From an uncultured Methanosarcinales archaeon (GTDB taxonomy: Archaea; Nanobdellota; Nanobdellia; Woesearchaeales; CAYSVS01), in assembly GCA_964589485.1 (NCBI GenBank), contig CAZPRK010000006.1, positions 1 to 64,000 on the forward strand: a stretch of DNA of 64,000 nucleotides. Direction: 5' to 3'. A program made the position numbers and the translations under genes. A model generated the notes under the pieces. That model was not told the DNA's origin and did not search any database. It saw only the letters and a list, made by a program, of their open reading frames with translations. How positions within the stretch are numbered: the first letter of the stretch is position 1; each line of letters begins with the position of its first letter. This document shows, in pieces, positions 1 through 64,000 of this stretch.

Positions 1-2
1 CT

Positions 3-896
3 AAAGTTGATAAAAGTAAACAGAAAACAAGAAATGATAAACTTGATCTTGAAGAATTTCACAAGATACTTGATTTCTTTTCAAATGACTTGCGAATGCA
101 AGCTTATTTGATGTTAGCTTTGGAGAGTATTGCAAGACCTCAAGAGTTGTTGTATCGGAAAATTAGAGATATTGAACATAAAAAACCAAACTATGCAATC
201 ATTACTTTATCAGATCATGGCAAAGAAGGAACAGGGATTCTCCAATGCATTGACGCATATCCTTTTTTGATGAGATGGCTTGAAAAGCATCCATTCAAGA
301 ATGATCCAAACGCATACATCTTTGTTAACACTGGCAATAAAAAAATGGGTGCACAAATGACTCCAGTCAACATAAATAAAAGGCTCGAGACTGCATGTAA
401 AATATTGAAAATCCCTAAACACATAACCTGCTATTCTTTAAAACGAAATGGTGTAACTTTCAGGAGACTTCGTGGTGATACAGACATGGAAATTCAACAC
501 GCTGCAAGATGGACTTCTGCAAAACAATTGAAAACCTATGACATGAGTACACAAAATGATGCTCTGCAGTTACAGCTCATAAAGAAGGGATTAATCCCAC
601 CTGATAAAGTAAAGGCTCAACATAAACATGCAATGCCAAAGAATATTGAATGTCCTTCTTGTGGCAAAGTCAATCCATTTAATGCACTCCAATGCAATAA
701 TTGTGAATCAGTCCTGCATAACAGAGATATCATGAAAGCTGAAAAAGCACAGAAAAAGAAATTCAGTGATATGCAAGAACAGATAGCAAACATGAAGGAA
801 CAGCTTGAAGTCAGAAAACCCTACGAAGCAATGATGGAGAAGCTATTGCAGAATGAGCAAGTGCAAGAGATTGTGAAGGCAGAATTATCTCAATAA
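3..896 (+). CDS. Tyrosine recombinase/integrase with C-terminal zinc ribbon and coiled coil (5'-truncated by window)
   Basis: Frame is open from base 3 (KVDKSKQ...), so the track start at 90 is not the real start; catalytic-type motifs ESIARPQEL (R), YSLKRNG, HAARWT, QLKTY (Y); CPSC...CNNC ribbon. Confidence 0.85.
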   Translation, partial: KVDKSKQKTRNDKLDLEEFHKILDFFSNDLRMQAYLMLALESIARPQELLYRKIRDIEHKKPNYAIITLSDHGKEGTGILQCIDAYPFLMRWLEKHPFKNDPNAYIFVNTGNKKMGAQMTPVNINKRLETACKILKIPKHITCYSLKRNGVTFRRLRGDTDMEIQHAARWTSAKQLKTYDMSTQNDALQLQLIKKGLIPPDKVKAQHKHAMPKNIECPSCGKVNPFNALQCNNCESVLHNRDIMKAEKAQKKKFSDMQEQIANMKEQLEVRKPYEAMMEKLLQNEQVQEIVKAELSQ

Positions 897-1118
897 TTGG
901 TTTATCACTTTTTGATTTGTATTATATTCATCAACTGCAAACAGAATAGGAATTACTGCAAGTGCAAGAATTATCGCTGGTCTCATCCAAGTGGTTTCCC
1001 AAAGAAAGTCAATAATGCCTGATTGAATTATAGATATACCAAGTAAAGTCATTACAGCTCCAGAAATGATTGTTTTAATGAAGTATTGTATTACAAATAA
1101 TGATTTTAATCTTGGCAT
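885..1118 (-). CDS. Small two-TM membrane protein, last gene of the hsdS-hsdM operon
   Basis: Two hydrophobic stretches; starts 9 nt after the SGNH gene stop. Confidence 0.6.
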   Translation of the reverse strand: MPRLKSLFVIQYFIKTIISGAVMTLLGISIIQSGIIDFLWETTWMRPAIILALAVIPILFAVDEYNTNQKVINQLLR

Positions 1119-1127
1119 CTTAATATC

Positions 1128-1754
1128 CTAGCTAATTAGTTTAGTCTTCAGCAATTTATCTTTCACAACACCATAAATAAAATCATAACCTTTAGAATTA
1201 GGATGAACTCCATCTGCAAGTAATTTTGTGTAATCTTGATTTTTCATTTCATTGTAAACATCAATAAAGGGTATTTTGTTCTCTTCAGCAATTGTTTTCA
1301 AGATTTTGTTATACTCTTCAATTCTTGCATTTGTGAAATATGTATTTTCAAATGGGTTTGTAATTTTTTCATCAACTGGTGTTATTCCTATGATCGCAAT
1401 TTCTTTTGAATGCTTCTTTGCAATTTCAATAATTTGTCGGACATTCTTTTCATATTCATCTGGAGGAACATCCAAGTTATCGGGTGTTTCAAATCCTCTC
1501 GAATCATTAATTCCAATGGCTATTAGGATTACATGTTTATCTCCATCCCAAACATATCTTGCTCTGGATATGCATTCAACATCAATTCTCTGAAGTAATC
1601 CTTTAGAATTATCTCCTGGAACTCCTTGATTGTAAACAGCGTGATAAATATCTTGATCTTCATAGTATTTCTTTAATCTTGCAACCCAACCTCCTTTTGA
1701 CTCATCAAATCTGCCAAAAGTTATGCTATCTCCAAATGCAATTATTGATTTCAT
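1128..1754 (-). CDS. SGNH/GDSL-family hydrolase
   Basis: FGDSIT (block I), NQGVPG (II), GIND (III), DGVHPN (V). Confidence 0.9.
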   Translation of the reverse strand: MKSIIAFGDSITFGRFDESKGGWVARLKKYYEDQDIYHAVYNQGVPGDNSKGLLQRIDVECISRARYVWDGDKHVILIAIGINDSRGFETPDNLDVPPDEYEKNVRQIIEIAKKHSKEIAIIGITPVDEKITNPFENTYFTNARIEEYNKILKTIAEENKIPFIDVYNEMKNQDYTKLLADGVHPNSKGYDFIYGVVKDKLLKTKLIS

Positions 1755-2425
1755 TTACAAACCTCACAATTACAGTTATCTATCCATTTACAATAATCAC
1801 ATTCTTCGCCTGCTTCAGGCATATCTCCTTTTAATGTGTCTAATGCTTTCTCGAAAATCTTCTGTGCATTCTTGACATCAGTTTTCATTTTAACTATGTC
1901 TGTATTAAATACAACTGATCCATCTTCATTGACTTTATCTGGATGATAGAATATTAGATATGCATAATCTTCTGTTTCATAGTCGTTCTTTCGTAAAAGG
2001 AAGTTATAGATGTCCATTTGGTTTTGATAGTGTGCTGCTGTGTCTTCTTTTAATGGATATCCTCGTGTTTTGTAGTCAAGAACGATGAGTTTCTTTCCTT
2101 TTTTGAGTATGTTGTCTACTGCTCCTCTGAAGAGGTTTCCTTCTTTGTCTGTCCAAGGGATTCCTTTGAAGTTGCTTCTCCAAATCTTGAGTAGATCGGC
2201 ATCATCAAATAGTTTGATATCTCCATTTAGTTCTGCAAGTTCTGGTGGTAACTCTCCTTTTTCCATGAACTTGTCGAAATGTACTTTTAGTATTTTATCC
2301 ATTCCTGATGGTAGTGATGGAAATATTCCTGCTGGTCTTTTGACGCCTTTATTGAAAGCAAGCCAGAAACATCTTGGACATTCTTTTAGTAATGATAGAC
2401 TTGATGGAGAGAATTTATATGCCAT
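1751..2425 (-). CDS. PD-(D/E)XK nuclease, RecB/Cas4-like with Cys cluster
   Basis: SPSSL..CPRC N-terminus, GAVD...LDYKT, QMDIY, C-terminal CDYC. Confidence 0.85.
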   Translation of the reverse strand: MAYKFSPSSLSLLKECPRCFWLAFNKGVKRPAGIFPSLPSGMDKILKVHFDKFMEKGELPPELAELNGDIKLFDDADLLKIWRSNFKGIPWTDKEGNLFRGAVDNILKKGKKLIVLDYKTRGYPLKEDTAAHYQNQMDIYNFLLRKNDYETEDYAYLIFYHPDKVNEDGSVVFNTDIVKMKTDVKNAQKIFEKALDTLKGDMPEAGEECDYCKWIDNCNCEVCK

Positions 2426-2426
2426 T

Positions 2427-3914
2427 TTAAACCTCCAACTCCTTCAGAGACTTAATAATCTTGTTCTCGATCTCTAAAATATTCTTCTTTATGACTTCAG
2501 GTTTGTCATATTTTACTTCTTCATACTTGATTTTTTTGTATTTAGAAATACTCAAGTCATATCCTTTACCTTTTATTTCTTCCACTGGCACAAAGAAACA
2601 TTTAGTACCCCGATCATCGTATTTTTCCTTTTCTCTTTTCTTGAACTTCTCAATGATATCAGGAATGTCTCCTTTTCCATCTATTTTTGTTCTTTTGTCA
2701 TCAAGTGTGAAACCATCAGCTTGCATGTCATAAAACCATACTTTCTCTGTGGGTTCTCCTTTTGTAAATACAAGGATTCCTGTTGAAACTCCTGCATATG
2801 GTTTGAATACTCCAGAAGGCATTGAAATAACAGCATCTAGTCTGCACTCTTCTACAATAATTTTTCTAATATTTTTATGTGCCTTGGAATTACCAAATAA
2901 TACTCCGTCTGGAACGATTACTGCACATCTTCCACCTTGATTCAGAAGGTTGAACATTAACTCCAAGTATAACAATTCTGTTTTCTTTGAGTTTATTGTG
3001 AATGTATCACTTAGATCAGACTCATCAATGCTACCTTTGAAAGGAGGATTAGCGAGAATTACATCGAAATAATTACTTTGCTCATATCTTTTAGAGAGTG
3101 TATTCTCCTGATTTACTTTAGGATTTTCAATACCATGCATCATTAAATTCATTAATGCAATCCTAACCATTGTTCGATCTATATCAAATCCATGAATCGT
3201 ATTTTCCTCTAGTACTTTCCACTGCGCTTCTGTTAATTTATCCCCTACAAAATTATATTCATTTCCATCTTTGTCTTTTTTGATTAGATCTTTTGATGTT
3301 GAACCTTTTAGTATGTGCTCTAATGCTGAAATCAAAAAACCTGCAGTTCCGCAAGCAGGATCACCCACATTATCTCCAATTTGAGGGTTCACCAATTCAG
3401 TCATCATTTTAATTATATGTCGTGGTGTTCTAAATTGACCATTTTTTCCTGCCGTTGTTAATTGGGACAATAAATATTCATAGATGTCACCTTTTGTATC
3501 TCTGTTCTGTTCTTTAATATGCATATCATTGATTAATTTAACAGATTCTATGAGGAGCGAAGATGTTGGAATAACAAATATTGCATCCTTCATATATTGC
3601 TGATACATGCTATCTTCTGCACCTATGGATCTTAGAAAAGGAAATACTTTGTCTCTAACATGATCAAGTATTTTATCTGCAGACATTTTTGTCCAGACAG
3701 ACCATTTGTAATCATCTTTATCTTTGAATATTTCTGTATGTCCATTACCACCTAATAATGCATTTTGTTCTCTTTTATTTTCCTCATCTTCCAATCTTTT
3801 CATGAAGATTAAATATGACATTTGTTCTATTGCTATTATTGGATTAGAAATCCCTCCACTCCAGAATTTGTCCCATAGTTGATTTATTTTTGATTTTAAT
3901 TCATTGTCTAACAT
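2427..3914 (-). CDS. hsdM: Type I R-M methyltransferase subunit (m6A)
   Basis: GQFRTPRHI, DPACGTAGFL, NPPF motif; start moved to ATG 3914 (MLDNELK), which follows GGAGG. Confidence 0.95.
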   Translation of the reverse strand: MLDNELKSKINQLWDKFWSGGISNPIIAIEQMSYLIFMKRLEDEENKREQNALLGGNGHTEIFKDKDDYKWSVWTKMSADKILDHVRDKVFPFLRSIGAEDSMYQQYMKDAIFVIPTSSLLIESVKLINDMHIKEQNRDTKGDIYEYLLSQLTTAGKNGQFRTPRHIIKMMTELVNPQIGDNVGDPACGTAGFLISALEHILKGSTSKDLIKKDKDGNEYNFVGDKLTEAQWKVLEENTIHGFDIDRTMVRIALMNLMMHGIENPKVNQENTLSKRYEQSNYFDVILANPPFKGSIDESDLSDTFTINSKKTELLYLELMFNLLNQGGRCAVIVPDGVLFGNSKAHKNIRKIIVEECRLDAVISMPSGVFKPYAGVSTGILVFTKGEPTEKVWFYDMQADGFTLDDKRTKIDGKGDIPDIIEKFKKREKEKYDDRGTKCFFVPVEEIKGKGYDLSISKYKKIKYEEVKYDKPEVIKKNILEIENKIIKSLKELEV

Positions 3915-3915
3915 T

Positions 3916-4101
3916 TTATTTTCCTCCAATATGGAATACAAATTTAATTAGGCCCATACCTGCACCTGCAAATAGCAATCCACAAATGAAAAATCTTCCT
4001 GGAAAAACTGGCACGGCAAATAAACTTATTATTCCCCCAACTAAAAATAGTCCTACAAATATTATTGCTTGTCCAAGCATATTTTGACCTTTCTTGTTCA
4101 T
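3916..4101 (-). CDS. Small two-TM protein beginning MNKKGQ, inserted between hsdS and hsdM
   Basis: ATGA overlap with hsdS stop, abuts hsdM start; hydrophobic. Confidence 0.65.
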   Translation of the reverse strand: MNKKGQNMLGQAIIFVGLFLVGGIISLFAVPVFPGRFFICGLLFAGAGMGLIKFVFHIGGK

Positions 4102-5279
4102 AGTAGCTCCCCCTTGAATGCCTTTTGCATTAGTGCGTTGAATAGGTTTTCAATATTTAATTTAACTTCTTTTTGATACTTTTGATTATTTTCAAAATGT
4201 AATGCTAGTTTTGAAAATTTAGTTTGTTCTTCAATAGGGGGAAGAGGTATTTCAAGATCATTAATCTTTGTCAGAGTTAATCTTGTTATTGCTGCTCCAC
4301 CCATTCCACTTCTGATTTTTTCATACATAGTTGAATGATTTAATAAATATTTCAAATAGTAAACATTTAAAGAATTTGACATCTTTAGTAAAGCTAAACT
4401 TGAAAGCATACTAAACTCATAATCCAATGTGTTAACTTGAGCTATACCTGTAGTAACTCCATCTTTGATATATAGCAAATCTCCTTTTTCTGGATTACAT
4501 CTATTATAAATTTGCTTATGAACTTCTTTAGACACATATGTTAAATTAGATAGATCGATTCCATCTTTCTTAATATGTTTAGCAGTTATATATGGATAAT
4601 CTCCTTCATTTAGATTAGTTGGAGAGTGATGAGTCCCATCTGTAATTTTTGTGCATACTTCTGAGAGCTTTTTTAGAGGTAATTTCTTTGTATTATTAGC
4701 AGGATCTCCAAACATATCAACAAACACACTCTTCAAATAATCTTTTGACAATGAATCTGCTTCTTTTCTCCAGTCTTTGATTTGTTCTGCTTTTTCTAGG
4801 AGTGCGATTATTTTCTCTTGAACATCAAGAGGTGGAACTGGAATTGTAAAGTCTCGTAATTTTGTTTCATTTATTGCTTTCTGAGTCGCACCAGTGCATT
4901 CTTTATTCTTCTTTCTTTGGAACTCTCGAGTTCGTAACCAAAAATATACATACTTTGGGTGTAATTTAGATTTATCATTAACTCTTAGTATTGCAAAACC
5001 AGTTGAATATAGATGATCTGAATCTTCTTCACCTATAACATATATTTTTTCAGTATCTTTCATTTTAGCAAAGATAACATCCCCTTTTTGAACTTGCATA
5101 TTTGCTCTGCTCGGTTTAGATTCATAATCTACTTCAGTAGTTTTATCTTTGATTATTCCTGTTTCTACTGATCTCGTATCAATATATACTTTGATTCCTT
5201 CAAATTTTTTAACTCCTGATTTAACTAGATCAAGATATTTGAATATTGGCACTTCTTCCCATCCATTTGGTAATGTCAT
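4098..5279 (-). CDS. hsdS: Type I R-M specificity subunit
   Basis: LPNGWE start; two TRDs each followed by the conserved IPVPPLDVQEKI / IPLPPIEEQTKF segments; LMQKAFKGEL end. Confidence 0.93.
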   Translation of the reverse strand: MTLPNGWEEVPIFKYLDLVKSGVKKFEGIKVYIDTRSVETGIIKDKTTEVDYESKPSRANMQVQKGDVIFAKMKDTEKIYVIGEEDSDHLYSTGFAILRVNDKSKLHPKYVYFWLRTREFQRKKNKECTGATQKAINETKLRDFTIPVPPLDVQEKIIALLEKAEQIKDWRKEADSLSKDYLKSVFVDMFGDPANNTKKLPLKKLSEVCTKITDGTHHSPTNLNEGDYPYITAKHIKKDGIDLSNLTYVSKEVHKQIYNRCNPEKGDLLYIKDGVTTGIAQVNTLDYEFSMLSSLALLKMSNSLNVYYLKYLLNHSTMYEKIRSGMGGAAITRLTLTKINDLEIPLPPIEEQTKFSKLALHFENNQKYQKEVKLNIENLFNALMQKAFKGELL

Positions 5280-5659
5280 TTTTTACCCCCTAACATTGAG
5301 CTTGGAACAGGCACAGAATCTTTCTTTTTCTTTTTGATTATGTGTTCTCTTAGATCTAGCTCTTCTGTAATTGTTTTTTGTAATTGCTGCAAGTATCTTG
5401 CAGACATATTTTTGATAACTTCAACTTCTGTTTTATCATCAAGCAAGATGTTCCAGCTGAAATTATCCTTGTCCTTGTTGTAGTTGATTTTATTAGAACC
5501 TGCAACATGATGAGGTACTGAAACCTTGATCTCATTTAGCAACAAATCCCTAATTAATGAAGATGGAGTAATGCCTTTCTTTTTGCAATACTCATCTATT
5601 CTAGTGAACTCTTCTCTTGAGATTTTTGCTGATATTGATTTATATTCTGATACTCTCAT
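5276..5659 (-). CDS. RHH-domain protein with C-terminal extension
   Basis: N-terminus KSISAKISREEFTRIDEYCKKKGITPSSLIRDLL fits the beta-alpha-alpha RHH pattern; ATGA overlap with hsdS. Confidence 0.75.
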   Translation of the reverse strand: MRVSEYKSISAKISREEFTRIDEYCKKKGITPSSLIRDLLLNEIKVSVPHHVAGSNKINYNKDKDNFSWNILLDDKTEVEVIKNMSARYLQQLQKTITEELDLREHIIKKKKKDSVPVPSSMLGGKK

Positions 5660-5681
5660 GAAAATAGAAAAAGATAGCTAG

Positions 5682-5689
5682 TATATAAA
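5682..5689 (-). promoter_or_regulatory. Archaeal TATA box for the RHH-hsdS-hsdM operon (probably leaderless)
   Basis: TTTATATA centred about 26 nt upstream of ATG 5659. Confidence 0.65.
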
Positions 5690-5713
5690 GCTTGTGTGTC
5701 AACCAAGGTTGAC

Positions 5714-8491
5714 CTATTTCATAACAATTGCTTGTACTCTGGCCACAATGCTCTTTAATTCATCCACTCCATTGAACAATTCGACGGGGTTCTCGTCTTT
5801 AAACGGCTCTTTTGCGAAGTCCTTTAGTTCAATATATTTCCTGTTGGCAAAGACCTTTTTCAGCATTTGCAAGAACTCTATTTGCTTAGAATTATAGTTA
5901 ATATGATCTATCACATACTTGTCAAATTCCCTTTCAATGATCTCCTTAGGATCATATTCATGAGTTAAACCAATCATTTCATGTAGGAACTTCAAGAAAT
6001 CTTTATGAAGGTTAGTTTGAATACTCTCTATGGTGTATGATGGATTCAGTTTGATTAATTCTTTCTCTAACTCGTGAAGTTCCATACAAGTGATTCCTTG
6101 CTTCTTTTTGATTTTTTGAACAACAGAATTATTTTTAATGAACTCTGCCATCTTTGGATCTTCTTTAATCTCATAAACAAACTTAGTTCTACTCACAACA
6201 GTATCTGGTTTATCTATCTCGATTGGTGATCCTTTCTCTTCTTCATAATATTTCATCAGAGGAGATAATTCTTTTAGTATGATTTCTACTCTTTCGAATG
6301 TTAGATCATCCCAGAAATCATCTTTCAAAACTTCAATTATTCTAGATTTTTTTGCCTTGATCTCATTAATTTTATTCACTTTATCCAGAATGTTTTCCAT
6401 TCTAACTTGAACGTATGCTTTTATTTTATCAATTAAATCTAGTTTATTCTTAACTATTGCATAAAATAATTTCTCTACCTGAAGAATAAACGGTGTAACT
6501 TTGGGATCTTTGCCATGGAGCATTATCATCAATGGTTGAATCTCTTCATGTAACTCTTTAACATATTTATCAAGATCAAATGTACCCTTTAGTTTTTTAA
6601 TTAATGAATGTTTTTCTCTAACAATAAAAGAGTCTTCATTTAATGAGTTAATGTCTGTTAGAAGTTTTTCCACAATGATTTTCTTTTGATTGTCAGTCAG
6701 ATTCTGTTTCAATAAATTAATCCTATTATCAAATATGATTGTTAGAATATCCTTTCCTGATTTCTTTTCTTTTGTTTTATTCAAATGATGTAATTTAACA
6801 TTATTAACATCTCCAAGTTGGAAGTCTATCATCAAGAAATCATTCTTAAAAGGCGAACCATTTTCTTGAGGCAACCACTCTGGATGTCTTCCAGGAGCAC
6901 ATGCTGCTTTGAAGTTTCTAGTTCCTCTTCCAAGCATCTGCCAGAATCTAATTGGAGAATAAACAGGCCCAATAAATACTAGATTACATACTTCGGGTAT
7001 ATCGACACCAGTGTCTAGCATACCTACTGATAATGCAATCCTAGGTTCAGATTTCTGCTTGAACCTTTTAACTTCATCTTGTGATCTATATCTTGAGACA
7101 ATAACTTGAACATGATTACTTAGGCTAGGATCTAAATTTTGGAACGCCTTCTTCATACGATCTGCATGTTTTTTGCCCCTACAGAAGAAAATAGATTTAC
7201 AGGGCAATCCTTCGGGAGATCTATAACAATTTTGAAGAAATTCTGCTACAATTAGTTCATTTGTTTTCTTGTCAAGGAATGTTCTCTCGAATTGAGTACC
7301 TTCTAAATCGGTGTTTTCAGGGTCAACTTCTTGTTTTCTCAACTGATCCTTTAATGCAGCTGTTAATTTTTGCCCTTTAATTCCTAATTTTAAATTCTCG
7401 GTCTCTATTACAATTGGTAAATATGGAACTAGGTCGCCTGCTCTCACTGCATCATCATAATCATATTCTACAGTTGGTTCTCCCTCAGCACAATCAAATA
7501 ATCCATATGTATTTTTTGAATCTTCTTCTCTAGGTGTTGCAGTTAATCCAATTTTAATAGCATCAAAATATTGATGAATGTAATTGTTTCTATCGTATTG
7601 TGATCTGTGAGCTTCATCAAATACAATCAAATCAAAAAAACCAGGACTAAATTTATCAACCATTCTGTTGTTGTTTTTACCCATTAATGTCTGGACTGTT
7701 GAAGAATAGAATCTTGACGTAGTACTAAATCCATTTCTATGCAATTCATGAACAGGTTCTTTAAAGAATTTTTTGAATCCATCTGCACTAGCTTGATCTG
7801 CCAATGCAATTCTATCTGCTATGAATAAAACATTTCTCACATAATTTGCTTTTACAAGAATATCAATTATTGCCATAGCTATTCTGGTCTTTCCTGTACC
7901 TGTCGCCATCTGAACCAATGCTTTTTTATGGCCTTTTGAAAAATGTTCAGCAAGTTTCTTCACATTTAGAACACTTCTATCTCTATCAACAACTTTAGTG
8001 AATATTTTTGTAGGGTCTTTTCTTTTTCTAAATAACTCAGCTTTTCTTTCAAGATCTTCCTGACTAAAAGGTCCACCTCTAATTTCCTCTTCCCTCCCCA
8101 TCTCATCTATTAAAAACCATTTCTCTCCATTTGTCAAAAATATTGGAACTTTCTTTCCTATTTGATTTTCAATATCTTCTTGATAGGTTCTTGCTTGAAT
8201 TGTTCCTTCTTTTGGATCAACAGCATATTTCTTTGCTTCAATAATTGCAAGTGGAGAATTATCTTGAGCCAATAGTAAATAATCTATAAATCTATCAACT
8301 CCTTTCTCACAAGTACCATCAAATAAATCATAATTTTTTGTTTTAAAATTAGATTTCACAGAATTAACTTCATCCTTCCACTGAGTTTTTTTCCAACCTA
8401 CTTTAATCAGTTGTTTATCAATGAACTTCTTTCTAGTCTGATTCTCAGAGATGAGTTTTACATAATCCTCATTGATTTTATGACTAGTCAT
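5714..8491 (-). CDS. hsdR: Type I R-M restriction/motor subunit (EcoAI/EcoEI-like)
   Basis: IDYLL...IIEAKK nuclease motif, MATGTGKT, DEAH, GLTATP, MLDTGVDIP, QMLGRGTR. Confidence 0.93.
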   Translation of the reverse strand: MTSHKINEDYVKLISENQTRKKFIDKQLIKVGWKKTQWKDEVNSVKSNFKTKNYDLFDGTCEKGVDRFIDYLLLAQDNSPLAIIEAKKYAVDPKEGTIQARTYQEDIENQIGKKVPIFLTNGEKWFLIDEMGREEEIRGGPFSQEDLERKAELFRKRKDPTKIFTKVVDRDRSVLNVKKLAEHFSKGHKKALVQMATGTGKTRIAMAIIDILVKANYVRNVLFIADRIALADQASADGFKKFFKEPVHELHRNGFSTTSRFYSSTVQTLMGKNNNRMVDKFSPGFFDLIVFDEAHRSQYDRNNYIHQYFDAIKIGLTATPREEDSKNTYGLFDCAEGEPTVEYDYDDAVRAGDLVPYLPIVIETENLKLGIKGQKLTAALKDQLRKQEVDPENTDLEGTQFERTFLDKKTNELIVAEFLQNCYRSPEGLPCKSIFFCRGKKHADRMKKAFQNLDPSLSNHVQVIVSRYRSQDEVKRFKQKSEPRIALSVGMLDTGVDIPEVCNLVFIGPVYSPIRFWQMLGRGTRNFKAACAPGRHPEWLPQENGSPFKNDFLMIDFQLGDVNNVKLHHLNKTKEKKSGKDILTIIFDNRINLLKQNLTDNQKKIIVEKLLTDINSLNEDSFIVREKHSLIKKLKGTFDLDKYVKELHEEIQPLMIMLHGKDPKVTPFILQVEKLFYAIVKNKLDLIDKIKAYVQVRMENILDKVNKINEIKAKKSRIIEVLKDDFWDDLTFERVEIILKELSPLMKYYEEEKGSPIEIDKPDTVVSRTKFVYEIKEDPKMAEFIKNNSVVQKIKKKQGITCMELHELEKELIKLNPSYTIESIQTNLHKDFLKFLHEMIGLTHEYDPKEIIEREFDKYVIDHINYNSKQIEFLQMLKKVFANRKYIELKDFAKEPFKDENPVELFNGVDELKSIVARVQAIVMK

Positions 8492-8618
8492 TTTTCATCT
8501 GTTTCTCCATCATTATCTCGAATTGCCTTGATACTAATAGGCCTTTCTTTTTACAAAATTGTCTATACTGATCATAGAGCTTTTCGTTAACTCTCAGAGT
8601 AATATTCTTTGATTCCAT
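8484..8618 (-). CDS. 44-aa RHH protein directly upstream of hsdR (not in ORF track)
   Basis: Hand translation MESKNITLRVNEKLYDQYRQFCKKKGLLVSRQFEIMMEKQMKND; overlaps the hsdR start by 8 nt; TATA upstream. Confidence 0.75.
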   Translation of the reverse strand: MESKNITLRVNEKLYDQYRQFCKKKGLLVSRQFEIMMEKQMKND

Positions 8619-8631
8619 TGTTTATAAACTA

Positions 8632-8655
8632 CAAATATACTCAAATGTATATAAA
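8632..8655 (-). promoter_or_regulatory. TATA box (8648-8655) and adjacent short direct repeat, candidate RHH operator
   Basis: TTTATATA on minus strand; caaatatac/caaatgtat repeat with 10-nt period between TATA and ATG 8618. Confidence 0.5.
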
Positions 8656-8752
8656 TATTACGCACTATATAAAAAAAATGCCAAAAAAATGTCACTTAAA
8701 GGAACATAAATCTCTTGTTTGCGTTCCAATGTGCCATTTTTCATAATGTTTT

Positions 8753-8923
8753 TCAGCGATTTTCTGCTGAATCTTGGTTTTTATGACATTTTTCTTTGGC
8801 CAAAATACGCCACTTTTTCTTCCTTAAAGTATCTGATTGAACTACTCCTTCAAAATTGTCATAGAGTACTTTTGGATCAGCTAGCTCTTCAAAATTCAAT
8901 TCATTCCATTTCTTTACTATCAT
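8753..8923 (-). CDS. Small hypothetical protein (56 aa)
   Basis: ATG 8923 preceded by GGTGA, directly after the upstream gene stop. Confidence 0.5.
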   Translation of the reverse strand: MIVKKWNELNFEELADPKVLYDNFEGVVQSDTLRKKKWRILAKEKCHKNQDSAENR

Positions 8924-8927
8924 TTTA

Positions 8928-9221
8928 TCACCAGTCCGTATCAATACCTTTGTCTTCAAGCTCTTTGTTGATCTGCTGGAGTTCCTTTTGGATTAGCAAG
9001 AATCTATCAACTATCTCTTGCTTTCTTCCAAGAAGCATTCTTTTCTTCGCATCTTCATAGCGAGGATCATTGATGAAATAGAATATGACCAGCTTTCGAA
9101 TCAATAATGACAGTTCATTATTTCCATTCTTCTTGACATAGTCTTCAACAATAGTTCTTGCTGGATTTCCTATTTCTCCGAAGTTTATTGTTCTTCTATC
9201 ATACTTCTTTGGCTTTCCCAT
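8928..9221 (-). CDS. Hypothetical protein, possible RHH-like N-terminus plus coiled coil
   Basis: ATG 9221 (MGKPKKY) with GGAG upstream; RRTINF...ELSLLIRKLV pattern. Confidence 0.6.
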   Translation of the reverse strand: MGKPKKYDRRTINFGEIGNPARTIVEDYVKKNGNNELSLLIRKLVIFYFINDPRYEDAKKRMLLGRKQEIVDRFLLIQKELQQINKELEDKGIDTDW

Positions 9222-9518
9222 TTCATAACTCCAATTAATACTCAACACTAACCTGATGAACAGGTATTGTTTTTCTATTATTTTCAAGCAAATTGCTTCG
9301 CAAATTGCATTTCTTTTTTAGACTTCAATCTATTGTTGAAATCTTTTTTCTTGGTTTTTTAGCGTCGAGTACCCCAAATTTAGGAGACTCAACATTGTTC
9401 CAAATTTTTTATTAACTTGCGTTATGAAGATTAATTGCATTCAAACGCAATAATTAAATAGAAGAAGCACTAACCTTTCTTTGGACAGATTGACTAGCGC
9501 CTCTTCCAGGTGCTTTTT

Positions 9519-9656
9519 TTATTCTTTGATACCACCTCCTGCTGCGTTGATTAATAATTCTCTAGTGTATTCAGAGATTCTGTTGTCTGACAGAAGCTTG
9601 ATCTTCTCAAACAACTCATTATCAATTCTGACAGTGATTCTAGCTCTCATCCCCAT
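9519..9656 (-). CDS. 45-aa RHH (CopG-like) protein (not in ORF track)
   Basis: Hand translation MGMRARITVRIDNELFEKIKLLSDNRISEYTRELLINAAGGGIKE; GAGGAG upstream. Confidence 0.75.
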   Translation of the reverse strand: MGMRARITVRIDNELFEKIKLLSDNRISEYTRELLINAAGGGIKE

Positions 9657-9715
9657 CTTGAGTCTCCTCACTATCTTCAATGATACTCCGAAGCATCCTG
9701 ATCCAATTTGGATAT

Positions 9716-9925
9716 TCAGGCAATTTCACCAGCTCCGTAGAGAATTACATACTGTGCTCTACCATGTTGTTCCACATCCAATATTTTGTGTTTCTTCAAG
9801 AATTTAACAGAGTCTCTGACCTGGTAGAAATTCAGCTTCAAAGCATCAGAAATAACTGTCAAACTCTTCTTTGGATTCTCTCCTACAAATTCTAGAACCC
9901 TCTCGCAGTTTTCAATTGTTGCCAT
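9716..9925 (-). CDS. Small winged-helix DNA-binding protein
   Basis: HTH plus wing (ILDVEQHGRAQYV); GGAGGT RBS. Confidence 0.75.
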   Translation of the reverse strand: MATIENCERVLEFVGENPKKSLTVISDALKLNFYQVRDSVKFLKKHKILDVEQHGRAQYVILYGAGEIA

Positions 9926-10152
9926 GTTATACCTCCGGTTGATTTACCATACGCCTAGTTCTCTAGGTCTTTCAATCGTATCGTATCTCATCTCGGAGGG
10001 ATTAGAAATCCGTCCAGTACAGAAGTAGGATAGTTAAAGGTTTATATAAATATTTTGCCAATAGAAACGCTGCAATACAGTATATCAATCCCTTCAATAT
10101 CTGAAGGAATGACAAGGTTTTTAAAATACGGCTACAAACCCACTAATAGCGT

Positions 10153-10273
10153 AGGCGCATTGGATTGTGCATCGAGAGCACGGCCGACGCATATTTTCAT
10201 TATTCTAATGCGCCAACAAAGACAGGTGCATACGATTGTAGACTGGCTGCACGGCCGGCGCATTTTTTCATAA
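10153..10273 (+). repeat. Imperfect ~50-bp direct repeat (period 71) containing tRNA-Gly-like 3' end; putative att site
   Basis: aggcgcattggattgt-N9-gcacggccgacgcatattttcatta versus aggtgcatacgattgt-N9-gcacggccggcgcattttttcataa; GC-rich relative to surroundings. Confidence 0.7.
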
Positions 10274-10305
10274 ATTATTTAAATAGTACTTTCTTAAACA
10301 TATAT

Positions 10306-10503
10306 ATGGCAGATGGTATTACAATATTAACTGAGTTAGTTCAAACTGTTTTAAATAGAGTAGAAGTTTTAGTTGGTGGTGTATTTGGACTTTATGTAAT
10401 ATACTTTATTTTTAGGATGTATGAAGTGAAGAAACAAAACAAAACTCTTGAAATTATTAAAAAGGATTTAAACTATTTGAAAAGAAAAATAAAAACTAAA
10501 TAA
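10306..10503 (+). CDS. Small single-TM protein with basic coiled tail
   Basis: ATG 10306 (MADGITIL) lies ~25 nt after TTTAAATA; the longer track ORF from 10165 runs through the att repeat. Confidence 0.65.
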   Translation: MADGITILTELVQTVLNRVEVLVGGVFGLYVIYFIFRMYEVKKQNKTLEIIKKDLNYLKRKIKTK

Positions 10504-10577
10504 TTCTTTATTCGAAACTTTTATAAATAAATGTTATAAACTCAATTTAATTAATTATTATATAGGGGGGAAATTAC

Positions 10578-12620
10578 ATGGGTTTAATATTTTATGTTAT
10601 GGGTACTGCAATATTAGCATTAATTTTTGCAGAGTTTTTAGTTTTAAAGATTAACAGGCAAAGTCCTGGAAATGATAAAATGCAAGAAATTGCTCTTGCT
10701 ATTAGAACTGGAGCAATGGCTTTTCTTAAGAGGGAATACAAAAATTTAGTGTGGTTTGTATTTTTATTGGCTTTAGTTTTAGGGTTTGCATTAGATAATC
10801 CTGAAACAAGTATCCAAGAAGGATGGTTAACATCTATTTCATTTTTAGTTGGAGCTTTTGGAAGTGCATTAGCAGGGTTTATTGGAATGAGTGTTGCAAC
10901 AAAAGCTAATGTAAGAACAGCTAATGCTGCTAAAAATCATGGATATAAAGCATTAGAAATTGCATTTAGTTCTGGAGCAGTTATGGGGTTAACTGTTGTT
11001 GGAATAGGTTTACTTGGTTTGTCAGTATTATATTATATTTTTAGTTCAGTTATGGGTTTAAGTACAGCAGCCTCTGCTAGTATATTAACTGGATTTGGTT
11101 TAGGAGCAAGTTCAATTGCTTTATTTGCAAGAGTTGGTGGTGGAATATTTACAAAAGCTGCTGATGTTGGTGCAGATTTAGTAGGAAAAGTTGAAGCAGG
11201 AATTCCTGAAGATGATCCAAGAAACCCTGCAGTAATTGCGGATAATGTAGGAGATAATGTTGGTGATGTAGCTGGAATGGGTGCTGATTTATATGAAAGT
11301 TATGTTGGGAGTATGATTGCATCAATGGCTTTAGGAGCAGTGTTCTTTGGGGTAAAAGGAGCAATTTTACCATTAGCTTTAGCAGCAGTAGGTATTTTAG
11401 CTTCAGTTATTGGAAGCTTTTTTGTTAGAGTTTCTGAAGAAGCTAAAGTTCATGGTGTGTTAAGAAAAGGATTATTATGGGCAACTGGAATTGTAATTGT
11501 AGTAAGTTATCCTTTAACAAAAATGTTATTACCTACACATTTTGTTGGAGTATATATTTCAATAATTACAGGGTTAATTGCCGGAGTTTTGATTGGTTTA
11601 ATAACAGAATATTATACTTCTGATCATTTTAAACCTGTAAAACGAATTGCAGAAGCTAGTAAGACTGGAAGTGCAACAAACATTATTGAAGGGTTAGCAA
11701 TTGGTTATATGAGTACTGCTTTACCTACTATAGTATTAGCTGTTGCAATATATTTAGCTTATTATTTTGCAGGTTTATATGGAATTGCAATTGCAGCTGT
11801 AGGAATGTTAAGTACATTGGGAATTAGTTTAGCTGTAGACGCATATGGTCCAGTTGCAGATAATGCTGGCGGAATTGCAGAAATGGCAGGATTACCAAAA
11901 AAAGTAAGAGAAATTACAGATGCTTTAGACAGTGCAGGAAATACAACTGCTGCTATTGGTAAAGGGTTTGCAATAGGTTCAGCTGCTTTAACAGCATTAG
12001 CGTTATTTAGTGCTTTTAGTCAAGTAGCAGGATTATCAAAAATTGATATCATGTCACCAATAGTTATGATTGGGTTATTATTAGGAGCAATGTTACCTTT
12101 TGTTTTCTGCGCATTAACAATGAATGCCGTTGGAAGAGCAGCTTTTAAAATGATTGAAGAAGTTCGAAGACAATTCAGAGAAATTAAAGGATTAATGAAA
12201 GGCGAAGCAAAAGCTGATCATGAAAAATGTGTAGATATTGCAACACAGGGAGCATTGAAAGAAATGGTTTTACCAGGTGTATTAGCTGTTCTTGTGCCTA
12301 TTCTAACAGGTTTAGCATTAGGTGTTGAAGCTGTAGGTGGATTATTAGCTGGAGCTTTAGTTGCTGGAGTTATGATGGCAATTTCAATGGCAAACTCTGG
12401 TGGAGCATGGGATAATGCTAAGAAATACATTGAAGCTGGCGCACATGGTGGAAAAGGAAGCGAACCTCATAAAGCTGCAGTTGTTGGTGATACTGTAGGT
12501 GATCCTTTCAAAGATACAAGTGGTCCAGCATTGAATATACTTATTAAATTGATGAGTATTGTTGCTTTAGTGTTTGTACCATTATTCTTAAAATATGGAC
12601 CTTGGCTTGTTTTAGGTTAA
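10578..12620 (+). CDS. hppA: Membrane-bound ion-translocating pyrophosphatase, K+-dependent, probably Na+-pumping
   Basis: [44 protein letters not shown] (Ala, K+-dependent type); GADLYESY. Confidence 0.96.
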
Positions 12621-12627
12621 TTTTTTT

Positions 12628-13950
12628 TTATATTTTATTTAAATATTTAACCATTGTTTTAATTCCCATTTCTGCTTGTTCTATTCTAAAATGTTCATTT
12701 GGTGCATGATAACCATCAGAAATTAAACTTTGTGCTATTAATACAATAGGTACTTTGAATTTAGTTTGTAATTTAGGAATTGCTCCTATTGTGCCTCCTG
12801 TTGCAACAAATAAAGCTTTTTTTCCAAAACCATATTCACAAGCTTCCTGTGCTTTTTTCATAAATTTATTATTTAGTTTTGTTACTGTTCCTTCGTTGCC
12901 TTCATTGAAAATGATTTCTATACCTTCATGAGTTTCTTTAAGAAAATGTTCTAATTTTTTAATTACATTTTTTGGATTTTGATCTGGAACAATTCTCATG
13001 CTAATTTTTGCATAAGCTTCATACGGAATGGCTGTTTTTATTCCTTGGTTTTCATTACTTTGTCCACCATAATATTCATGTATTTCAAAAGTAGGATTGT
13101 GAATTGCATTAATTATTTTCATTTTATCTTTAGTGTATAAATCACCTTCATATTGCATTTCTTCTTCATCTTTAGCTAATTCTTGAATTTCATCCATACC
13201 TGGCTTTATTACATCATCGTAAAATCCAGGAATTTTTATTTTTCCTTCTTTATCTAGGCAGTTTCCTAAAGCTTGGGATAAAATGTTAAACGGATTCATT
13301 GCTATGCCACCATAAACCCCTGAATGTAAATCTTTTTCATGGGTTTTTAGTTTAACTATGGCCCTTACTAAACCTCTTAATTTATATGTTATTGCAGGAG
13401 TATTTCCTTCAAATATAGTATCGCTAATTAGAATAGATTCTGGATTTTCTAAATTTGCTTTATCAAGAAATTCTTTGAAATTTTTACTTCCAATTTCTTC
13501 CTCGGTTTCGTAAATGATTTGTATGTTTGGTATATCTAATTTATTTTGTTTTAAGAAATTAATTGCATGGATGATTGTTAATGCAGGACCTTTATCATCG
13601 GTTGAACCTCTCCCGTATATTTTGTTATCTTTTTCTATTGCTTCAAATGGATTAGTTTCCCATTGAGGTTCATTCGCTGGTTGTACATCCATGTGATTGT
13701 ATATTGTAATCCAAGGTTTGTTTTTGTTTAGCTCTAATTTAGCCAATAAAACAGGGTTTCCTTTAGTTTCAATTATTTCACTGGTGAATCCAATTTCTTT
13801 TAATATTGATTCTGCTTTTTGTAATACTTTATGTAAATCAGAATGATGGTTTTTATCTTGACTAATGCTAGGAATTTCAATTAATGATTTTAATTGTTCT
13901 TTATATATAGGAATGTTAGCTTTAATGTATTCGTTTAATTGTTTGTCCAT
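12628..13950 (-). CDS. M20-family metallo-dipeptidase/deacylase
   Basis: HMDVQP, GRGSTDDKG, EEEIGS, HSG, HAPNE. Confidence 0.92.
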   Translation of the reverse strand: MDKQLNEYIKANIPIYKEQLKSLIEIPSISQDKNHHSDLHKVLQKAESILKEIGFTSEIIETKGNPVLLAKLELNKNKPWITIYNHMDVQPANEPQWETNPFEAIEKDNKIYGRGSTDDKGPALTIIHAINFLKQNKLDIPNIQIIYETEEEIGSKNFKEFLDKANLENPESILISDTIFEGNTPAITYKLRGLVRAIVKLKTHEKDLHSGVYGGIAMNPFNILSQALGNCLDKEGKIKIPGFYDDVIKPGMDEIQELAKDEEEMQYEGDLYTKDKMKIINAIHNPTFEIHEYYGGQSNENQGIKTAIPYEAYAKISMRIVPDQNPKNVIKKLEHFLKETHEGIEIIFNEGNEGTVTKLNNKFMKKAQEACEYGFGKKALFVATGGTIGAIPKLQTKFKVPIVLIAQSLISDGYHAPNEHFRIEQAEMGIKTMVKYLNKI

Positions 13951-13975
13951 GATAAAATAGATTTAGTTATTTTAT

Positions 13976-14314
13976 TTAAATGTTAAGCTTCCCAATAATC
14001 AATCCACTTACTCCAACTATTGTATGCAACACTGAATCAATGAAGTTAAACGCATCTAATCCGCCAAAGTCTGGGAACGCAAACCCGAATAATCCTATGT
14101 AAAGAAAGAACCCTCCATTAACTAAACAAAAAGGTTTCCAGAAATTTTTATTATTCCAACCAAATTTAATGATGATAATTCCTAATAAAACATGAAATAT
14201 TTTATGCCAAGTTTCTGCAGAATACCCTTTATTCAAGTAATCAGTAATTAAACTTATTAAAACTAATAGAAAAAATATTCCTATGAATCTAGTATAATAT
14301 TTTTGGAATTTCAT
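13976..14314 (-). CDS. Four-TM membrane protein (DUF4383-like)
   Basis: HKIFHVLLG and DSVLHTIVG motifs in TM helices. Confidence 0.6.
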   Translation of the reverse strand: MKFQKYYTRFIGIFFLLVLISLITDYLNKGYSAETWHKIFHVLLGIIIIKFGWNNKNFWKPFCLVNGGFFLYIGLFGFAFPDFGGLDAFNFIDSVLHTIVGVSGLIIGKLNI

Positions 14315-15642
14315 TTTGCATTCCTTACCGCGTTCTTAACAATTTCTGGTAAAGCAGGATGAATATAAATCATTTTTAATAAGTCACTTTTAGTTGCTTT
14401 AAATGTAATAGCGTATATTAATTGATGAATCATGTTTGAAGCTTCTTCTCCGATAATGTGTGCTCCTAGTAATTTTTCTGTTTTTTTATGGAAAAGTAAT
14501 TTTACTAACCCATGATCTGGCATTCTTGCCATTCCCATTGCACTATTTTCATATCTATTTATTCCTTTATAATAAGGGATTTTCTTTTCTATCAATTGTT
14601 CTTCAGTCATTCCTACTGCCCCAATTTCTGGATGAGAAAAAACAGCGTGAGGCATTGGTGGATATTTTATAGGAGTTTTTTTCTTTAAATTATTAAATAA
14701 ATATTCTCCTTCAAAATTCACACTATGTCTAAACATGAAATTACCAACACAATCTCCTAAAGCATATACATTTTTTACAGAAGTTTCTAAGTGTTTATTT
14801 ACTTTAATAAATCCTCTATTTGTTTTAATTTTAGTATTTTCTAATCCTAAATTGTCAGTGTTTGGTTTTACGCCGGTAGCAATTAATAAACCATCACCTT
14901 TAATTTTTCCTTTACTTGTTGTGATAATAAATTCTTTATTTTTATATTCAACAGCTTTTGTATTAACAAAATGAACTTTATGATTAGTACAAAAGTTTTT
15001 ACTAAATTCTTTTTTAATATCATTATCTTCTCTTGCTATTAATTCACCTCTTACTAAGAAATGAACATCACTTCCTAGAGCTGAATATGCATGACCTAAT
15101 TCAGCAGCTATATAACCACCGCCTAAAACAATTAATTTTTTTGGTAATTTAGTATTTCTTAGTGCTTCAGTGCTTGTCATATATGGTGTGCCTTTTAATC
15201 CGGGAATAGGAGGAATAGATGGCTTAGCTCCAGTTGCAATGAATATTTTTTTAGCTGTTATTTTTTTACCGTTAACTTCAATAACTTTATCTGAAATAAA
15301 AGTAGCATGTCCGTGATAATAGTCTAAGTTTTTTTTCTTATCATACCATTTAGGAATACTTCTAGAATCTTTTCCTACAGTAGAATTAATTCTTTTTATA
15401 ATATTTTTAAAATCAATTGATTTTATATTTGCTTTAATTCCTAACTTATTAGCTTCCCTTATTGCCATAGAAATATTAGCAGGATGGATTAACATTTTAC
15501 TTGGTATACAACCTCTATTAAGACATGTGCCACCCCATTTCCATTTTTCTATAATTGCACATTTATATCCTAATTCAGAAGCAGGAGTGCTTATTTTACT
15601 TCCCCCGCCACTACCTATAACAATTATATCGTATTGTTTCAT
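14311..15642 (-). CDS. Class I pyridine nucleotide-disulfide oxidoreductase (dihydrolipoamide dehydrogenase/mycothione reductase-like)
   Basis: GSGGG FAD loop, GGTCLNRGCIPSK, GGGYIAAE, HPALPE. Confidence 0.92.
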   Translation of the reverse strand: MKQYDIIVIGSGGGSKISTPASELGYKCAIIEKWKWGGTCLNRGCIPSKMLIHPANISMAIREANKLGIKANIKSIDFKNIIKRINSTVGKDSRSIPKWYDKKKNLDYYHGHATFISDKVIEVNGKKITAKKIFIATGAKPSIPPIPGLKGTPYMTSTEALRNTKLPKKLIVLGGGYIAAELGHAYSALGSDVHFLVRGELIAREDNDIKKEFSKNFCTNHKVHFVNTKAVEYKNKEFIITTSKGKIKGDGLLIATGVKPNTDNLGLENTKIKTNRGFIKVNKHLETSVKNVYALGDCVGNFMFRHSVNFEGEYLFNNLKKKTPIKYPPMPHAVFSHPEIGAVGMTEEQLIEKKIPYYKGINRYENSAMGMARMPDHGLVKLLFHKKTEKLLGAHIIGEEASNMIHQLIYAITFKATKSDLLKMIYIHPALPEIVKNAVRNAK

Positions 15643-15709
15643 AATAGAAAATATATATTTCAGTATTAATAAAGTTTTTGATTAAATAAAAAAATAAAAA
15701 ATAGATTGC

Positions 15710-15892
15710 TTATTTGCAATCTTTACATGTTGACCCAGCAAATTTCATTAATCCGAAAAGTAGAAATGCTGCTGTGTACCAATTAAGTCCAAAAAAGTTC
15801 CATATTGCTAAATCTTGTAAAAGAAACAAAAAACCTACAAGAAGCATTAGCCCTCCAGAAACTTTCATACATTTATCACATGTCATTTTCAT
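15710..15892 (-). CDS. 60-aa two-TM protein with CxxC at both ends
   Basis: CDKC...two hydrophobic helices...CKDC. Confidence 0.65.
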   Translation of the reverse strand: MKMTCDKCMKVSGGLMLLVGFLFLLQDLAIWNFFGLNWYTAAFLLFGLMKFAGSTCKDCK

Positions 15893-15923
15893 AAAAAGAT
15901 GTTATTATTATATTAAAATGTTT

Positions 15924-16700
15924 CTACTTTCTAGCTAAGAAATAATACCCGCCTTCATTAATTAATTTTTCTTCTTTTAATATTTCGAATCCAATTTGTT
16001 CTAAAGTTTCTTTTACCGGATATTTTTTGTGTTTTGGAACTACTGGACTTGTATCTGATTTCAAAATTATTTTTTCTTCTTCAGTTAAAGTTAGTTTTTC
16101 TTGTTTGATAGCTTCACTTACTTCTTGACCAAAAAACTGACCATAATCTTTCTTTGTATTCATTGAAAGGGAAAACAAACCTTCTTTTTTAAGCACAGAA
16201 TATATACTTCTAATAATTTTCTCTTTATCAGGAAAATTAAAATTGTTAATACAAAAAGCGGCATCAAACCTCTCTTTAAAAGGTATTTCATAAAAATCTG
16301 CCATAACTAAATGTAAATTTTCTGAACTTATTTTTTCTAAACAATATTCTAATGAGTCTTTTGATAGATCAAAACCGAAAACTGTTTTTCCATGTTTAAT
16401 CAATTTTTCACTTAAAATTCCATTTCCAATACAAATATCTAGAACCATTTCAGATTCTTGTAAATCTGTAAAATGTTTACTTAATTGATCTTGATAAATA
16501 CTTGAAAATTGTAATATTTTTTCTAATACTTCAAATCTTTCTCTAGTATAAAATTGTTCTACAGATTTTTTATGTTTTCCTGAGTTATAAGATTTTACAG
16601 GAGGGGCTACATATGGATCACTTAAATCTTGAAGTCTTCGGATGTGTGCTATTTCTTGAAGTGTATATAACCTTTTCATATACTTCTTGATATCTAACAT
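15924..16700 (-). CDS. Class I SAM-dependent methyltransferase
   Basis: VLDICIGNG, GFDLS, ADFYEIPF, FDAAF, LKKEG. Confidence 0.85.
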   Translation of the reverse strand: MLDIKKYMKRLYTLQEIAHIRRLQDLSDPYVAPPVKSYNSGKHKKSVEQFYTRERFEVLEKILQFSSIYQDQLSKHFTDLQESEMVLDICIGNGILSEKLIKHGKTVFGFDLSKDSLEYCLEKISSENLHLVMADFYEIPFKERFDAAFCINNFNFPDKEKIIRSIYSVLKKEGLFSLSMNTKKDYGQFFGQEVSEAIKQEKLTLTEEEKIILKSDTSPVVPKHKKYPVKETLEQIGFEILKEEKLINEGGYYFLARK

Positions 16701-16765
16701 GTATATAAAATTGATGCATAGTTCTATATGAACTTTTATAAGTATTAATCTATTTTAAAATAATT

Positions 16766-17605
16766 ATGCGTTATTTTAACTTAGAAACAAGGAAAATAGA
16801 AGAATTAGGTTCGACTTTTATTATGCATAGAGCTCCATCTAGTATAATCTCAGTTTCTCCTCATGGTGGTGAACTTGTTCCATATGAGTTATTAGAACAA
16901 AGAATAATGAATTTGGAAAACCTTGAAGTAGTTAATGGACTTAGAAAAGACGGAGATATAGCTGCTAATGAAATTTATAAATTCAGTGAATTTAATTATT
17001 TAGCAAGTTTACTTCACAGGAATATATTTAATTTAAATAGACCAAGAGATGGTTGTATTATTGATAAAGCTTCAGATGGAACAAATTTATTAAAAAGACA
17101 ATATTTTTCAAGTGAAAAAGAAATGTTTGTAAGAATGTTTTACGATCCTTTTCATTCTGCATTAAATGAAATGATTAAATCTATTGATGGAAGAGTATTC
17201 TTATTAAATGGTCATTCAATGGAATCAAAAATTCCTAAAGAGCGACAAGATTATGAAGAGGGTATTAAGAGGCCAGCTTTTGGGTTTATGACAACCGATG
17301 GACTTTTAGTTGAAAGAAAAATAGTTAATACATTTATGGAATATATTGCGGATAATGCAGGACAGTTTTTTGATCTTCCTAAAGATATGGATATAATAGT
17401 AGAAGATAAACCTTACTCTATAGTTCCTGGTGGAATAAGTGAATTGTATGGTATGTCTGATGAAAGTACGGATTCAGGGTTATTAGAGATAAATAAACTA
17501 TTATATATGAATGAAGAAACTTTTGAAGTTGATATAAATAAAGTTCACTTATTAAACATATTAATAAAAGGAGCATTATTAGAAGTAGAAAAAATTTTGA
17601 ATTAA
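16766..17605 (+). CDS. N-formylglutamate amidohydrolase-family protein
   Basis: SPHGG, FYDPFH, LNGHSM, LEINKLLYMNE. Confidence 0.75.
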   Translation: MRYFNLETRKIEELGSTFIMHRAPSSIISVSPHGGELVPYELLEQRIMNLENLEVVNGLRKDGDIAANEIYKFSEFNYLASLLHRNIFNLNRPRDGCIIDKASDGTNLLKRQYFSSEKEMFVRMFYDPFHSALNEMIKSIDGRVFLLNGHSMESKIPKERQDYEEGIKRPAFGFMTTDGLLVERKIVNTFMEYIADNAGQFFDLPKDMDIIVEDKPYSIVPGGISELYGMSDESTDSGLLEINKLLYMNEETFEVDINKVHLLNILIKGALLEVEKILN

Positions 17606-17647
17606 AAAGCAAAACTTATTTAAAAAGTTCTTTGTTTCTAAGTAGAA

Positions 17648-19537
17648 ATGATAAAAATAACCTTTCCTGATGGATCAAATAAAAAATTTAAAGAATGTAC
17701 GGGATTAGATATAGCTAATTCTATATCTGAAGGTTTAGGAAGAGAAGCAGTGGCAATTGAAGTTGATGGAGTAGTTCAAGACTTAGGTAAAGAAATAACA
17801 TCTGATTGTAGTATAAGAATTTTAACATTTAAAGATAAAGAAGGTGTTGAAGTTTTTAGACATAGTTCTGCTCATTTAATGGCGGCTGCGATAAATAAAT
17901 TATTTCCAAAGGCAAAGTTTTGGGTTGGACCAGCAGTTGAAGAAGGATTTTATTATGATATAGATGTTGATAAATTAAGTTCTGAAGATTTTGAGAAAAT
18001 TGAAGCTGAAATGAAAAATATTGTAAAAGAAAAACATACTTTTGTAAGAGAAGAATTAACTAAAAAGAAAGCTTTAGAGATGTTTAAAGGAGATAAGTAT
18101 AAACAAGCTATAATTAATGATTCTGAAGATAATTTTTTGAGTATATATAAAACAGGAGATTTTATTGATTTATGTCGTGGTCCTCATGTTCCTCATACTG
18201 GTAAGTTAAAGTCATTTAAATTAATAAAATTGGCTGGAGCTTATTGGAAGGGAGATAATAAAAATAAAATGTTAACTAGGATTTATGGTATTTCTTTTCC
18301 TGATAAAAAAATGTTAAAAGAACATTTACATCTCTTGGAAGAAGCTAAAAAAAGAGATCATAAACTTTTGGGAAAACAACTTGATTTGTTTAGTTTTCAT
18401 GATGAAGCTCCAGGTTTTCCATTTTTTCATGATAAAGGAACTCATATATGGAATAAATTAATTGAATTTATGAGAAAAGAAATGCTTAAACGAGGATATA
18501 GAGAAAGTAAAACTCCAATAATTTTAAACAAATCTTTATGGATTCAAAGTGGACATTGGGATCATTATAAGGAAAATATGTATTTTACTAAGATAGATAA
18601 AGAAGATTTTGCAGTTAAACCAATGAACTGTCCAGGGAATTTATTAGTTTATAAAAATAGTTTACATTCATATAAAGAATTACCTTTACGTATGGGAGAA
18701 TTTGGGTTAGTGCATCGTCATGAATTATCTGGTGTTTTGAATGGATTATTCAGAGTAAGAAATTTTACTCAAGATGATGCACATTTGTTTTGTACAGAAG
18801 AACAAATGGAAGATGAAATTGTAGGTTTGATTGAATTTATTGATCATGTTTACAAAACATTTGGTTTTGAATATCATATTGAGTTATCTACTAAACCAGA
18901 AAAAGCTATGGGTTCACAAGAAATTTGGGATAAAGCTGAAACTTCTTTGAAGAACGCATTAGAAAAAAAGAAAGTAGATTATGTTTTAAATGAAGGAGAT
19001 GGTGCATTTTATGGACCTAAAATTGATTTTCATCTAAAGGATAGTTTAAACCGAACATGGCAATGCGGAACTATACAAGTAGATTTTTCAATGCCTGAAA
19101 AATTCAATTTAGAGTATGATGGACAAGATGGAAAAAAACATAAACCTGTAATGTTACATAGAGCTATTTATGGTAGCGTAGAACGATTTTTAGGGATGTT
19201 AATTGAACATTATGCGGGAAAGTTTCCAATGTGGCTTTCACCTGTACAAGTTAAAATTTTGACAGTTGCAGATAGGTTTAATGATTATGCTGAAAAAGTT
19301 GCAACTGAATTTAGAGATAAAGGGTTATTGGTTGAAATTGATGACAGGAGCGAGAGTATAAATAAAAAAGTTAGAGATGCTCAAATGATGAAAGTTAATT
19401 ATATTCTTGTTGTAGGGGAAAAAGAAATTAAAGATAATACTGTATCTGTGAGAAATAGAGATAATGAAGTACTTGGTGCAAAGAATTATAAAGAATTTCT
19501 AAAAGAACTAATTAAGGAAATAGGCAGTTTTAAGTAA
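17648..19537 (+). CDS. thrS: Threonyl-tRNA synthetase, bacterial-type (TGS plus editing domain)
   Basis: ITFPDG, RHSSAH, DLCRGPH, KPMNCP, FRVRNFTQDDAH, HRAIYGSVERF. Confidence 0.97.
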   Translation: MIKITFPDGSNKKFKECTGLDIANSISEGLGREAVAIEVDGVVQDLGKEITSDCSIRILTFKDKEGVEVFRHSSAHLMAAAINKLFPKAKFWVGPAVEEGFYYDIDVDKLSSEDFEKIEAEMKNIVKEKHTFVREELTKKKALEMFKGDKYKQAIINDSEDNFLSIYKTGDFIDLCRGPHVPHTGKLKSFKLIKLAGAYWKGDNKNKMLTRIYGISFPDKKMLKEHLHLLEEAKKRDHKLLGKQLDLFSFHDEAPGFPFFHDKGTHIWNKLIEFMRKEMLKRGYRESKTPIILNKSLWIQSGHWDHYKENMYFTKIDKEDFAVKPMNCPGNLLVYKNSLHSYKELPLRMGEFGLVHRHELSGVLNGLFRVRNFTQDDAHLFCTEEQMEDEIVGLIEFIDHVYKTFGFEYHIELSTKPEKAMGSQEIWDKAETSLKNALEKKKVDYVLNEGDGAFYGPKIDFHLKDSLNRTWQCGTIQVDFSMPEKFNLEYDGQDGKKHKPVMLHRAIYGSVERFLGMLIEHYAGKFPMWLSPVQVKILTVADRFNDYAEKVATEFRDKGLLVEIDDRSESINKKVRDAQMMKVNYILVVGEKEIKDNTVSVRNRDNEVLGAKNYKEFLKELIKEIGSFK

Positions 19538-19602
19538 AAATTGGCTTCAAAAACAGATGCATTTAAAAAGAAAGGAGTATTTATCACTTATATTAGCTTA
19601 AA

Positions 19603-19728
19603 ATGATTGATTATAAAATTATAAAGTATTGTAGGTTCTGCAAAACACGTTTTGTTGTGAGAAAGGGAGAGAATTCTAAGTATTATTGTAACGAGTGTCA
19701 ATCTAAGCTTGACAAAGAGAATAACTAG
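19603..19728 (+). CDS. 41-aa zinc-finger protein CxxC-x15-CxxC (not in ORF track)
   Basis: Hand translation MIDYKIIKYCRFCKTRFVVRKGENSKYYCNECQSKLDKENN; TTTAAAAA upstream; stop directly before the csp RBS. Confidence 0.7.
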   Translation: MIDYKIIKYCRFCKTRFVVRKGENSKYYCNECQSKLDKENN

Positions 19729-19743
19729 AAGGAGGTAGATAAC

Positions 19744-19938
19744 ATGAAAGGTACTGTTAAATTTTTCAACAACGGAAAAGGATTTGGCTTCATATCTGGT
19801 GAAGATGGTAACGAATATTTCGTACATCAAACAGGTATTAATGAAGGAGTTCAATTAAATGAAAACGATTCTGTTGAATTTGAAGTAGAGCAAGGCGATA
19901 GAGGTCCAAAAGCTGTAAACGTAAGTAAAGAAGAATAG
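19744..19938 (+). CDS. cspA: Cold-shock domain protein
   Basis: GTVKFFN, KGFGFI (RNP1), YFVH (RNP2), GPKAVNV; GGAGGT RBS. Confidence 0.95.
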   Translation: MKGTVKFFNNGKGFGFISGEDGNEYFVHQTGINEGVQLNENDSVEFEVEQGDRGPKAVNVSKEE

Positions 19939-19942
19939 ATTT

Positions 19943-22258
19943 TTATCTTTTTTTACCCGAAATATAGATTTCCTCTTTAAGAAAACTTTTTTTCTTAGTA
20001 TATTCTACAGAAAATTTTTCTTTTTCAAATATTCTTTTTATTTCTTCTTTATTTTCAACAATTAATGCATTTGGTGTCATGTTTATGAATGAATGTTTAA
20101 TATAAAAACAATATCTACTGTTCTTTCGCATAACTTTTCGTAAATGATTAAGAAATTTAGGTATATCTGGAATATAACCTAATGAGTTTGATGAGAAAAA
20201 GTAATCTACATTTTTTATTTTATCTGGAATTTTCCATGATTTTCTATATTGGATATTTATTTTGTTTTCAAAACCTTTTGGAATATTTTTCTTAAACACT
20301 TTTATTTCTTCTTTAGCTTTATCTATTGCAAATATTTTTTTGAAATTGATTTTATTTTTAATTAATCTTTTTGTGAAGGCTCCTGTGCCACAGTCATAGT
20401 CTATAATGGTTGAGTTTCTTTTTAATTTTAGTAATTTAATAATACGATTAAAAATAGGTTTAGTGAAAGGGACTAAATGGTAGTGATGTGAAAATTTTGC
20501 CATAATATTTTTTCTAATTTCAACATATTTATTGTCATAGAACAGTTCTATTGCGAAATATGCAGGAATTCCGAAAGCTACCAACCCTGTAGATATTCTT
20601 AATATATCTAATGCACTATGTGTTTCTTTAATAAACATGTAAAGTAAAAATATCATAAAACCAATTGTAATTATTGGGCCTATTTTACCAAAAACAACTC
20701 TATAAGGTCTTTTTACTTCGGGTTGCTTAAACCTTAAAATAACTAAACTTAATAATACTGCAGAATAAACAATTAAAATTAAAGGAATTAGCATATGTAA
20801 AAGAGTTTCATAAGAGCCTGCTCCAACTATAACTAAGGCAGAAACTACGATTGCTTGGAATGCTATGGATATATAAGGACTCTTGTGTTTAGGATGGATC
20901 TTAGCGAATTGTGTAAAAAATAATTTATCTTCTGCAATTGACATTAATAGTCTAGGGGCAGTAACAATCCATCCAGCTGTTGCTCCTATTACTGAAATAA
21001 AAATTAATATACTAAATATTATTCCGCCAACTGCACCAAAATGTATTGCACCTAAATCTTTAAGTGGAGCTACTGAGTTTGCGAATTCACTCCAAGGAAT
21101 TGTTCCCATTGCAGTAAAGGCTAGTAAAAAGGATAAAATAGCTATAACTATTGTACCATATATTAATGCCTTAGGCATAATTTTAGTTGGGTTTTTTGTT
21201 TCAGCTGATAAAAAAATTGCACTTTCCCATCCAAAAAATGTTTCTGCAATAAAAAATATTGCCAATAGAACACTAGCTGTAGGAAAAACAAAAAATGGAT
21301 CGAAATTACTTGGATCAATATTAATTAGACCTGGAACTATAATAGCTATAACGGCTGTTAAAGTAATTAAAGCAAAGCTTACTAACATTACTGTTGATGT
21401 TTGCATTCCATTAAATGCAACGTAACTAAATAATAATATTAGGAATATTGCAATAGGAACATATGTATAAGAATATTTTATTGGAATTAAATATTGTAAA
21501 GCTCCAAGAAGTAGCATGGCAATTGTAACACTTCCTGCAATAGAGGTTGTCCAACCTATAACAAAAGACCAAAACCGTCCATATGCTTGTTTAGCGAATT
21601 CATATACTCCTCCAGCTTTTGGAAACATTGCGGTTAATTCTGCGAAACACATTGCTATATAAACTGAAATTAAAGATAGAATTCCCCATGAAATTAATGA
21701 AGCTGGACCTGCATGTTTTGCTCCAGCTGAAGTAAGAAACCAAATTCCAGTACCCATAATTGAGTTAATAGTTATTAATAAAATTACTTTAAAACTTAAT
21801 GTTTTATTCATTTCCTTCTCGTGAGGTTGAACTTTTCTTATTTTTGTTTCTTTAATGTGTTTTCTGAACCTAATAAATCTGGGAGCTCTTGTTCCAAACC
21901 TAAGTAATCTTAAAAATCTAGAATATCTAGCTAACCTTGCAATTCTTGTTAAAATTTTTATTCCTCTGAATGCTCTTATTAATGTTAACCCTTCAATGCC
22001 TAAAAATATTAAATTAAAAGGAATAGTGGCTATTATGTCTAGAAAATGTTTTTTTAAATAAGGAATTAATTGAGGTGTTTCAAACCATCTGTAATATAAG
22101 TCTATTGCGAATATAATAATAACATAAATATCGAAAACGTCAATAAAAAAAGACATTGCTTTTCCGACGCCATAAAAAAGTTCAATGATTGTAACAACCA
22201 AAAGTAAAACTAAAGATGGTGGAATTAATAATTGTATTAACTTATCTAACTTTTTCAT
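19943..22258 (-). CDS. Fusion: voltage-sensor domain + APC amino-acid permease + methyltransferase-fold domain
   Basis: aa1-132 S1-S4 with periodic Arg; aa~153-575 APC motifs (MGTGIW, FAEL..FPKAGG.Y, FFGWE..AETKNP); aa~600-771 IIDYDCGTG. Confidence 0.88.
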   Translation of the reverse strand: MKKLDKLIQLLIPPSLVLLLVVTIIELFYGVGKAMSFFIDVFDIYVIIIFAIDLYYRWFETPQLIPYLKKHFLDIIATIPFNLIFLGIEGLTLIRAFRGIKILTRIARLARYSRFLRLLRFGTRAPRFIRFRKHIKETKIRKVQPHEKEMNKTLSFKVILLITINSIMGTGIWFLTSAGAKHAGPASLISWGILSLISVYIAMCFAELTAMFPKAGGVYEFAKQAYGRFWSFVIGWTTSIAGSVTIAMLLLGALQYLIPIKYSYTYVPIAIFLILLFSYVAFNGMQTSTVMLVSFALITLTAVIAIIVPGLINIDPSNFDPFFVFPTASVLLAIFFIAETFFGWESAIFLSAETKNPTKIMPKALIYGTIVIAILSFLLAFTAMGTIPWSEFANSVAPLKDLGAIHFGAVGGIIFSILIFISVIGATAGWIVTAPRLLMSIAEDKLFFTQFAKIHPKHKSPYISIAFQAIVVSALVIVGAGSYETLLHMLIPLILIVYSAVLLSLVILRFKQPEVKRPYRVVFGKIGPIITIGFMIFLLYMFIKETHSALDILRISTGLVAFGIPAYFAIELFYDNKYVEIRKNIMAKFSHHYHLVPFTKPIFNRIIKLLKLKRNSTIIDYDCGTGAFTKRLIKNKINFKKIFAIDKAKEEIKVFKKNIPKGFENKINIQYRKSWKIPDKIKNVDYFFSSNSLGYIPDIPKFLNHLRKVMRKNSRYCFYIKHSFINMTPNALIVENKEEIKRIFEKEKFSVEYTKKKSFLKEEIYISGKKR

Positions 22259-22355
22259 GAATATACCTCTTTTTTTAATAATTGTGTAAAGTATATTATT
22301 TAAACTTTATGATTCTCGCATAAGTTTTATATAATTTAATAACTTATTATATTGT

Positions 22356-22754
22356 ATGAATGCAAAAGCAAAGTTAGATTCTATGACTCCAGAGGAAATT
22401 GAAACGTTTACAAAAGAAAATTGTGTTTTTTGTAAAATTGTAGATAATAAAATTAGTTCTAATGTCATCTATAAAGATGATGATTTTTTAGCGATTTTAG
22501 ATATAAAGCCGGCAACAAATGGACATGTTCTTTTATTTCCAAGGAAACATATTACTATAACTCCTCAATTACCTGATGAAGTTTTTGCTCAAATGCTTAT
22601 TGTTGCTAAAAAAATTTCAAATGCTATATTAAAAGGAATGAAAGCTCAAGGAACAAGTTTATTTGTAGCTAATGGGATATCTGCTGGTCAAAAATGTCAA
22701 CATGTTTTGTTACATATTATTCCTAGATATAAAAATGATGAGTTGGGATTATGA
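22356..22754 (+). CDS. HIT-family protein with degenerate triad
   Basis: CVFCKI, LDIKP..GHVL.FPRKH, HVLLHIIPR. Confidence 0.88.
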   Translation: MNAKAKLDSMTPEEIETFTKENCVFCKIVDNKISSNVIYKDDDFLAILDIKPATNGHVLLFPRKHITITPQLPDEVFAQMLIVAKKISNAILKGMKAQGTSLFVANGISAGQKCQHVLLHIIPRYKNDELGL

Positions 22755-23197
22755 GAATTTGTAAATACTGTGAAGAAAAAGAAGTTTTATATGAAGATAA
22801 TGTTATTAAAGTTATTAAAAAAAAAGATAGATCTATTGTAATTCCAAAAAAACATTATACTATATTTGAACAAGTTCCTGATGAAGTATTTGTGAAATTA
22901 ACTCAAGTTGTTAATAAACTTGTTAAAGAAATGTTTTCTGAATATAGTGGGAATAATATTATTATTAATAATGGATTAGGGCAAGATGTTGCACATTTTT
23001 GCATAGAAATAATACCTCGTAAAGAGAATGATGGAAAAAATTTAACTTGGGTAGGAAAAGAACTACAACTTGAAGAAATGAAAATTGCTCAAATTTCAAT
23101 TAAAGAAAATTTAAAAAATCCTCAATTGGAATTTTCTCGTGGACTTACTGAGTCAAAAGAAAATTATATGCATACTAATTTGGATAGAATGCCTTAA
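22751..23197 (+). CDS. Second, more degenerate HIT-like protein
   Basis: CKYC, VIPKKH, HFCIEIIPR; ATGA overlap with the first. Confidence 0.75.
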   Translation: MRICKYCEEKEVLYEDNVIKVIKKKDRSIVIPKKHYTIFEQVPDEVFVKLTQVVNKLVKEMFSEYSGNNIIINNGLGQDVAHFCIEIIPRKENDGKNLTWVGKELQLEEMKIAQISIKENLKNPQLEFSRGLTESKENYMHTNLDRMP

Positions 23198-23236
23198 TGA
23201 AGTATATGTAGCATATAGCTTAATTATAAATAAATA

Positions 23237-23611
23237 TTGTATTTTGTTTTTTCTATGGAGAGGCTAGATATTGATAAGTTAGTAAGTATGAGAAGTTGGA
23301 TAGATGAAAATTTCCCGAAATTCTATGGACCATATGAAAAAGAGTTTATTAAAAAAGCTGAATCTTTGGACTTAAATCCTTATACATTAAAGGCTGTTAA
23401 AAGAGAATTTGAACTTAGATTTAATGTAAATAAATTAGAATGGCAATTGTTACATATTTTGTTACATTTTTCAGCAATGAGGCAAGGTGGAATTAATAAT
23501 AGGTATAAAGACAACAAAAAAGTTGATGTAGATATTCAAGGAGTGGATGAAAAGGATAGAAAGTTTGTTGAAAGGATGGCATTATTAATGTGGGATGTTA
23601 TTGAAAATTAA
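23237..23611 (+). CDS. Hypothetical protein (start may be ATG of MERLDI)
   Basis: ORF with host-like codon usage; no motif recognised. Confidence 0.55.
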   Translation: MYFVFSMERLDIDKLVSMRSWIDENFPKFYGPYEKEFIKKAESLDLNPYTLKAVKREFELRFNVNKLEWQLLHILLHFSAMRQGGINNRYKDNKKVDVDIQGVDEKDRKFVERMALLMWDVIEN

Positions 23612-23868
23612 TATAAATCTACTCTTATTCCAATATAAGATCCACGTTTTCTTTTTTTAGTATCTAATTTAAGAAACATAGAAGTATTACCTTGTAAAAT
23701 TTTTTTATCTTGGTATAATAATGATTTACTTTTGATACTAAATTTTGTGTCTTTATAAGTTGGTTCTATATTAGTACTTATATTGTAAGGAGATGTACTT
23801 ATAACTCCAGTTAAGATAGTTGTATTAATAATTGAGAAGCTTTTTAATACTATTTCTGTAAGAGGCAT
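23608..23868 (-). CDS. Hypothetical protein
   Basis: ORF with TATA-like element upstream; no motif recognised. Confidence 0.45.
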   Translation of the reverse strand: MPLTEIVLKSFSIINTTILTGVISTSPYNISTNIEPTYKDTKFSIKSKSLLYQDKKILQGNTSMFLKLDTKKRKRGSYIGIRVDLY

Positions 23869-23898
23869 AATCGTTTTATGTACTGAGTATATATAAAT

Positions 23899-24297
23899 CT
23901 ATTCTTCTTTTACTTCAGCCATTGTTTCGCTTCTATGAATTTTAGCAAAACTAGGTGTAACAACAATCCAGTCATCTCCAAATCCTGCGATATCTCCTTC
24001 AACAGCATCTGTAGTTTTCTTTAATTTGTTGATTGCTCTTTTTAATTCAACTAGATCTTTATCTTTAAGAGGTCTAATGTTAATTAATGCAATTGTGGTA
24101 CCTTCTCTTAATATATCTAGAATTTCTTTAATGTCTTCAAAATCTTCTAAATTAAAAGGTCTTACGACGATTTTAGAGCTAGAATCTTTAGCAACAGTAT
24201 GCTCGAGTTCAACGTATTCGTCTCCTTCTGGCATTTCATGCTCTTCTTTATTATTCATATTTGCGAACTTTTCTTTGAGTTGTGAAAAAAATTCCAT
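23899..24297 (-). CDS. sepF: Cell division protein SepF
   Basis: ILDILREG.IALINI, LKRAINKLK, GDIAG, IVVTP. Confidence 0.88.
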   Translation of the reverse strand: MEFFSQLKEKFANMNNKEEHEMPEGDEYVELEHTVAKDSSSKIVVRPFNLEDFEDIKEILDILREGTTIALINIRPLKDKDLVELKRAINKLKKTTDAVEGDIAGFGDDWIVVTPSFAKIHRSETMAEVKEE

Positions 24298-24471
24298 GTT
24301 ATTACCCCTCCACTGAAATTAGTTTTTTGGTTTGACCATAGGTATTTAAACTTTTTGGTTTTCTATTTTTTATGTTCTAAAGGGTAATATTTAAAAAGAT
24401 ATGCAAGCAAAAGCTTTTTATATAGGTGAAAAATAACTAAGATAGTTTATATAGTTAGTGAGGTATTTTAA

Positions 24472-24762
24472 ATGGTTCAAAGAATAGGTAGCTCTAGAAG
24501 AAAAACAAGGAATAAATTCAAGAAAGGAGTTAGAGAAAAAGGAAAAATTAGCATTACTAGGTATTTTCAAAAGTTAGAAAGTGGGGATAAAGTTATTTTA
24601 AATGCTGAGCCAGCGGTTCAACGAGGATTATATCATCCAAGATTTCATGGAAAAATGGTTACTGTTAAAGGTCTTAAAGGAAGATCTTATGTAGTTGAAT
24701 TAAAAGATAGAACTGTAGTAAAAGAATTAATTGTACATCCTGTACATTTGAAGAGGGTATAA
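24472..24762 (+). CDS. rpl21e: 50S ribosomal protein L21e
   Basis: RRKTR, HPRFHGK, LIVHPVHLK. Confidence 0.96.
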   Translation: MVQRIGSSRRKTRNKFKKGVREKGKISITRYFQKLESGDKVILNAEPAVQRGLYHPRFHGKMVTVKGLKGRSYVVELKDRTVVKELIVHPVHLKRV

Positions 24763-24764
24763 CA

Positions 24765-25097
24765 ATGGTAAAACCAGTATTAGTATCAGAAACACCTATT
24801 ACTATGTCTGATTTAAGGCAAGAATTAGGTAAAATTAAAGAACGTGACGGTGAATTAAATTTCAGAGCAAATAAAACTGAAGATTATTTGAATCAGTTTA
24901 GTGATTTTCAAAAAGGTCAAGAAGAAGTTGCAAAGAAAATTGAAGGTTTAGATATTTCAAGATTAAAGCCGGAACAAATTGCAAAGATTGTTGATCTTGC
25001 ACCAAAAACAATTGAAGAATTAAAAGTTATTTTACAGGGTTATGTATTAACTTTAACTCAAGATCAGTTGAAAAAAATAATTGAAGAAATAAATTAA
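24765..25097 (+). CDS. rpo4: RNA polymerase subunit Rpo4 (F)
   Basis: KIVDLAPKTIEELKVIL; conserved position after rpl21e. Confidence 0.88.
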   Translation: MVKPVLVSETPITMSDLRQELGKIKERDGELNFRANKTEDYLNQFSDFQKGQEEVAKKIEGLDISRLKPEQIAKIVDLAPKTIEELKVILQGYVLTLTQDQLKKIIEEIN

Positions 25098-25099
25098 GA

Positions 25100-25660
25100 A
25101 TGGAACTAAGGAGCACTAAAGAAGAAAATGCAATTGTATTGGATTTTTTACCAAATGGATACCCTTTTGATAATAAACCAATACATAAAAAGACTTCAAT
25201 AGCGCAAGCTTTAGGTAAAGAACATTTTGTATTACTTGAATTGGTTCCAAAAAAAGAAGTTTTTCTTCAGCCATATGAAGAAGTTTATATTGGTGAAGGA
25301 AAAAGAGATAAAATTCATCATATTTCTGGAAAACTTCCTATAGAAAGGTTAACTCAAACAGCTAGAGCTGAGTTAGAATTTGTAATTAAAGACATTGTTA
25401 ATAAACACGAAAAAGACTTTGTTAATTTTTTTAATAAAGCACTTCCTCTAACAACTAGAATGCATCAATTAGAATTATTGCCGGGTTTAGGAAAAAGGCA
25501 TATGTGGGATATACTCGAAGAAAGAAAAGAAAAAGATTTTGAAGATTTTGCAGATCTTAAGAAAAGAGTAAAATTAATGCCAGACCCAGAAAAAGCAATA
25601 GTTAAAAGAATACTTGCAGAAGTTTCTGGAACAGAGAAACATAAGTTGTTTTGTGAATAA
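25100..25660 (+). CDS. DUF655 putative RNA-binding protein
   Basis: VLDFLPNG, LLELVP, RMHQLELLPGLGK; conserved synteny with rpo4. Confidence 0.9.
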   Translation: MELRSTKEENAIVLDFLPNGYPFDNKPIHKKTSIAQALGKEHFVLLELVPKKEVFLQPYEEVYIGEGKRDKIHHISGKLPIERLTQTARAELEFVIKDIVNKHEKDFVNFFNKALPLTTRMHQLELLPGLGKRHMWDILEERKEKDFEDFADLKKRVKLMPDPEKAIVKRILAEVSGTEKHKLFCE

Positions 25661-25836
25661 TGAAGAAGTGTATAATTTGTGATGAGGAAGCAGAATATTC
25701 TATTAAAGATAGTAGTGAATACTATTGTAAAGAATGTGGAATAGAAAGTTTTAGTGACTTAAGTTACTTACAAAAAATAGAGGAAAATGCTTTGAAATTA
25801 AAGGAGTATATTAAAGAAAAATTAAAAGATGAATGA
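25660..25836 (+). CDS. 58-aa zinc-finger protein (not in ORF track)
   Basis: Hand translation MKKCIICDEEAEYSIKDSSEYYCKECGIESFSDLSYLQKIEENALKLKEYIKEKLKDE; overlaps both neighbours and fills the gap exactly. Confidence 0.78.
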   Translation: MKKCIICDEEAEYSIKDSSEYYCKECGIESFSDLSYLQKIEENALKLKEYIKEKLKDE

Positions 25837-26350
25837 AAAACATGAGTTACTTAAAGCTTGGATTGCTGTAACCTTAGCATTTACTATTGTTTTTCGTGGT
25901 GGATTCTTATTGGCTTTATTTACTGCAGGTTTAGGTTTTTTATTGCATGAACTTGCACATAAATATATGGCTCAAAAGTTTGGTGCTATTGCCGCTTTTC
26001 GTGCTAATAACCAAATGTTACTTTTAGGGATATTATTTGCATTTTTTGGATTTATTTTTTTAGCTCCTGGTGCTGTGTATATTACAGGTCATTTGAGTCG
26101 TAAAGAAAATGGAATTGTAAGTTTAGTTGGGCCTTTTACTAATTTGTTATTAGCTTTAATGTTTATTATATTGAATATGTTATTTTCCTCTGTATTGTTT
26201 CAATATGGTGCAATAATTAATTCATATTTAGGTTTGTTTAATTTGTTACCATTTTCTTACTTTGATGGATATAAAGTATATAATTGGAATAAAGTAATTT
26301 ATTTTAGTTCATTAATTTTGTCAGGGATATTGTTACTTATTTCACTGTAA
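25829..26350 (+). CDS. M50/site-2-protease-family membrane metalloprotease
   Basis: HELAH, GPFTN, NLLPFSYFDG. Confidence 0.9.
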   Translation: MNEKHELLKAWIAVTLAFTIVFRGGFLLALFTAGLGFLLHELAHKYMAQKFGAIAAFRANNQMLLLGILFAFFGFIFLAPGAVYITGHLSRKENGIVSLVGPFTNLLLALMFIILNMLFSSVLFQYGAIINSYLGLFNLLPFSYFDGYKVYNWNKVIYFSSLILSGILLLISL

Positions 26351-26807
26351 GAAATAAATCTTCTTTGTATTCGTTTGCGAATAATTGAAAATTGTAATTT
26401 TGTTTTATTGCATTTGGAGGAACGTTTAGTTCTGAGATTATAAATGAAATTTCATCTGGTTTTAAGGTTCTTTTTTTATTATATTTAAACCAATCTTTTC
26501 CTTTGATTGATATGTTGAAATTAGTTTCTTCATTGTTTATATTTTTTATACCTATAATTATTCTTTTTATTTCTCCTTGCTTAGCTGTTATAAGTTTAGG
26601 TGAAGCTGTTATTGCAATATTTTTAGATTCAAACTCTAGTATTATTTTTTCTTTAGTTTCTTCAAATAATCTGTTTTTGATTTCATCATTAATTATTTCA
26701 GATGTTTGTGAAAATTCGTTTTGTATGAAAAATAATAAAAATCCTAAAACCGAAATTGCTATTATAACTGCTACTATATGTTCTATTGATAGATTAGCTT
26801 TTTTCAT
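26337..26807 (-). CDS. Pilin-like protein with class III-type signal peptide
   Basis: MKKA-NLSIE followed by a hydrophobic helix and a beta-rich Ig-like domain. Confidence 0.65.
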   Translation of the reverse strand: MKKANLSIEHIVAVIIAISVLGFLLFFIQNEFSQTSEIINDEIKNRLFEETKEKIILEFESKNIAITASPKLITAKQGEIKRIIIGIKNINNEETNFNISIKGKDWFKYNKKRTLKPDEISFIISELNVPPNAIKQNYNFQLFANEYKEDLFLTVK

Positions 26808-27423
26808 GGTACTGTAATGTATATTTTTTTAGTGGAACCGTATTGGTTGTAGCTACTGAATTTGAATTTGGGGTCGTTTNNNNNNNNNNNNNNNNNNNNN
26901 NNNNNNNNNNNNNNNNNNNNNNNNNNNNNNNNNNNNNNNNNNNNNNNNNNNNNNNNNNNNNNNNNNNNNNNNNNNNNNNATAACATACAACCGCATTAAC
27001 AATATATGTTCCTGGGTCTACTCCCTTAACTCTAACTGTTATACTTTCAGAATGTTTTTCATTGTTTTTTAAGTCTATAATTCTTACAAATTTAGGGAGG
27101 ATTTGTAAATTTTCACTTCCATCGCTCATTTCTGAATAAAAAATAAACTTATCTTTATTTTCAAGTGTATTTAATATTCCTAAACCAAAAGCTTTAGTGT
27201 CGCCATTATTCATTTTTGCAGTATTTAATGGAATAGCTACTCTTTGTCCAGAAGATAATAAAGATTCAATTTCTCTTTTAGTGTTTTTATCTACTTCGCC
27301 TTTAAATTCGTTAGCTTCAGAAAACATATTTTTGGCCAAAGAAAGACCAAAAACAAGAACTATCACACAAAAAATTAAAATAACAATAAAATTAATGGAT
27401 AGTTCTAATCCTTTTTTGTTCAT
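26804..27423 (-). CDS. Pilin-like protein spanning an assembly gap
   Basis: MNKKG-LELSINFIV; true C-terminus is probably ...QYGSTKKIYITVP (stop 26804, ATGA overlap with next gene) because the 100-N gap length is arbitrary. Confidence 0.7.
26880..26979. other. Assembly gap (100 N)
   Basis: Run of N. Confidence 1.
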
Positions 27424-27424
27424 T

Positions 27425-27637
27425 CTACTTCACTATTTCGTATTCTCTAACTATTAATATCATGAATAGTAGTAATAGAACTGCTCCAGTTATAACGTAA
27501 TAGATTCCGTCTGCAACAGATGCTGATATCATCTTAAACAAACCAAATGCCATTACACCAAAACCTAACCAAAGGAATTTGTCTAGTACTAATAACATAA
27601 TTTGAAATTCTTCACTTTCTTTTAATCTTTTTGCCAT
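27425..27637 (-). CDS. Small two-TM membrane protein within the pilin-like cluster
   Basis: Hydrophobic; AGGTGA RBS; tightly packed with neighbours. Confidence 0.75.
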   Translation of the reverse strand: MAKRLKESEEFQIMLLVLDKFLWLGFGVMAFGLFKMISASVADGIYYVITGAVLLLLFMILIVREYEIVK

Positions 27638-27645
27638 TTTATCAC

Positions 27646-28251
27646 CTATTTAACATTAATATTAAAGTATTTAATTGCGTAAACACTTGTTCCATCATGA
27701 CTTGTTGCCATAGCGCAACTAAATGTTGATAATTCTGCTGATGATGTTGCTTGTACATTTAATTTTAATACAGCAATATCTCCTGCTTCTAAAAATCTTT
27801 CTTTAACTGTATTGAATTTAATTTGAGGACTGTTTGTTGCATCTCCCATTATTTTACCTGAATTATGTCCTTCAAAGTTAGTAAAACATATAACTCCTGC
27901 TCCTGTGGCTTGACCACCTGCACCTACAAATGAATTTATATCTGTGACTATATCAGTTGTTATTGTAAAAGTTTTTTCATTTCCTTCATCATTTTTTAAT
28001 CCAAAGAAGACATCTTTTGAACCTCCTCTTTTTAAATCAATCTCAATATTGTTGAATGTTAACCTTTCATCGCTAGATTCAAGTTCATCAACAATTCTAT
28101 TTTTCATTTCACCTGCAACATTTTCGAATTCACCAACTGCTTGCCCAAACATAGTTTTCATAAAACCTAGACCTAGTCCAAGCATAGTGATTGCTAATAT
28201 TAAAACAACAATTGCGTTAATGGATAAATTTAAACTTGCTTTTTTAGTCAT
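27646..28251 (-). CDS. Pilin-like protein
   Basis: MTKKA-SLNLSINAIVVLILAITMLGLGLGF; Cys pair in the beta domain. Confidence 0.75.
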   Translation of the reverse strand: MTKKASLNLSINAIVVLILAITMLGLGLGFMKTMFGQAVGEFENVAGEMKNRIVDELESSDERLTFNNIEIDLKRGGSKDVFFGLKNDEGNEKTFTITTDIVTDINSFVGAGGQATGAGVICFTNFEGHNSGKIMGDATNSPQIKFNTVKERFLEAGDIAVLKLNVQATSSAELSTFSCAMATSHDGTSVYAIKYFNINVK

Positions 28252-28252
28252 T

Positions 28253-28669
28253 TTATTTTACCTCTATAGTGAAATCTTTTCTNNNNNNNNNNNNNNNNNN
28301 NNNNNNNNNNNNNNNNNNNNNNNNNNNNNNNNNNNNNNNNNNNNNNNNNNNNNNNNNNNNNNNNNNNNNNNNNNNNNNNNNNCCAAATGTTTTTTCGCTT
28401 TCTAAATCATTTTTAATCCCGAAGAAAAATTCTTTAGTACTTCCTCTTTTCATTTCAACATCATTAACATTTAATGTGATTCTTTTACTTGATGATTTTA
28501 TTTCATCTATAAGTCTGGCTTTCATTTCACCAGCAACGTCATCAAATTGTTCAGTTGCTTGTCCGAACATTGTTTTCATAAAACCTAGACCCAGCCCAAG
28601 CATAGTAATTGCAAGAATTAAAACAACAATAGCATTAATTGATAAGTTTAAACTACCTTTTTTTAACAT
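28253..28669 (-). CDS. Pilin-like paralogue spanning an assembly gap
   Basis: MLKKG plus 33 aa identical to the neighbouring gene; ends RKDFTIEVK; GAGGTG RBS. Confidence 0.72.
   Translation of the reverse strand: MLKKGSLNLSINAIVVLILAITMLGLGLGFMKTMFGQATEQFDDVAGEMKARLIDEIKSSSKRITLNVNDVEMKRGSTKEFFFGIKNDLESEKTFXXXXXXXXXXXXXXXXXXXXXXXXXXXXXXXXXXRKDFTIEVK
28283..28382. other. Assembly gap (100 N)
   Basis: Run of N. Confidence 1.
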
Positions 28670-28729
28670 TATAACACCTCTTTTTAAACATGAATAAAGA
28701 AATATATATTTACTAATTTATAAACTTTT

Positions 28730-31700
28730 CTATATAGTTGGTTTTTCAGGCATTACTCTAGATTTTGAATTAGATACTTGATTTGCACCGCATAAAACCC
28801 AAGCACCTTGGTAAGGATCTGCATTTACTTTTTGAATTAATGAAGGTTTACTCCATGTTCCATTGTATAACCAAATTTTCTTAACACTATTTTGACAAGC
28901 ATTAACAACAAATTTATTATCGTCTAATATCGAATCTAAAGTTACTAAATTCCAACCGTCACTTAAGTCAGAATGTTTTACAGATGATTGCATATGTAAA
29001 TCAATTGAGCAACCTTCCTTTGCTAAAATCCAAAACCCAAGACCACTATTGATAGTTAGTGGATTCTTTTGCCAAGTTCCATTATAACTCCATACTTTGT
29101 TACATTTTTCAGAAATTTGAATTTGGGTTGGTTGATTTGCTCCGAATAAATTCCATCCTGCTTTTAGGTTTTTAGTTATTACACCAGAAGAATCTAAAGC
29201 TTGAATATCAATATTTTCATTAACACAATCATTGTCTTTATCACATACTGTTAATTTAGCGACATAATTTCCTTCAGAATAAGTATGTATAATTGAAGCT
29301 TCTGAATAGTCTTCAACTCCATCATTATCTATATCCCAGGAATAAGTATAAGGTGAATCACCGCTTGTTATATCGGAAGTAAAAGTAACTTCTAGAGGAG
29401 CTATGCCTGATGTTTTATCTGCGTTAATACTTAACGAAGGTATTAAATTAGTATTAACGATTATGCTTACGTTTTTAGTAACACAATCATTATCTTCATC
29501 ACAAACAGTTAATTTAGCAATATAATCTCCATCTTCTGTGTAAGTGTGAGTTACATCTTCCTCTTGGAAATCTGAATTTCCATCATTATCAATATCCCAT
29601 GAATATGTTAAAGTTCCATCTCCGCTAGATGTTGTAGCATCAAAATTAACTTCTAATGGAGCTTCTCCTGAATTTACATTAGTATCTATATTTAAAGTAG
29701 GTATTAAGTTTGATTCAACTACTATATTTACACTTTTTGAAACACAATCATTATCTTCATCACAAACTCTTAGAGAAGGTATGTAAGACCCAGCTTTAGT
29801 ATAAGTGAAAGTTATATCATCTTGTTGAAAATCTGTATCACTATCGTTATTTATATCCCATGAATATGTAAGAATTCCATCTCCACCAGATGCAGTTGAA
29901 TCAAAAGCTACTTCTAACGGAGCTTCTCCTGAAACTATATTTGAACTTATACTTAAACTTGGAACTAAGTTAGTATTAACAAATACATCTAGACTTTTTG
30001 AAATACATTCATTATCAGCATCACACATTGTTAATTTAGGTCTGAAGAATCCTTCTTCAGTGTAAGTGTGACTAATGTTTTCAGTATTATAATCTTCGAC
30101 GTCATCACCATTAATGTCCCATGAGTATGCTAAATTACCGTCACCTGTGCCTTCACTATCTATATTGATAGTAAATGGAGCTTTACCTAATGTGTTATCT
30201 GATAATAGTTCAAGAGTAGGTATTTTATTACCAGTTACAATTAATTCTATTGTTTTTTCATCACAATCATTATCTGCATCGCATAATCTTAATCTTGCAT
30301 TATAAATTCCACTTTCACTGTATGTATATGTAACTAAATCTTGAGTAAATTCAAGGTCACCATCGTTAGTCATATCCCATTCATAGAATACTGGAGTGTT
30401 TGCTGTAATAACATTTGCACTAAATGAAACTTCTAAAGGTGCATCACCTGTTATTTTATCTGCAACAATTTCAAAATCAATATCTGCTTCATCTTGAACA
30501 AATAATCTTTCAGTATCAGTTACGCATACTTGTGAAGAATCACAAACTTTTAATGCAATCATTGTATCTATAGAAAATCCATATGATAATTCAAATGAAC
30601 TATCTTCGAAGTCAACAAATTCATCTCCATTTAAGTCCCATTCATAAGTATATGGACCATTTCCTCCAGTAACTATTGATTCAAATTTAACATCCGATGG
30701 ATGGAAAATATTGCTATAAGTTAAATTAATTTGAGCTAATAATTCACTTTCATCTATTGCAGTAATATTTATTGTATCATTAACACAATCATTATCTTTA
30801 TCACAAACTGTTAATTTTGCTACATAGTTATTTTTTTCGGTGTATATATGAGTTATGTTTGCATTATTAAAATCTTCTACTCCGTCATTGTCAATGTCCC
30901 ATGAATAAGTTAATGGAAAATTTCCTCCTGTAACTTTTGATTTAAAATTAACTTCTAATGGAATTCTTCCTTGGTCTTTATCTGAACTAATACTTAGAGT
31001 TGGACTAAGATCTTCTTCATTTACTGTTATAGTTATATTTTCAGTAAGACAAGTACTACTATCACATGCAGTTAAAATTGTCATATATTCTCCTGTTTCA
31101 TTAAAAGTATGAGTAATACTATTTTCATTGCTTTCAATATGTCCATCATCATTCATGTCCCATATATATACATAAGGCGGACTTCCTCCTGCAATTATTG
31201 AATTAAAATTAACGGTTAATGGAGAATCTCCTGAATTTTTATCTGTTTCAATAGCAAGTGATAATATATCATCTATGGTAATTGATTTTTGTAAAGTTAT
31301 TGCATTACCTTCTGTTGGGGTTACTGTTACACTAATATCATGTGTTCCAACAGAAAATTCTTGAGTTGGATCTTTACTAGTATTTCCAAAACTCCAATCG
31401 TATGTAAATGGACCACGACCTACACATTCTAAATTAAAGTTAACAGTTTGTTGATTTTGAGTTGTACTTAAATCACAATTAATTTGATCTAATGTTTCAT
31501 TCTTAGTAACAGTTATTTCTATTAAACTAGCATCAACGTCTCCTTCTGAGTCAGTTGCAATAACGATTATTTCATAAAAACCTTCATATAATATTGTATC
31601 AAAACTTTTTTCTGTAAAATCTATAGTATCATCATCATCAAAATACCATTCATATGTTATTTCACCATTTCCTGTATTAGATATTTCATCAAAATGTATA

Positions 31701-33982
31701 TGTAAAGGTTCAATGCCTGAAGTTACATTTGCAAAAATTACCGGGGAAGGGACAGTGTTAGCTTGTGCTATAATTTCTACTATAGAATTTTTACATAGAC
31801 TTTGATCACAAACAGTTAATGTTGAATTAAAATTTCCAGCTTCTGTAAATGTATGTGACGGGTTTTCTATAGTGTAATCTTCCACTCCATCATTATCTAC
31901 ATCCCATGAATAAGTATACGGAGCATTTCCTTCAATTATATTTGATGTGAATTGAACTTCTGAAGGTAAAGGATATAATGTTTGTTTATCTGCAGAAGTT
32001 TCAATGATTAAATCATTGAATACTGAAATGTTTACTTTACTAGTAACTTCAATATCTTTGGCATCTGTAACAGTTAAAGTGACTTCATGTAACCCAAGAG
32101 TAAATGTATGGTTTATTATTTGTGATGAAGCATCTTCTATTCCATCATTATCAAAGTCCCATGAATATGTTAATGGAAGTTTTCCTCCAGTTGTTTGTGC
32201 AATGAACTCAACTTCTAAGTTTGGTTTGCCATTAGTTGAACTGGTTAATATATTTGCTTCAGGTAATGAATAAGATTGTATTGAAAATGTATGTGTTAAA
32301 GTATCTGAGTTATTGAATTCGTCTTTACATGTAATTGGAAGGTTATAAGTTACTCCATCTTGTACGTTAAATTGAGTAAGGTGATTTAATCCGTTAGATG
32401 TAAAAAATACTTTTTCATTTTCAAAAGTATAACTACAATTTGCATTTTCATCAGTTAGTGCTGTAATATTTACAATATCTATTGGAAGTAATTCACCTAT
32501 AGGAGAAGTTATTAGTAATTCAGGTGCGTATATATCTTTATTTCTACTAAATACATTATTTGTTTCATTAGTTTCTTCAATTTCATTATTATTGTCAATA
32601 ATTACAAAAATAGAATCTGTATCATTAATTTTAACATCTTCAAATCTTAATGAATAAGATGAATTAATTAGTGGAATGACAATACTATCTAATAATTCAA
32701 AATTATCATCGAAAACTTCAACACTAACGCTATAAGCTTCTATTCCCATATTTTTAATTTCAATATCTATTCCAGTAAAATCAGAAGTATAATCATCTAA
32801 ACTAATATTATTAATATTTAATTCAGGAAGGGATGGAGCTACAAATTGGTTGTATAAATAAGTGTTTGTAGTGTAATCATCAGTTACTGAGTCTAATACT
32901 GTTTCGTTTTTTAATATTTTAACATAACTTAATACATAAGGTCCAGATAATTTTGAATTATATATTGTTTCTCCATCAATTACGAAATCTATAGCGTTAG
33001 TTCCTAGATTTAAGTTATAACTTTTATCAATATCTTCAATGAAATTCCCATAGGAATCGTGTAAAGCTGATTTGAATTGATATTCTCCTGATTCATTTGT
33101 TTCTATTTCGATTGAAATAGTTAAATTATTGATTTTATCTGAAATGTTTTGAATATCTTCTTGATAATTGTTAGTTAATATTGTTTTCTTTGGATCAAAT
33201 TCTTGTTTTTGGAATTCTCCAAGGAATGAATTTAACTCGTAATTATATGTTACTTCAGATGTTTCTATTGTTACTGAAGATAGATTGATTTTACCTCTTA
33301 AATTATTATCTCTGATTACTTCAGAATCAAAAAGTAATGTGAAATCTTGACTTTGTGAAGTTTGTTGCGTAAAAGCAGAAGTATCATTATCACCTGTTAA
33401 ATATCCAAATATTGTAACTTCTTCGTTGATAGTTGAGTCTAAATTTATGTGAGCAGCTAGGTAGTCTAACCTTGAATCTGATTCATTGTTTATAGCTTCG
33501 CTTGTAATACCTGTAATTTTTATTTCTCTTGGTTCTAATTCATTTATGTCAAACGTAACTAAATGATTTTTATCTTCCCTTAAAACTAATGTTGCATTTT
33601 CAAATATTTTTAATGAAAAATTATATGTATAATTTTCTAATGATTTAGCTTTAAATGGAAAATTAATTGTATTTTGTCCAAGAATTAATTCTTGATTTAA
33701 GGAAATTGATTGTACAACTATATCATTGTAACTGAGTTCTCCTATTAAATCATAAGTTTTTGCATCTGAATTTAAATTTACACTTATAATTAAATTATCA
33801 AATAATGAATTTGCATTTGTATCTTCACCAGTTGTAGTATAATCAATTACACTTAATTCTTCAACTGAATAATCGTAGTCGTAAGTTGCAAGTAAATCTT
33901 CAATTGTTACAGCATTTACCGCAGACATAGATACAACTAGTAAAAACAAATACACAATCCAATTTGATTTAATTTTATTCAT
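28730..33982 (-). CDS. 1750-aa secreted surface protein: CARDB-like domain, about 12 PKD repeats, C-terminal GWNL repeats
   Basis: Signal peptide; NEIEETNETNN; repeated G.APLEV.F...YSWDIDNDG...LTVCD.DNDC; LKAGWNL and LSDGWNL. Confidence 0.9.
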   Translation of the reverse strand: MNKIKSNWIVYLFLLVVSMSAVNAVTIEDLLATYDYDYSVEELSVIDYTTTGEDTNANSLFDNLIISVNLNSDAKTYDLIGELSYNDIVVQSISLNQELILGQNTINFPFKAKSLENYTYNFSLKIFENATLVLREDKNHLVTFDINELEPREIKITGITSEAINNESDSRLDYLAAHINLDSTINEEVTIFGYLTGDNDTSAFTQQTSQSQDFTLLFDSEVIRDNNLRGKINLSSVTIETSEVTYNYELNSFLGEFQKQEFDPKKTILTNNYQEDIQNISDKINNLTISIEIETNESGEYQFKSALHDSYGNFIEDIDKSYNLNLGTNAIDFVIDGETIYNSKLSGPYVLSYVKILKNETVLDSVTDDYTTNTYLYNQFVAPSLPELNINNISLDDYTSDFTGIDIEIKNMGIEAYSVSVEVFDDNFELLDSIVIPLINSSYSLRFEDVKINDTDSIFVIIDNNNEIEETNETNNVFSRNKDIYAPELLITSPIGELLPIDIVNITALTDENANCSYTFENEKVFFTSNGLNHLTQFNVQDGVTYNLPITCKDEFNNSDTLTHTFSIQSYSLPEANILTSSTNGKPNLEVEFIAQTTGGKLPLTYSWDFDNDGIEDASSQIINHTFTLGLHEVTLTVTDAKDIEVTSKVNISVFNDLIIETSADKQTLYPLPSEVQFTSNIIEGNAPYTYSWDVDNDGVEDYTIENPSHTFTEAGNFNSTLTVCDQSLCKNSIVEIIAQANTVPSPVIFANVTSGIEPLHIHFDEISNTGNGEITYEWYFDDDDTIDFTEKSFDTILYEGFYEIIVIATDSEGDVDASLIEITVTKNETLDQINCDLSTTQNQQTVNFNLECVGRGPFTYDWSFGNTSKDPTQEFSVGTHDISVTVTPTEGNAITLQKSITIDDILSLAIETDKNSGDSPLTVNFNSIIAGGSPPYVYIWDMNDDGHIESNENSITHTFNETGEYMTILTACDSSTCLTENITITVNEEDLSPTLSISSDKDQGRIPLEVNFKSKVTGGNFPLTYSWDIDNDGVEDFNNANITHIYTEKNNYVAKLTVCDKDNDCVNDTINITAIDESELLAQINLTYSNIFHPSDVKFESIVTGGNGPYTYEWDLNGDEFVDFEDSSFELSYGFSIDTMIALKVCDSSQVCVTDTERLFVQDEADIDFEIVADKITGDAPLEVSFSANVITANTPVFYEWDMTNDGDLEFTQDLVTYTYSESGIYNARLRLCDADNDCDEKTIELIVTGNKIPTLELLSDNTLGKAPFTINIDSEGTGDGNLAYSWDINGDDVEDYNTENISHTYTEEGFFRPKLTMCDADNECISKSLDVFVNTNLVPSLSISSNIVSGEAPLEVAFDSTASGGDGILTYSWDINNDSDTDFQQDDITFTYTKAGSYIPSLRVCDEDNDCVSKSVNIVVESNLIPTLNIDTNVNSGEAPLEVNFDATTSSGDGTLTYSWDIDNDGNSDFQEEDVTHTYTEDGDYIAKLTVCDEDNDCVTKNVSIIVNTNLIPSLSINADKTSGIAPLEVTFTSDITSGDSPYTYSWDIDNDGVEDYSEASIIHTYSEGNYVAKLTVCDKDNDCVNENIDIQALDSSGVITKNLKAGWNLFGANQPTQIQISEKCNKVWSYNGTWQKNPLTINSGLGFWILAKEGCSIDLHMQSSVKHSDLSDGWNLVTLDSILDDNKFVVNACQNSVKKIWLYNGTWSKPSLIQKVNADPYQGAWVLCGANQVSNSKSRVMPEKPTI

Positions 33983-34256
33983 TGTATCTTAAGTAAAGTT
34001 TCCTCGCAATTAAACCTAATAGGAATCCTAATAGGAAGTAGAATATAGCTGAAAAAAAAATTAATAAGAACCCAGGTAAAGTTGAACCTATCATGTTTTG
34101 TATTTGTAACCCTGGTAGTAAAGGTATTAAACCAAATACGAAGCCTAAAAAACCAGCATTAGCAGTATTAAAAATAAATAAATATAATATTGCAATTAAA
34201 ATAATTACTAAACTTCCTCCATATAATCCCCATTTCATATAGTTTTTATCTAACAT
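33975..34256 (-). CDS. Small multi-TM membrane protein
   Basis: ATG 34256 (MLDKNY) with GGAGAGGTG RBS; overlaps both neighbours. Confidence 0.72.
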   Translation of the reverse strand: MLDKNYMKWGLYGGSLVIILIAILYLFIFNTANAGFLGFVFGLIPLLPGLQIQNMIGSTLPGFLLIFFSAIFYFLLGFLLGLIARKLYLRYNE

Positions 34257-37200
34257 ATTGGCACCTCTCCATTTTGTTTTTCTAAATTGAAACATCTTTG
34301 TGTGAATTTAAACTCTTCACCATTTAACTTTCTTGTAATAATATCTTTAGTAACACTTTTATCTACAAAACTTAAAATTGAATGCGCTCCTAATACTCTA
34401 AAATAATGTTTATCATCTGATTGTACATTTTCATAAATTGAATCCATATCGTTTTTAGTAACAATTCCATCACTAGATTCTGATTCCCCTAAATATCCTC
34501 TAATTGCTGCGAATTTATTAATGTTGAAATTACCAGGTTGAGTATCTTGGTCGGAACTCATCCAGTTAAAATAATCTTTAAATAAATTTAAAGAAATTGT
34601 TTCAATAGTATCCGAAAATAAACTTTGAGCGCCTACAATTGAACCTAATAATTTGTTAAATGAAACGTGAGCTAATTGGGCTTCTTCTGCATTACTAATG
34701 GCAGTTTGAGCATAATTAGAAACTAAACTCTTACCCAAACTATCCCCTTCAAATGCTCCAGGAGCTCCAACCGCAACCAAAGTATCTACTGGGTTTGATG
34801 GTAAGCTAACTGAAGTCCAGTCACTTCCGTCCCAATAAAATCCTGCATTCTCAATTCCAACATTGTTCCATTTATCTAATGAACTTAATGCGGTTCTTGC
34901 ACCGTTACTAAACCCAACATATTGAACTTTAGTTTGACCAGTATAAGCTTGAACTCCTGCAATAATTGCAGGCCAATATTTATCAGTAAGGTCATCAAAA
35001 TCATAATTAGGACATTCTTCACATTCAGTTCCAGGGCCACCAGTTATTTCAGCCAACCATACATCTCTTCCAGATGCTGCTAACTCTTCACCATATTCTT
35101 GCCAGTAAGATAAATTATTCCATAATCCTCCTGCTAAAACAACAGGAATTTTACTATATTTTAATGATCCTCCTGAAAGTACATCTATAAATTGATTAAA
35201 TGAAACAGTATGCTGAGGTTCAATATGTTTTAATCTTAATTCTACTAAATCATTAGTTCTTATTAATTCTTGTTTAAAGTTATATCCACCTAATAATCCT
35301 AATTTTACAATGTCTGCAAATTCTTGAGTATTTTTCATATAATGTACTTTATTTTCAGGAACATTGAAGTAATCAAAAGTGCTTAAACCTTTTAGATTTT
35401 CTTTAGCAACATAAATATCTTTATTTGCTTCTAATTCATTATAATTAAATTCTCTTAATGCAGCAACAATTCCTTCAATTGAATTTCCTAAAACATAAAT
35501 TCTAAATTTATCGTTAACAATTGAATTTACTAATCCATTGTATGGTAGGCTTTCTTTTTTATCTTGATATCTAACTACACCTTGTTTTAAACCCCATCCG
35601 AAGTTTAGTAAGTGTATACTTCCGGGGTTTTTTCCAATTGAAATAACATAATCTGCCTTTTCTTCACTGTTAACAAAGTTATATTGTTTTAATTTATTTT
35701 TAACATAATCTTTGAACAAATCATTTAGTATTATTGGCTTAACATCAACATCTAAATATACATTTGCTGCATAGAATTTTTTTCTAATTACATTATTTCT
35801 TTCATTGCTTTCAGGAATAATTTGTTCTGAATCTAAATGTAATAATAATTCTTGATTTTCTTTAATGTCAAATAATGTTGAACTTTTTATAGATTCTCCA
35901 CTTTTAATAAATTTATTTATATTAAAATTAAGTTCATTAACAACTTTATTTCTTTCAAATGCTCTTAATAAAATATTAAAATCTTCTACTGCATTTTCAC
36001 CTTGATTATTCACTGAAAAACTTACATTTACAGACTCACCAATTTTGTTGAAATTAACTTCACTAATTGAAATGTCGGTTAGTTTATTAGTTGGTTTACA
36101 TATATCTTGTATTTCTGGGTTTAGGATAGTTTCTACATTAGTAAACCCATTATTTATTTCATAATAAGTAAATCTAGATGGCAAGCTTTCAATTACACAA
36201 GAACTATCAACTGTTGTAATTTTATATGTATATTTAATATCTTCTTCAATGAAATTATCAGTAAATGAAGTTTCATTTGTTGTTGCAATTAAAATATCAT
36301 TTTTGTAAATATTAAAATGTTGGAAGCTATGGAATTGTGATGCATCCCATTCTAATTCTAACAAACCTTGTGATTTTGATTTTATTTTTAATCCTGTAAC
36401 ATAATTTTGACTTGCTGGGTCTGGATATTGTCCTTCGCAAGGGTCTTCAGGAATTGGATGAGTTGACCCTTCTGTATCTCCTCTATTAAATCTCACAAAT
36501 AGATTTGTTGAAGGTCCTGCTTTACAATCATTATCGATAGGGATAGTTGTATAAGTATGCTCTGAGTTAGTTGCTACATAATGATCTGTTATAGTTCTTC
36601 CGTTGTGTATTGCAAATATTTCAAAATCCTTTAAAAATTTATAATGTTGTACACCTTGTGCTTGATTCCATTCAAGCGTATTAGAACTAAGACCTTGCTG
36701 GTCTAAAATCATATTATTAACTATTAACCTTTCATCATAATATCTTCTTTTAATTTTGTTATTGTTTTCATTTGTTTCTTTTATTTCATTATTTGGATCT
36801 ATTTTAATAAAAAGATCTTGGTTGTTTGTTATATTAAATTCTTTTGAGAGAAAATTAATTGTTATTATTCTGTTTTCATTAGGAAATAAAAGTTCTTCAT
36901 TATTATAAATTGTTTTGTTAATTACATTATTTCCTTCCATTATTTGCAATAAAATGTCGAAATTCTTAATTGCAACTTCTCCATTGTTTTTAACTGTAAA
37001 ATTAACTGCTAAATAATCTTTATAACCGCTTAATTCATCGTCTTTGATGTAAAACTTTCTATCTCCTAATTCTAAATCTAATTGAACATTTTGTGAAAAG
37101 AATCTACTTTTAAATTCTTGGTTTGTTTCATCATTTTCTAAAAGTTTATTTTCAGGATCAATTACGAATTTAACTTCTTGACCTTTTTCAATTGTAATAG

Positions 37201-38746
37201 GGAAATAATGTACTTTACTTTCTCCGATATCTAAAGGAGTATCGTATTTAAATTTTTGATTATTTATTAACATGTCGAAGTTAAAAAGAGTTCCATCTCC
37301 TGTGTTAGTTGTTTTAAAAGTAGTAATTACTTTTTCACCTTCTTTATGAAAACTAATGTCGCTAATTTCTACATCTGGAAGTCTTCTGTTTGAACTAATA
37401 TCAGCTTCTATAATGAAATCAACACTTTTATTTTCATTTGGTAATATAGTTCCAAAACCAAATTGAAAACAATGGGCACTTCTTGTTGATGTATATTTGT
37501 TATAATTAGATGAAAAATTAGTACCATCTTCAATTAGTGTATTTTTAGTACCTTGAAGAGTATTTGTAAGTTCTACACCTATAGGTTCAATATTAGGATA
37601 TATTGCTAAATTAGTATTGGGTTTATCTGTAAAGTTAGTAGAATAAAGTACATTATAATTTTCAGGAAAGTATTCAAGAATATCTGTAGCTCCTTTGTAG
37701 TTTTCATAACTTAATTTTATTTCTTGATCTAAGTCGAAATCATTACAAACATAGAATTTTGCGTTATTTAATGCTACACTTCCATTATTATGAGCTTCAT
37801 ACTTCCATAAAAAATGAGGATATGTTTGATTTGGTATTATTATTTTTTCACTTATTATAATATTTTTGTGGTCAAATGAATCATATATCCCTTCTGCCGT
37901 ATATGGTGTATTTGTATGTTCAGCTGTTTCATATAGAGTTTTTATAGCATTATTAGTATAATACTTATCTACTAAACCTGATTCATCGCTAGATATACCG
38001 AAATAACTAACCTGCCCTTCTCCATTAAAAATATGCTGACGATAAAAATCATCATATTGACTTTGTAAAATTTTTAAATTATGGTTATTTTGATTTTTAT
38101 CTAAATAATTCATTTCAATTTGGACTCTTTCTAAGCTTGAAAAATAAAACCTTGTAAATGCACTAGAATCTGTTTTTTTAATATTATAAAAAGAAGCATT
38201 AATTTTATTTTGTTCATGTTCTCTAATTATTTCTGATCTAAAATCATTAGATGTTTGATGATTTTTTTGTATTGATTTTGTTCTACTATCTACAGTATTT
38301 TCAATATTTTCTTTAGGTTTAAATTCTACAATATCTTCAGAAATAGGTGATTTGAGTTCAGGATTTAAATCTACATTTTTACTTTTTTCTATTACTTCAG
38401 GAACTAAATTAACTTTATTTTTAGCTTTTAATTCTTTTCTTAATCTTTCAGAAATACTCTCTTTTTCACGTTTTAACTTATCTGAAATACTTTCTTTTAC
38501 AATGGGAGTTATTTCTTGTTTAGGAATAACTTCCTTTGGCTTAGTATTGATATTAAGTTGATTATTCACTTTTGGTTTATCAATTAAAGAATCTTCAATG
38601 ATATAAGTTTGATAAAATTTAGGCAAAGAGTTTTGTTTAATTACTAAAACATCATCTTGAGCTGGAATGTAATATACTTCAAACTCTTCAGCAACTGCTG
38701 AAAATGCTAATACTATAATAAATAATAAATATATTAATCTACGCAT
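34250..38746 (-). CDS. Large secreted CARDB/FN3-repeat protein with C-terminal alpha/beta-hydrolase (lipase/esterase) domain
   Basis: Start ATG 38746 (MRRLIYLLF..AVA signal); three CARDB-type ends (IDPEN..ENDETN, IDPNNEIKETNENNN, IPESNERNN); FN3-like LEWD...YTYKI; VGFSNG, SDGIV, GAHS. Confidence 0.85.
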   Translation of the reverse strand: MRRLIYLLFIIVLAFSAVAEEFEVYYIPAQDDVLVIKQNSLPKFYQTYIIEDSLIDKPKVNNQLNINTKPKEVIPKQEITPIVKESISDKLKREKESISERLRKELKAKNKVNLVPEVIEKSKNVDLNPELKSPISEDIVEFKPKENIENTVDSRTKSIQKNHQTSNDFRSEIIREHEQNKINASFYNIKKTDSSAFTRFYFSSLERVQIEMNYLDKNQNNHNLKILQSQYDDFYRQHIFNGEGQVSYFGISSDESGLVDKYYTNNAIKTLYETAEHTNTPYTAEGIYDSFDHKNIIISEKIIIPNQTYPHFLWKYEAHNNGSVALNNAKFYVCNDFDLDQEIKLSYENYKGATDILEYFPENYNVLYSTNFTDKPNTNLAIYPNIEPIGVELTNTLQGTKNTLIEDGTNFSSNYNKYTSTRSAHCFQFGFGTILPNENKSVDFIIEADISSNRRLPDVEISDISFHKEGEKVITTFKTTNTGDGTLFNFDMLINNQKFKYDTPLDIGESKVHYFPITIEKGQEVKFVIDPENKLLENDETNQEFKSRFFSQNVQLDLELGDRKFYIKDDELSGYKDYLAVNFTVKNNGEVAIKNFDILLQIMEGNNVINKTIYNNEELLFPNENRIITINFLSKEFNITNNQDLFIKIDPNNEIKETNENNNKIKRRYYDERLIVNNMILDQQGLSSNTLEWNQAQGVQHYKFLKDFEIFAIHNGRTITDHYVATNSEHTYTTIPIDNDCKAGPSTNLFVRFNRGDTEGSTHPIPEDPCEGQYPDPASQNYVTGLKIKSKSQGLLELEWDASQFHSFQHFNIYKNDILIATTNETSFTDNFIEEDIKYTYKITTVDSSCVIESLPSRFTYYEINNGFTNVETILNPEIQDICKPTNKLTDISISEVNFNKIGESVNVSFSVNNQGENAVEDFNILLRAFERNKVVNELNFNINKFIKSGESIKSSTLFDIKENQELLLHLDSEQIIPESNERNNVIRKKFYAANVYLDVDVKPIILNDLFKDYVKNKLKQYNFVNSEEKADYVISIGKNPGSIHLLNFGWGLKQGVVRYQDKKESLPYNGLVNSIVNDKFRIYVLGNSIEGIVAALREFNYNELEANKDIYVAKENLKGLSTFDYFNVPENKVHYMKNTQEFADIVKLGLLGGYNFKQELIRTNDLVELRLKHIEPQHTVSFNQFIDVLSGGSLKYSKIPVVLAGGLWNNLSYWQEYGEELAASGRDVWLAEITGGPGTECEECPNYDFDDLTDKYWPAIIAGVQAYTGQTKVQYVGFSNGARTALSSLDKWNNVGIENAGFYWDGSDWTSVSLPSNPVDTLVAVGAPGAFEGDSLGKSLVSNYAQTAISNAEEAQLAHVSFNKLLGSIVGAQSLFSDTIETISLNLFKDYFNWMSSDQDTQPGNFNINKFAAIRGYLGESESSDGIVTKNDMDSIYENVQSDDKHYFRVLGAHSILSFVDKSVTKDIITRKLNGEEFKFTQRCFNLEKQNGEVPIC

Positions 38747-38821
38747 GTAACCCCCACATGTTGGTAAATAACCTTGTTTTATAAAACTTACCCACAATTT
38801 ATGAAAGCAGGTGCCTAAAAA

Positions 38822-39121
38822 TCACTCTAATTTATCTAATATTCTGCATAGAACTTTAAACGTATCTTGAACTTTAATTAAATCTCTTTTCAAAACCCAA
38901 GATGTTTCTGCTCCTTCGCTTTGAGCTAATAATTTACTCTGAACTTTATCTGCTATTCTTTCAACAAAAAGTAAATGTTCTCTAACTTCAGAAGTATCTT
39001 TATAACTATTTTCAGCTATCCTTTTCATAATTTCCTTTAAACTATCTCTATCGTAATCTTCTATGCTACCTGGTCTTGGAACTAAATCTTCATCTTCAGT
39101 TAAATCATATGCTTTTCTCAT
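38822..39121 (-). CDS. Hypothetical helical protein
   Basis: ORF with upstream TATA-like element; no motif recognised. Confidence 0.55.
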   Translation of the reverse strand: MRKAYDLTEDEDLVPRPGSIEDYDRDSLKEIMKRIAENSYKDTSEVREHLLFVERIADKVQSKLLAQSEGAETSWVLKRDLIKVQDTFKVLCRILDKLE

Positions 39122-39209
39122 AAGTAAGTATAAGCTTTGAAAATATATAAATATATGGTTACTATTTCATATACAAAAGTTTTAAAAGAATACTATAATA
39201 AGGTTTTTC

Positions 39210-41639
39210 ATGAAATTAGAATTTAATCCTATATATATTGATTATAAAATTGTTAATGAAAAACCTAGAATTTATATGTATGGGAGGTCTCATAATAAAC
39301 AAATATGTGTAGTTGATGATTCTTTTTCTCCTTATTTTATTGCAGTAGCAAAAGATATTAGTTTATTTCAAGAAAAAGTTAAAAGACTTAAATTAGAAGA
39401 AGAAGGAAAAACAGATGCTTTTGTTATAAATACTGAAGTAATTGAAAAAAAACTTATTGGAAAAAAGATTCAAGCAGTAAAAGTTTTTGTGAATGTTCCT
39501 TCTTCAATTTCTAGAATAAAGGATGTTATAAAATCGTGGGATTTGCTAGAAAATGTCTATGAATACGATATTCCTTTTGTTAATCAATATTTGATTGATA
39601 TGAATATTTTACCTTTAACTACATTAATTGTTGAAGGGGAACAGTTAAATGAAGATTTTCCAACCTTAAATTTAAAATCAATTGAGCCATTAAATAAAAA
39701 TTCTGTAGAAAATAAATTGTTAGCTTTTGATATTGAAACTTATAATCCTGATGGTAAAAATATATTGCCAGAAGAACATCCAATATTAATGGTAGCATTA
39801 TTTGGAAAGGATTTTAAAAAAGTTTTAACCTGGAAAACTTTTCCAACTAATGAAACTTATATTGAATTTGTATCTAATGAAAAAGAATTACTTCAAAAGT
39901 TAAATGATTACATTAAAGAATATTCTCCTGATATTATAACTGGGTATTATTCAGATGGATTTGATATGCCTTATATTATGACAAGGGCTAAAATTCATAA
40001 TGTAAAATTAGATTTTTCTTTTGATGGAAGTACTCCAAAAAAACAAAAAGGAAGATATAGTAGCGTTGATGTAACGGGAATGGCTCATGTTGATTTAATT
40101 AATTTTATTAGAATTATTATTTCAAGAAGTTTAAAGACAGATAGTTTAAAGTTAAATGAAGTTGCCTCTGAATTGTTAGGTGAAAAAAAAGATGATGTTG
40201 AAGTTGAAAAGTTAGCTGAAGTTTGGGATAAAGGGGGAGCAGAATTAGAAACATATTGTAAATATAATTTAAAGGATTCAATTTTAACATATAAATTGTT
40301 TCAAAAAGTTTTACCTAATTTAGAAGAGATGGTAAAAATAATAGGACTTCCTATTTTTGAGATTAGTAGAATGAGTTTTTCTCAATTAGTTGAATGGTAT
40401 ATTATTAGGATGTGTAAAGAGTATAATGAAATTGTCTTGAATAAGCCAGGTTATAATCAAACTAATGAAAGAATGGCAAAACGGTTTCAGGGAGCTTTTG
40501 TATTTGAGCCAACTCCTGGAGTTTATGAGAACATAGCTGTTTTTGATTTTTTAAGTTTGTACCCAACTATAATAATAAGTCATAACGTTGGAATTAATTC
40601 AATTAATTGTGACCATCAAGAATGTCAATCTGAGAAAGTTCCATTAGAAAATGAAGATACTTGGTTTTGTAAAAAAGAAAAAGATTTTGTTTCAAGTATA
40701 TTAGAAAATATTATTTCTAGAAGATCTAGGATTAAAGAAATGTTGAAAAAAGAAAAAGATAATCTTCTATTGAGTGCAAAGTCTGAAGCGTTAAAAGTTT
40801 TAGCAAATAGTTTTTATGGTTATTTAGGTTTTGCGCCGGCAAGATGGTATTCATATGATTCAGGGAATAGTGTTACTGCATTTGCAAGATATTATATTAA
40901 AAAAGTTATAGAAAATGCAAAAGAAAAAGGATTTAGTGTCATATATGGAGATACTGATTCTATTTTTATGGAATTAAAAGATAAAACTGAAGATGAAGCA
41001 ATTAAATTTGTTGACGGAATTAATGCAACTCTTCCAGGTATAATGGAATTAGAATATGAAGAATTTTATCCAAGGGGGATATTTGTTCAAACAAAAGGAA
41101 GCGATGTTGGAGCAAAAAAAAGGTATGCATTATTAAGAAAAGATGATACTTTGAATATTAAAGGATTTGAAACAGTAAGAAGAAATGTTAGTTTTATTGC
41201 TAAAACTGTTCAGCAAAATATCTTAAATATGATTTTGAAAGAAAAAGATATTATTAAAGCAAAAGATTATGTAAAACAAATTATTGTTAATTTAAAGACA
41301 AAGAATATTCCAGTTAAAGATTTAATTATTTACACTAAATTAACTAGAAAACCTTCAGAATATGATAGCATTGGTCCGCATGTTGCAGTTGCTAAACAGA
41401 TGGAAAATAAAGGAATAAAAGTTGGACCAGGAAGTTTAGTTGGTTATGTAATTACAAACGGAACCGGAGTGTTAAGAGATAGAGCAATGCTTCCAGATGA
41501 TGTTAAAGATTATGATAGTAGTTATTACATTAACCATCAAGTTATTCCAGTTGTAGAAAAAATATTTGAAATCTTTGATATAGATAAAGATGAATTAATT
41601 GGAGAAAAAAAACAAAGTAAATTAGATGCTTTTTTTTGA
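39210..41639 (+). CDS. polB: Family B DNA polymerase (archaeal B3 type)
   Basis: FDIET, DFLSLYPTII, KVLANSFYGY, YGDTDS, C-terminal PIP box QSKLDAFF; no intein. Confidence 0.97.
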   Translation: MKLEFNPIYIDYKIVNEKPRIYMYGRSHNKQICVVDDSFSPYFIAVAKDISLFQEKVKRLKLEEEGKTDAFVINTEVIEKKLIGKKIQAVKVFVNVPSSISRIKDVIKSWDLLENVYEYDIPFVNQYLIDMNILPLTTLIVEGEQLNEDFPTLNLKSIEPLNKNSVENKLLAFDIETYNPDGKNILPEEHPILMVALFGKDFKKVLTWKTFPTNETYIEFVSNEKELLQKLNDYIKEYSPDIITGYYSDGFDMPYIMTRAKIHNVKLDFSFDGSTPKKQKGRYSSVDVTGMAHVDLINFIRIIISRSLKTDSLKLNEVASELLGEKKDDVEVEKLAEVWDKGGAELETYCKYNLKDSILTYKLFQKVLPNLEEMVKIIGLPIFEISRMSFSQLVEWYIIRMCKEYNEIVLNKPGYNQTNERMAKRFQGAFVFEPTPGVYENIAVFDFLSLYPTIIISHNVGINSINCDHQECQSEKVPLENEDTWFCKKEKDFVSSILENIISRRSRIKEMLKKEKDNLLLSAKSEALKVLANSFYGYLGFAPARWYSYDSGNSVTAFARYYIKKVIENAKEKGFSVIYGDTDSIFMELKDKTEDEAIKFVDGINATLPGIMELEYEEFYPRGIFVQTKGSDVGAKKRYALLRKDDTLNIKGFETVRRNVSFIAKTVQQNILNMILKEKDIIKAKDYVKQIIVNLKTKNIPVKDLIIYTKLTRKPSEYDSIGPHVAVAKQMENKGIKVGPGSLVGYVITNGTGVLRDRAMLPDDVKDYDSSYYINHQVIPVVEKIFEIFDIDKDELIGEKKQSKLDAFF

Positions 41640-41677
41640 AGCAAACATTAATAAACTATAAAACTATTATTTCTTAC

Positions 41678-42370
41678 ATGATTAAAGCTATTATTTTTGA
41701 TTTAGACGATACATTATTTAGTTCAAGTAAAATTGCTACCAAATGTAGAAAGAATGCAGTTAAAGAAATGGTTAAGCATGGATTAAAAGATAAATTTGAG
41801 AATGTATATAGTTCCTTATTAAAAATAATTCTAAAAAGAGGATCGAATTATAACTTTCATTTTAATGATTTGTTAAAAAGTTATAATATAAAATATCCTG
41901 AAAAAATTATTGCAGCTGGTGTAATTGCCTACCATAAAACTAAAATGAACGACATTGAAACTTTTGAAGGCGTGCATAAAATTCTTTCAAAACTTAAAAA
42001 ATTAAATATAAAATTAATTCTAATGACTAATGGTAGGTTAAATAAACAATGGGAAAAAATATTATTACTTAAATTAGACAAATATTTTGATGACGTTATT
42101 ATTTCAGATAAACAAAATCAAGATATTTCTAAATTGAATAATTTTAAAGAAATTATAAAAAAATATAAATTAAATGTAAGCAAAACAATAAGTGTAGGAG
42201 ATAGACTTAACACTGAAATTAAAGCAGGAAATGAATTAGGTATGATTACAGTACGAATTTTAAAAGGAAAATATAAACATATAAAATCAAAAAAAATTAA
42301 ACCTGATTTTATAATAAAAGAATTTAAAGAATTATTATTAATTCTCCAAAAACTCAATAAAAGTTTTTAA
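41678..42370 (+). CDS. HAD-superfamily hydrolase
   Basis: MIKAIIFDLDDTL (start moved to ATG 41678), TNG, VGDRLNTEI..G..GM. Confidence 0.92.
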   Translation: MIKAIIFDLDDTLFSSSKIATKCRKNAVKEMVKHGLKDKFENVYSSLLKIILKRGSNYNFHFNDLLKSYNIKYPEKIIAAGVIAYHKTKMNDIETFEGVHKILSKLKKLNIKLILMTNGRLNKQWEKILLLKLDKYFDDVIISDKQNQDISKLNNFKEIIKKYKLNVSKTISVGDRLNTEIKAGNELGMITVRILKGKYKHIKSKKIKPDFIIKEFKELLLILQKLNKSF

Positions 42371-43828
42371 ACATACACCAGTTGCTCCCTTTGGTTTGTA
42401 ATCTTTAGCTGAATTACTCCAGCCAGATCCACCAATGTCTAAATGTATCCAAGGAGTTTTTTCAACGAAATTCTTTAAAAATAACCCTGCAGTTATTGTT
42501 CCTGGGCCCATATTATCTTTCGCAATATTTCTTAAATCTCCCATTTCACCAGTCATTTGTTCATCATAATCTTCATGTAATGGAAGTTCCCAGAATAGTT
42601 CAGTTGTGTTTTTAGATGCGTTAATGAATTTTTGATTTAATTCTTCATTTGTACCTAATAAACAAGTTATGTCATATCCTAATGCTATAATTGAAGCTCC
42701 AGTTAAAGTTGCAATGTCAAATATTGCTTGACAATCGTAATTTTTTTCAGCATAACTTAACCCATCTGCTAGAATTAATCTTCCTTCTGCATCAGTATGC
42801 CAAACTTCAATTGTTTTACCGTTGTATGCATGGATTATGTCACCTTGTCTATAACTTCTGTCGCTTATTGAATTTTCACATGTGGGTACAATGAAAATTA
42901 CATTTTTTTTAACTTTTAACTCAATGCAAGCCTTTAATGTTCCTAACACTGTTGCAGCTCCAGCCATGTCACTTCTCATGTTTTCCATGTATGTTGCTGG
43001 TTTAACATTTAATCCGCCTGAATCAAAAGTAATTCCTTTTCCAACAAATGCAATTGGTTTTTCTTTTGCATTATTATATTCAGCAACAATAAATCTAGCT
43101 TCATTATTTCCACCTTTTCCTACAGTGAATAATCCGCCTAAACCTTGAGCTTGAATTTCTTCTAAACCCATTACAGTAAGTTTAACGTTTTTAACATTTT
43201 CAGTTATTTTTTTTGTTTCATTTGCTAAATATTCAGGAGTTACAATTTCACTAGGTTCATTTACTAAATCTCTAACATAATTAATGTTATTTGCAATAAT
43301 TTCTGCCCGAGTTACTTGTTTTTGTATTTCTTCATGGTTACTTGGAGCTAGAATGTTTAGCTTTGTAATTTCTTTTATATTTTTTTTAACGCTTTTATAT
43401 TTATCAAATTCATATAATGCAGAAATTATACCATCAACTACAATTTGAGCTTTATTTTCAATTTCAGAATCTATTTCATGTAAATATACTGAAATTTCTT
43501 TAATATTTTCAGCTTTTAATTTTTTTGCAGCTTTTGCAGCTATTCTTTGTAATTTTGATTTAGTAAATTCACCTTTTTTACCTAGATTTAAAACTAATAA
43601 TTTGTTGCAATTAAGTTTATCAAAACAATGTATTAAATCTAGATCAAAATTATCTTCATCAGTTTCTTCGGTAGATTTCATATTTGAGATTAAACCGTCA
43701 ATTTTTTGGTCTATTTCAATTAAATCTTTACTTAATTCTTGATCTTCAAAAATTCCTACAGCTAAAGCTGGAGTTTTATGTTCTTCTAATTTTTCATTTA
43801 TTACTTTAATTTCCATTTGTATCACCAA
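42338..43828 (-). CDS. pepA: Leucyl aminopeptidase (M17)
   Basis: GKGITFDSGG, DMAGAA, HTDAEGRLILAD, ATLTGA. Confidence 0.95.
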   Translation of the reverse strand: MVIQMEIKVINEKLEEHKTPALAVGIFEDQELSKDLIEIDQKIDGLISNMKSTEETDEDNFDLDLIHCFDKLNCNKLLVLNLGKKGEFTKSKLQRIAAKAAKKLKAENIKEISVYLHEIDSEIENKAQIVVDGIISALYEFDKYKSVKKNIKEITKLNILAPSNHEEIQKQVTRAEIIANNINYVRDLVNEPSEIVTPEYLANETKKITENVKNVKLTVMGLEEIQAQGLGGLFTVGKGGNNEARFIVAEYNNAKEKPIAFVGKGITFDSGGLNVKPATYMENMRSDMAGAATVLGTLKACIELKVKKNVIFIVPTCENSISDRSYRQGDIIHAYNGKTIEVWHTDAEGRLILADGLSYAEKNYDCQAIFDIATLTGASIIALGYDITCLLGTNEELNQKFINASKNTTELFWELPLHEDYDEQMTGEMGDLRNIAKDNMGPGTITAGLFLKNFVEKTPWIHLDIGGSGWSNSAKDYKPKGATGVCLKTFIEFLEN

Positions 43829-44300
43829 TTATTTGATTAGCATGATCTCCAACATTAACTTTGTTGTATATCTTTTGTATTTTTTCATTTTCAATGACAA
43901 AAGTAGTTCTAGCAATCCCCATATATTTTCTTCCGTACATATTTTTTTCAACCCAAACTCCATATTTTTCAGCAAGTTCATGATTTTCATCAACTAACAA
44001 TTCAAATGGAAGGTTATATTTTGTTATGAATTTTGTATGCTTTTCGGCATTATCTGGAGAAACTCCAACAACTACGTAATTATTATCTTCTAATTCTTTA
44101 ATTCCATCTCTAAGTGAACATGCTTCCTTTGTACAACCAGGCGTGTCATCTTTCGGGTAAAAGTATAAAATTAATTTTTTATTTTTATAATAGTTTAAAT
44201 TTCTTTCTTTATTATTTTGGTTTTTTAAAGAAAAATCTTTTGCGTTATCTCCTTCTTCCATAATTATACGAAAATTCAGGTTATTTAAATAGTTTTTCAC
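43806..44300 (-). CDS. bcp: Peroxiredoxin, BCP/PrxQ type (start probably internal, at MEEGD)
   Basis: YFYPKDDTPGCTKEAC, RTTFVI. Confidence 0.93.
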   Translation of the reverse strand: MKNYLNNLNFRIIMEEGDNAKDFSLKNQNNKERNLNYYKNKKLILYFYPKDDTPGCTKEACSLRDGIKELEDNNYVVVGVSPDNAEKHTKFITKYNLPFELLVDENHELAEKYGVWVEKNMYGRKYMGIARTTFVIENEKIQKIYNKVNVGDHANQIIGDTNGN

Positions 44301-44983
44301 ATATCTTTATACTTAGTAATTTCTTTATTGATTAGATTTAGTTTAATTTTTGCTTGTTTGAAGACTTTTTTTGTTTCTTCAGATGCATGATAATCCTTTA
44401 ATGCAACTACTTTATTAATTCCACAATTAATTATCATCTTAGCACAAGTGTAACATGGAGTCATTGAACAATATAAAGTTCCTTTATCTAAAGAAATACC
44501 TAGTTTAGAAGCTTGACAAATTGCATTTTGTTCAGCATGAGTTGTTCTTACGCAATGTTTTCTAATATTTCCATCTTCCTTTAACATTTGTTTAAATTCA
44601 TGTCCTATTTCATCGCAATGACCAACATTTCTAGGAGCTCCAACATATCCAGTTACTAAAATTTGATTATTTCTTGTTATTACACAACCACTTCTTCCCC
44701 TGCTACAAGTTGATCTAGTTCCAACTTTTCTCATAATGGATAAGAAATATTCATCCCATGTAGGTCTTTCATACTCTAAATTATCAATCATTATATCAAT
44801 TTTTTCTTTGAAGTTATTATCTTTTTTTATGATTATTTTAGCATTTTTAGGAGCATTATCTTTATCTTGTATGTATATTAAGAATTTCTCATACTCAGTA
44901 GATGCATCATATCCATGTTTTTTTAATTTTTTTATTACATAATTGATATCAGTAATGTTACTACCGGAAACACCTATTTTCAT
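44297..44983 (-). CDS. dCMP deaminase with extra ~70-aa N-terminal segment
   Basis: RPTWDEYF, RSTC, HAEQNAI, PCYTC. Confidence 0.9.
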   Translation of the reverse strand: MKIGVSGSNITDINYVIKKLKKHGYDASTEYEKFLIYIQDKDNAPKNAKIIIKKDNNFKEKIDIMIDNLEYERPTWDEYFLSIMRKVGTRSTCSRGRSGCVITRNNQILVTGYVGAPRNVGHCDEIGHEFKQMLKEDGNIRKHCVRTTHAEQNAICQASKLGISLDKGTLYCSMTPCYTCAKMIINCGINKVVALKDYHASEETKKVFKQAKIKLNLINKEITKYKDM

Positions 44984-45067
44984 AAAATAAGGATATTCTT
45001 CTTTTTTTAAAAAACTAACGTAAGATTTAAATATTTACTTTACTTTATATTTTACGGGGTGTTATAA

Positions 45068-45379
45068 GTGGAAGAAGATAATGTGAAGTTAGGCGGAAAC
45101 ATTGTATTAAGTGGTTTTAGGGATATAGATGGCGGAAGTAAGATAATTCTTAGAAAAATAGTAGGAAGTTATGCTAGAAAGTTTTCTGAAGGGGGAAGTG
45201 CATTTGAGGAGTTACATCTTAGTATGAAATCTGTACATGAACGTGAACAAAGTAAAAAGTATGAAATTAAATGTAGAATGATTGATAACGGCCAAATTCA
45301 TAATAGTGAAGTGACTGAAAGAAATTTATTTGTTGCAATAGATAGTGTATTAAAAAAAGTAGAAAGTAGTATGAAGTAA
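45068..45379 (+). CDS. Hypothetical protein, possible HPF/RaiA-like fold
   Basis: GTG start; alpha/beta pattern ending NLFVAIDSVLKKVE. Confidence 0.55.
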   Translation: MEEDNVKLGGNIVLSGFRDIDGGSKIILRKIVGSYARKFSEGGSAFEELHLSMKSVHEREQSKKYEIKCRMIDNGQIHNSEVTERNLFVAIDSVLKKVESSMK

Positions 45380-45411
45380 AGTTTTTATAGTCAATACCTT
45401 TTTACTTTATT

Positions 45412-46551
45412 ATGCACAAATGTAAAGTATATGAACATATTAAGCCGAATAATATTAAACCTGTTTCTTTAAAGCAAGATTTTTTTGGAAAGGCTCCAAA
45501 TGTATTTATTGGTAGGCATGGTTATCCTAATATTAATGTTGGAGTGTTAACAACTGAAAATTACTCTAATAATGATGATGTTTCCTTCTGGAAAAACCAA
45601 AATTTTCAAATAAATCAAATTTTAGATTTAAGAAAGGAATTATTAAATTCAAGGTTTGAAGTAAATGTAAAAAGTTTGAATAATAAATTTTTAGATTTGT
45701 CTAAGGAATTAGCTTTGTCGTCTTCTCCAACTGATGTTGAAATTAATTTGAAAGATAAACCGATATTTAAAATGAATTTAGATAAAGAAACTAACCCTTA
45801 TGGTTCTAATGCTCAACTTGAAAAAATGCGAATAACTGAAAATGTAAAAGTTCCTAACAAGATTCAAAAAATAGTAGATGATACTGATTTGAAGGCGAAT
45901 TCTGCAATTATAGATTTGTATAATAATTTTGATGAACATTATTTAACTAAATTATTATCAGTTGGAAATTTAGGTGTTAAAAATCAAAGAAAATTAGTTC
46001 CTACTAGATGGAGTATTACTGCAATTGATGATACTGTAAGTAAAGACTTAATTAATAACATTAAATTAAATGAAAAATTAAACTATTGTGTTTATTTTGG
46101 ATATCATCTAGGGAATTATTATTTAATATTAACTTTCCCTGATGTTTGGAGTTATGAGTTATTTGAAACTCATGTAAATGGAAAAGGTTTTAATCATGAT
46201 GTTGAAGGATACACAGGAAGAAAATCTTATGCAGAAAATACTGCAGGAGGATATTATACAGTTAGGCTAGCTATAGCTGAAAAATTCAAAGAAATGAAAA
46301 AACAAGCCAAAGTTATAGTATTAAGGTTTGTTACAAATGAATATTATGCCCCATTAGGAGTGTGGGTTACAAGAGAAGCAGCTAGAACAACAATGTCTAA
46401 TAAACCTATAGAATTTAGCTCAAAAGAACTAATGTTAAAATACATAAAGCATTTTGTTAGAAAAAAGTTTAATTACGATGTTGACTTTATGTTAAAAGAT
46501 TCTAAATTGCTAAAAGAGATAAAAACTCAGAAGAAATTATGGGAATTTTAG
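45412..46551 (+). CDS. nreA: Archaeal DNA repair protein Nre
   Basis: VFIGRHGYP, RKLVPTRWSITAIDD, GGYY, PLGVWVTRE, C-terminal PIP-like QKKLWEF. Confidence 0.9.
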   Translation: MHKCKVYEHIKPNNIKPVSLKQDFFGKAPNVFIGRHGYPNINVGVLTTENYSNNDDVSFWKNQNFQINQILDLRKELLNSRFEVNVKSLNNKFLDLSKELALSSSPTDVEINLKDKPIFKMNLDKETNPYGSNAQLEKMRITENVKVPNKIQKIVDDTDLKANSAIIDLYNNFDEHYLTKLLSVGNLGVKNQRKLVPTRWSITAIDDTVSKDLINNIKLNEKLNYCVYFGYHLGNYYLILTFPDVWSYELFETHVNGKGFNHDVEGYTGRKSYAENTAGGYYTVRLAIAEKFKEMKKQAKVIVLRFVTNEYYAPLGVWVTREAARTTMSNKPIEFSSKELMLKYIKHFVRKKFNYDVDFMLKDSKLLKEIKTQKKLWEF

Positions 46552-46588
46552 AGTTAGATTTATAAAGTAACCACTTATTGGGGACTTA

Positions 46589-47374
46589 ATGTCTTTAATA
46601 GTTCAAAATGGTCATAACCCTTATGAGAATGTTAATTTATTAGAGGAAGCAATAGGTGATATTGATGCAAATATTCTTTATTTACCTTGGACTGAAGCAG
46701 CTGGAACATCATTTCAAGGTGGGGATTTTAAAAACCATAATAATTTCAATTATCAAGTTTGTAATTCTTTTAAATTTCATTCTTTGCTTGAACATATTGA
46801 ACAAACAGTTTCAGTGGATAATGTATACATTACAGATGAATTCGCAGTTCGTATTAAAGATAATAGGCAATATTTTTTTAGGGAAGGAAATAATAATTTA
46901 AGAGAACTTATTGAAGAACATAATGTTTTATTTATTCCAGGGGGATATGCTCAATTATTAAAACAAAACCTATTAAGAATGGGAGTAGAAGATTTAGTTA
47001 TGAATAAGGTTAGATCTGAAGAAGAATTAGTAATTGGGTATTCAGCAGGGTTTATGCCACTTATGGAAAACTATGTTGAAATAGATAGTGAAAAGAAACC
47101 TAGATGTATGGTTAGTCATTTTGGATTAAAGGGTGTATCTGTTTTACCTCATGTTGAAGGGGGAGAGTTAGATCCTTTTGAGTTAAAAAGAGCCGCTAAT
47201 TTAATTAGAATAATGGATGCAAAGTTATATGGGTTACATGGAGATGTTAATTTAAAAATAAGTTTAGATGATGGATTAAAACTTGAAAGTTTATCTAATT
47301 CAGGAACTGTAATTACTTTAGAAGGTGATGAACTAATAAAGCATGGAAAAGGAGTAATTACAAAACTTTTATAA
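46589..47374 (+). CDS. Peptidase S51 (peptidase E/cyanophycinase-like) fold protein
   Basis: LFIPGG, IGYSAG nucleophile elbow, VLPH. Confidence 0.7.
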   Translation: MSLIVQNGHNPYENVNLLEEAIGDIDANILYLPWTEAAGTSFQGGDFKNHNNFNYQVCNSFKFHSLLEHIEQTVSVDNVYITDEFAVRIKDNRQYFFREGNNNLRELIEEHNVLFIPGGYAQLLKQNLLRMGVEDLVMNKVRSEEELVIGYSAGFMPLMENYVEIDSEKKPRCMVSHFGLKGVSVLPHVEGGELDPFELKRAANLIRIMDAKLYGLHGDVNLKISLDDGLKLESLSNSGTVITLEGDELIKHGKGVITKLL

Positions 47375-47398
47375 AAAAATCAAATTAATAAAATAAAA

Positions 47399-48244
47399 AT
47401 GTCATTAATAATACAAAACGGAAATAGAAATGACTTGAATGCTCAAGTATTGAAATATTTGCCTCAGGGTCAAATAGGGTTAGTTTGTCCTTTTGGATCG
47501 GTAAAAAGAAATGAATATGAACCAGAAGTTGCTGATTCTGATCCAGCTGGTCAAGTTGACAGAATTATTGAATTTCATTTGCAAAATGAAAATAACTCTA
47601 AAATAAGTGATATAAGTGGCATAGTCCTGATTGATGATGAGTTACAACGTGAAGTAGCTGAAGAGCATATAGAATTGTTGAGAAGTTCTTTTGGAAAAGA
47701 AATAGAAAATGTTTTAGAAAATATAGAAATTGTTTCTGATAAAGATCAAGGTATAATTCATAACAAGGTAGACAATGCAACTTTTACATATATTGGTGGT
47801 GGATGTCCTTTTCTTCTTAAAGCAAAAATGGATGAAGTAAATGGCCTTCAAGAGCATTTATTATATAAAGCTAAAACAAGTACTGTTACAGTTTATTCAG
47901 CTGGAATGGTTGGTTATCTTGAAAAATTTGTAGCACATTCAATATATGAAGATGATTTTGATGTTGTTAATTCTGAAGGTCCATTGGGTATAGCTTTTCT
48001 TCCACATGCTGAGAAAGGTGGAAAACAAAGAGTGCAAGAAGTTTTAAGAAATATTAACCAAAATGTAACAACTCCGGCTGTAGCATTGCAAGGGGATTTG
48101 TTAATGGCTGTTGATTTAAATACTGGAGAAGTTACAAATTATGAACCTTTGAGTTTAAATAGTGGTGTTTCTTTTCTGGGTTTAGATTTAGTTCAAAATC
48201 CTGAAGTGATTAAACAGTTTCTTAATTATGGTCTTAATAAATAG
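47399..48244 (+). CDS. Second S51-like paralogue
   Basis: MSLIIQNG start shared with neighbour; YIGGG, VYSAG, FLPH. Confidence 0.68.
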   Translation: MSLIIQNGNRNDLNAQVLKYLPQGQIGLVCPFGSVKRNEYEPEVADSDPAGQVDRIIEFHLQNENNSKISDISGIVLIDDELQREVAEEHIELLRSSFGKEIENVLENIEIVSDKDQGIIHNKVDNATFTYIGGGCPFLLKAKMDEVNGLQEHLLYKAKTSTVTVYSAGMVGYLEKFVAHSIYEDDFDVVNSEGPLGIAFLPHAEKGGKQRVQEVLRNINQNVTTPAVALQGDLLMAVDLNTGEVTNYEPLSLNSGVSFLGLDLVQNPEVIKQFLNYGLNK

Positions 48245-48248
48245 TTAT

Positions 48249-48707
48249 TCAAAATAATTTAATTCTAGGTCTTCTTAATTTTCTTTCTTGTTCTAATAAT
48301 TCGGAAGCTTTAGATAAGTTAAAATCTTTAAACTTTTGATTGATATAATGGATAATTATTTTAGCTTCATGAGTTCCTCTATCAAATAAAGCATATATTT
48401 CTCCTACTTTATCTTGTAAATTTTGATAAATTTCATTTAAACTCTCTCTTTTTTCATCATGATTTTCACCAAGATATGTTAAATTTAAAATAAGTTGAGA
48501 AATATTAGGTTTACCTTTTACAAAGGTTCTTTTTTTACCTCCATGTGTTATGATTTTATATTCAATACTTTCTTTTTCTAAATATAATAAATCAATTTCT
48601 CCGTCTAATCCACCTTTATTTTCTAAACAAACAAATCCTTCATGAGCTAAATCAATTTCTAAATTAGAAGGAGTATATTTTCTAAAACTAAGAGCAAACC
48701 TAACCAT
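48249..48707 (-). CDS. Hypothetical protein
   Basis: ORF with upstream TATA-like element. Confidence 0.55.
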   Translation of the reverse strand: MVRFALSFRKYTPSNLEIDLAHEGFVCLENKGGLDGEIDLLYLEKESIEYKIITHGGKKRTFVKGKPNISQLILNLTYLGENHDEKRESLNEIYQNLQDKVGEIYALFDRGTHEAKIIIHYINQKFKDFNLSKASELLEQERKLRRPRIKLF

Positions 48708-48739
48708 ACTTATAGTATGTTAATTTAAATATATAAAAA

Positions 48740-50488
48740 TTACTGAACTACGGCCTTAATCCTTCTAACACCAGCAGATGAAGACTCTTCTTTTTTAATC
48801 TTGAATGAACCTAATTCAGAAGTGTTTTTAACATGTGGGCCACCGCAAACTTCTAAACTGAATTTCCCAACTTTATATACAGAAACAACTTCATCATATT
48901 TACTTTCAAATTCAGCAATAGCTCCTTTTTCTTTAGCTTCCTTAAAAGGCATTTCTAACCTTTCAACATTTATTCCTTTTTCAATTTGCTCGTTTATCAT
49001 GTCTTCAATTTTCTTTTTTTCTTCATCAGTTAATTTTCTAGGAAAATTAAAATCAAATCTTAACCTTTCTGGAGTAATGTTACTTCCTTTTTGTACAATT
49101 TCTTGTCCAAGTACTCTTCTTAATGCTTCACCTAATAAATGAGTTGCAGTATGTAGTTTTTTACTTTCGTCTGAAGAATCACTTAACCCACCTTTAAATT
49201 TTTTTTCTGCTCCAATTCTTGAAACTTCTTGATGTTTTTCAAATTCTTTATTAAATCCTTCAACGTCAACTTTTACATTTACTTCTCCTGCAATTTCAGT
49301 AATCATTTCAATTGGAAAACCATAACTTTGAAATAATAAGAATGCATTTTTTGAATTAATATATTTTTCTTTATCAACTATTTTATGCATTTCTTTAAGT
49401 CCTTTTTCTAAAGTAAGTCTAAATTTATCTTCTTCTTCTTTTAATTGAGAGAAAATAAATTTTTTCTTTTCTTTTAATAAAGGAAATAAATCTTGATAAA
49501 TGTTAATTACTATTTCTGCTAAATTTTCACATAAACTAGATTTAATGTTTAATTTATGAGCATTTCTTATAACTCTTCTGATGAACCTTCTTAAAATATA
49601 ACTTTGATCAACTTTTCCAGGTGTTACTCCTCTTTCATCTCCAAGGATAAAAACTGCAGCCCTAATATGATCTGCAATTATTCTCATTGTTTTTTTATCT
49701 TCTTTGTATTTTTTTTTACTTAATTTTTCAATTTCTTCTATAATAGGCTTGAATAATTCTGATAAATAATTGTCATCATATCCTTGTAATATTGATGTAA
49801 CTCTTTCTACTCCTAACCCAGTATCTACATTTTTCATTGCTAAAGGAAAGTATTTTTTATCTTGTTTATCATATTGCATAAAAACATCGTTCCAAATTTC
49901 AACCCATCTTTTATCTTCTGGATCAAAAGTAGGAGGAGCTGGAACTTCTCCAACCCAGTAAAACATTTCTGTATCTGGGCCACAAGGTCCATTTTCACCA
50001 GCGGGACCCCACCAGTTTTCTTTCTTAGGTAAGAATGCAACTCTATCTTTTTTAATACCTAAATTATACCATATCTTAGCAGCTTCTTCATCTTTAGGAG
50101 CATCTTTATCTCCTTTGAATACACTAACTGCTAAATAATTTATATCAATTTTAAGTGTTTTTGTTAAAAATTCAAAACTGAATTCAATAGCTTCTTTTTT
50201 GAAATAATCTCCAAAACTCCAATTTCCAAGCATAAGAAAGAAAGTATGATGTGTAGTGTCACCAACTTCATCAATGTCACCAGTTCTAATACATTTTTGA
50301 ACATTAACTATTCTTTTTCCTTTTGAATGTTTTTGTCCTAATAAATAGGGAACTAAAGGATGCATTCCTGCAGTTGTGAACAAAACTGTAGGATCATGTT
50401 CAGGAATTAAAGGAGCACTAGGTATTTCTTTGTGATCTTTACTTTTAAAGAATTCAATATATTTTTTAATTAATTCTTGAGCGTTCAT
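48740..50488 (-). CDS. alaS: Alanyl-tRNA synthetase, short form lacking C-Ala
   Basis: FTTAGM, HHTFFLMLGNWSFGDYFK, ADHIRA, editing HTATH/CGGPH; ends GVRRIKAVVQ. Confidence 0.96.
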   Translation of the reverse strand: MNAQELIKKYIEFFKSKDHKEIPSAPLIPEHDPTVLFTTAGMHPLVPYLLGQKHSKGKRIVNVQKCIRTGDIDEVGDTTHHTFFLMLGNWSFGDYFKKEAIEFSFEFLTKTLKIDINYLAVSVFKGDKDAPKDEEAAKIWYNLGIKKDRVAFLPKKENWWGPAGENGPCGPDTEMFYWVGEVPAPPTFDPEDKRWVEIWNDVFMQYDKQDKKYFPLAMKNVDTGLGVERVTSILQGYDDNYLSELFKPIIEEIEKLSKKKYKEDKKTMRIIADHIRAAVFILGDERGVTPGKVDQSYILRRFIRRVIRNAHKLNIKSSLCENLAEIVINIYQDLFPLLKEKKKFIFSQLKEEEDKFRLTLEKGLKEMHKIVDKEKYINSKNAFLLFQSYGFPIEMITEIAGEVNVKVDVEGFNKEFEKHQEVSRIGAEKKFKGGLSDSSDESKKLHTATHLLGEALRRVLGQEIVQKGSNITPERLRFDFNFPRKLTDEEKKKIEDMINEQIEKGINVERLEMPFKEAKEKGAIAEFESKYDEVVSVYKVGKFSLEVCGGPHVKNTSELGSFKIKKEESSSAGVRRIKAVVQ

Positions 50489-50533
50489 AAGAAAAGTTAA
50501 ATATAGGGTATTTAAAAGGTTTTTGGTGGGATT

Positions 50534-50941
50534 CTAAAAAACTCGGTTAGGTCTAAATTTATCTAACTTCTTTAACCATAACAAACCAATTTTAATCATT
50601 AGTTTATTGAACCTTTCACTTAATTTATAACTTCTTTTGTACATGTCATAGTCAATTAAACCCATTGATTTCATCGGAGTTAATATTCTATCGTAGAATT
50701 GTCTTTTATTATAACTTATTTTAATTTTTTTTCCAATAAAAGGTTCTTTATTTATTTCAGTAACATAATTACCTTCATGTAACTTTGTTGCAAATTCACT
50801 CATTTCAGTTTTAGTAATTTCACCATCGTTTTCTTTTATGAATTCAATTAATAAACTACCAACTAATTCTTGTTGTTCTGTAGCAAAAACTATTTTAAAT
50901 ATATCTTCAGGCATGTTAAATTGATCAAATAGGATTACCAT
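50534..50941 (-). CDS. Hypothetical winged-helix-like protein
   Basis: FYDRILTPMKSMGLIDYD...YKLSERF resembles a wHTH recognition helix and wing. Confidence 0.65.
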   Translation of the reverse strand: MVILFDQFNMPEDIFKIVFATEQQELVGSLLIEFIKENDGEITKTEMSEFATKLHEGNYVTEINKEPFIGKKIKISYNKRQFYDRILTPMKSMGLIDYDMYKRSYKLSERFNKLMIKIGLLWLKKLDKFRPNRVF

Positions 50942-51035
50942 ATTGAAAAAGTAAAAGCAAGAGTAGTATATAAATGTAACTCATTAGTATATTGTAAGGG
51001 ATTTATTTAAAAAAGAAGAATGTTTTACCTAACTT

Positions 51036-51563
51036 ATGAAAAAATATAAATTATCTAGTGCTGAAGTTGCATTTGATTTATTAGATACCTTTCAGTATAA
51101 AGTAGCGAATTCTGATGATGTGTCTGCACAATTTAATTTTATGAATGGGGTTTCTTTAGTTTTGGAAAGAAGGATAGATGAAAATAAAACTACTTTTTCA
51201 AATGTTTCTGTTTATAATGTCTCTCATTATTTAGGAACCATTAGGCACATTACATTTCACGGATATATAACTAAATTCAAAACAGACTTTGACAAAGCTT
51301 CTTTGGAATTAGTGGGAAAGTATCTTAATTCTTTAAACATTCTAGGTGTTAAAATAATATCAAACACAGAATGGCTCAAAAAAGAAAGAGATTATTTAAG
51401 AAAGTTAAATAATGCTAGGTATACAGTTTTGTACATTAATCAAGATTTAAACAAAAGAAGAAAAAAGTCAAAAGGAAGTGTTAAAAAATTAGAAAAGTTA
51501 GTTGAAGGAGAAACAATAAATGTTAAAGGAGTTGTGGAAAAACTTTTTTCCTTTCAGAGTTAA
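51036..51563 (+). CDS. Hypothetical protein
   Basis: ORF with upstream TTTAAAAA. Confidence 0.55.
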   Translation: MKKYKLSSAEVAFDLLDTFQYKVANSDDVSAQFNFMNGVSLVLERRIDENKTTFSNVSVYNVSHYLGTIRHITFHGYITKFKTDFDKASLELVGKYLNSLNILGVKIISNTEWLKKERDYLRKLNNARYTVLYINQDLNKRRKKSKGSVKKLEKLVEGETINVKGVVEKLFSFQS

Positions 51564-52398
51564 ATTCTCTTATTTTTTGTTTGTAATTAAAACCATAATC
51601 TTTTGCTAAGCTTTTAAGTGTATTTAATAATTTTGAAGACATTGGATTACCTATCATTTCTATTAAAACTAGATTTGCCTGTGCATCAATAGTTCTGTCT
51701 ATAACTTCACTATCATGAATATACATTATAGTATCATCTATTATTTCTATTTTTTTGTCAAGGTCTAAGTCTTTACTTTCTATAGTATACTTTATTGATT
51801 TTTCAAAAGCCATATCTGCGACTTTATGTTTTTTTACTTCTGATAAATAATGTCCTAAAATATTATAATAATCTAAATCACTAATTGCTCCTTTAAGTTC
51901 AGGTAATATTGATTTAGCTTCTTTGTATTCATCTAAAGCTAAAAAATCAAAAAAATCTTCTATTTTATCAAAATAATTAGTTATTTTAATATCTTTTACT
52001 CCAAGAAAAAATAATCTATTTTTATAATTTGTAAAATCTTTTTTTTCTATGGCTAAAATCTCTGCCATTATAATAAGTGCTTCTATGTTTTTTGGTTCTA
52101 ACTCTAATACTATTTTCATTTTTTCTTTACTTTTTTCAAAATCTCCGACATTGTATGCTAAAACTCCTAATTCAAATAATAATTCAGGATTTTTTGATTT
52201 AATTTTAATTAAACTAGAATATAATTTAGGATCTACATTTCCGCATGAGTACTGTAAGAATGCAAGTTGTACATAATACTCTGTCATATTTGTTTTGGTT
52301 GCTAAATAATGTCCAAGGTCTCTTGCTTTTTCAAAATCATTAACTTCTATTAACATATCTATTTGTTTCTGTACCTTCTTAACTTTTCTGTACTTCAC
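51523..52398 (-). CDS. TPR-repeat protein
   Basis: LFELGVLAYNVGDFEKS..LELEPKN, YYNILGHYL; GTGA overlap with glmU. Confidence 0.75.
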   Translation of the reverse strand: MKYRKVKKVQKQIDMLIEVNDFEKARDLGHYLATKTNMTEYYVQLAFLQYSCGNVDPKLYSSLIKIKSKNPELLFELGVLAYNVGDFEKSKEKMKIVLELEPKNIEALIIMAEILAIEKKDFTNYKNRLFFLGVKDIKITNYFDKIEDFFDFLALDEYKEAKSILPELKGAISDLDYYNILGHYLSEVKKHKVADMAFEKSIKYTIESKDLDLDKKIEIIDDTIMYIHDSEVIDRTIDAQANLVLIEMIGNPMSSKLLNTLKSLAKDYGFNYKQKIREFNSERKKVFPQLL

Positions 52399-53576
52399 TT
52401 AACATCTTTCCTCACAATTGCACCAGGTAATGTTATAGTTCCAGGCCAGAATTTTCTTCCAGGATATATGCTAGTGTGAATTCCAGTATGAACATTTTCA
52501 GCAACTATAGTTCCGAATTTTCTTCTATCTGAGTCAAGTAATTTATCTCTTATTTCTGTAAAAACATTTGCATTATCATGTCTTAGGTTGGCTGTTATGG
52601 TTCCTGCTCCCATATTACTATTTTCACCTAATACTGAATCGCCAATATAAGATAAATGTCCAACATTTGTATTGTTCATAATAATAGAATTTTTTATTTC
52701 AACTGCGTTTCCTACTTTGCAATTATTTCCGATTGAAGTACTAGGTCTAATGTAACAATTAGGACCAATGTTACAATTTTCGCCAATAATAACTGGACCT
52801 TCAATGTAAACTCCATTTTTAATTATGGTTCCTTTTCCAATAATAACGTTTCCTTTTATTGTAACACTTTTTTCTACTTCACCTTGAATATTTTCATTAA
52901 TTCTGTTAAGAAATTTTGTATTTGCATCTAATAAATGCCATGCGTAACCTATGCTAAGCCAATATTCACTAACTTCAATTGCTTGAATTTCATTTTCTTT
53001 AGATAATGATAATATTGCTTCCGTAATTTCATATTCGCCTCTTTCTGATTTTTGCATTTCAAAATTAAATATTTTTTTATCTAGAACATATAATGCACAA
53101 TTTACTAAATCACTTACAAATTCATTTGGTTTTTCAATTAAATCTTTAATTATGTTATTTTCGGTTATAAATACTCCGAACCTTTCAGGGTTTTTTACCT
53201 TTTGAACTAATACTGAATAATTATATTTAATACATTCTTTAATATCTTTCTTATGATATAAATCATCACCCATCATTAAAATAAATTTATTTTGAATTAA
53301 ATCTTTACAAGAATTAACAGCATCACCAGTTCCTAATTGCTTAACTTGTTCTACATACTTTATTTTAATTCCTTTATATTCATTTCCAATAAATTCAATT
53401 ATTTCTTCTTTAAGAAACCCTACTACTATAATTGCTTCATCTACTATTCCTATTAATTGGTCTAAGTTATGTTCAATTAAAGTTTTATTTGCAACTTTTA
53501 ACAATACTTTTGGTTTATTGATAGTTAACGGTTCAGTTCTTGTTGATTTTCCTGCTGCTAATATTATTGCTTGCAT
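52395..53576 (-). CDS. glmU: Bifunctional sugar-1-phosphate nucleotidyltransferase/acetyltransferase (archaeal GlmU)
   Basis: ILAAGKSTR..PK, SERGEYEIT, hexapeptide repeats, HLSYIGDS, GAGTITANLRHD. Confidence 0.93.
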   Translation of the reverse strand: MQAIILAAGKSTRTEPLTINKPKVLLKVANKTLIEHNLDQLIGIVDEAIIVVGFLKEEIIEFIGNEYKGIKIKYVEQVKQLGTGDAVNSCKDLIQNKFILMMGDDLYHKKDIKECIKYNYSVLVQKVKNPERFGVFITENNIIKDLIEKPNEFVSDLVNCALYVLDKKIFNFEMQKSERGEYEITEAILSLSKENEIQAIEVSEYWLSIGYAWHLLDANTKFLNRINENIQGEVEKSVTIKGNVIIGKGTIIKNGVYIEGPVIIGENCNIGPNCYIRPSTSIGNNCKVGNAVEIKNSIIMNNTNVGHLSYIGDSVLGENSNMGAGTITANLRHDNANVFTEIRDKLLDSDRRKFGTIVAENVHTGIHTSIYPGRKFWPGTITLPGAIVRKDVK

Positions 53577-54901
53577 TAAACTCCAACCTCTTCTTTGATT
53601 GCGTTAACTATTTTATTTGCAAAACTTTCAATGTCACCTTCTCCTTCAATCATTACTCTAGCAACATTTTGAGTTCCAGAATACCTTACTATAACTCTTC
53701 CATTTGCTCCTAAAGATTTTTCAACATCTGAAATTGCTTGTTTAGTAATTTCTAAATTATTTAATTCTTTTTTTTCCTTAACTTCTACATTTTTGATATA
53801 TTGTGGAATTGTATTCATAACTTCAGCTAATTCAGATATTTTCTTTCCACTCTTTTTCATTATTTTTAATAATTGTAATGCGCTAATAATTCCATCTCCT
53901 GTGGTCGCATAATCTAAAAAAATTAAATGTCCACTTTGTTCTCCACCAAAAATATATTTGTTTTTTCTCATTTCTTCGGTAACGTATCTGTCTCCTACTT
54001 GGGTTTGAATTAAGTTTATTCCGTTTTCTTGAAGACATTTTTTTAAACCTAAATTACTCATTATGGTAGAAACAACTGTATTATTTTTCAATAACCCTTT
54101 TCTTTTTAATTCTAAGGCGGAAATTGCCATTATTTTATCTCCGTTAACTTCTTCTCCTTTTTCATCAACTACAATAACTCTGTCTGCGTCACCATCTAAC
54201 GCAATTCCGATATTGGCATTGTTTTTGATTACAGCATTACGAATTATATCTGGATGTTCACTTCCGCAATTAAGGTTAATATTTTCTCCATCAGGGTTAT
54301 TGTTTAAAACAATAACTTCTGCTCCTAATTCTGAGAAAACTAAAGGAGCAATGTTATACGCTGCACCATTTGCACAATCTAATACTATTTTTATTCCTTC
54401 AAGTGAATAATTTTTAATTGAACTTTTTGCAAATTCAATATATCTTCCACTTGCGTTTTTGATTCTAACTGCTTTACCAATTTTATTTAATTGTAAATCT
54501 TTTCCAAGAATTATTTCTTCTATTTGTTCTTCAATTTTATCATCTAATTTAAATCCATTTGAATCAAATATTTTTATTCCGTTATCTTCTGCAGGATTAT
54601 GACTTGCACTAATAACAATTCCAGCATCTGCATTAAAACTTTTAGTTAAATGGGCAATTGCCGGAGTGGGCATAGGACCAACTAATATTGCTTTGCCTCC
54701 CATTGAAGTGACACCTGCAGTTATTGCATGTTCAAACATATATCCGCTTAATCTTGTATCTTTTCCAATAATTATTTTAGGATTTTGTTTATTTTTTAAA
54801 ACTTCAACTACTGCTTGTCCTACTTTTGTTGCAACTTCTATATTCATAGGATAAACATTTGCTTTTCCTCTAATTCCATCTGTACCAAAAAGTTGTCTCA
54901 T
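53576..54901 (-). CDS. glmM: Phosphoglucosamine mutase
   Basis: FGTDGIRG, SASHNP, DGDADR, GGEQSGH. Confidence 0.95.
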   Translation of the reverse strand: MRQLFGTDGIRGKANVYPMNIEVATKVGQAVVEVLKNKQNPKIIIGKDTRLSGYMFEHAITAGVTSMGGKAILVGPMPTPAIAHLTKSFNADAGIVISASHNPAEDNGIKIFDSNGFKLDDKIEEQIEEIILGKDLQLNKIGKAVRIKNASGRYIEFAKSSIKNYSLEGIKIVLDCANGAAYNIAPLVFSELGAEVIVLNNNPDGENINLNCGSEHPDIIRNAVIKNNANIGIALDGDADRVIVVDEKGEEVNGDKIMAISALELKRKGLLKNNTVVSTIMSNLGLKKCLQENGINLIQTQVGDRYVTEEMRKNKYIFGGEQSGHLIFLDYATTGDGIISALQLLKIMKKSGKKISELAEVMNTIPQYIKNVEVKEKKELNNLEITKQAISDVEKSLGANGRVIVRYSGTQNVARVMIEGEGDIESFANKIVNAIKEEVGV

Positions 54902-56649
54902 TTTACAGTCACACTCTTTGCTAAATTTCTTGGCATGTCTGGATCACACCCTCTTTCTAATGCTAAATAATAACTTAATATTTGAAGTGGAATAATCATA
55001 AGTATTGGATCTAAGTTTTCTGATTCTGGAATTTGTATAAAATAATCAAAAACTTCATTTTTTTCTGTACCAAACCCAATAATGTATCCTCCTCTTGCTT
55101 TAATTTCCATAGCGTTACTTAAAATTAATTCGTTTCTTTGATTATGAACAAATACTATAACTGGAATGTCTTGCTCAATTAATGCTATAGTTCCATGTTT
55201 AAGTTCACCGCCAGCAAACCCTTCTGCGTGAATATAAGTTACTTCTTTAACCTTTAATGCAGCTTCTAATGCTGTCGGAAATAAAATTCCTCTTCCGATC
55301 ATAAACATATCTTTAGAATCTTTGAGTTTTGTAGCTAATCCTTTTAGAGTAACTAGATTATCATCGATTAACTTTGGGATTTGATCTATTGCATCGTTAA
55401 TTGCATTTTTTCCTTCTTCTACTTGTCCATTTATTGCATATGCAAGTAAAGTAAATAATGCGATTTGACTAGTATAACTTTTTGTACTAAGAACGCATAT
55501 TTCTGGTCCTGCATTCATCATTAAACTATAATCTGATACTCTTGTTAAAGTTGAACCCATTACGTTAACTATGCTTATTACTTTTGCCTTGTTAATGTTT
55601 GCAAAATTAACTGCATCAAGAAGATCTGCTGTTTCTCCGCTTTGACTTACTGCTATTATTATTGAGTCTTCATCTATAATGTTTTTAAATCTTCCAAATT
55701 CGCTAGCTAATGCAACGTGTGCATTTATATTTGCAATATCGCTAAATAAATATGCTGCAGAAAGACATGCATGATAACTAGTTCCGCATCCTAATAAAAA
55801 TATATTTTTTGCTTTTTTAAGATCGTTTGCAACTTTTAATATTAATTCTATATCTCTTTCTATTGCAAGTTTAACTGTTTCTTTTTGTTCATTAATTTCT
55901 TTTAGCATAAAATGTGGGTATTCTCCTTTTTGGGCTTGATCGATGCTCCATTCAATTGTTTTTATTTCTTTTGTGATTTCTTTTCCGTCATTTAATGAAA
56001 ATAATTTATACTCTTCGTTTATATATCCGTATTCGTTATCATCTAAATAAATAACTTTATTTGTATGTTTTAGAAATGCTGGAACGTCACTTGCAAGAAA
56101 AACTTCATTTTTGCCGACACCTAATACTAAAGGACTACCTCTTCTTGCAAAATATAACTTGTTATCAAGTGTCATCATTACTATTGCAAAGCTACCTTTA
56201 AGGAATTGTAATGTTTTTCTGAAAGCTTCTGCGATGCTATCTCCCTTTTGTACGTGATGTTCAATTAAAAGCGGTATTACTTCAGTGTCTGTATCTGATT
56301 TTATACTTATTCCTTTTTGTTTTAATATATATCTTAATTCTTGAAAATTTTCTATGATTCCGTTATGAACAACTGCAATTTTTTTATCCATGCTAAGATG
56401 GGGGTGTGCATTTACTTTGGTAACTCCACCGTGAGTTGCCCATCTTGTATGTGCGATTGCAATATTTGATTCAGGTAAGTTTATATTATTTATTCCGCCA
56501 ATTTTTCCAACATCTTTAATTAAATTAATTTGTTCAGTTTTATTGGCAATTCCAAAACTATCATAACCTCTGTACTCTAAACTCTTAATTCCTTCTAATA
56601 CTATTGCATTAGCTTCTCTGTTTCCTATATATCCTATTATTCCGCACAT
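54898..56649 (-). CDS. glmS: Glutamine-fructose-6-phosphate aminotransferase
   Basis: MCGI, EYRGYDS, HTRWATHG, SQSGET, ELKHG, PRNLAKSVT. Confidence 0.97.
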   Translation of the reverse strand: MCGIIGYIGNREANAIVLEGIKSLEYRGYDSFGIANKTEQINLIKDVGKIGGINNINLPESNIAIAHTRWATHGGVTKVNAHPHLSMDKKIAVVHNGIIENFQELRYILKQKGISIKSDTDTEVIPLLIEHHVQKGDSIAEAFRKTLQFLKGSFAIVMMTLDNKLYFARRGSPLVLGVGKNEVFLASDVPAFLKHTNKVIYLDDNEYGYINEEYKLFSLNDGKEITKEIKTIEWSIDQAQKGEYPHFMLKEINEQKETVKLAIERDIELILKVANDLKKAKNIFLLGCGTSYHACLSAAYLFSDIANINAHVALASEFGRFKNIIDEDSIIIAVSQSGETADLLDAVNFANINKAKVISIVNVMGSTLTRVSDYSLMMNAGPEICVLSTKSYTSQIALFTLLAYAINGQVEEGKNAINDAIDQIPKLIDDNLVTLKGLATKLKDSKDMFMIGRGILFPTALEAALKVKEVTYIHAEGFAGGELKHGTIALIEQDIPVIVFVHNQRNELILSNAMEIKARGGYIIGFGTEKNEVFDYFIQIPESENLDPILMIIPLQILSYYLALERGCDPDMPRNLAKSVTVK

Positions 56650-56674
56650 TTTAAGTTGTTTGAAAAAAGAAAGG

Positions 56675-56686
56675 CTTATATATAAG
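56675..56686. promoter_or_regulatory. Palindromic TATA element in the divergent glmS / HTH-gene spacer
   Basis: CTTATATATAAG perfect palindrome ~30 nt upstream of glmS ATG. Confidence 0.55.
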
Positions 56687-56722
56687 TGTTACTAAAATAT
56701 TTATAATACCTTTAAAAATAAA

Positions 56723-57634
56723 ATGTTAGTGGTTGATCAAAGACAAAATGGGACTTATTCGGTTACTGCGAATGAAATTAAATTAAGTAGTTTGAAATCT
56801 TTATCAAGTAAACTTGCCAGGTTAATTTTAAGGCAAATAGCAATTAAGCCAATGTATCCTAAGGAATTGTCTAAAATCTTAAAAGAACATGAACAAAAAA
56901 TATACTACCATATAAGAAATTTGGAAAAATCAGGGTTAATACGGATATTAAAAAAAGAACAAATACAGGGTGGAAGTGCTAATATTTATTGTTTGAAAGA
57001 AGATGCTTTTATCTTTAAGTTTAAAGAATTAAAATTAACTCAAAAATTAACAAGTAAAAAGGTAAAAAATAAGTTTTTAGAACCTTTTATTGAGAATAAT
57101 ACCTTGAATGCATTAATTGTAGTAGGTTCACCTGATCCTCATGGACCAGAAAAGGCTAGATCTAGGGATGGTTATTATGGAATGGATTTAGCTTTGTTTC
57201 TTGGAACTCATTTGAATTATGTTCCTCAATTGAATGTTAAACTAGATACTGAAGTAAGGCAAGAGGATTTAGATAATAACTTAATTCTATTAGGTGGACC
57301 AGTAACAAATAAAATAACAGAAAAATTTAACGATACTTTGCCAATTAGGTTTGAGAATGGAAATATTAAAAGTACTATTTCTAATGTTATTTATCATAAT
57401 GATGAAAATGCTTTAATTGTGAAAACAGTTAATAAATTTAATAGGAGTAAAAGAATTTTAGTTATTGCTGGAAGAAAACATGCAGGGACAAGAGCAGCTA
57501 TAATAGGTTTCTTAAAAAAGTTTGATCAAATATGTTTAGGTAATAAATATAATGATAAAATTAATTCTAAAGTAGTTGAAGGAATTGATATGAATAGCGA
57601 TGGGATAGTTGACGAAGTTGAGTTTTTGGAGTAG
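56723..57634 (+). CDS. ArsR-type HTH regulator with C-terminal putative ligand-binding domain
   Basis: PMYPKELSK...IYYHIRNLEKSGLI; C-terminal NLILLGGPVTNKIT, IAG..GTRAA. Confidence 0.8.
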   Translation: MLVVDQRQNGTYSVTANEIKLSSLKSLSSKLARLILRQIAIKPMYPKELSKILKEHEQKIYYHIRNLEKSGLIRILKKEQIQGGSANIYCLKEDAFIFKFKELKLTQKLTSKKVKNKFLEPFIENNTLNALIVVGSPDPHGPEKARSRDGYYGMDLALFLGTHLNYVPQLNVKLDTEVRQEDLDNNLILLGGPVTNKITEKFNDTLPIRFENGNIKSTISNVIYHNDENALIVKTVNKFNRSKRILVIAGRKHAGTRAAIIGFLKKFDQICLGNKYNDKINSKVVEGIDMNSDGIVDEVEFLE

Positions 57635-57638
57635 GTTA

Positions 57639-57914
57639 CTATAAACTATCGATAGCCCTATCAAAATAATATCTTGCTTCTTGAAAATTTTCATCTGTAA
57701 TTGATTGAAAATTAATTTCAAATCGATGTGGTAATAAACTATGTCTATATAATAATTCAAAATCCAATCCAAAATATCCACTATAATTAAAACGGCTTTT
57801 AACGTCTAGTTGAGGTATTACTTTATCTATAATATTTTTAATTTGCGATAAAGGACCAGATACATTAATATTACGCTCTTCAGGTATAACTTCATAAGAT
57901 AAATCATTGAACAT
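57639..57914 (-). CDS. Hypothetical protein
   Basis: Follows ABCE1 by 4 nt with GGGTGA RBS. Confidence 0.55.
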   Translation of the reverse strand: MFNDLSYEVIPEERNINVSGPLSQIKNIIDKVIPQLDVKSRFNYSGYFGLDFELLYRHSLLPHRFEINFQSITDENFQEARYYFDRAIDSL

Positions 57915-57918
57915 TTAA

Positions 57919-59679
57919 TCACCCTGTATAATAATATTTCCCACTACTCTTTTGTTCTCTGTCTTTAACACTTCCAGGTTTATTTATCCTAGCCATGTTA
58001 CTTTCTTTATCTCTTCTGAAAGTTATTTCTAAGTCTTTCAAAAACATAGTCATTCCTTCATTCATTTTAAATGGTCCTTTCGCAACTCCTTTCTTTGCAG
58101 GCATACCATCAAAAACCATTATACTTTTGGATAAATGATCTAAAAATAATAAATCATGATCTACAACTAATGAAGATGCACCTTTATGTTCCATAAAATC
58201 TCCTAAAACTTTACTTACAATTAATCTTTGTTCAACATCTAAGTATGCTGAAGGTTCATCTAATAAATATAAATTTGCATTTTTTTGTAAAGTATCTGCT
58301 ATTGCGACTCTTTGTAATTGCCCGCCTGATAATTCACATATTTTTTTGTTAAATAAAGGTTCTAGATTTAAAGGTTTAATAATTAGTGAGTCTAATTTTT
58401 GAATTGCGTCTTGCAATACAACCATAACTAATTCTTCACTATCTGAGTTAATATATTGAGGTTTGTAACTAACCTTAATATCCCCTTCAACTTTTCCTTT
58501 ATCTGATTTTTCTGCTCCAGCTAATATTTTTACAAAAGTAGTTTTACCTATTCCATTTTCTCCTAATACTCCAATTACATTTTTCTTTACAATAATTCCA
58601 GGTTCAGCATGTAAAGTAAATTTATCTAATTTTTTATTAACTTCATTCCATGAACATAATTCTTCTTTAGAAACAATTTTATCATCTGCTCTTGTATCGA
58701 ATTTAATTGCTTTATCTCTAATACGCATATTTTCTTCTCTTAAATAACCACTTAGATAAGTGTTAATTCCTTGTTTTGTAGTTTTTGGTAAAGAAACAAC
58801 ACCAAAAGTATTTTCACTTCCGTACATTAAATGGACTAAATCTGTCATGTAATCTAAAATAATTAAATCATGTTCAATAACTAATACTGCAGTGTTTTCA
58901 TCAGCTAATTCTTTGATAAATTTACTTACTTTAATTCTTTGTTTAATATCAAGATAAGATGTTGGTTCATCAAAAACATATAAATTTGCATCTTTTAGTA
59001 CAGTTGCAGCAATTGCTACTCTTTGTAATTCTCCGCCTGAAATTTTACTTATATCGTTATCAAGTATATTCTCTAATTCTAAAATTTTTGAAATTTTTTC
59101 AATTTCATTTTTTTCATCAACCTTTTTTAATAAATCAATAACTTTACCTTTAGTTTGTTTTGGAATTAAATCAACAGATTGAGGTTTGTATGCAATTTTT
59201 ATTTCTCCTTTTTTTACTTTTTCAAAAAACTTTTGAGATTCAGTTCCTTTGAAATATTGAATTAAATCATCGTATGTAGCTTCTTTTTCCCACTTTCCTA
59301 AATTAGGTTTCATTACTCCTGCTAATATTTTAATTGCAGTTGATTTTCCAATTCCGTTTTTTCCTAAGACACCTACAACTTTTCCAAATATTGGCATTGG
59401 TAGATTATATAATGCAAATTCATTTTCTCCATATCTATGAATTGGTTGTTCATTTAAGCTTTCAGGAAGGTTTATGATATTAATTGCATCAACTGGACAT
59501 TTGACAACGCATATATTGCAACCTATGCAAGTCTCTTCATTGATTAATGGTTTGTTAAAATCTCCTACTGTTACACATTCTGTTCCTGATCTGTCAACTG
59601 GACAAACTTTATGGCATTGAAACTCACAACCATTTCCATTAATACATTTTTCTTTATCTATAACTGCAATTCTAGTCAT
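57919..59679 (-). CDS. abce1: Ribosome recycling ATPase ABCE1/RLI
   Basis: Start moved to MTRIAVID (59679); Fe-S Cys domain, two GxNGIGK(S/T) Walker A motifs, two SGG.LQR signatures. Confidence 0.97.
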   Translation of the reverse strand: MTRIAVIDKEKCINGNGCEFQCHKVCPVDRSGTECVTVGDFNKPLINEETCIGCNICVVKCPVDAINIINLPESLNEQPIHRYGENEFALYNLPMPIFGKVVGVLGKNGIGKSTAIKILAGVMKPNLGKWEKEATYDDLIQYFKGTESQKFFEKVKKGEIKIAYKPQSVDLIPKQTKGKVIDLLKKVDEKNEIEKISKILELENILDNDISKISGGELQRVAIAATVLKDANLYVFDEPTSYLDIKQRIKVSKFIKELADENTAVLVIEHDLIILDYMTDLVHLMYGSENTFGVVSLPKTTKQGINTYLSGYLREENMRIRDKAIKFDTRADDKIVSKEELCSWNEVNKKLDKFTLHAEPGIIVKKNVIGVLGENGIGKTTFVKILAGAEKSDKGKVEGDIKVSYKPQYINSDSEELVMVVLQDAIQKLDSLIIKPLNLEPLFNKKICELSGGQLQRVAIADTLQKNANLYLLDEPSAYLDVEQRLIVSKVLGDFMEHKGASSLVVDHDLLFLDHLSKSIMVFDGMPAKKGVAKGPFKMNEGMTMFLKDLEITFRRDKESNMARINKPGSVKDREQKSSGKYYYTG

Positions 59680-59751
59680 ATTGAGTAAGATTAAAAGGAA
59701 GTTTAAAAATATTGCTAAATATTTATAAGGATTCGTTAGAGTATTGTTATC

Positions 59752-60435
59752 ATGAGTAGTATTGATGATGTATTGGATGGAGCAGTGCCTAGTTTTCATA
59801 AAAATGAAAATCTTGAGAAGAAAATAATATTAGAAAAAGAGGATATCATGACGCTACCTGCTTTACAAGCTTATAATGAAATTTTAACTGATGAATGGTT
59901 TGAAACTTTTATGGACATTGAAACAAATTATAGACTATATTACGGGTCATTAGCATCTAGCATTGCGACATTTGTAGGTATGTTATATGATCGTGATTTT
60001 TTCCCCATTTTTGCTGTTTCGGTTGCACTAACTATAGCTTCCCAACACCATATAAAAAATAAACAAAAAAAAATGATTGAGAAAGACAATGCAATAAATT
60101 ATTCAGATTTTTTGTTTAGGATTTATTTTAAAGATATTAAACTAGGTGATAGAATATTGGCACAAGAACATTCTCACTTTAGTTTTGATTACGCAGCATC
60201 AGATGAATCAAGAAAAGTAATTTGTAAATTAGAGTTAGGTGACAAAATTAGTTATGACGACTTAACAACAATTCCAAAATATGCCCCATTAACTGTAGAT
60301 TCAGACATGGGATATGCTGTATTCGATGGCGTTTTAGAATTGCATTCTTCGTTAATTTCAAAGACACCAAGAAAATTTACTGAAAGTTATTTAAAACATA
60401 AAGATATCAGAAGGTTAATTCCAGTATTAAAATGA
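59752..60435 (+). CDS. Hypothetical membrane-associated protein
   Basis: Two central hydrophobic segments; ATGA overlap with trm1. Confidence 0.6.
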   Translation: MSSIDDVLDGAVPSFHKNENLEKKIILEKEDIMTLPALQAYNEILTDEWFETFMDIETNYRLYYGSLASSIATFVGMLYDRDFFPIFAVSVALTIASQHHIKNKQKKMIEKDNAINYSDFLFRIYFKDIKLGDRILAQEHSHFSFDYAASDESRKVICKLELGDKISYDDLTTIPKYAPLTVDSDMGYAVFDGVLELHSSLISKTPRKFTESYLKHKDIRRLIPVLK

Positions 60436-61490
60436 AAGAAGTAGATGAAGGCAAGGCAAAGATAGATGTTCCTAAAGAAGATAAAGTATCTAAGGAATTA
60501 GAAGTGTTTTATAACCCAAATATGGAATTAAATAGAAGTATTTCAATTGCATTGTTAAACTCCATAGAAAATAAAGATATGCAGATAGCCTTACCTTTAG
60601 CAGGAAGTGGAATAAGAGGGATTAGGTTTCTATTAGAGTTAAAGAATAAAATAAAAAATATTTCGATGAACGATTATGATAAAAATGCTTATTCTTTAAT
60701 TATAAAAAATCTAATTAAAAATAGAGCTAAAGCTAATGTTACACAAAAAGATGCAAATTTATTTTTAATGGAAAGTTCTGGATTTGATTATATAGATATT
60801 GATCCTTTTGGAAGTCCAAATTTTTTATTAGATTCTGCTTGTAAACGAATATCAAGAAATGGTATATTGGCTGTAACAGCTACAGATACTGGAGCTTTGG
60901 CTGGAACTTTTAAAGAAGCTTGTTTGAGAAAGTATTTTAGTAAACCGTTAAAAAATGAATTAATGCACGAAATAGGATTAAGAATTCTAATTAGAAAAGT
61001 TCAATTGATTGCTGCTCAATATGAAAAAGCATTAATGCCAATATATTCTCATTCTACGTTACATTATTCTAGAGTTTATTTTAAAGTTGTTAAAGGTGCC
61101 AAGTTGGTTGATGAATTAATTAAAAATCATCTTTATTTTTTATATTGTAAAAAATGTATGAATAGAAAATTTAGTCAATATAATAAAGAAACTTGCGAAT
61201 GTGGAGATGAATTTATTTTTTCTGGACCTTTATGGACAGGACAATTATGGGATAAAGAATTAGCAATGAAAATAGATAAGATAATTAATAATAAAATGAC
61301 TAACTTTATTGTTGAAGAAAGTACAGTTGATGTTGTTGGGTTCTATGATATTCATGAAATTTGTAAAAATTATAAATTACCTATTCCTAAATTAGAATTA
61401 TTGAATGAAAAAAGAACTCATTTCTCAGGATATGGAATTAAAAGTGAAAAAAATATAAAAGAAATTGTTAAAAATTTAACCCATAGCTAA
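60432..61490 (+). CDS. trm1: tRNA (guanine26-N2)-dimethyltransferase
   Basis: VFYNP.MELNR, AGSGIRGIR, DIDPFGSP, VTATD, HEIGLRIL, GPLW.G. Confidence 0.94.
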   Translation: MKEVDEGKAKIDVPKEDKVSKELEVFYNPNMELNRSISIALLNSIENKDMQIALPLAGSGIRGIRFLLELKNKIKNISMNDYDKNAYSLIIKNLIKNRAKANVTQKDANLFLMESSGFDYIDIDPFGSPNFLLDSACKRISRNGILAVTATDTGALAGTFKEACLRKYFSKPLKNELMHEIGLRILIRKVQLIAAQYEKALMPIYSHSTLHYSRVYFKVVKGAKLVDELIKNHLYFLYCKKCMNRKFSQYNKETCECGDEFIFSGPLWTGQLWDKELAMKIDKIINNKMTNFIVEESTVDVVGFYDIHEICKNYKLPIPKLELLNEKRTHFSGYGIKSEKNIKEIVKNLTHS

Positions 61491-61754
61491 ATCCATTTTA
61501 TGAACTTCTGCAGATTGAACACCTTCAACTGTTTTCATTTCATCTGCAATATCGTCAAACTTTTTTCCTTCAATTTCATACATTGCTAAAACCATAACTG
61601 CTTTTAGTCCAAATGCAATAGGTACTTCTTCTGTTCTCATATCGCCAATTGATCCATGTTTTTTTGCAATAGATAAAGCTTCTGATTTAACTTTTTCTAA
61701 GTCTGTTTCTGGTGATTCTGGCATTAATTTAAATGTTATAATAGCATCTGACAT
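61476..61754 (-). CDS. ef1b: Elongation factor 1-beta
   Basis: KLMPESPETDLE, PIAFGLKA. Confidence 0.94.
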   Translation of the reverse strand: MSDAIITFKLMPESPETDLEKVKSEALSIAKKHGSIGDMRTEEVPIAFGLKAVMVLAMYEIEGKKFDDIADEMKTVEGVQSAEVHKMDLAMG

Positions 61755-61765
61755 TTTTCCACCTC

Positions 61766-61936
61766 TTAGTTAGGACCTGTAAACTCGCACTCTGAGCATT
61801 TATATTTTACAGCCTTTTTTCTACAGTCAACACATCTAATAATTTCTTTTTTATCGCAACTAGGACAATTGAAAATTACGCTACCAACAGCGTTACTTAT
61901 TCTAGATTTGCATGAAACACAATATTTTTCTTCCAT
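61766..61936 (-). CDS. Zinc-ribbon protein, DUF1610/HVO_2753 family (not in ORF track)
   Basis: Hand translation MEEKYCVSCKSRISNAVGSVIFNCPSCDKKEIIRCVDCRKKAVKYKCSECEFTGPN; four CxxC; usual archaeal position upstream of EF-1beta; GGAGG RBS. Confidence 0.9.
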   Translation of the reverse strand: MEEKYCVSCKSRISNAVGSVIFNCPSCDKKEIIRCVDCRKKAVKYKCSECEFTGPN

Positions 61937-61986
61937 GAATATTCGCCTCCAAAACTTAAAACTTTAGTAGTTGTTTATAAAAGTTT

Positions 61987-62844
61987 CTATGAGTTTTGAT
62001 TTATTGAATAAATTCCTTTACTTCTAATGATAGATCCATTTGAAAGTAAGACATTAAGCATAACCATATCAACACTAGATGATTGTTTTGCTAATTCTTT
62101 ATAACTTAAAGGACCATTTTTGTTTAATAAGTCTATTAAAGTTAATCCAAAATTATGTTCACTTTTTTTTGATACTTCATTTCTATTTTTTTTTACTACT
62201 CTGAGTCCGCCTCTTGTCCTTTTAATTCCTTTTAATGCAATTTTTCCGTTTTTTTGTTTTATTACTTTTTCTGTTTTGAATAATTTATCAATGTCATGAT
62301 AAACTATCCATTTCGGTATTTCATATTGTTTGGAAGTTAATTTTGCTATTTCAAGACTATTATATTCTTTTTCTTTTAATATTTCAAGAATATATCTTTG
62401 TCTTTCTTTACTTCCTTCTGAAGTAATTTTTTCATCTAATGGAATATTGCTATAAAAACCATGTCCGTAAGAAAATATTTTTTTATTTATTAAGTTTTTA
62501 ATTAGAGTATTAGCAGTATTTAATGGTATTTCGAATTCATAACAAATTTCTTCTAAAATTTTTGACCTTTTTTTAACTTGTCCATCAAGAAGAAATTTAA
62601 TGTATTCATTTTGCTCTTCTTTTTTTGAAGGGTTTACTTTTTTTTCATTAAATTCTCTAGAATAAACTCCTCTGCTTTCTCTTTTTATTAACCCTATGCT
62701 TAATAAGTTATAGAGAGATGATCCAATTGCACTTTTAGACTTTCCGGTTATTTCAGATACATGGGAAACAATGCTATCATATTTTGAACTTCTATTTATA
62801 TTAAGGTATTGCAAAATCTCAGTTCTTACAATATATTTTCTCAT
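61987..62844 (-). CDS. Basic protein with about four tandem winged-helix units
   Basis: Repeated helix-helix-helix-wing endings (LIKRESRGVY, IFSYGHGFY, VIKQKNGKI, IIRSKGIY). Confidence 0.65.
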   Translation of the reverse strand: MRKYIVRTEILQYLNINRSSKYDSIVSHVSEITGKSKSAIGSSLYNLLSIGLIKRESRGVYSREFNEKKVNPSKKEEQNEYIKFLLDGQVKKRSKILEEICYEFEIPLNTANTLIKNLINKKIFSYGHGFYSNIPLDEKITSEGSKERQRYILEILKEKEYNSLEIAKLTSKQYEIPKWIVYHDIDKLFKTEKVIKQKNGKIALKGIKRTRGGLRVVKKNRNEVSKKSEHNFGLTLIDLLNKNGPLSYKELAKQSSSVDMVMLNVLLSNGSIIRSKGIYSINQNS

Positions 62845-62942
62845 AAAACTCAGAATATTTAACTAATTTTAAAAGAATTACTGTAAAACATACAATATTA
62901 TGAAGAAAACTTTATAAATAAGCTCCTAATTTTTAATATTAT

Positions 62943-63458
62943 ATGGCAAAATTACGAAAAGGATGTGCTTATAGGAGAGTAGAAAGACCTTATACTAGGC
63001 ACAGTAAGTATAAAAGTAAAAGTTTTGTAAGAGCTAAACCTAATTTACTTATTGTAAAATTTGATCTAGGCGATGCTTCTAAAGAATTTACAAATAAAAT
63101 TGATTTAGTTTCTAAGGAGCATTTACAAATAAGGCATAATGCATTAGAATCAGCAAGACAAACTGCAAATAGAGTTTTAGAAAAAGGTTTAGGTAAAGGT
63201 AATTATCATTTAAAAATTAGAGTTTTTCCTCATCATATTCTTAGAGAAAACCCTTTAGCTTCAGGAGCTGGAGCAGATAGAATGTCAACTGGAATGAAGA
63301 AATCTTTTGGGAAAGTTATTGGTGTTGCGGCTAGAATTAAGGAAGGTCAAGCTATAATGACATTGAGAGTTAACCAGAATCAAGTAAAAACAGGGAAATT
63401 AGCTTTAAAAAGAGCAAGTCATAAATTTGCATGTAAATGTGCTATACTTGACGTTTAA
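62943..63458 (+). CDS. rpl10e: 50S ribosomal protein L10e/uL16
   Basis: QIRHNALESAR, FPHHILREN, GAGADRMSTGM. Confidence 0.97.
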   Translation: MAKLRKGCAYRRVERPYTRHSKYKSKSFVRAKPNLLIVKFDLGDASKEFTNKIDLVSKEHLQIRHNALESARQTANRVLEKGLGKGNYHLKIRVFPHHILRENPLASGAGADRMSTGMKKSFGKVIGVAARIKEGQAIMTLRVNQNQVKTGKLALKRASHKFACKCAILDV

Positions 63459-64000
63459 ATTTTATGTGCATCTTCTAATTTGATACATTTATACTTTTTA
63501 GAAAACTCTTTAGGTATATTCTTAATTAAATCTGTCTTACTTAGAAAAACAAACATTGGTTTATTTAATTTATTCATTTCATCGTATAATTTTTCTTGAT
63601 CTGATAAAGGGTAAGAACTTTCAGTTAAATCAAATACATATATTATTTTTTCAGCTAAGTATTTTAATGCTAGGTAAGCTTGTCTTTCGTGGATATTCAT
63701 CTTATTAAATCTATTTAAAGTACCAGGAGTGTCTATAAATTGAATTTTTTGTTTATCATCTTCATAATATCCTAAATTTATTCCTTTTGTTGTAAATGCG
63801 TAATTTGCGATTTCTGCTTTTGCATGTGTTATTTTTGCAAGTATGGTTGTTTTTCCCACATTTGGAAATCCTGCAATTGCAATAGTTTTCATTGAAGTTT
63901 TTATTGATGGAAAATGTCTCATTACTTTTCTAGATTCTTCAATATTTGCAAGGTACGTTTTCATTTGTTTCATTAAACTACTAACTCTTCCATAAAATTC
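63455..64000 (-). CDS. NOG1-family GTPase (5' part outside window)
   Basis: GFPNVGKTT, YAFTTK, DTPG, SKTD. Confidence 0.88.
   Translation of the reverse strand, partial: EFYGRVSSLMKQMKTYLANIEESRKVMRHFPSIKTSMKTIAIAGFPNVGKTTILAKITHAKAEIANYAFTTKGINLGYYEDDKQKIQFIDTPGTLNRFNKMNIHERQAYLALKYLAEKIIYVFDLTESSYPLSDQEKLYDEMNKLNKPMFVFLSKTDLIKNIPKEFSKKYKCIKLEDAHKI

Follow-up and report, generated by a model that had tools for sequence, protein, structure and literature searches.

A candidate voltage-regulated amino-acid transporter in an uncultured archaeon: an S1–S4 voltage-sensor domain joined to an APC carrier and a methyltransferase fold

Analysis of a 64,000-nucleotide stretch of archaeal DNA (hereafter, the window) revealed a gene for a 771-aa protein composed of three parts: an S1–S4 voltage-sensor domain (VSD, aa 1–134), an APC transporter (aa 156–590) and a class I methyltransferase fold (aa 600–771). 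We consider it somewhat better than an even bet that this protein is a voltage-sensor-coupled amino-acid transporter. Nutrient transport in this small archaeon may accordingly be under the direct control of the membrane voltage. The gene occupies positions 19943..22258 of the window, stop codon included, and starts with ATG. An initial annotation of the window, made from the letters alone, had described a single unbroken ORF here; our analysis confirmed this and added the strand, which is minus for the gene and for all of its parts given below. The gene is monocistronic, with a cold-shock-domain gene (19744–19938, plus strand) convergent and a HIT gene (22356, plus strand) divergent to it. The same window encodes an H+-pyrophosphatase (E 3.6e-282), a source of membrane potential. 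The full-length AlphaFold2 model reached a pLDDT of 90.7 and a pTM of 0.89. As members of the family are currently annotated solely as 'amino acid permease', standard annotation does not reveal the sensor.

The N-terminal 134 residues are an S1–S4 VSD homologous to the sensors of Kv and HCN channels, which matched this region best in both sequence and fold. A single-sequence phmmer search of the PDB returned the KvAP VSD (1ors_C, E 9.3e-5, query aa 7–118), and a search with a family profile matched KvAP at E 6.4e-6. The 60 matches listed for this profile also included Kv4, HCN, Kv2.1, Kv1.x, Shaker and hERG and consisted of such channels throughout, save two acetylcholine-receptor entries (E 0.029); the HCN matches covered profile positions 69–147, where S3 and the long S4 lie. 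As anticipated in the initial annotation, AlphaFold2 folded the N-terminus into a four-helix bundle with helices at aa 2–29, 33–60, 64–94 (kinked) and 101–134. Every Foldseek match listed for this model was a VSD-bearing channel, none of them at E ≤ 0.001, and the best were the KvAP structures 2kyh (probability 1.00, TM 0.56/0.59) and 1ors (TM 0.63, rmsd 4.0, 124 columns). Of the Pfam families expected for the three parts, those of the transporter and the tail were found, but Ion_trans (PF00520) did not match the window copy, whether the whole protein (E ≤ 1) or aa 1–154 alone (E ≤ 10) was scanned. Because Ion_trans was detected at E ≤ 0.1 in the N-termini of 18 of the 37 family members scanned (best 2.1e-6) and the PDB searches agreed, we did not count this miss against the VSD assignment.

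All residues that had been named as sensor hallmarks were found. S1 (aa 2–29, 22172..22255), a DSSP helix in the AlphaFold2 model, bears E26 near its outer end, a residue kept in 31 of 33 aligned sequences. S2 (aa 33–60, 22079..22162), likewise helical in the model, contributes D43, F50, D53 and R57, all invariant across the alignment (33/33); these are proposed to form the charge-transfer centre and to supply counter-charges. S3 (aa 64–94, 21977..22069) comprises helices S3a (aa 64–77) and S3b (aa 81–94) and features D74 and an IATIPF motif with P80; position 74 is occupied by D in 30 of the 33 sequences and by E in the other three, and P80 is present in all. S4 (aa 95–134, 21857..21976; modelled helix 101–134) carries twelve R/K residues, mostly at every third position (95, 98, 101, 105, 108, 111, 114, 117, 120, 124, 127 and 130). 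Each of these positions is R/K in 26–33 of the 33 sequences; the conservation of S4 charges and counter-charges among homologues, on which the initial reading depended, was thus borne out. With acidic residues on S2 and S3 and an aromatic residue on S2, the domain has the counter-charges and hydrophobic plug expected of a VSD. KvAP also aligns at the acidic counter-charges of S2 and S3, at the proline of S3 and at the arginines of S4. In the HMMER alignment, D43, D53, R57 and D74 stand opposite D, D, R and E, and P80 opposite Pro. The initial annotation had likened F50, D53 and D74 to the Kv gating-charge-transfer centre (F233/E236/D259 of Kv1.2-2.1); in the comparison made, which was with KvAP, F50 pairs with Leu.

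The S4 segment is unusual in its length and charge. The usual number of basic residues in an S4 is four to six, as in Kv and HCN channels, compared with twelve in the archaeal protein. Among 116 relatives, the fraction of S4 basic residues followed by another basic residue was 0.67 at offset +3 and 0.52 at +6, compared with 0.12–0.28 at offsets 1, 2, 4, 5 and 7, indicating a pattern beyond chance. The segment from S4 to the linker varies from 52 to 86 aa among relatives, and the length offset from the window copy is a multiple of three in 104 of the 116, showing that the R-x-x register is kept. These data bear on the possibility that the bundle derives from a VSD but is voltage-insensitive and serves the transporter in another way, as a structural element, a lipid anchor or an oligomerisation module. 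VSD-like S1–S4 bundles without voltage sensing are known, for example in TRP channels. Compatible with such a role, the window copy falls below Ion_trans detection, and S3b–S4 is the lowest-confidence stretch of both the N-terminal and the full-length model (pLDDT 52–74; 62–74 across S4 in the latter). Moreover, the 21 core positions that set the VSD clade apart from its paralogues are scattered over TM1, 3, 4, 5, 7, 9, 10, 11, 12 and loops and mark no docking surface, so that a VSD–transporter coupling surface was not identified from them. On the other hand, a structural module needs neither twelve R/K held in register through insertions and deletions nor an invariant D43/F50/D53/R57 set with a near-invariant D74. 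Purifying selection on the VSD is, furthermore, comparable to that on the transporter core, with dN/dS values of 0.02–0.34 for the VSD and 0.02–0.11 for the APC core in the 15 closest pairs, rough figures because dS was close to saturation (0.6–1.4). We therefore regard a voltage-insensitive bundle as unlikely, if well worth keeping in view.

A voltage sensor without a pore had been proposed, and both Pfam and motif searches corroborated this. No pore-domain or Ion_trans family matched anywhere in the protein, and no G[YFL]G selectivity-filter motif (TVGYG in the initial annotation) occurs in its 771 residues. Unlike in Kv and HCN channels, S4 is followed by neither an S4–S5 linker nor the S5–P–S6 pore of voltage-gated channels; instead, a 21-residue linker leads to TM1 of the APC core. 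The resulting topology is self-consistent, with the N-terminus, the end of S4, the start of TM1 and the tail all inside. Since the S4 helix is modelled over aa 101–134, its lower part must reach into the cytoplasm.

Pore-less VSDs outside classical channels include Hv1, which conducts protons itself, and the voltage-sensing phosphatase VSP, in which S4 is directly attached to a soluble enzyme, as outlined in an excerpt of a 2024 review (PMC13095418). With these precedents, and given that the archaeal protein does bear an enzyme-fold tail, the VSD might be functional without gating the carrier, either by conducting protons or other ions (Hv1-like or through an omega pore), in which case its current would feed or short-circuit coupled transport, or by controlling the tail in a VSP-like manner. 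The same excerpt states that Hv channels are absent from bacteria and archaea (PMC13095418). In the archaeal protein, S1 has no mid-membrane Asp, E26 being its sole acidic residue, and S4 (aa 95–134) has no Trp. The hallmarks of Hv1, namely a mid-S1 aspartate as selectivity filter and an R-x-W-R-x-x-R motif in S4, are thus absent at the level of sequence. As to VSP-like control, the archaeal S4 runs into a 12-helix carrier, the entire 435-residue transporter lies between S4 and the tail, and the SAM-binding motif of the tail is degenerate in 70 of 113 relatives, whereas the VSD is kept in all complete members. Finally, the most conserved junction of the protein is that between S4 and TM1. A sensor working independently of the carrier is for these reasons improbable, and we return to the reading in which it gates transport.

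The basic linker that connects S4 and TM1 (aa 135–155, 21794..21856) includes K136 and Q144-P145-H146-E147, with the sequence ...RKVQPHE towards its end. K136, P145, H146 and E147 are present in 33/33 sequences and Q144 in 32/33. Mean pairwise identity within the same alignment decreases from the linker (0.70) over S1–S3 (0.62) to the tail (0.43). M150 of the linker marks the place where VSD-less paralogues begin. The following LeuT-fold, SLC7-like core (aa 156–590, 20489..21793) was assigned by Pfam, phmmer and Foldseek, in line with the complete APC permease that had been expected downstream of the sensor. AA_permease_2 matched aa 154–541 (E 3.5e-47; 161.7 bits, cutoff 27), whereas phmmer retrieved BasC (6f2g, E 3.8e-31), GkApcT (6f34, E 1.5e-24) and LAT1 (E 4e-22). 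Across BasC, LAT1 (SLC7A5), GkApcT and AdiC, matches to the core ranged from E 3.8e-31 to 1e-16 and TM 0.80–0.86, with the Foldseek match to BasC 9h76_A at E 1.9e-18 and TM 0.85. The characteristic G-[ST]-G and G-x-E motifs are present in TM1 (NSIMGTGI) and TM6 (ETFFGWES). An invariant Thr of the archaeal family (T299) aligns opposite a BasC Lys, presumably the conserved TM5 Lys. None of the four reference transporters contains a VSD or a methyltransferase tail. NCBIfam equivalogs gave no match past cutoff, the best being TIGR00909 (187.5 versus 556.8 bits), with BcaP at 143.5 versus 690. When the full model was searched with Foldseek, NKCC1/NCC (677–730 columns) and KimA (541 columns) aligned over both transporter and C-terminal alpha/beta domain, at low TM (0.38–0.63) and rmsd of 10–18 Å; these proteins differ in having no VSD and C-terminal domains of a fold other than that of methyltransferases.

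The initial annotation had named a chimeric join as a concern, and the same ORF could in principle be two genes, one for a VSD and one for a transporter, run together by a lost stop codon or a frameshift. Such a read-through is conceivable since, at three loci (L012, L015 and L018), the gene immediately upstream of the transporter, in the same orientation, encodes a stand-alone VSD. At these loci, however, the fused gene retains a VSD of its own besides the stand-alone one. Furthermore, the same unbroken architecture was found in 119 other protein clusters at 90% identity (61–79% identity, 79–100% coverage). The fusion is contiguous in 50 of 54 VSD-form loci, from 50 species-level archaeal genomes that include single-cell assemblies, and the remaining four loci end at contig edges. 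Since the three-domain join recurs across so many independent assemblies, it is not an assembly chimera. Together with the invariant junction residues and a composition without a break along the gene, this effectively refutes the reading as an artefact. The relatives carry Woesearchaeota or Nanoarchaeota labels, and the earlier guess of a DPANN origin therefore fits. In the phylogeny, the 32 VSD forms grouped as one clade (UFBoot/SH-aLRT 100/100) nested within VSD-less APC–methyltransferase paralogues, which points to a single origin. We thus envisage that a stand-alone VSD gene may have been fused once onto an existing APC–methyltransferase transporter in Woesearchaeota-type archaea. One further candidate, locus L064, gave a tblastn match from query aa 107, but its gene starts at locus position 5160 with a sugar-kinase-like gene upstream, and it was therefore assigned to the forms without a VSD.

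The cytosolic C-terminal domain (aa 600–771, 19946..20461) has a class I, Rossmann-type methyltransferase fold, as had been supposed. This assignment was obtained with Pfam (Methyltransf_31, aa 613–718, E 7.1e-10; 39.2 bits versus a cutoff of 27; Methyltransf_25, 28.2 versus 27; Methyltransf_11, 26.9 versus 21.2), with the SAM-dependent methyltransferase 3dh0 from the PDB (E 8.7e-5) and with the structural model, in which seven beta strands and intervening helices take turns (pLDDT >90). The canonical glycine-rich SAM-binding motif I is E/D-x-G-x-G-x-G, and 3dh0 reads D-V-G-T-G-A-G at this place. In the window copy, motif I is DYDCGTG, with the first Gly replaced by Asp. Among the 113 of 120 relatives that were classified for this motif, 43 had a similar sequence and 70 had lost it (e.g., Y-N-S-S-M-G). 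With a motif that is non-canonical here and degenerate in most relatives, the tail need not be an enzyme; a regulatory or ligand-sensing role is more probable for it than an indispensable catalytic one. A link to the methionine S-methyltransferase MmtN of Woesearchaeota was considered and dropped; the excerpted text of PMC9135737 mentions neither a permease nor a fusion.

How might the three parts work together? Carriers of the LeuT fold open their cytoplasmic gate by a swing of the inner half of TM1. A change in membrane potential would shift S4 across the membrane field, and since S4 is tied to TM1, whose swing opens the gate, this shift would be expected to bias the equilibrium between outward- and inward-facing states through the short tether and so to switch transport on or off. 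Most likely, S4 motion would thus act via the conserved 21-residue linker on TM1 and gate transport by voltage. We may guess that the carrier is permissive while the membrane is energised and locked when the potential collapses; locking would retain the stored amino acids in a cell unable to make them. Both this polarity and the closing upon de-energisation or detachment of a symbiont, which the initial annotation had suggested, are points that we only infer.

The closest analogue of the archaeal fusion is SLC9C1, the sperm Na+/H+ exchanger, a transporter gated by its own VSD via a very long S4, as described in an excerpt of PMC10620092. Like the archaeal protein, SLC9C1 is a secondary transporter to which an S4-type VSD is covalently attached; it, too, lacks a pore and has a very long S4 reaching into the cytoplasm as well as an additional cytosolic domain of regulatory type (excerpts of PMC10620092 and PMC13095418). 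It differs in being a metazoan exchanger of the CPA/NHE fold, in which the VSD comes after the transporter and the extra domain binds cyclic nucleotides (PMC13095418, in part). The archaeal protein, by comparison, combines a LeuT-fold carrier with an N-terminal VSD that leads into TM1 and a methyltransferase-fold domain, and neither a CNBD nor an NHE family was found in its Pfam scan. The two proteins are not of the same family and share no common ancestry as fusions; by analogy, they may nevertheless work alike. Another parallel is offered by mammalian Slc7a5 (LAT1) and Kv1 channels, where swapping the VSD controls the sensitivity of Kv1.1 and Kv1.2 to Slc7a5 (PMC7690953, in part). In both cases an SLC7-type APC transporter is partnered with a VSD of Kv type, which the archaeal protein joins covalently; in mammals the partners are separate proteins and the transporter acts on the channel (excerpt of PMC7690953).

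In openly licensed PMC papers and bioRxiv preprints, we found no description of an APC transporter with an attached VSD. In its excerpted part, the 2024 voltage-sensor review names no prokaryotic case (PMC13095418), and direct voltage control of transport has so far been described for one animal transporter only. A second, independent VSD–transporter fusion, on a different carrier fold, from archaea and with S4 wired straight to TM1, would indicate that electromechanical coupling is a portable solution rather than a one-off. It would also offer a small microbial protein for studying sensor-driven alternating access, bear on the origin of pore-less VSDs and suggest how genome-reduced, amino-acid-importing symbionts guard their pools when membrane energy fails.

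Related stand-alone genes for pore-less VSDs adjoin the transporter in 12 of 80 loci. At locus L002, a stand-alone VSD gene (locus positions 7725–8279) neighbours a VSD-less paralogue (8371–10413) transcribed divergently from it. A tentative and rather doubtful idea is that pore-less sensors are general, modular regulators of DPANN nutrient carriers, with the fused protein being gated and the unannotated stand-alone VSDs acting as voltage-sensing trans subunits of its VSD-less paralogues. If true, this would be the first voltage-gated amino-acid transporter from a prokaryote and also the first built on the LeuT fold. The fusion would serve as a 'Rosetta stone' by which hidden VSD–transporter complexes could be recognised as a class, and it would echo the mammalian Slc7a5–Kv1 VSD interaction. 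Among 890 candidates, no longer protein containing the stand-alone VSD was retrieved at E ≤ 0.001, which is weak evidence. In the ESM Atlas, the clusters nearest to aa 1–140 scored 0.86, under the 0.9 line, and serve as a lead only. A search with aa 1–140 among shorter proteins gave 23 matches, mostly same-family fragments of high identity from short contigs; the permease domain is present as well in many of these. One of the short proteins, P0287 (166 aa, 48% identity), might be distinct from these same-family fragments.

The fused gene (19943..22258) is, as the initial annotation had proposed from the sequence alone, a single unbroken ORF that encodes 771 aa; it lies on the minus strand and begins with ATG. 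The residues named there as hallmarks of an S1–S4 voltage-sensor domain (VSD) all occupy the expected positions, namely E26, D43, F50, D53, R57 and D74 together with the basic S4 residues (R/K at 95, 98, 101, 105, 108, 111, 114, 117, 120, 124, 127 and 130). The proposal of a sensor without a pore was borne out as well, since no G[YFL]G motif occurs anywhere in the 771-aa protein and a Pfam scan of the whole protein returned no pore family. Behind the linker, Pfam recovered both the predicted APC permease (AA_permease_2, aa 154–541, E 3.5e-47) and the Rossmann-type tail, where class I methyltransferase families match aa 613–718 (Methyltransf_31, E 7.1e-10, above cutoff). The gene is monocistronic, convergent with a cold-shock-domain gene and divergent from two HIT-family genes, and its GC content (0.23–0.33) is similar to that of its surroundings. 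The three-part anatomy of VSD, carrier and tail is confirmed with high confidence.

The N-terminus was examined by sequence and structure searches. Pfam Ion_trans, the family suggested initially, failed to match the window copy, either as a whole protein or as aa 1–154 alone; it did match 18 of 37 family N-termini scanned singly (E ≤ 0.1, best 2.1e-6). A phmmer search of aa 1–154 against all PDB chains had as its top match the KvAP voltage sensor in isolated form (1ors_C, E 9.3e-5; query aa 7–118 versus chain 7–121), followed by other KvAP entries, the Kv1.2–2.1 chimera, Kv2.1 and hERG, and the weak matches included taurine-transporter rows (E 0.3–0.7). In this alignment KvAP presents D, D, R, E and P opposite D43, D53, R57, D74 and P80, its first three S4 arginines opposite R95, R98 and K101, and Leu opposite F50. 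With a profile built from 37 family N-termini and six stand-alone relatives, KvAP reached E 6.4e-6, and the 60 matches listed were VSD-bearing channels (Kv4.2/4.3, HCN1/3/4, Kv2.1, Kv1.2/1.3, Shaker, hERG) except for two acetylcholine-receptor rows (E 0.029); the HCN matches span S3 and the long S4. Structure prediction agreed with the proposed four-helix VSD: the AlphaFold2 model of aa 1–156, computed from the same alignment, contains four helices (pLDDT 73.5), and the matches listed by Foldseek against the PDB were channel voltage sensors only, although none reached E ≤ 0.001. The best was KvAP 2kyh (E 2.5e-3, prob 1.00, TM 0.56/0.59), and KvAP 1ors gave TM 0.63 on the target (rmsd 4.0, 124 columns). 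A full-length model from a 90-row alignment (pLDDT 90.7, pTM 0.89) showed S1–S3a at pLDDT 82–94, the S3b–S4 stretch at only 62–74, and S4 as one helix (aa 101–134). Because phmmer, the family profile, the Ion_trans matches of relatives, the N-terminal model with Foldseek and the full-length model agree, we identify this region as a VSD.

Residue conservation was analyzed in 33 full-length relatives (61–76% identical). D43, F50, D53, R57 and P80 show no variation, 31 of the 33 have E26, and at position 74 Asp stands in 30 and Glu in three. Conservation of the basic S4 residues among homologues, on which the initial reading depended, was found at all twelve positions, each being R/K in 26–33 of 33 sequences with misses that are mostly gaps. 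Both anchor motifs occur in 116 of 120 listed family proteins; of the four pattern misses, one starts within S4 and the other three visibly share the S1/S2 sequence at their start. Across the 116 relatives the S4-to-linker segment carries 12–23 basic residues (median 19), with a dominant +3 spacing (0.67 versus 0.12–0.28 at offsets 1, 2, 4, 5 and 7). This segment measures 52–86 aa, and its length differs from the window copy by a multiple of three in 104 of the 116, a count of related sequences rather than of 104 independent events; indels have tended to gain or lose whole R-x-x turns. S4 itself (aa 95–134, window 21857–21976, minus strand) is polymorphic in length in three-residue steps (see proteins P0093 and P0115), the longest segment being that of P0093 with ~24 extra residues including more basic ones, and the number of R-x-x turns seems tunable. 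Mean pairwise identity is highest in the carrier (0.75), followed by the linker (0.70), S1–S3 (0.62), S4 (0.59) and the tail (0.43). Nei–Gojobori estimates from 36 coding sequences (30 pairs with dS <1.5) gave, for the 15 closest pairs, rough dN/dS values at dS 0.6–1.4 of 0.02–0.34 for the VSD, 0.02–0.11 for the carrier and 0.06–0.60 for the tail. Beside this record, a module that descends from a VSD and is blind to voltage appears unlikely, if well worth weighing.

A word-indexed search listed 119 other 90%-identity clusters among its matches (61–79% identity, 79–100% coverage); those that have a name at all are called amino acid permease, APC family permease, basic amino acid/polyamine antiporter or hypothetical protein. 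A scan limited to a single genome for each species yielded 202 relatives; 80 loci were kept. The VSD form was present in 54 of the 80, with sensor and carrier contiguous in 50 (three of them cut at the 3′ end) and four cut by contig ends. This recurrence at one genome per species marks the VSD–carrier join, for which a chimera had been a concern, as genuine; the probability that the three-domain ORF is an artefact is negligible. The other 26 loci encode APC+methyltransferase paralogues lacking the VSD (40–48% identity; 58% in the partial locus L070). Their matches begin near query aa 149, apart from one cut by a contig start and one spurious extension, and their start Met aligns at M150, which agrees with a gene having been fused onto an older start codon. 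Both forms occur in one single-cell assembly (L037 and L057). In L001, L002, L005, L017 and L045 the VSD form is immediately preceded by a VSD-less paralogue (~46% identity), and in all of these but L045 a third paralogue (29–32% identical) follows downstream, as exemplified by the tandem array of L002 (3069–4949, 4992–7325, 8371–10416). In an exhaustive search of 50%-identity representatives, query aa 1–150 were covered by only three of the matches listed, two of them fragments and one P0115; the 147 further matches listed start at query aa 124 or later, and many extend through the methyltransferase tail. Our searches met no description of the APC+methyltransferase fusion as such, which is widespread. 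In a maximum-likelihood tree of carrier and tail only (VSD columns excluded; 90 rows chosen from search matches; rooted on 15 plain APC carriers), all 32 VSD-form rows fell on one side of a branch (UFBoot/SH-aLRT 100/100, 100% of 200 bootstrap trees), nested among VSD-less APC+methyltransferase rows. The VSD–carrier join is real and arose once. By depositor label, the 54 loci belong to Woesearchaeota (24), Nanobdellota (6), Methanobacteriota (21) or no phylum (3). All 21 Methanobacteriota-labelled loci (L001, L003, L006 and 18 others) are titled 'uncultured Methanosarcinales', a third-party assembly label; over the matched stretch their proteins share 59–84% identity with proteins of Woesearchaeota/Nanoarchaeota bins, and the label looks like a placeholder or misassignment.

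A separate small VSD-like gene, without pore or carrier, lies near the transporter in 12 of the 80 loci; none was found in the window. One type measures 176–250 aa and is often divergent from a paralogue. The other (295–332 aa, His-rich N-terminus) immediately precedes the fused gene, in the same orientation, in L012 (4764–5753, plus), L015 (4794–5789, plus) and L018 (235–1119, plus). Further copies occur on the minus strand in L002 (7725–8279), L003 (4105–4755), L005 (7761–8333), L009 (3–410), L013 (4294–4899), L014 (4363–4890), L017 (7320–7883) and L071 (6897–7547), and on the plus strand in L023 (4438–5034). All 12 are unannotated. An alignment of eleven shows the S1 Glu retained, along with D/F/D in S2 and Asp and Pro in S3; Ion_trans fell just below cutoff in four of four scanned with Pfam (E 1.6e-5 to 2.8e-3), and profile–profile comparison with the fused sensors (hhalign) gave a probability of 99.2% (E 1.5e-19, 134 columns). 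One adjoins unannotated ESM Atlas clusters of 148, 78 and 123 members (scores 0.93–0.94), mainly from Woesearchaeota and Nanobdellota. The stand-alone VSDs may serve as voltage-sensing subunits in trans. The ESM Atlas clusters nearest to aa 1–140 of the fused protein are 110–133 aa 'Ion transport domain' proteins of CPR bacteria (Saccharimonadota, Minisyncoccota; score 0.86), which hints, as a lead only, that mini pore-less VSDs may also occur in ultra-small bacteria.

The carrier is closest by sequence to BasC (E 3.8e-31), then GkApcT (1.5e-24) and LAT1 (4e-22), and it reached no NCBIfam equivalog cutoff. By fold (Foldseek), BasC, LAT1, GkApcT, AdiC, y+LAT1 and Asc-1 were closest (TM 0.79–0.86), so that both structures initially put forward for comparison, GkApcT and AdiC, were among them. 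T299 (~21362–21364, minus strand), an invariant Thr of the family, stands opposite a Lys in the BasC alignment that we take to be the conserved TM5 Lys of BasC, reported as the proton or Na2-mimic site in ApcT; with this replacement, the coupling mechanism may differ from that of the closest solved relatives. The tail (19946–20461, minus strand) has a class I methyltransferase fold according to Pfam, model and PDB match. Its motif I (within aa 613–630) is non-canonical in the window copy (DYDCGTG); among 113 classified relatives (P0003–P0120) the motif is lost in 70 and a similar one kept in 43. This loss points to a tail that would act as pseudo-enzyme or ligand sensor in the majority of members, and we infer a regulatory or ligand-binding module for which catalysis would be dispensable in most of them. 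In L016 (4980–7565; P0035, 858–861 aa) an extra ~85-aa C-terminal tail, extremely Lys/Arg-rich, follows the methyltransferase fold.

From the model helices and the known topology of both folds, a self-consistent arrangement can be argued in which S1 would start inside, S4 end inside, TM1 of the carrier start inside and the tail be cytosolic. The modelled S4 helix is 34 residues long and must therefore project below the membrane; TM1 begins 21 residues after S4, past an invariant QPHE, and the linker is more conserved than S1–S4 and the tail, and less so than the carrier core. Outputs of the VSD other than carrier control seem improbable next to this wiring. Opening of the inner gate in LeuT-fold carriers involves movement of the cytoplasmic half of TM1, and for this reason we propose that voltage-driven S4 displacement would pass via the short linker to TM1 and shift the alternating-access equilibrium. 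A membrane H+-translocating pyrophosphatase is encoded ~7 kb from the transporter gene (10578–12617, plus strand; Pfam H_PPase E 3.6e-282), which gives the cell at least one means of energising its membrane, and this enzyme is a plausible source of the potential for the sensor to read. If carriers shut on collapse of the potential, the amino acids already imported would be protected. Functional voltage control of transport is the reading we favour, with moderate confidence.

In SLC9C1, as reported, a very long S4 restrains the transport domains via an attached intracellular helix, and hyperpolarisation moves S4 down and releases this restraint (PMC10620092). The fused protein may work alike, SLC9C1 being a precedent of principle, but it differs in carrier fold, domain order, accessory domain and lineage and is no member of that family. 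Lacking a pore, it is not a voltage-gated channel, nor is it Hv1-like by sequence. Mammalian Slc7a5 modulates Kv1 channels through their VSD, as one study reports (PMC7690953), an intriguing pairing of the same two folds, which is a parallel only. Searches of CC-licensed PMC full texts and bioRxiv preprints turned up no account of a VSD fused to an APC carrier, and we rate the protein as a putative voltage-sensor-coupled transporter whose carrier fold, wiring and domain of life are new.

Elsewhere in the window, a type I restriction-modification system (hsdM, hsdS, hsdR; 2430–8491, minus strand) adjoins an integrase fragment (90–893, plus strand). Two giant surface proteins, one with PKD repeats (1750 aa) and one with CARDB (1515 aa), are encoded at 28733–38797 (minus strand); proteins of this kind are characteristic of DPANN cells attached to a host. 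M20 and M17 aminopeptidases, an S51 peptidase and an N-formylglutamate amidohydrolase-like gene all lie within the 64 kb (12631–13950, minus; 42341–43828, minus; 46589–47371, plus; 16766–17602, plus), a set of peptidase and amino-acid salvage genes consistent with a lifestyle on imported amino acids and peptides.
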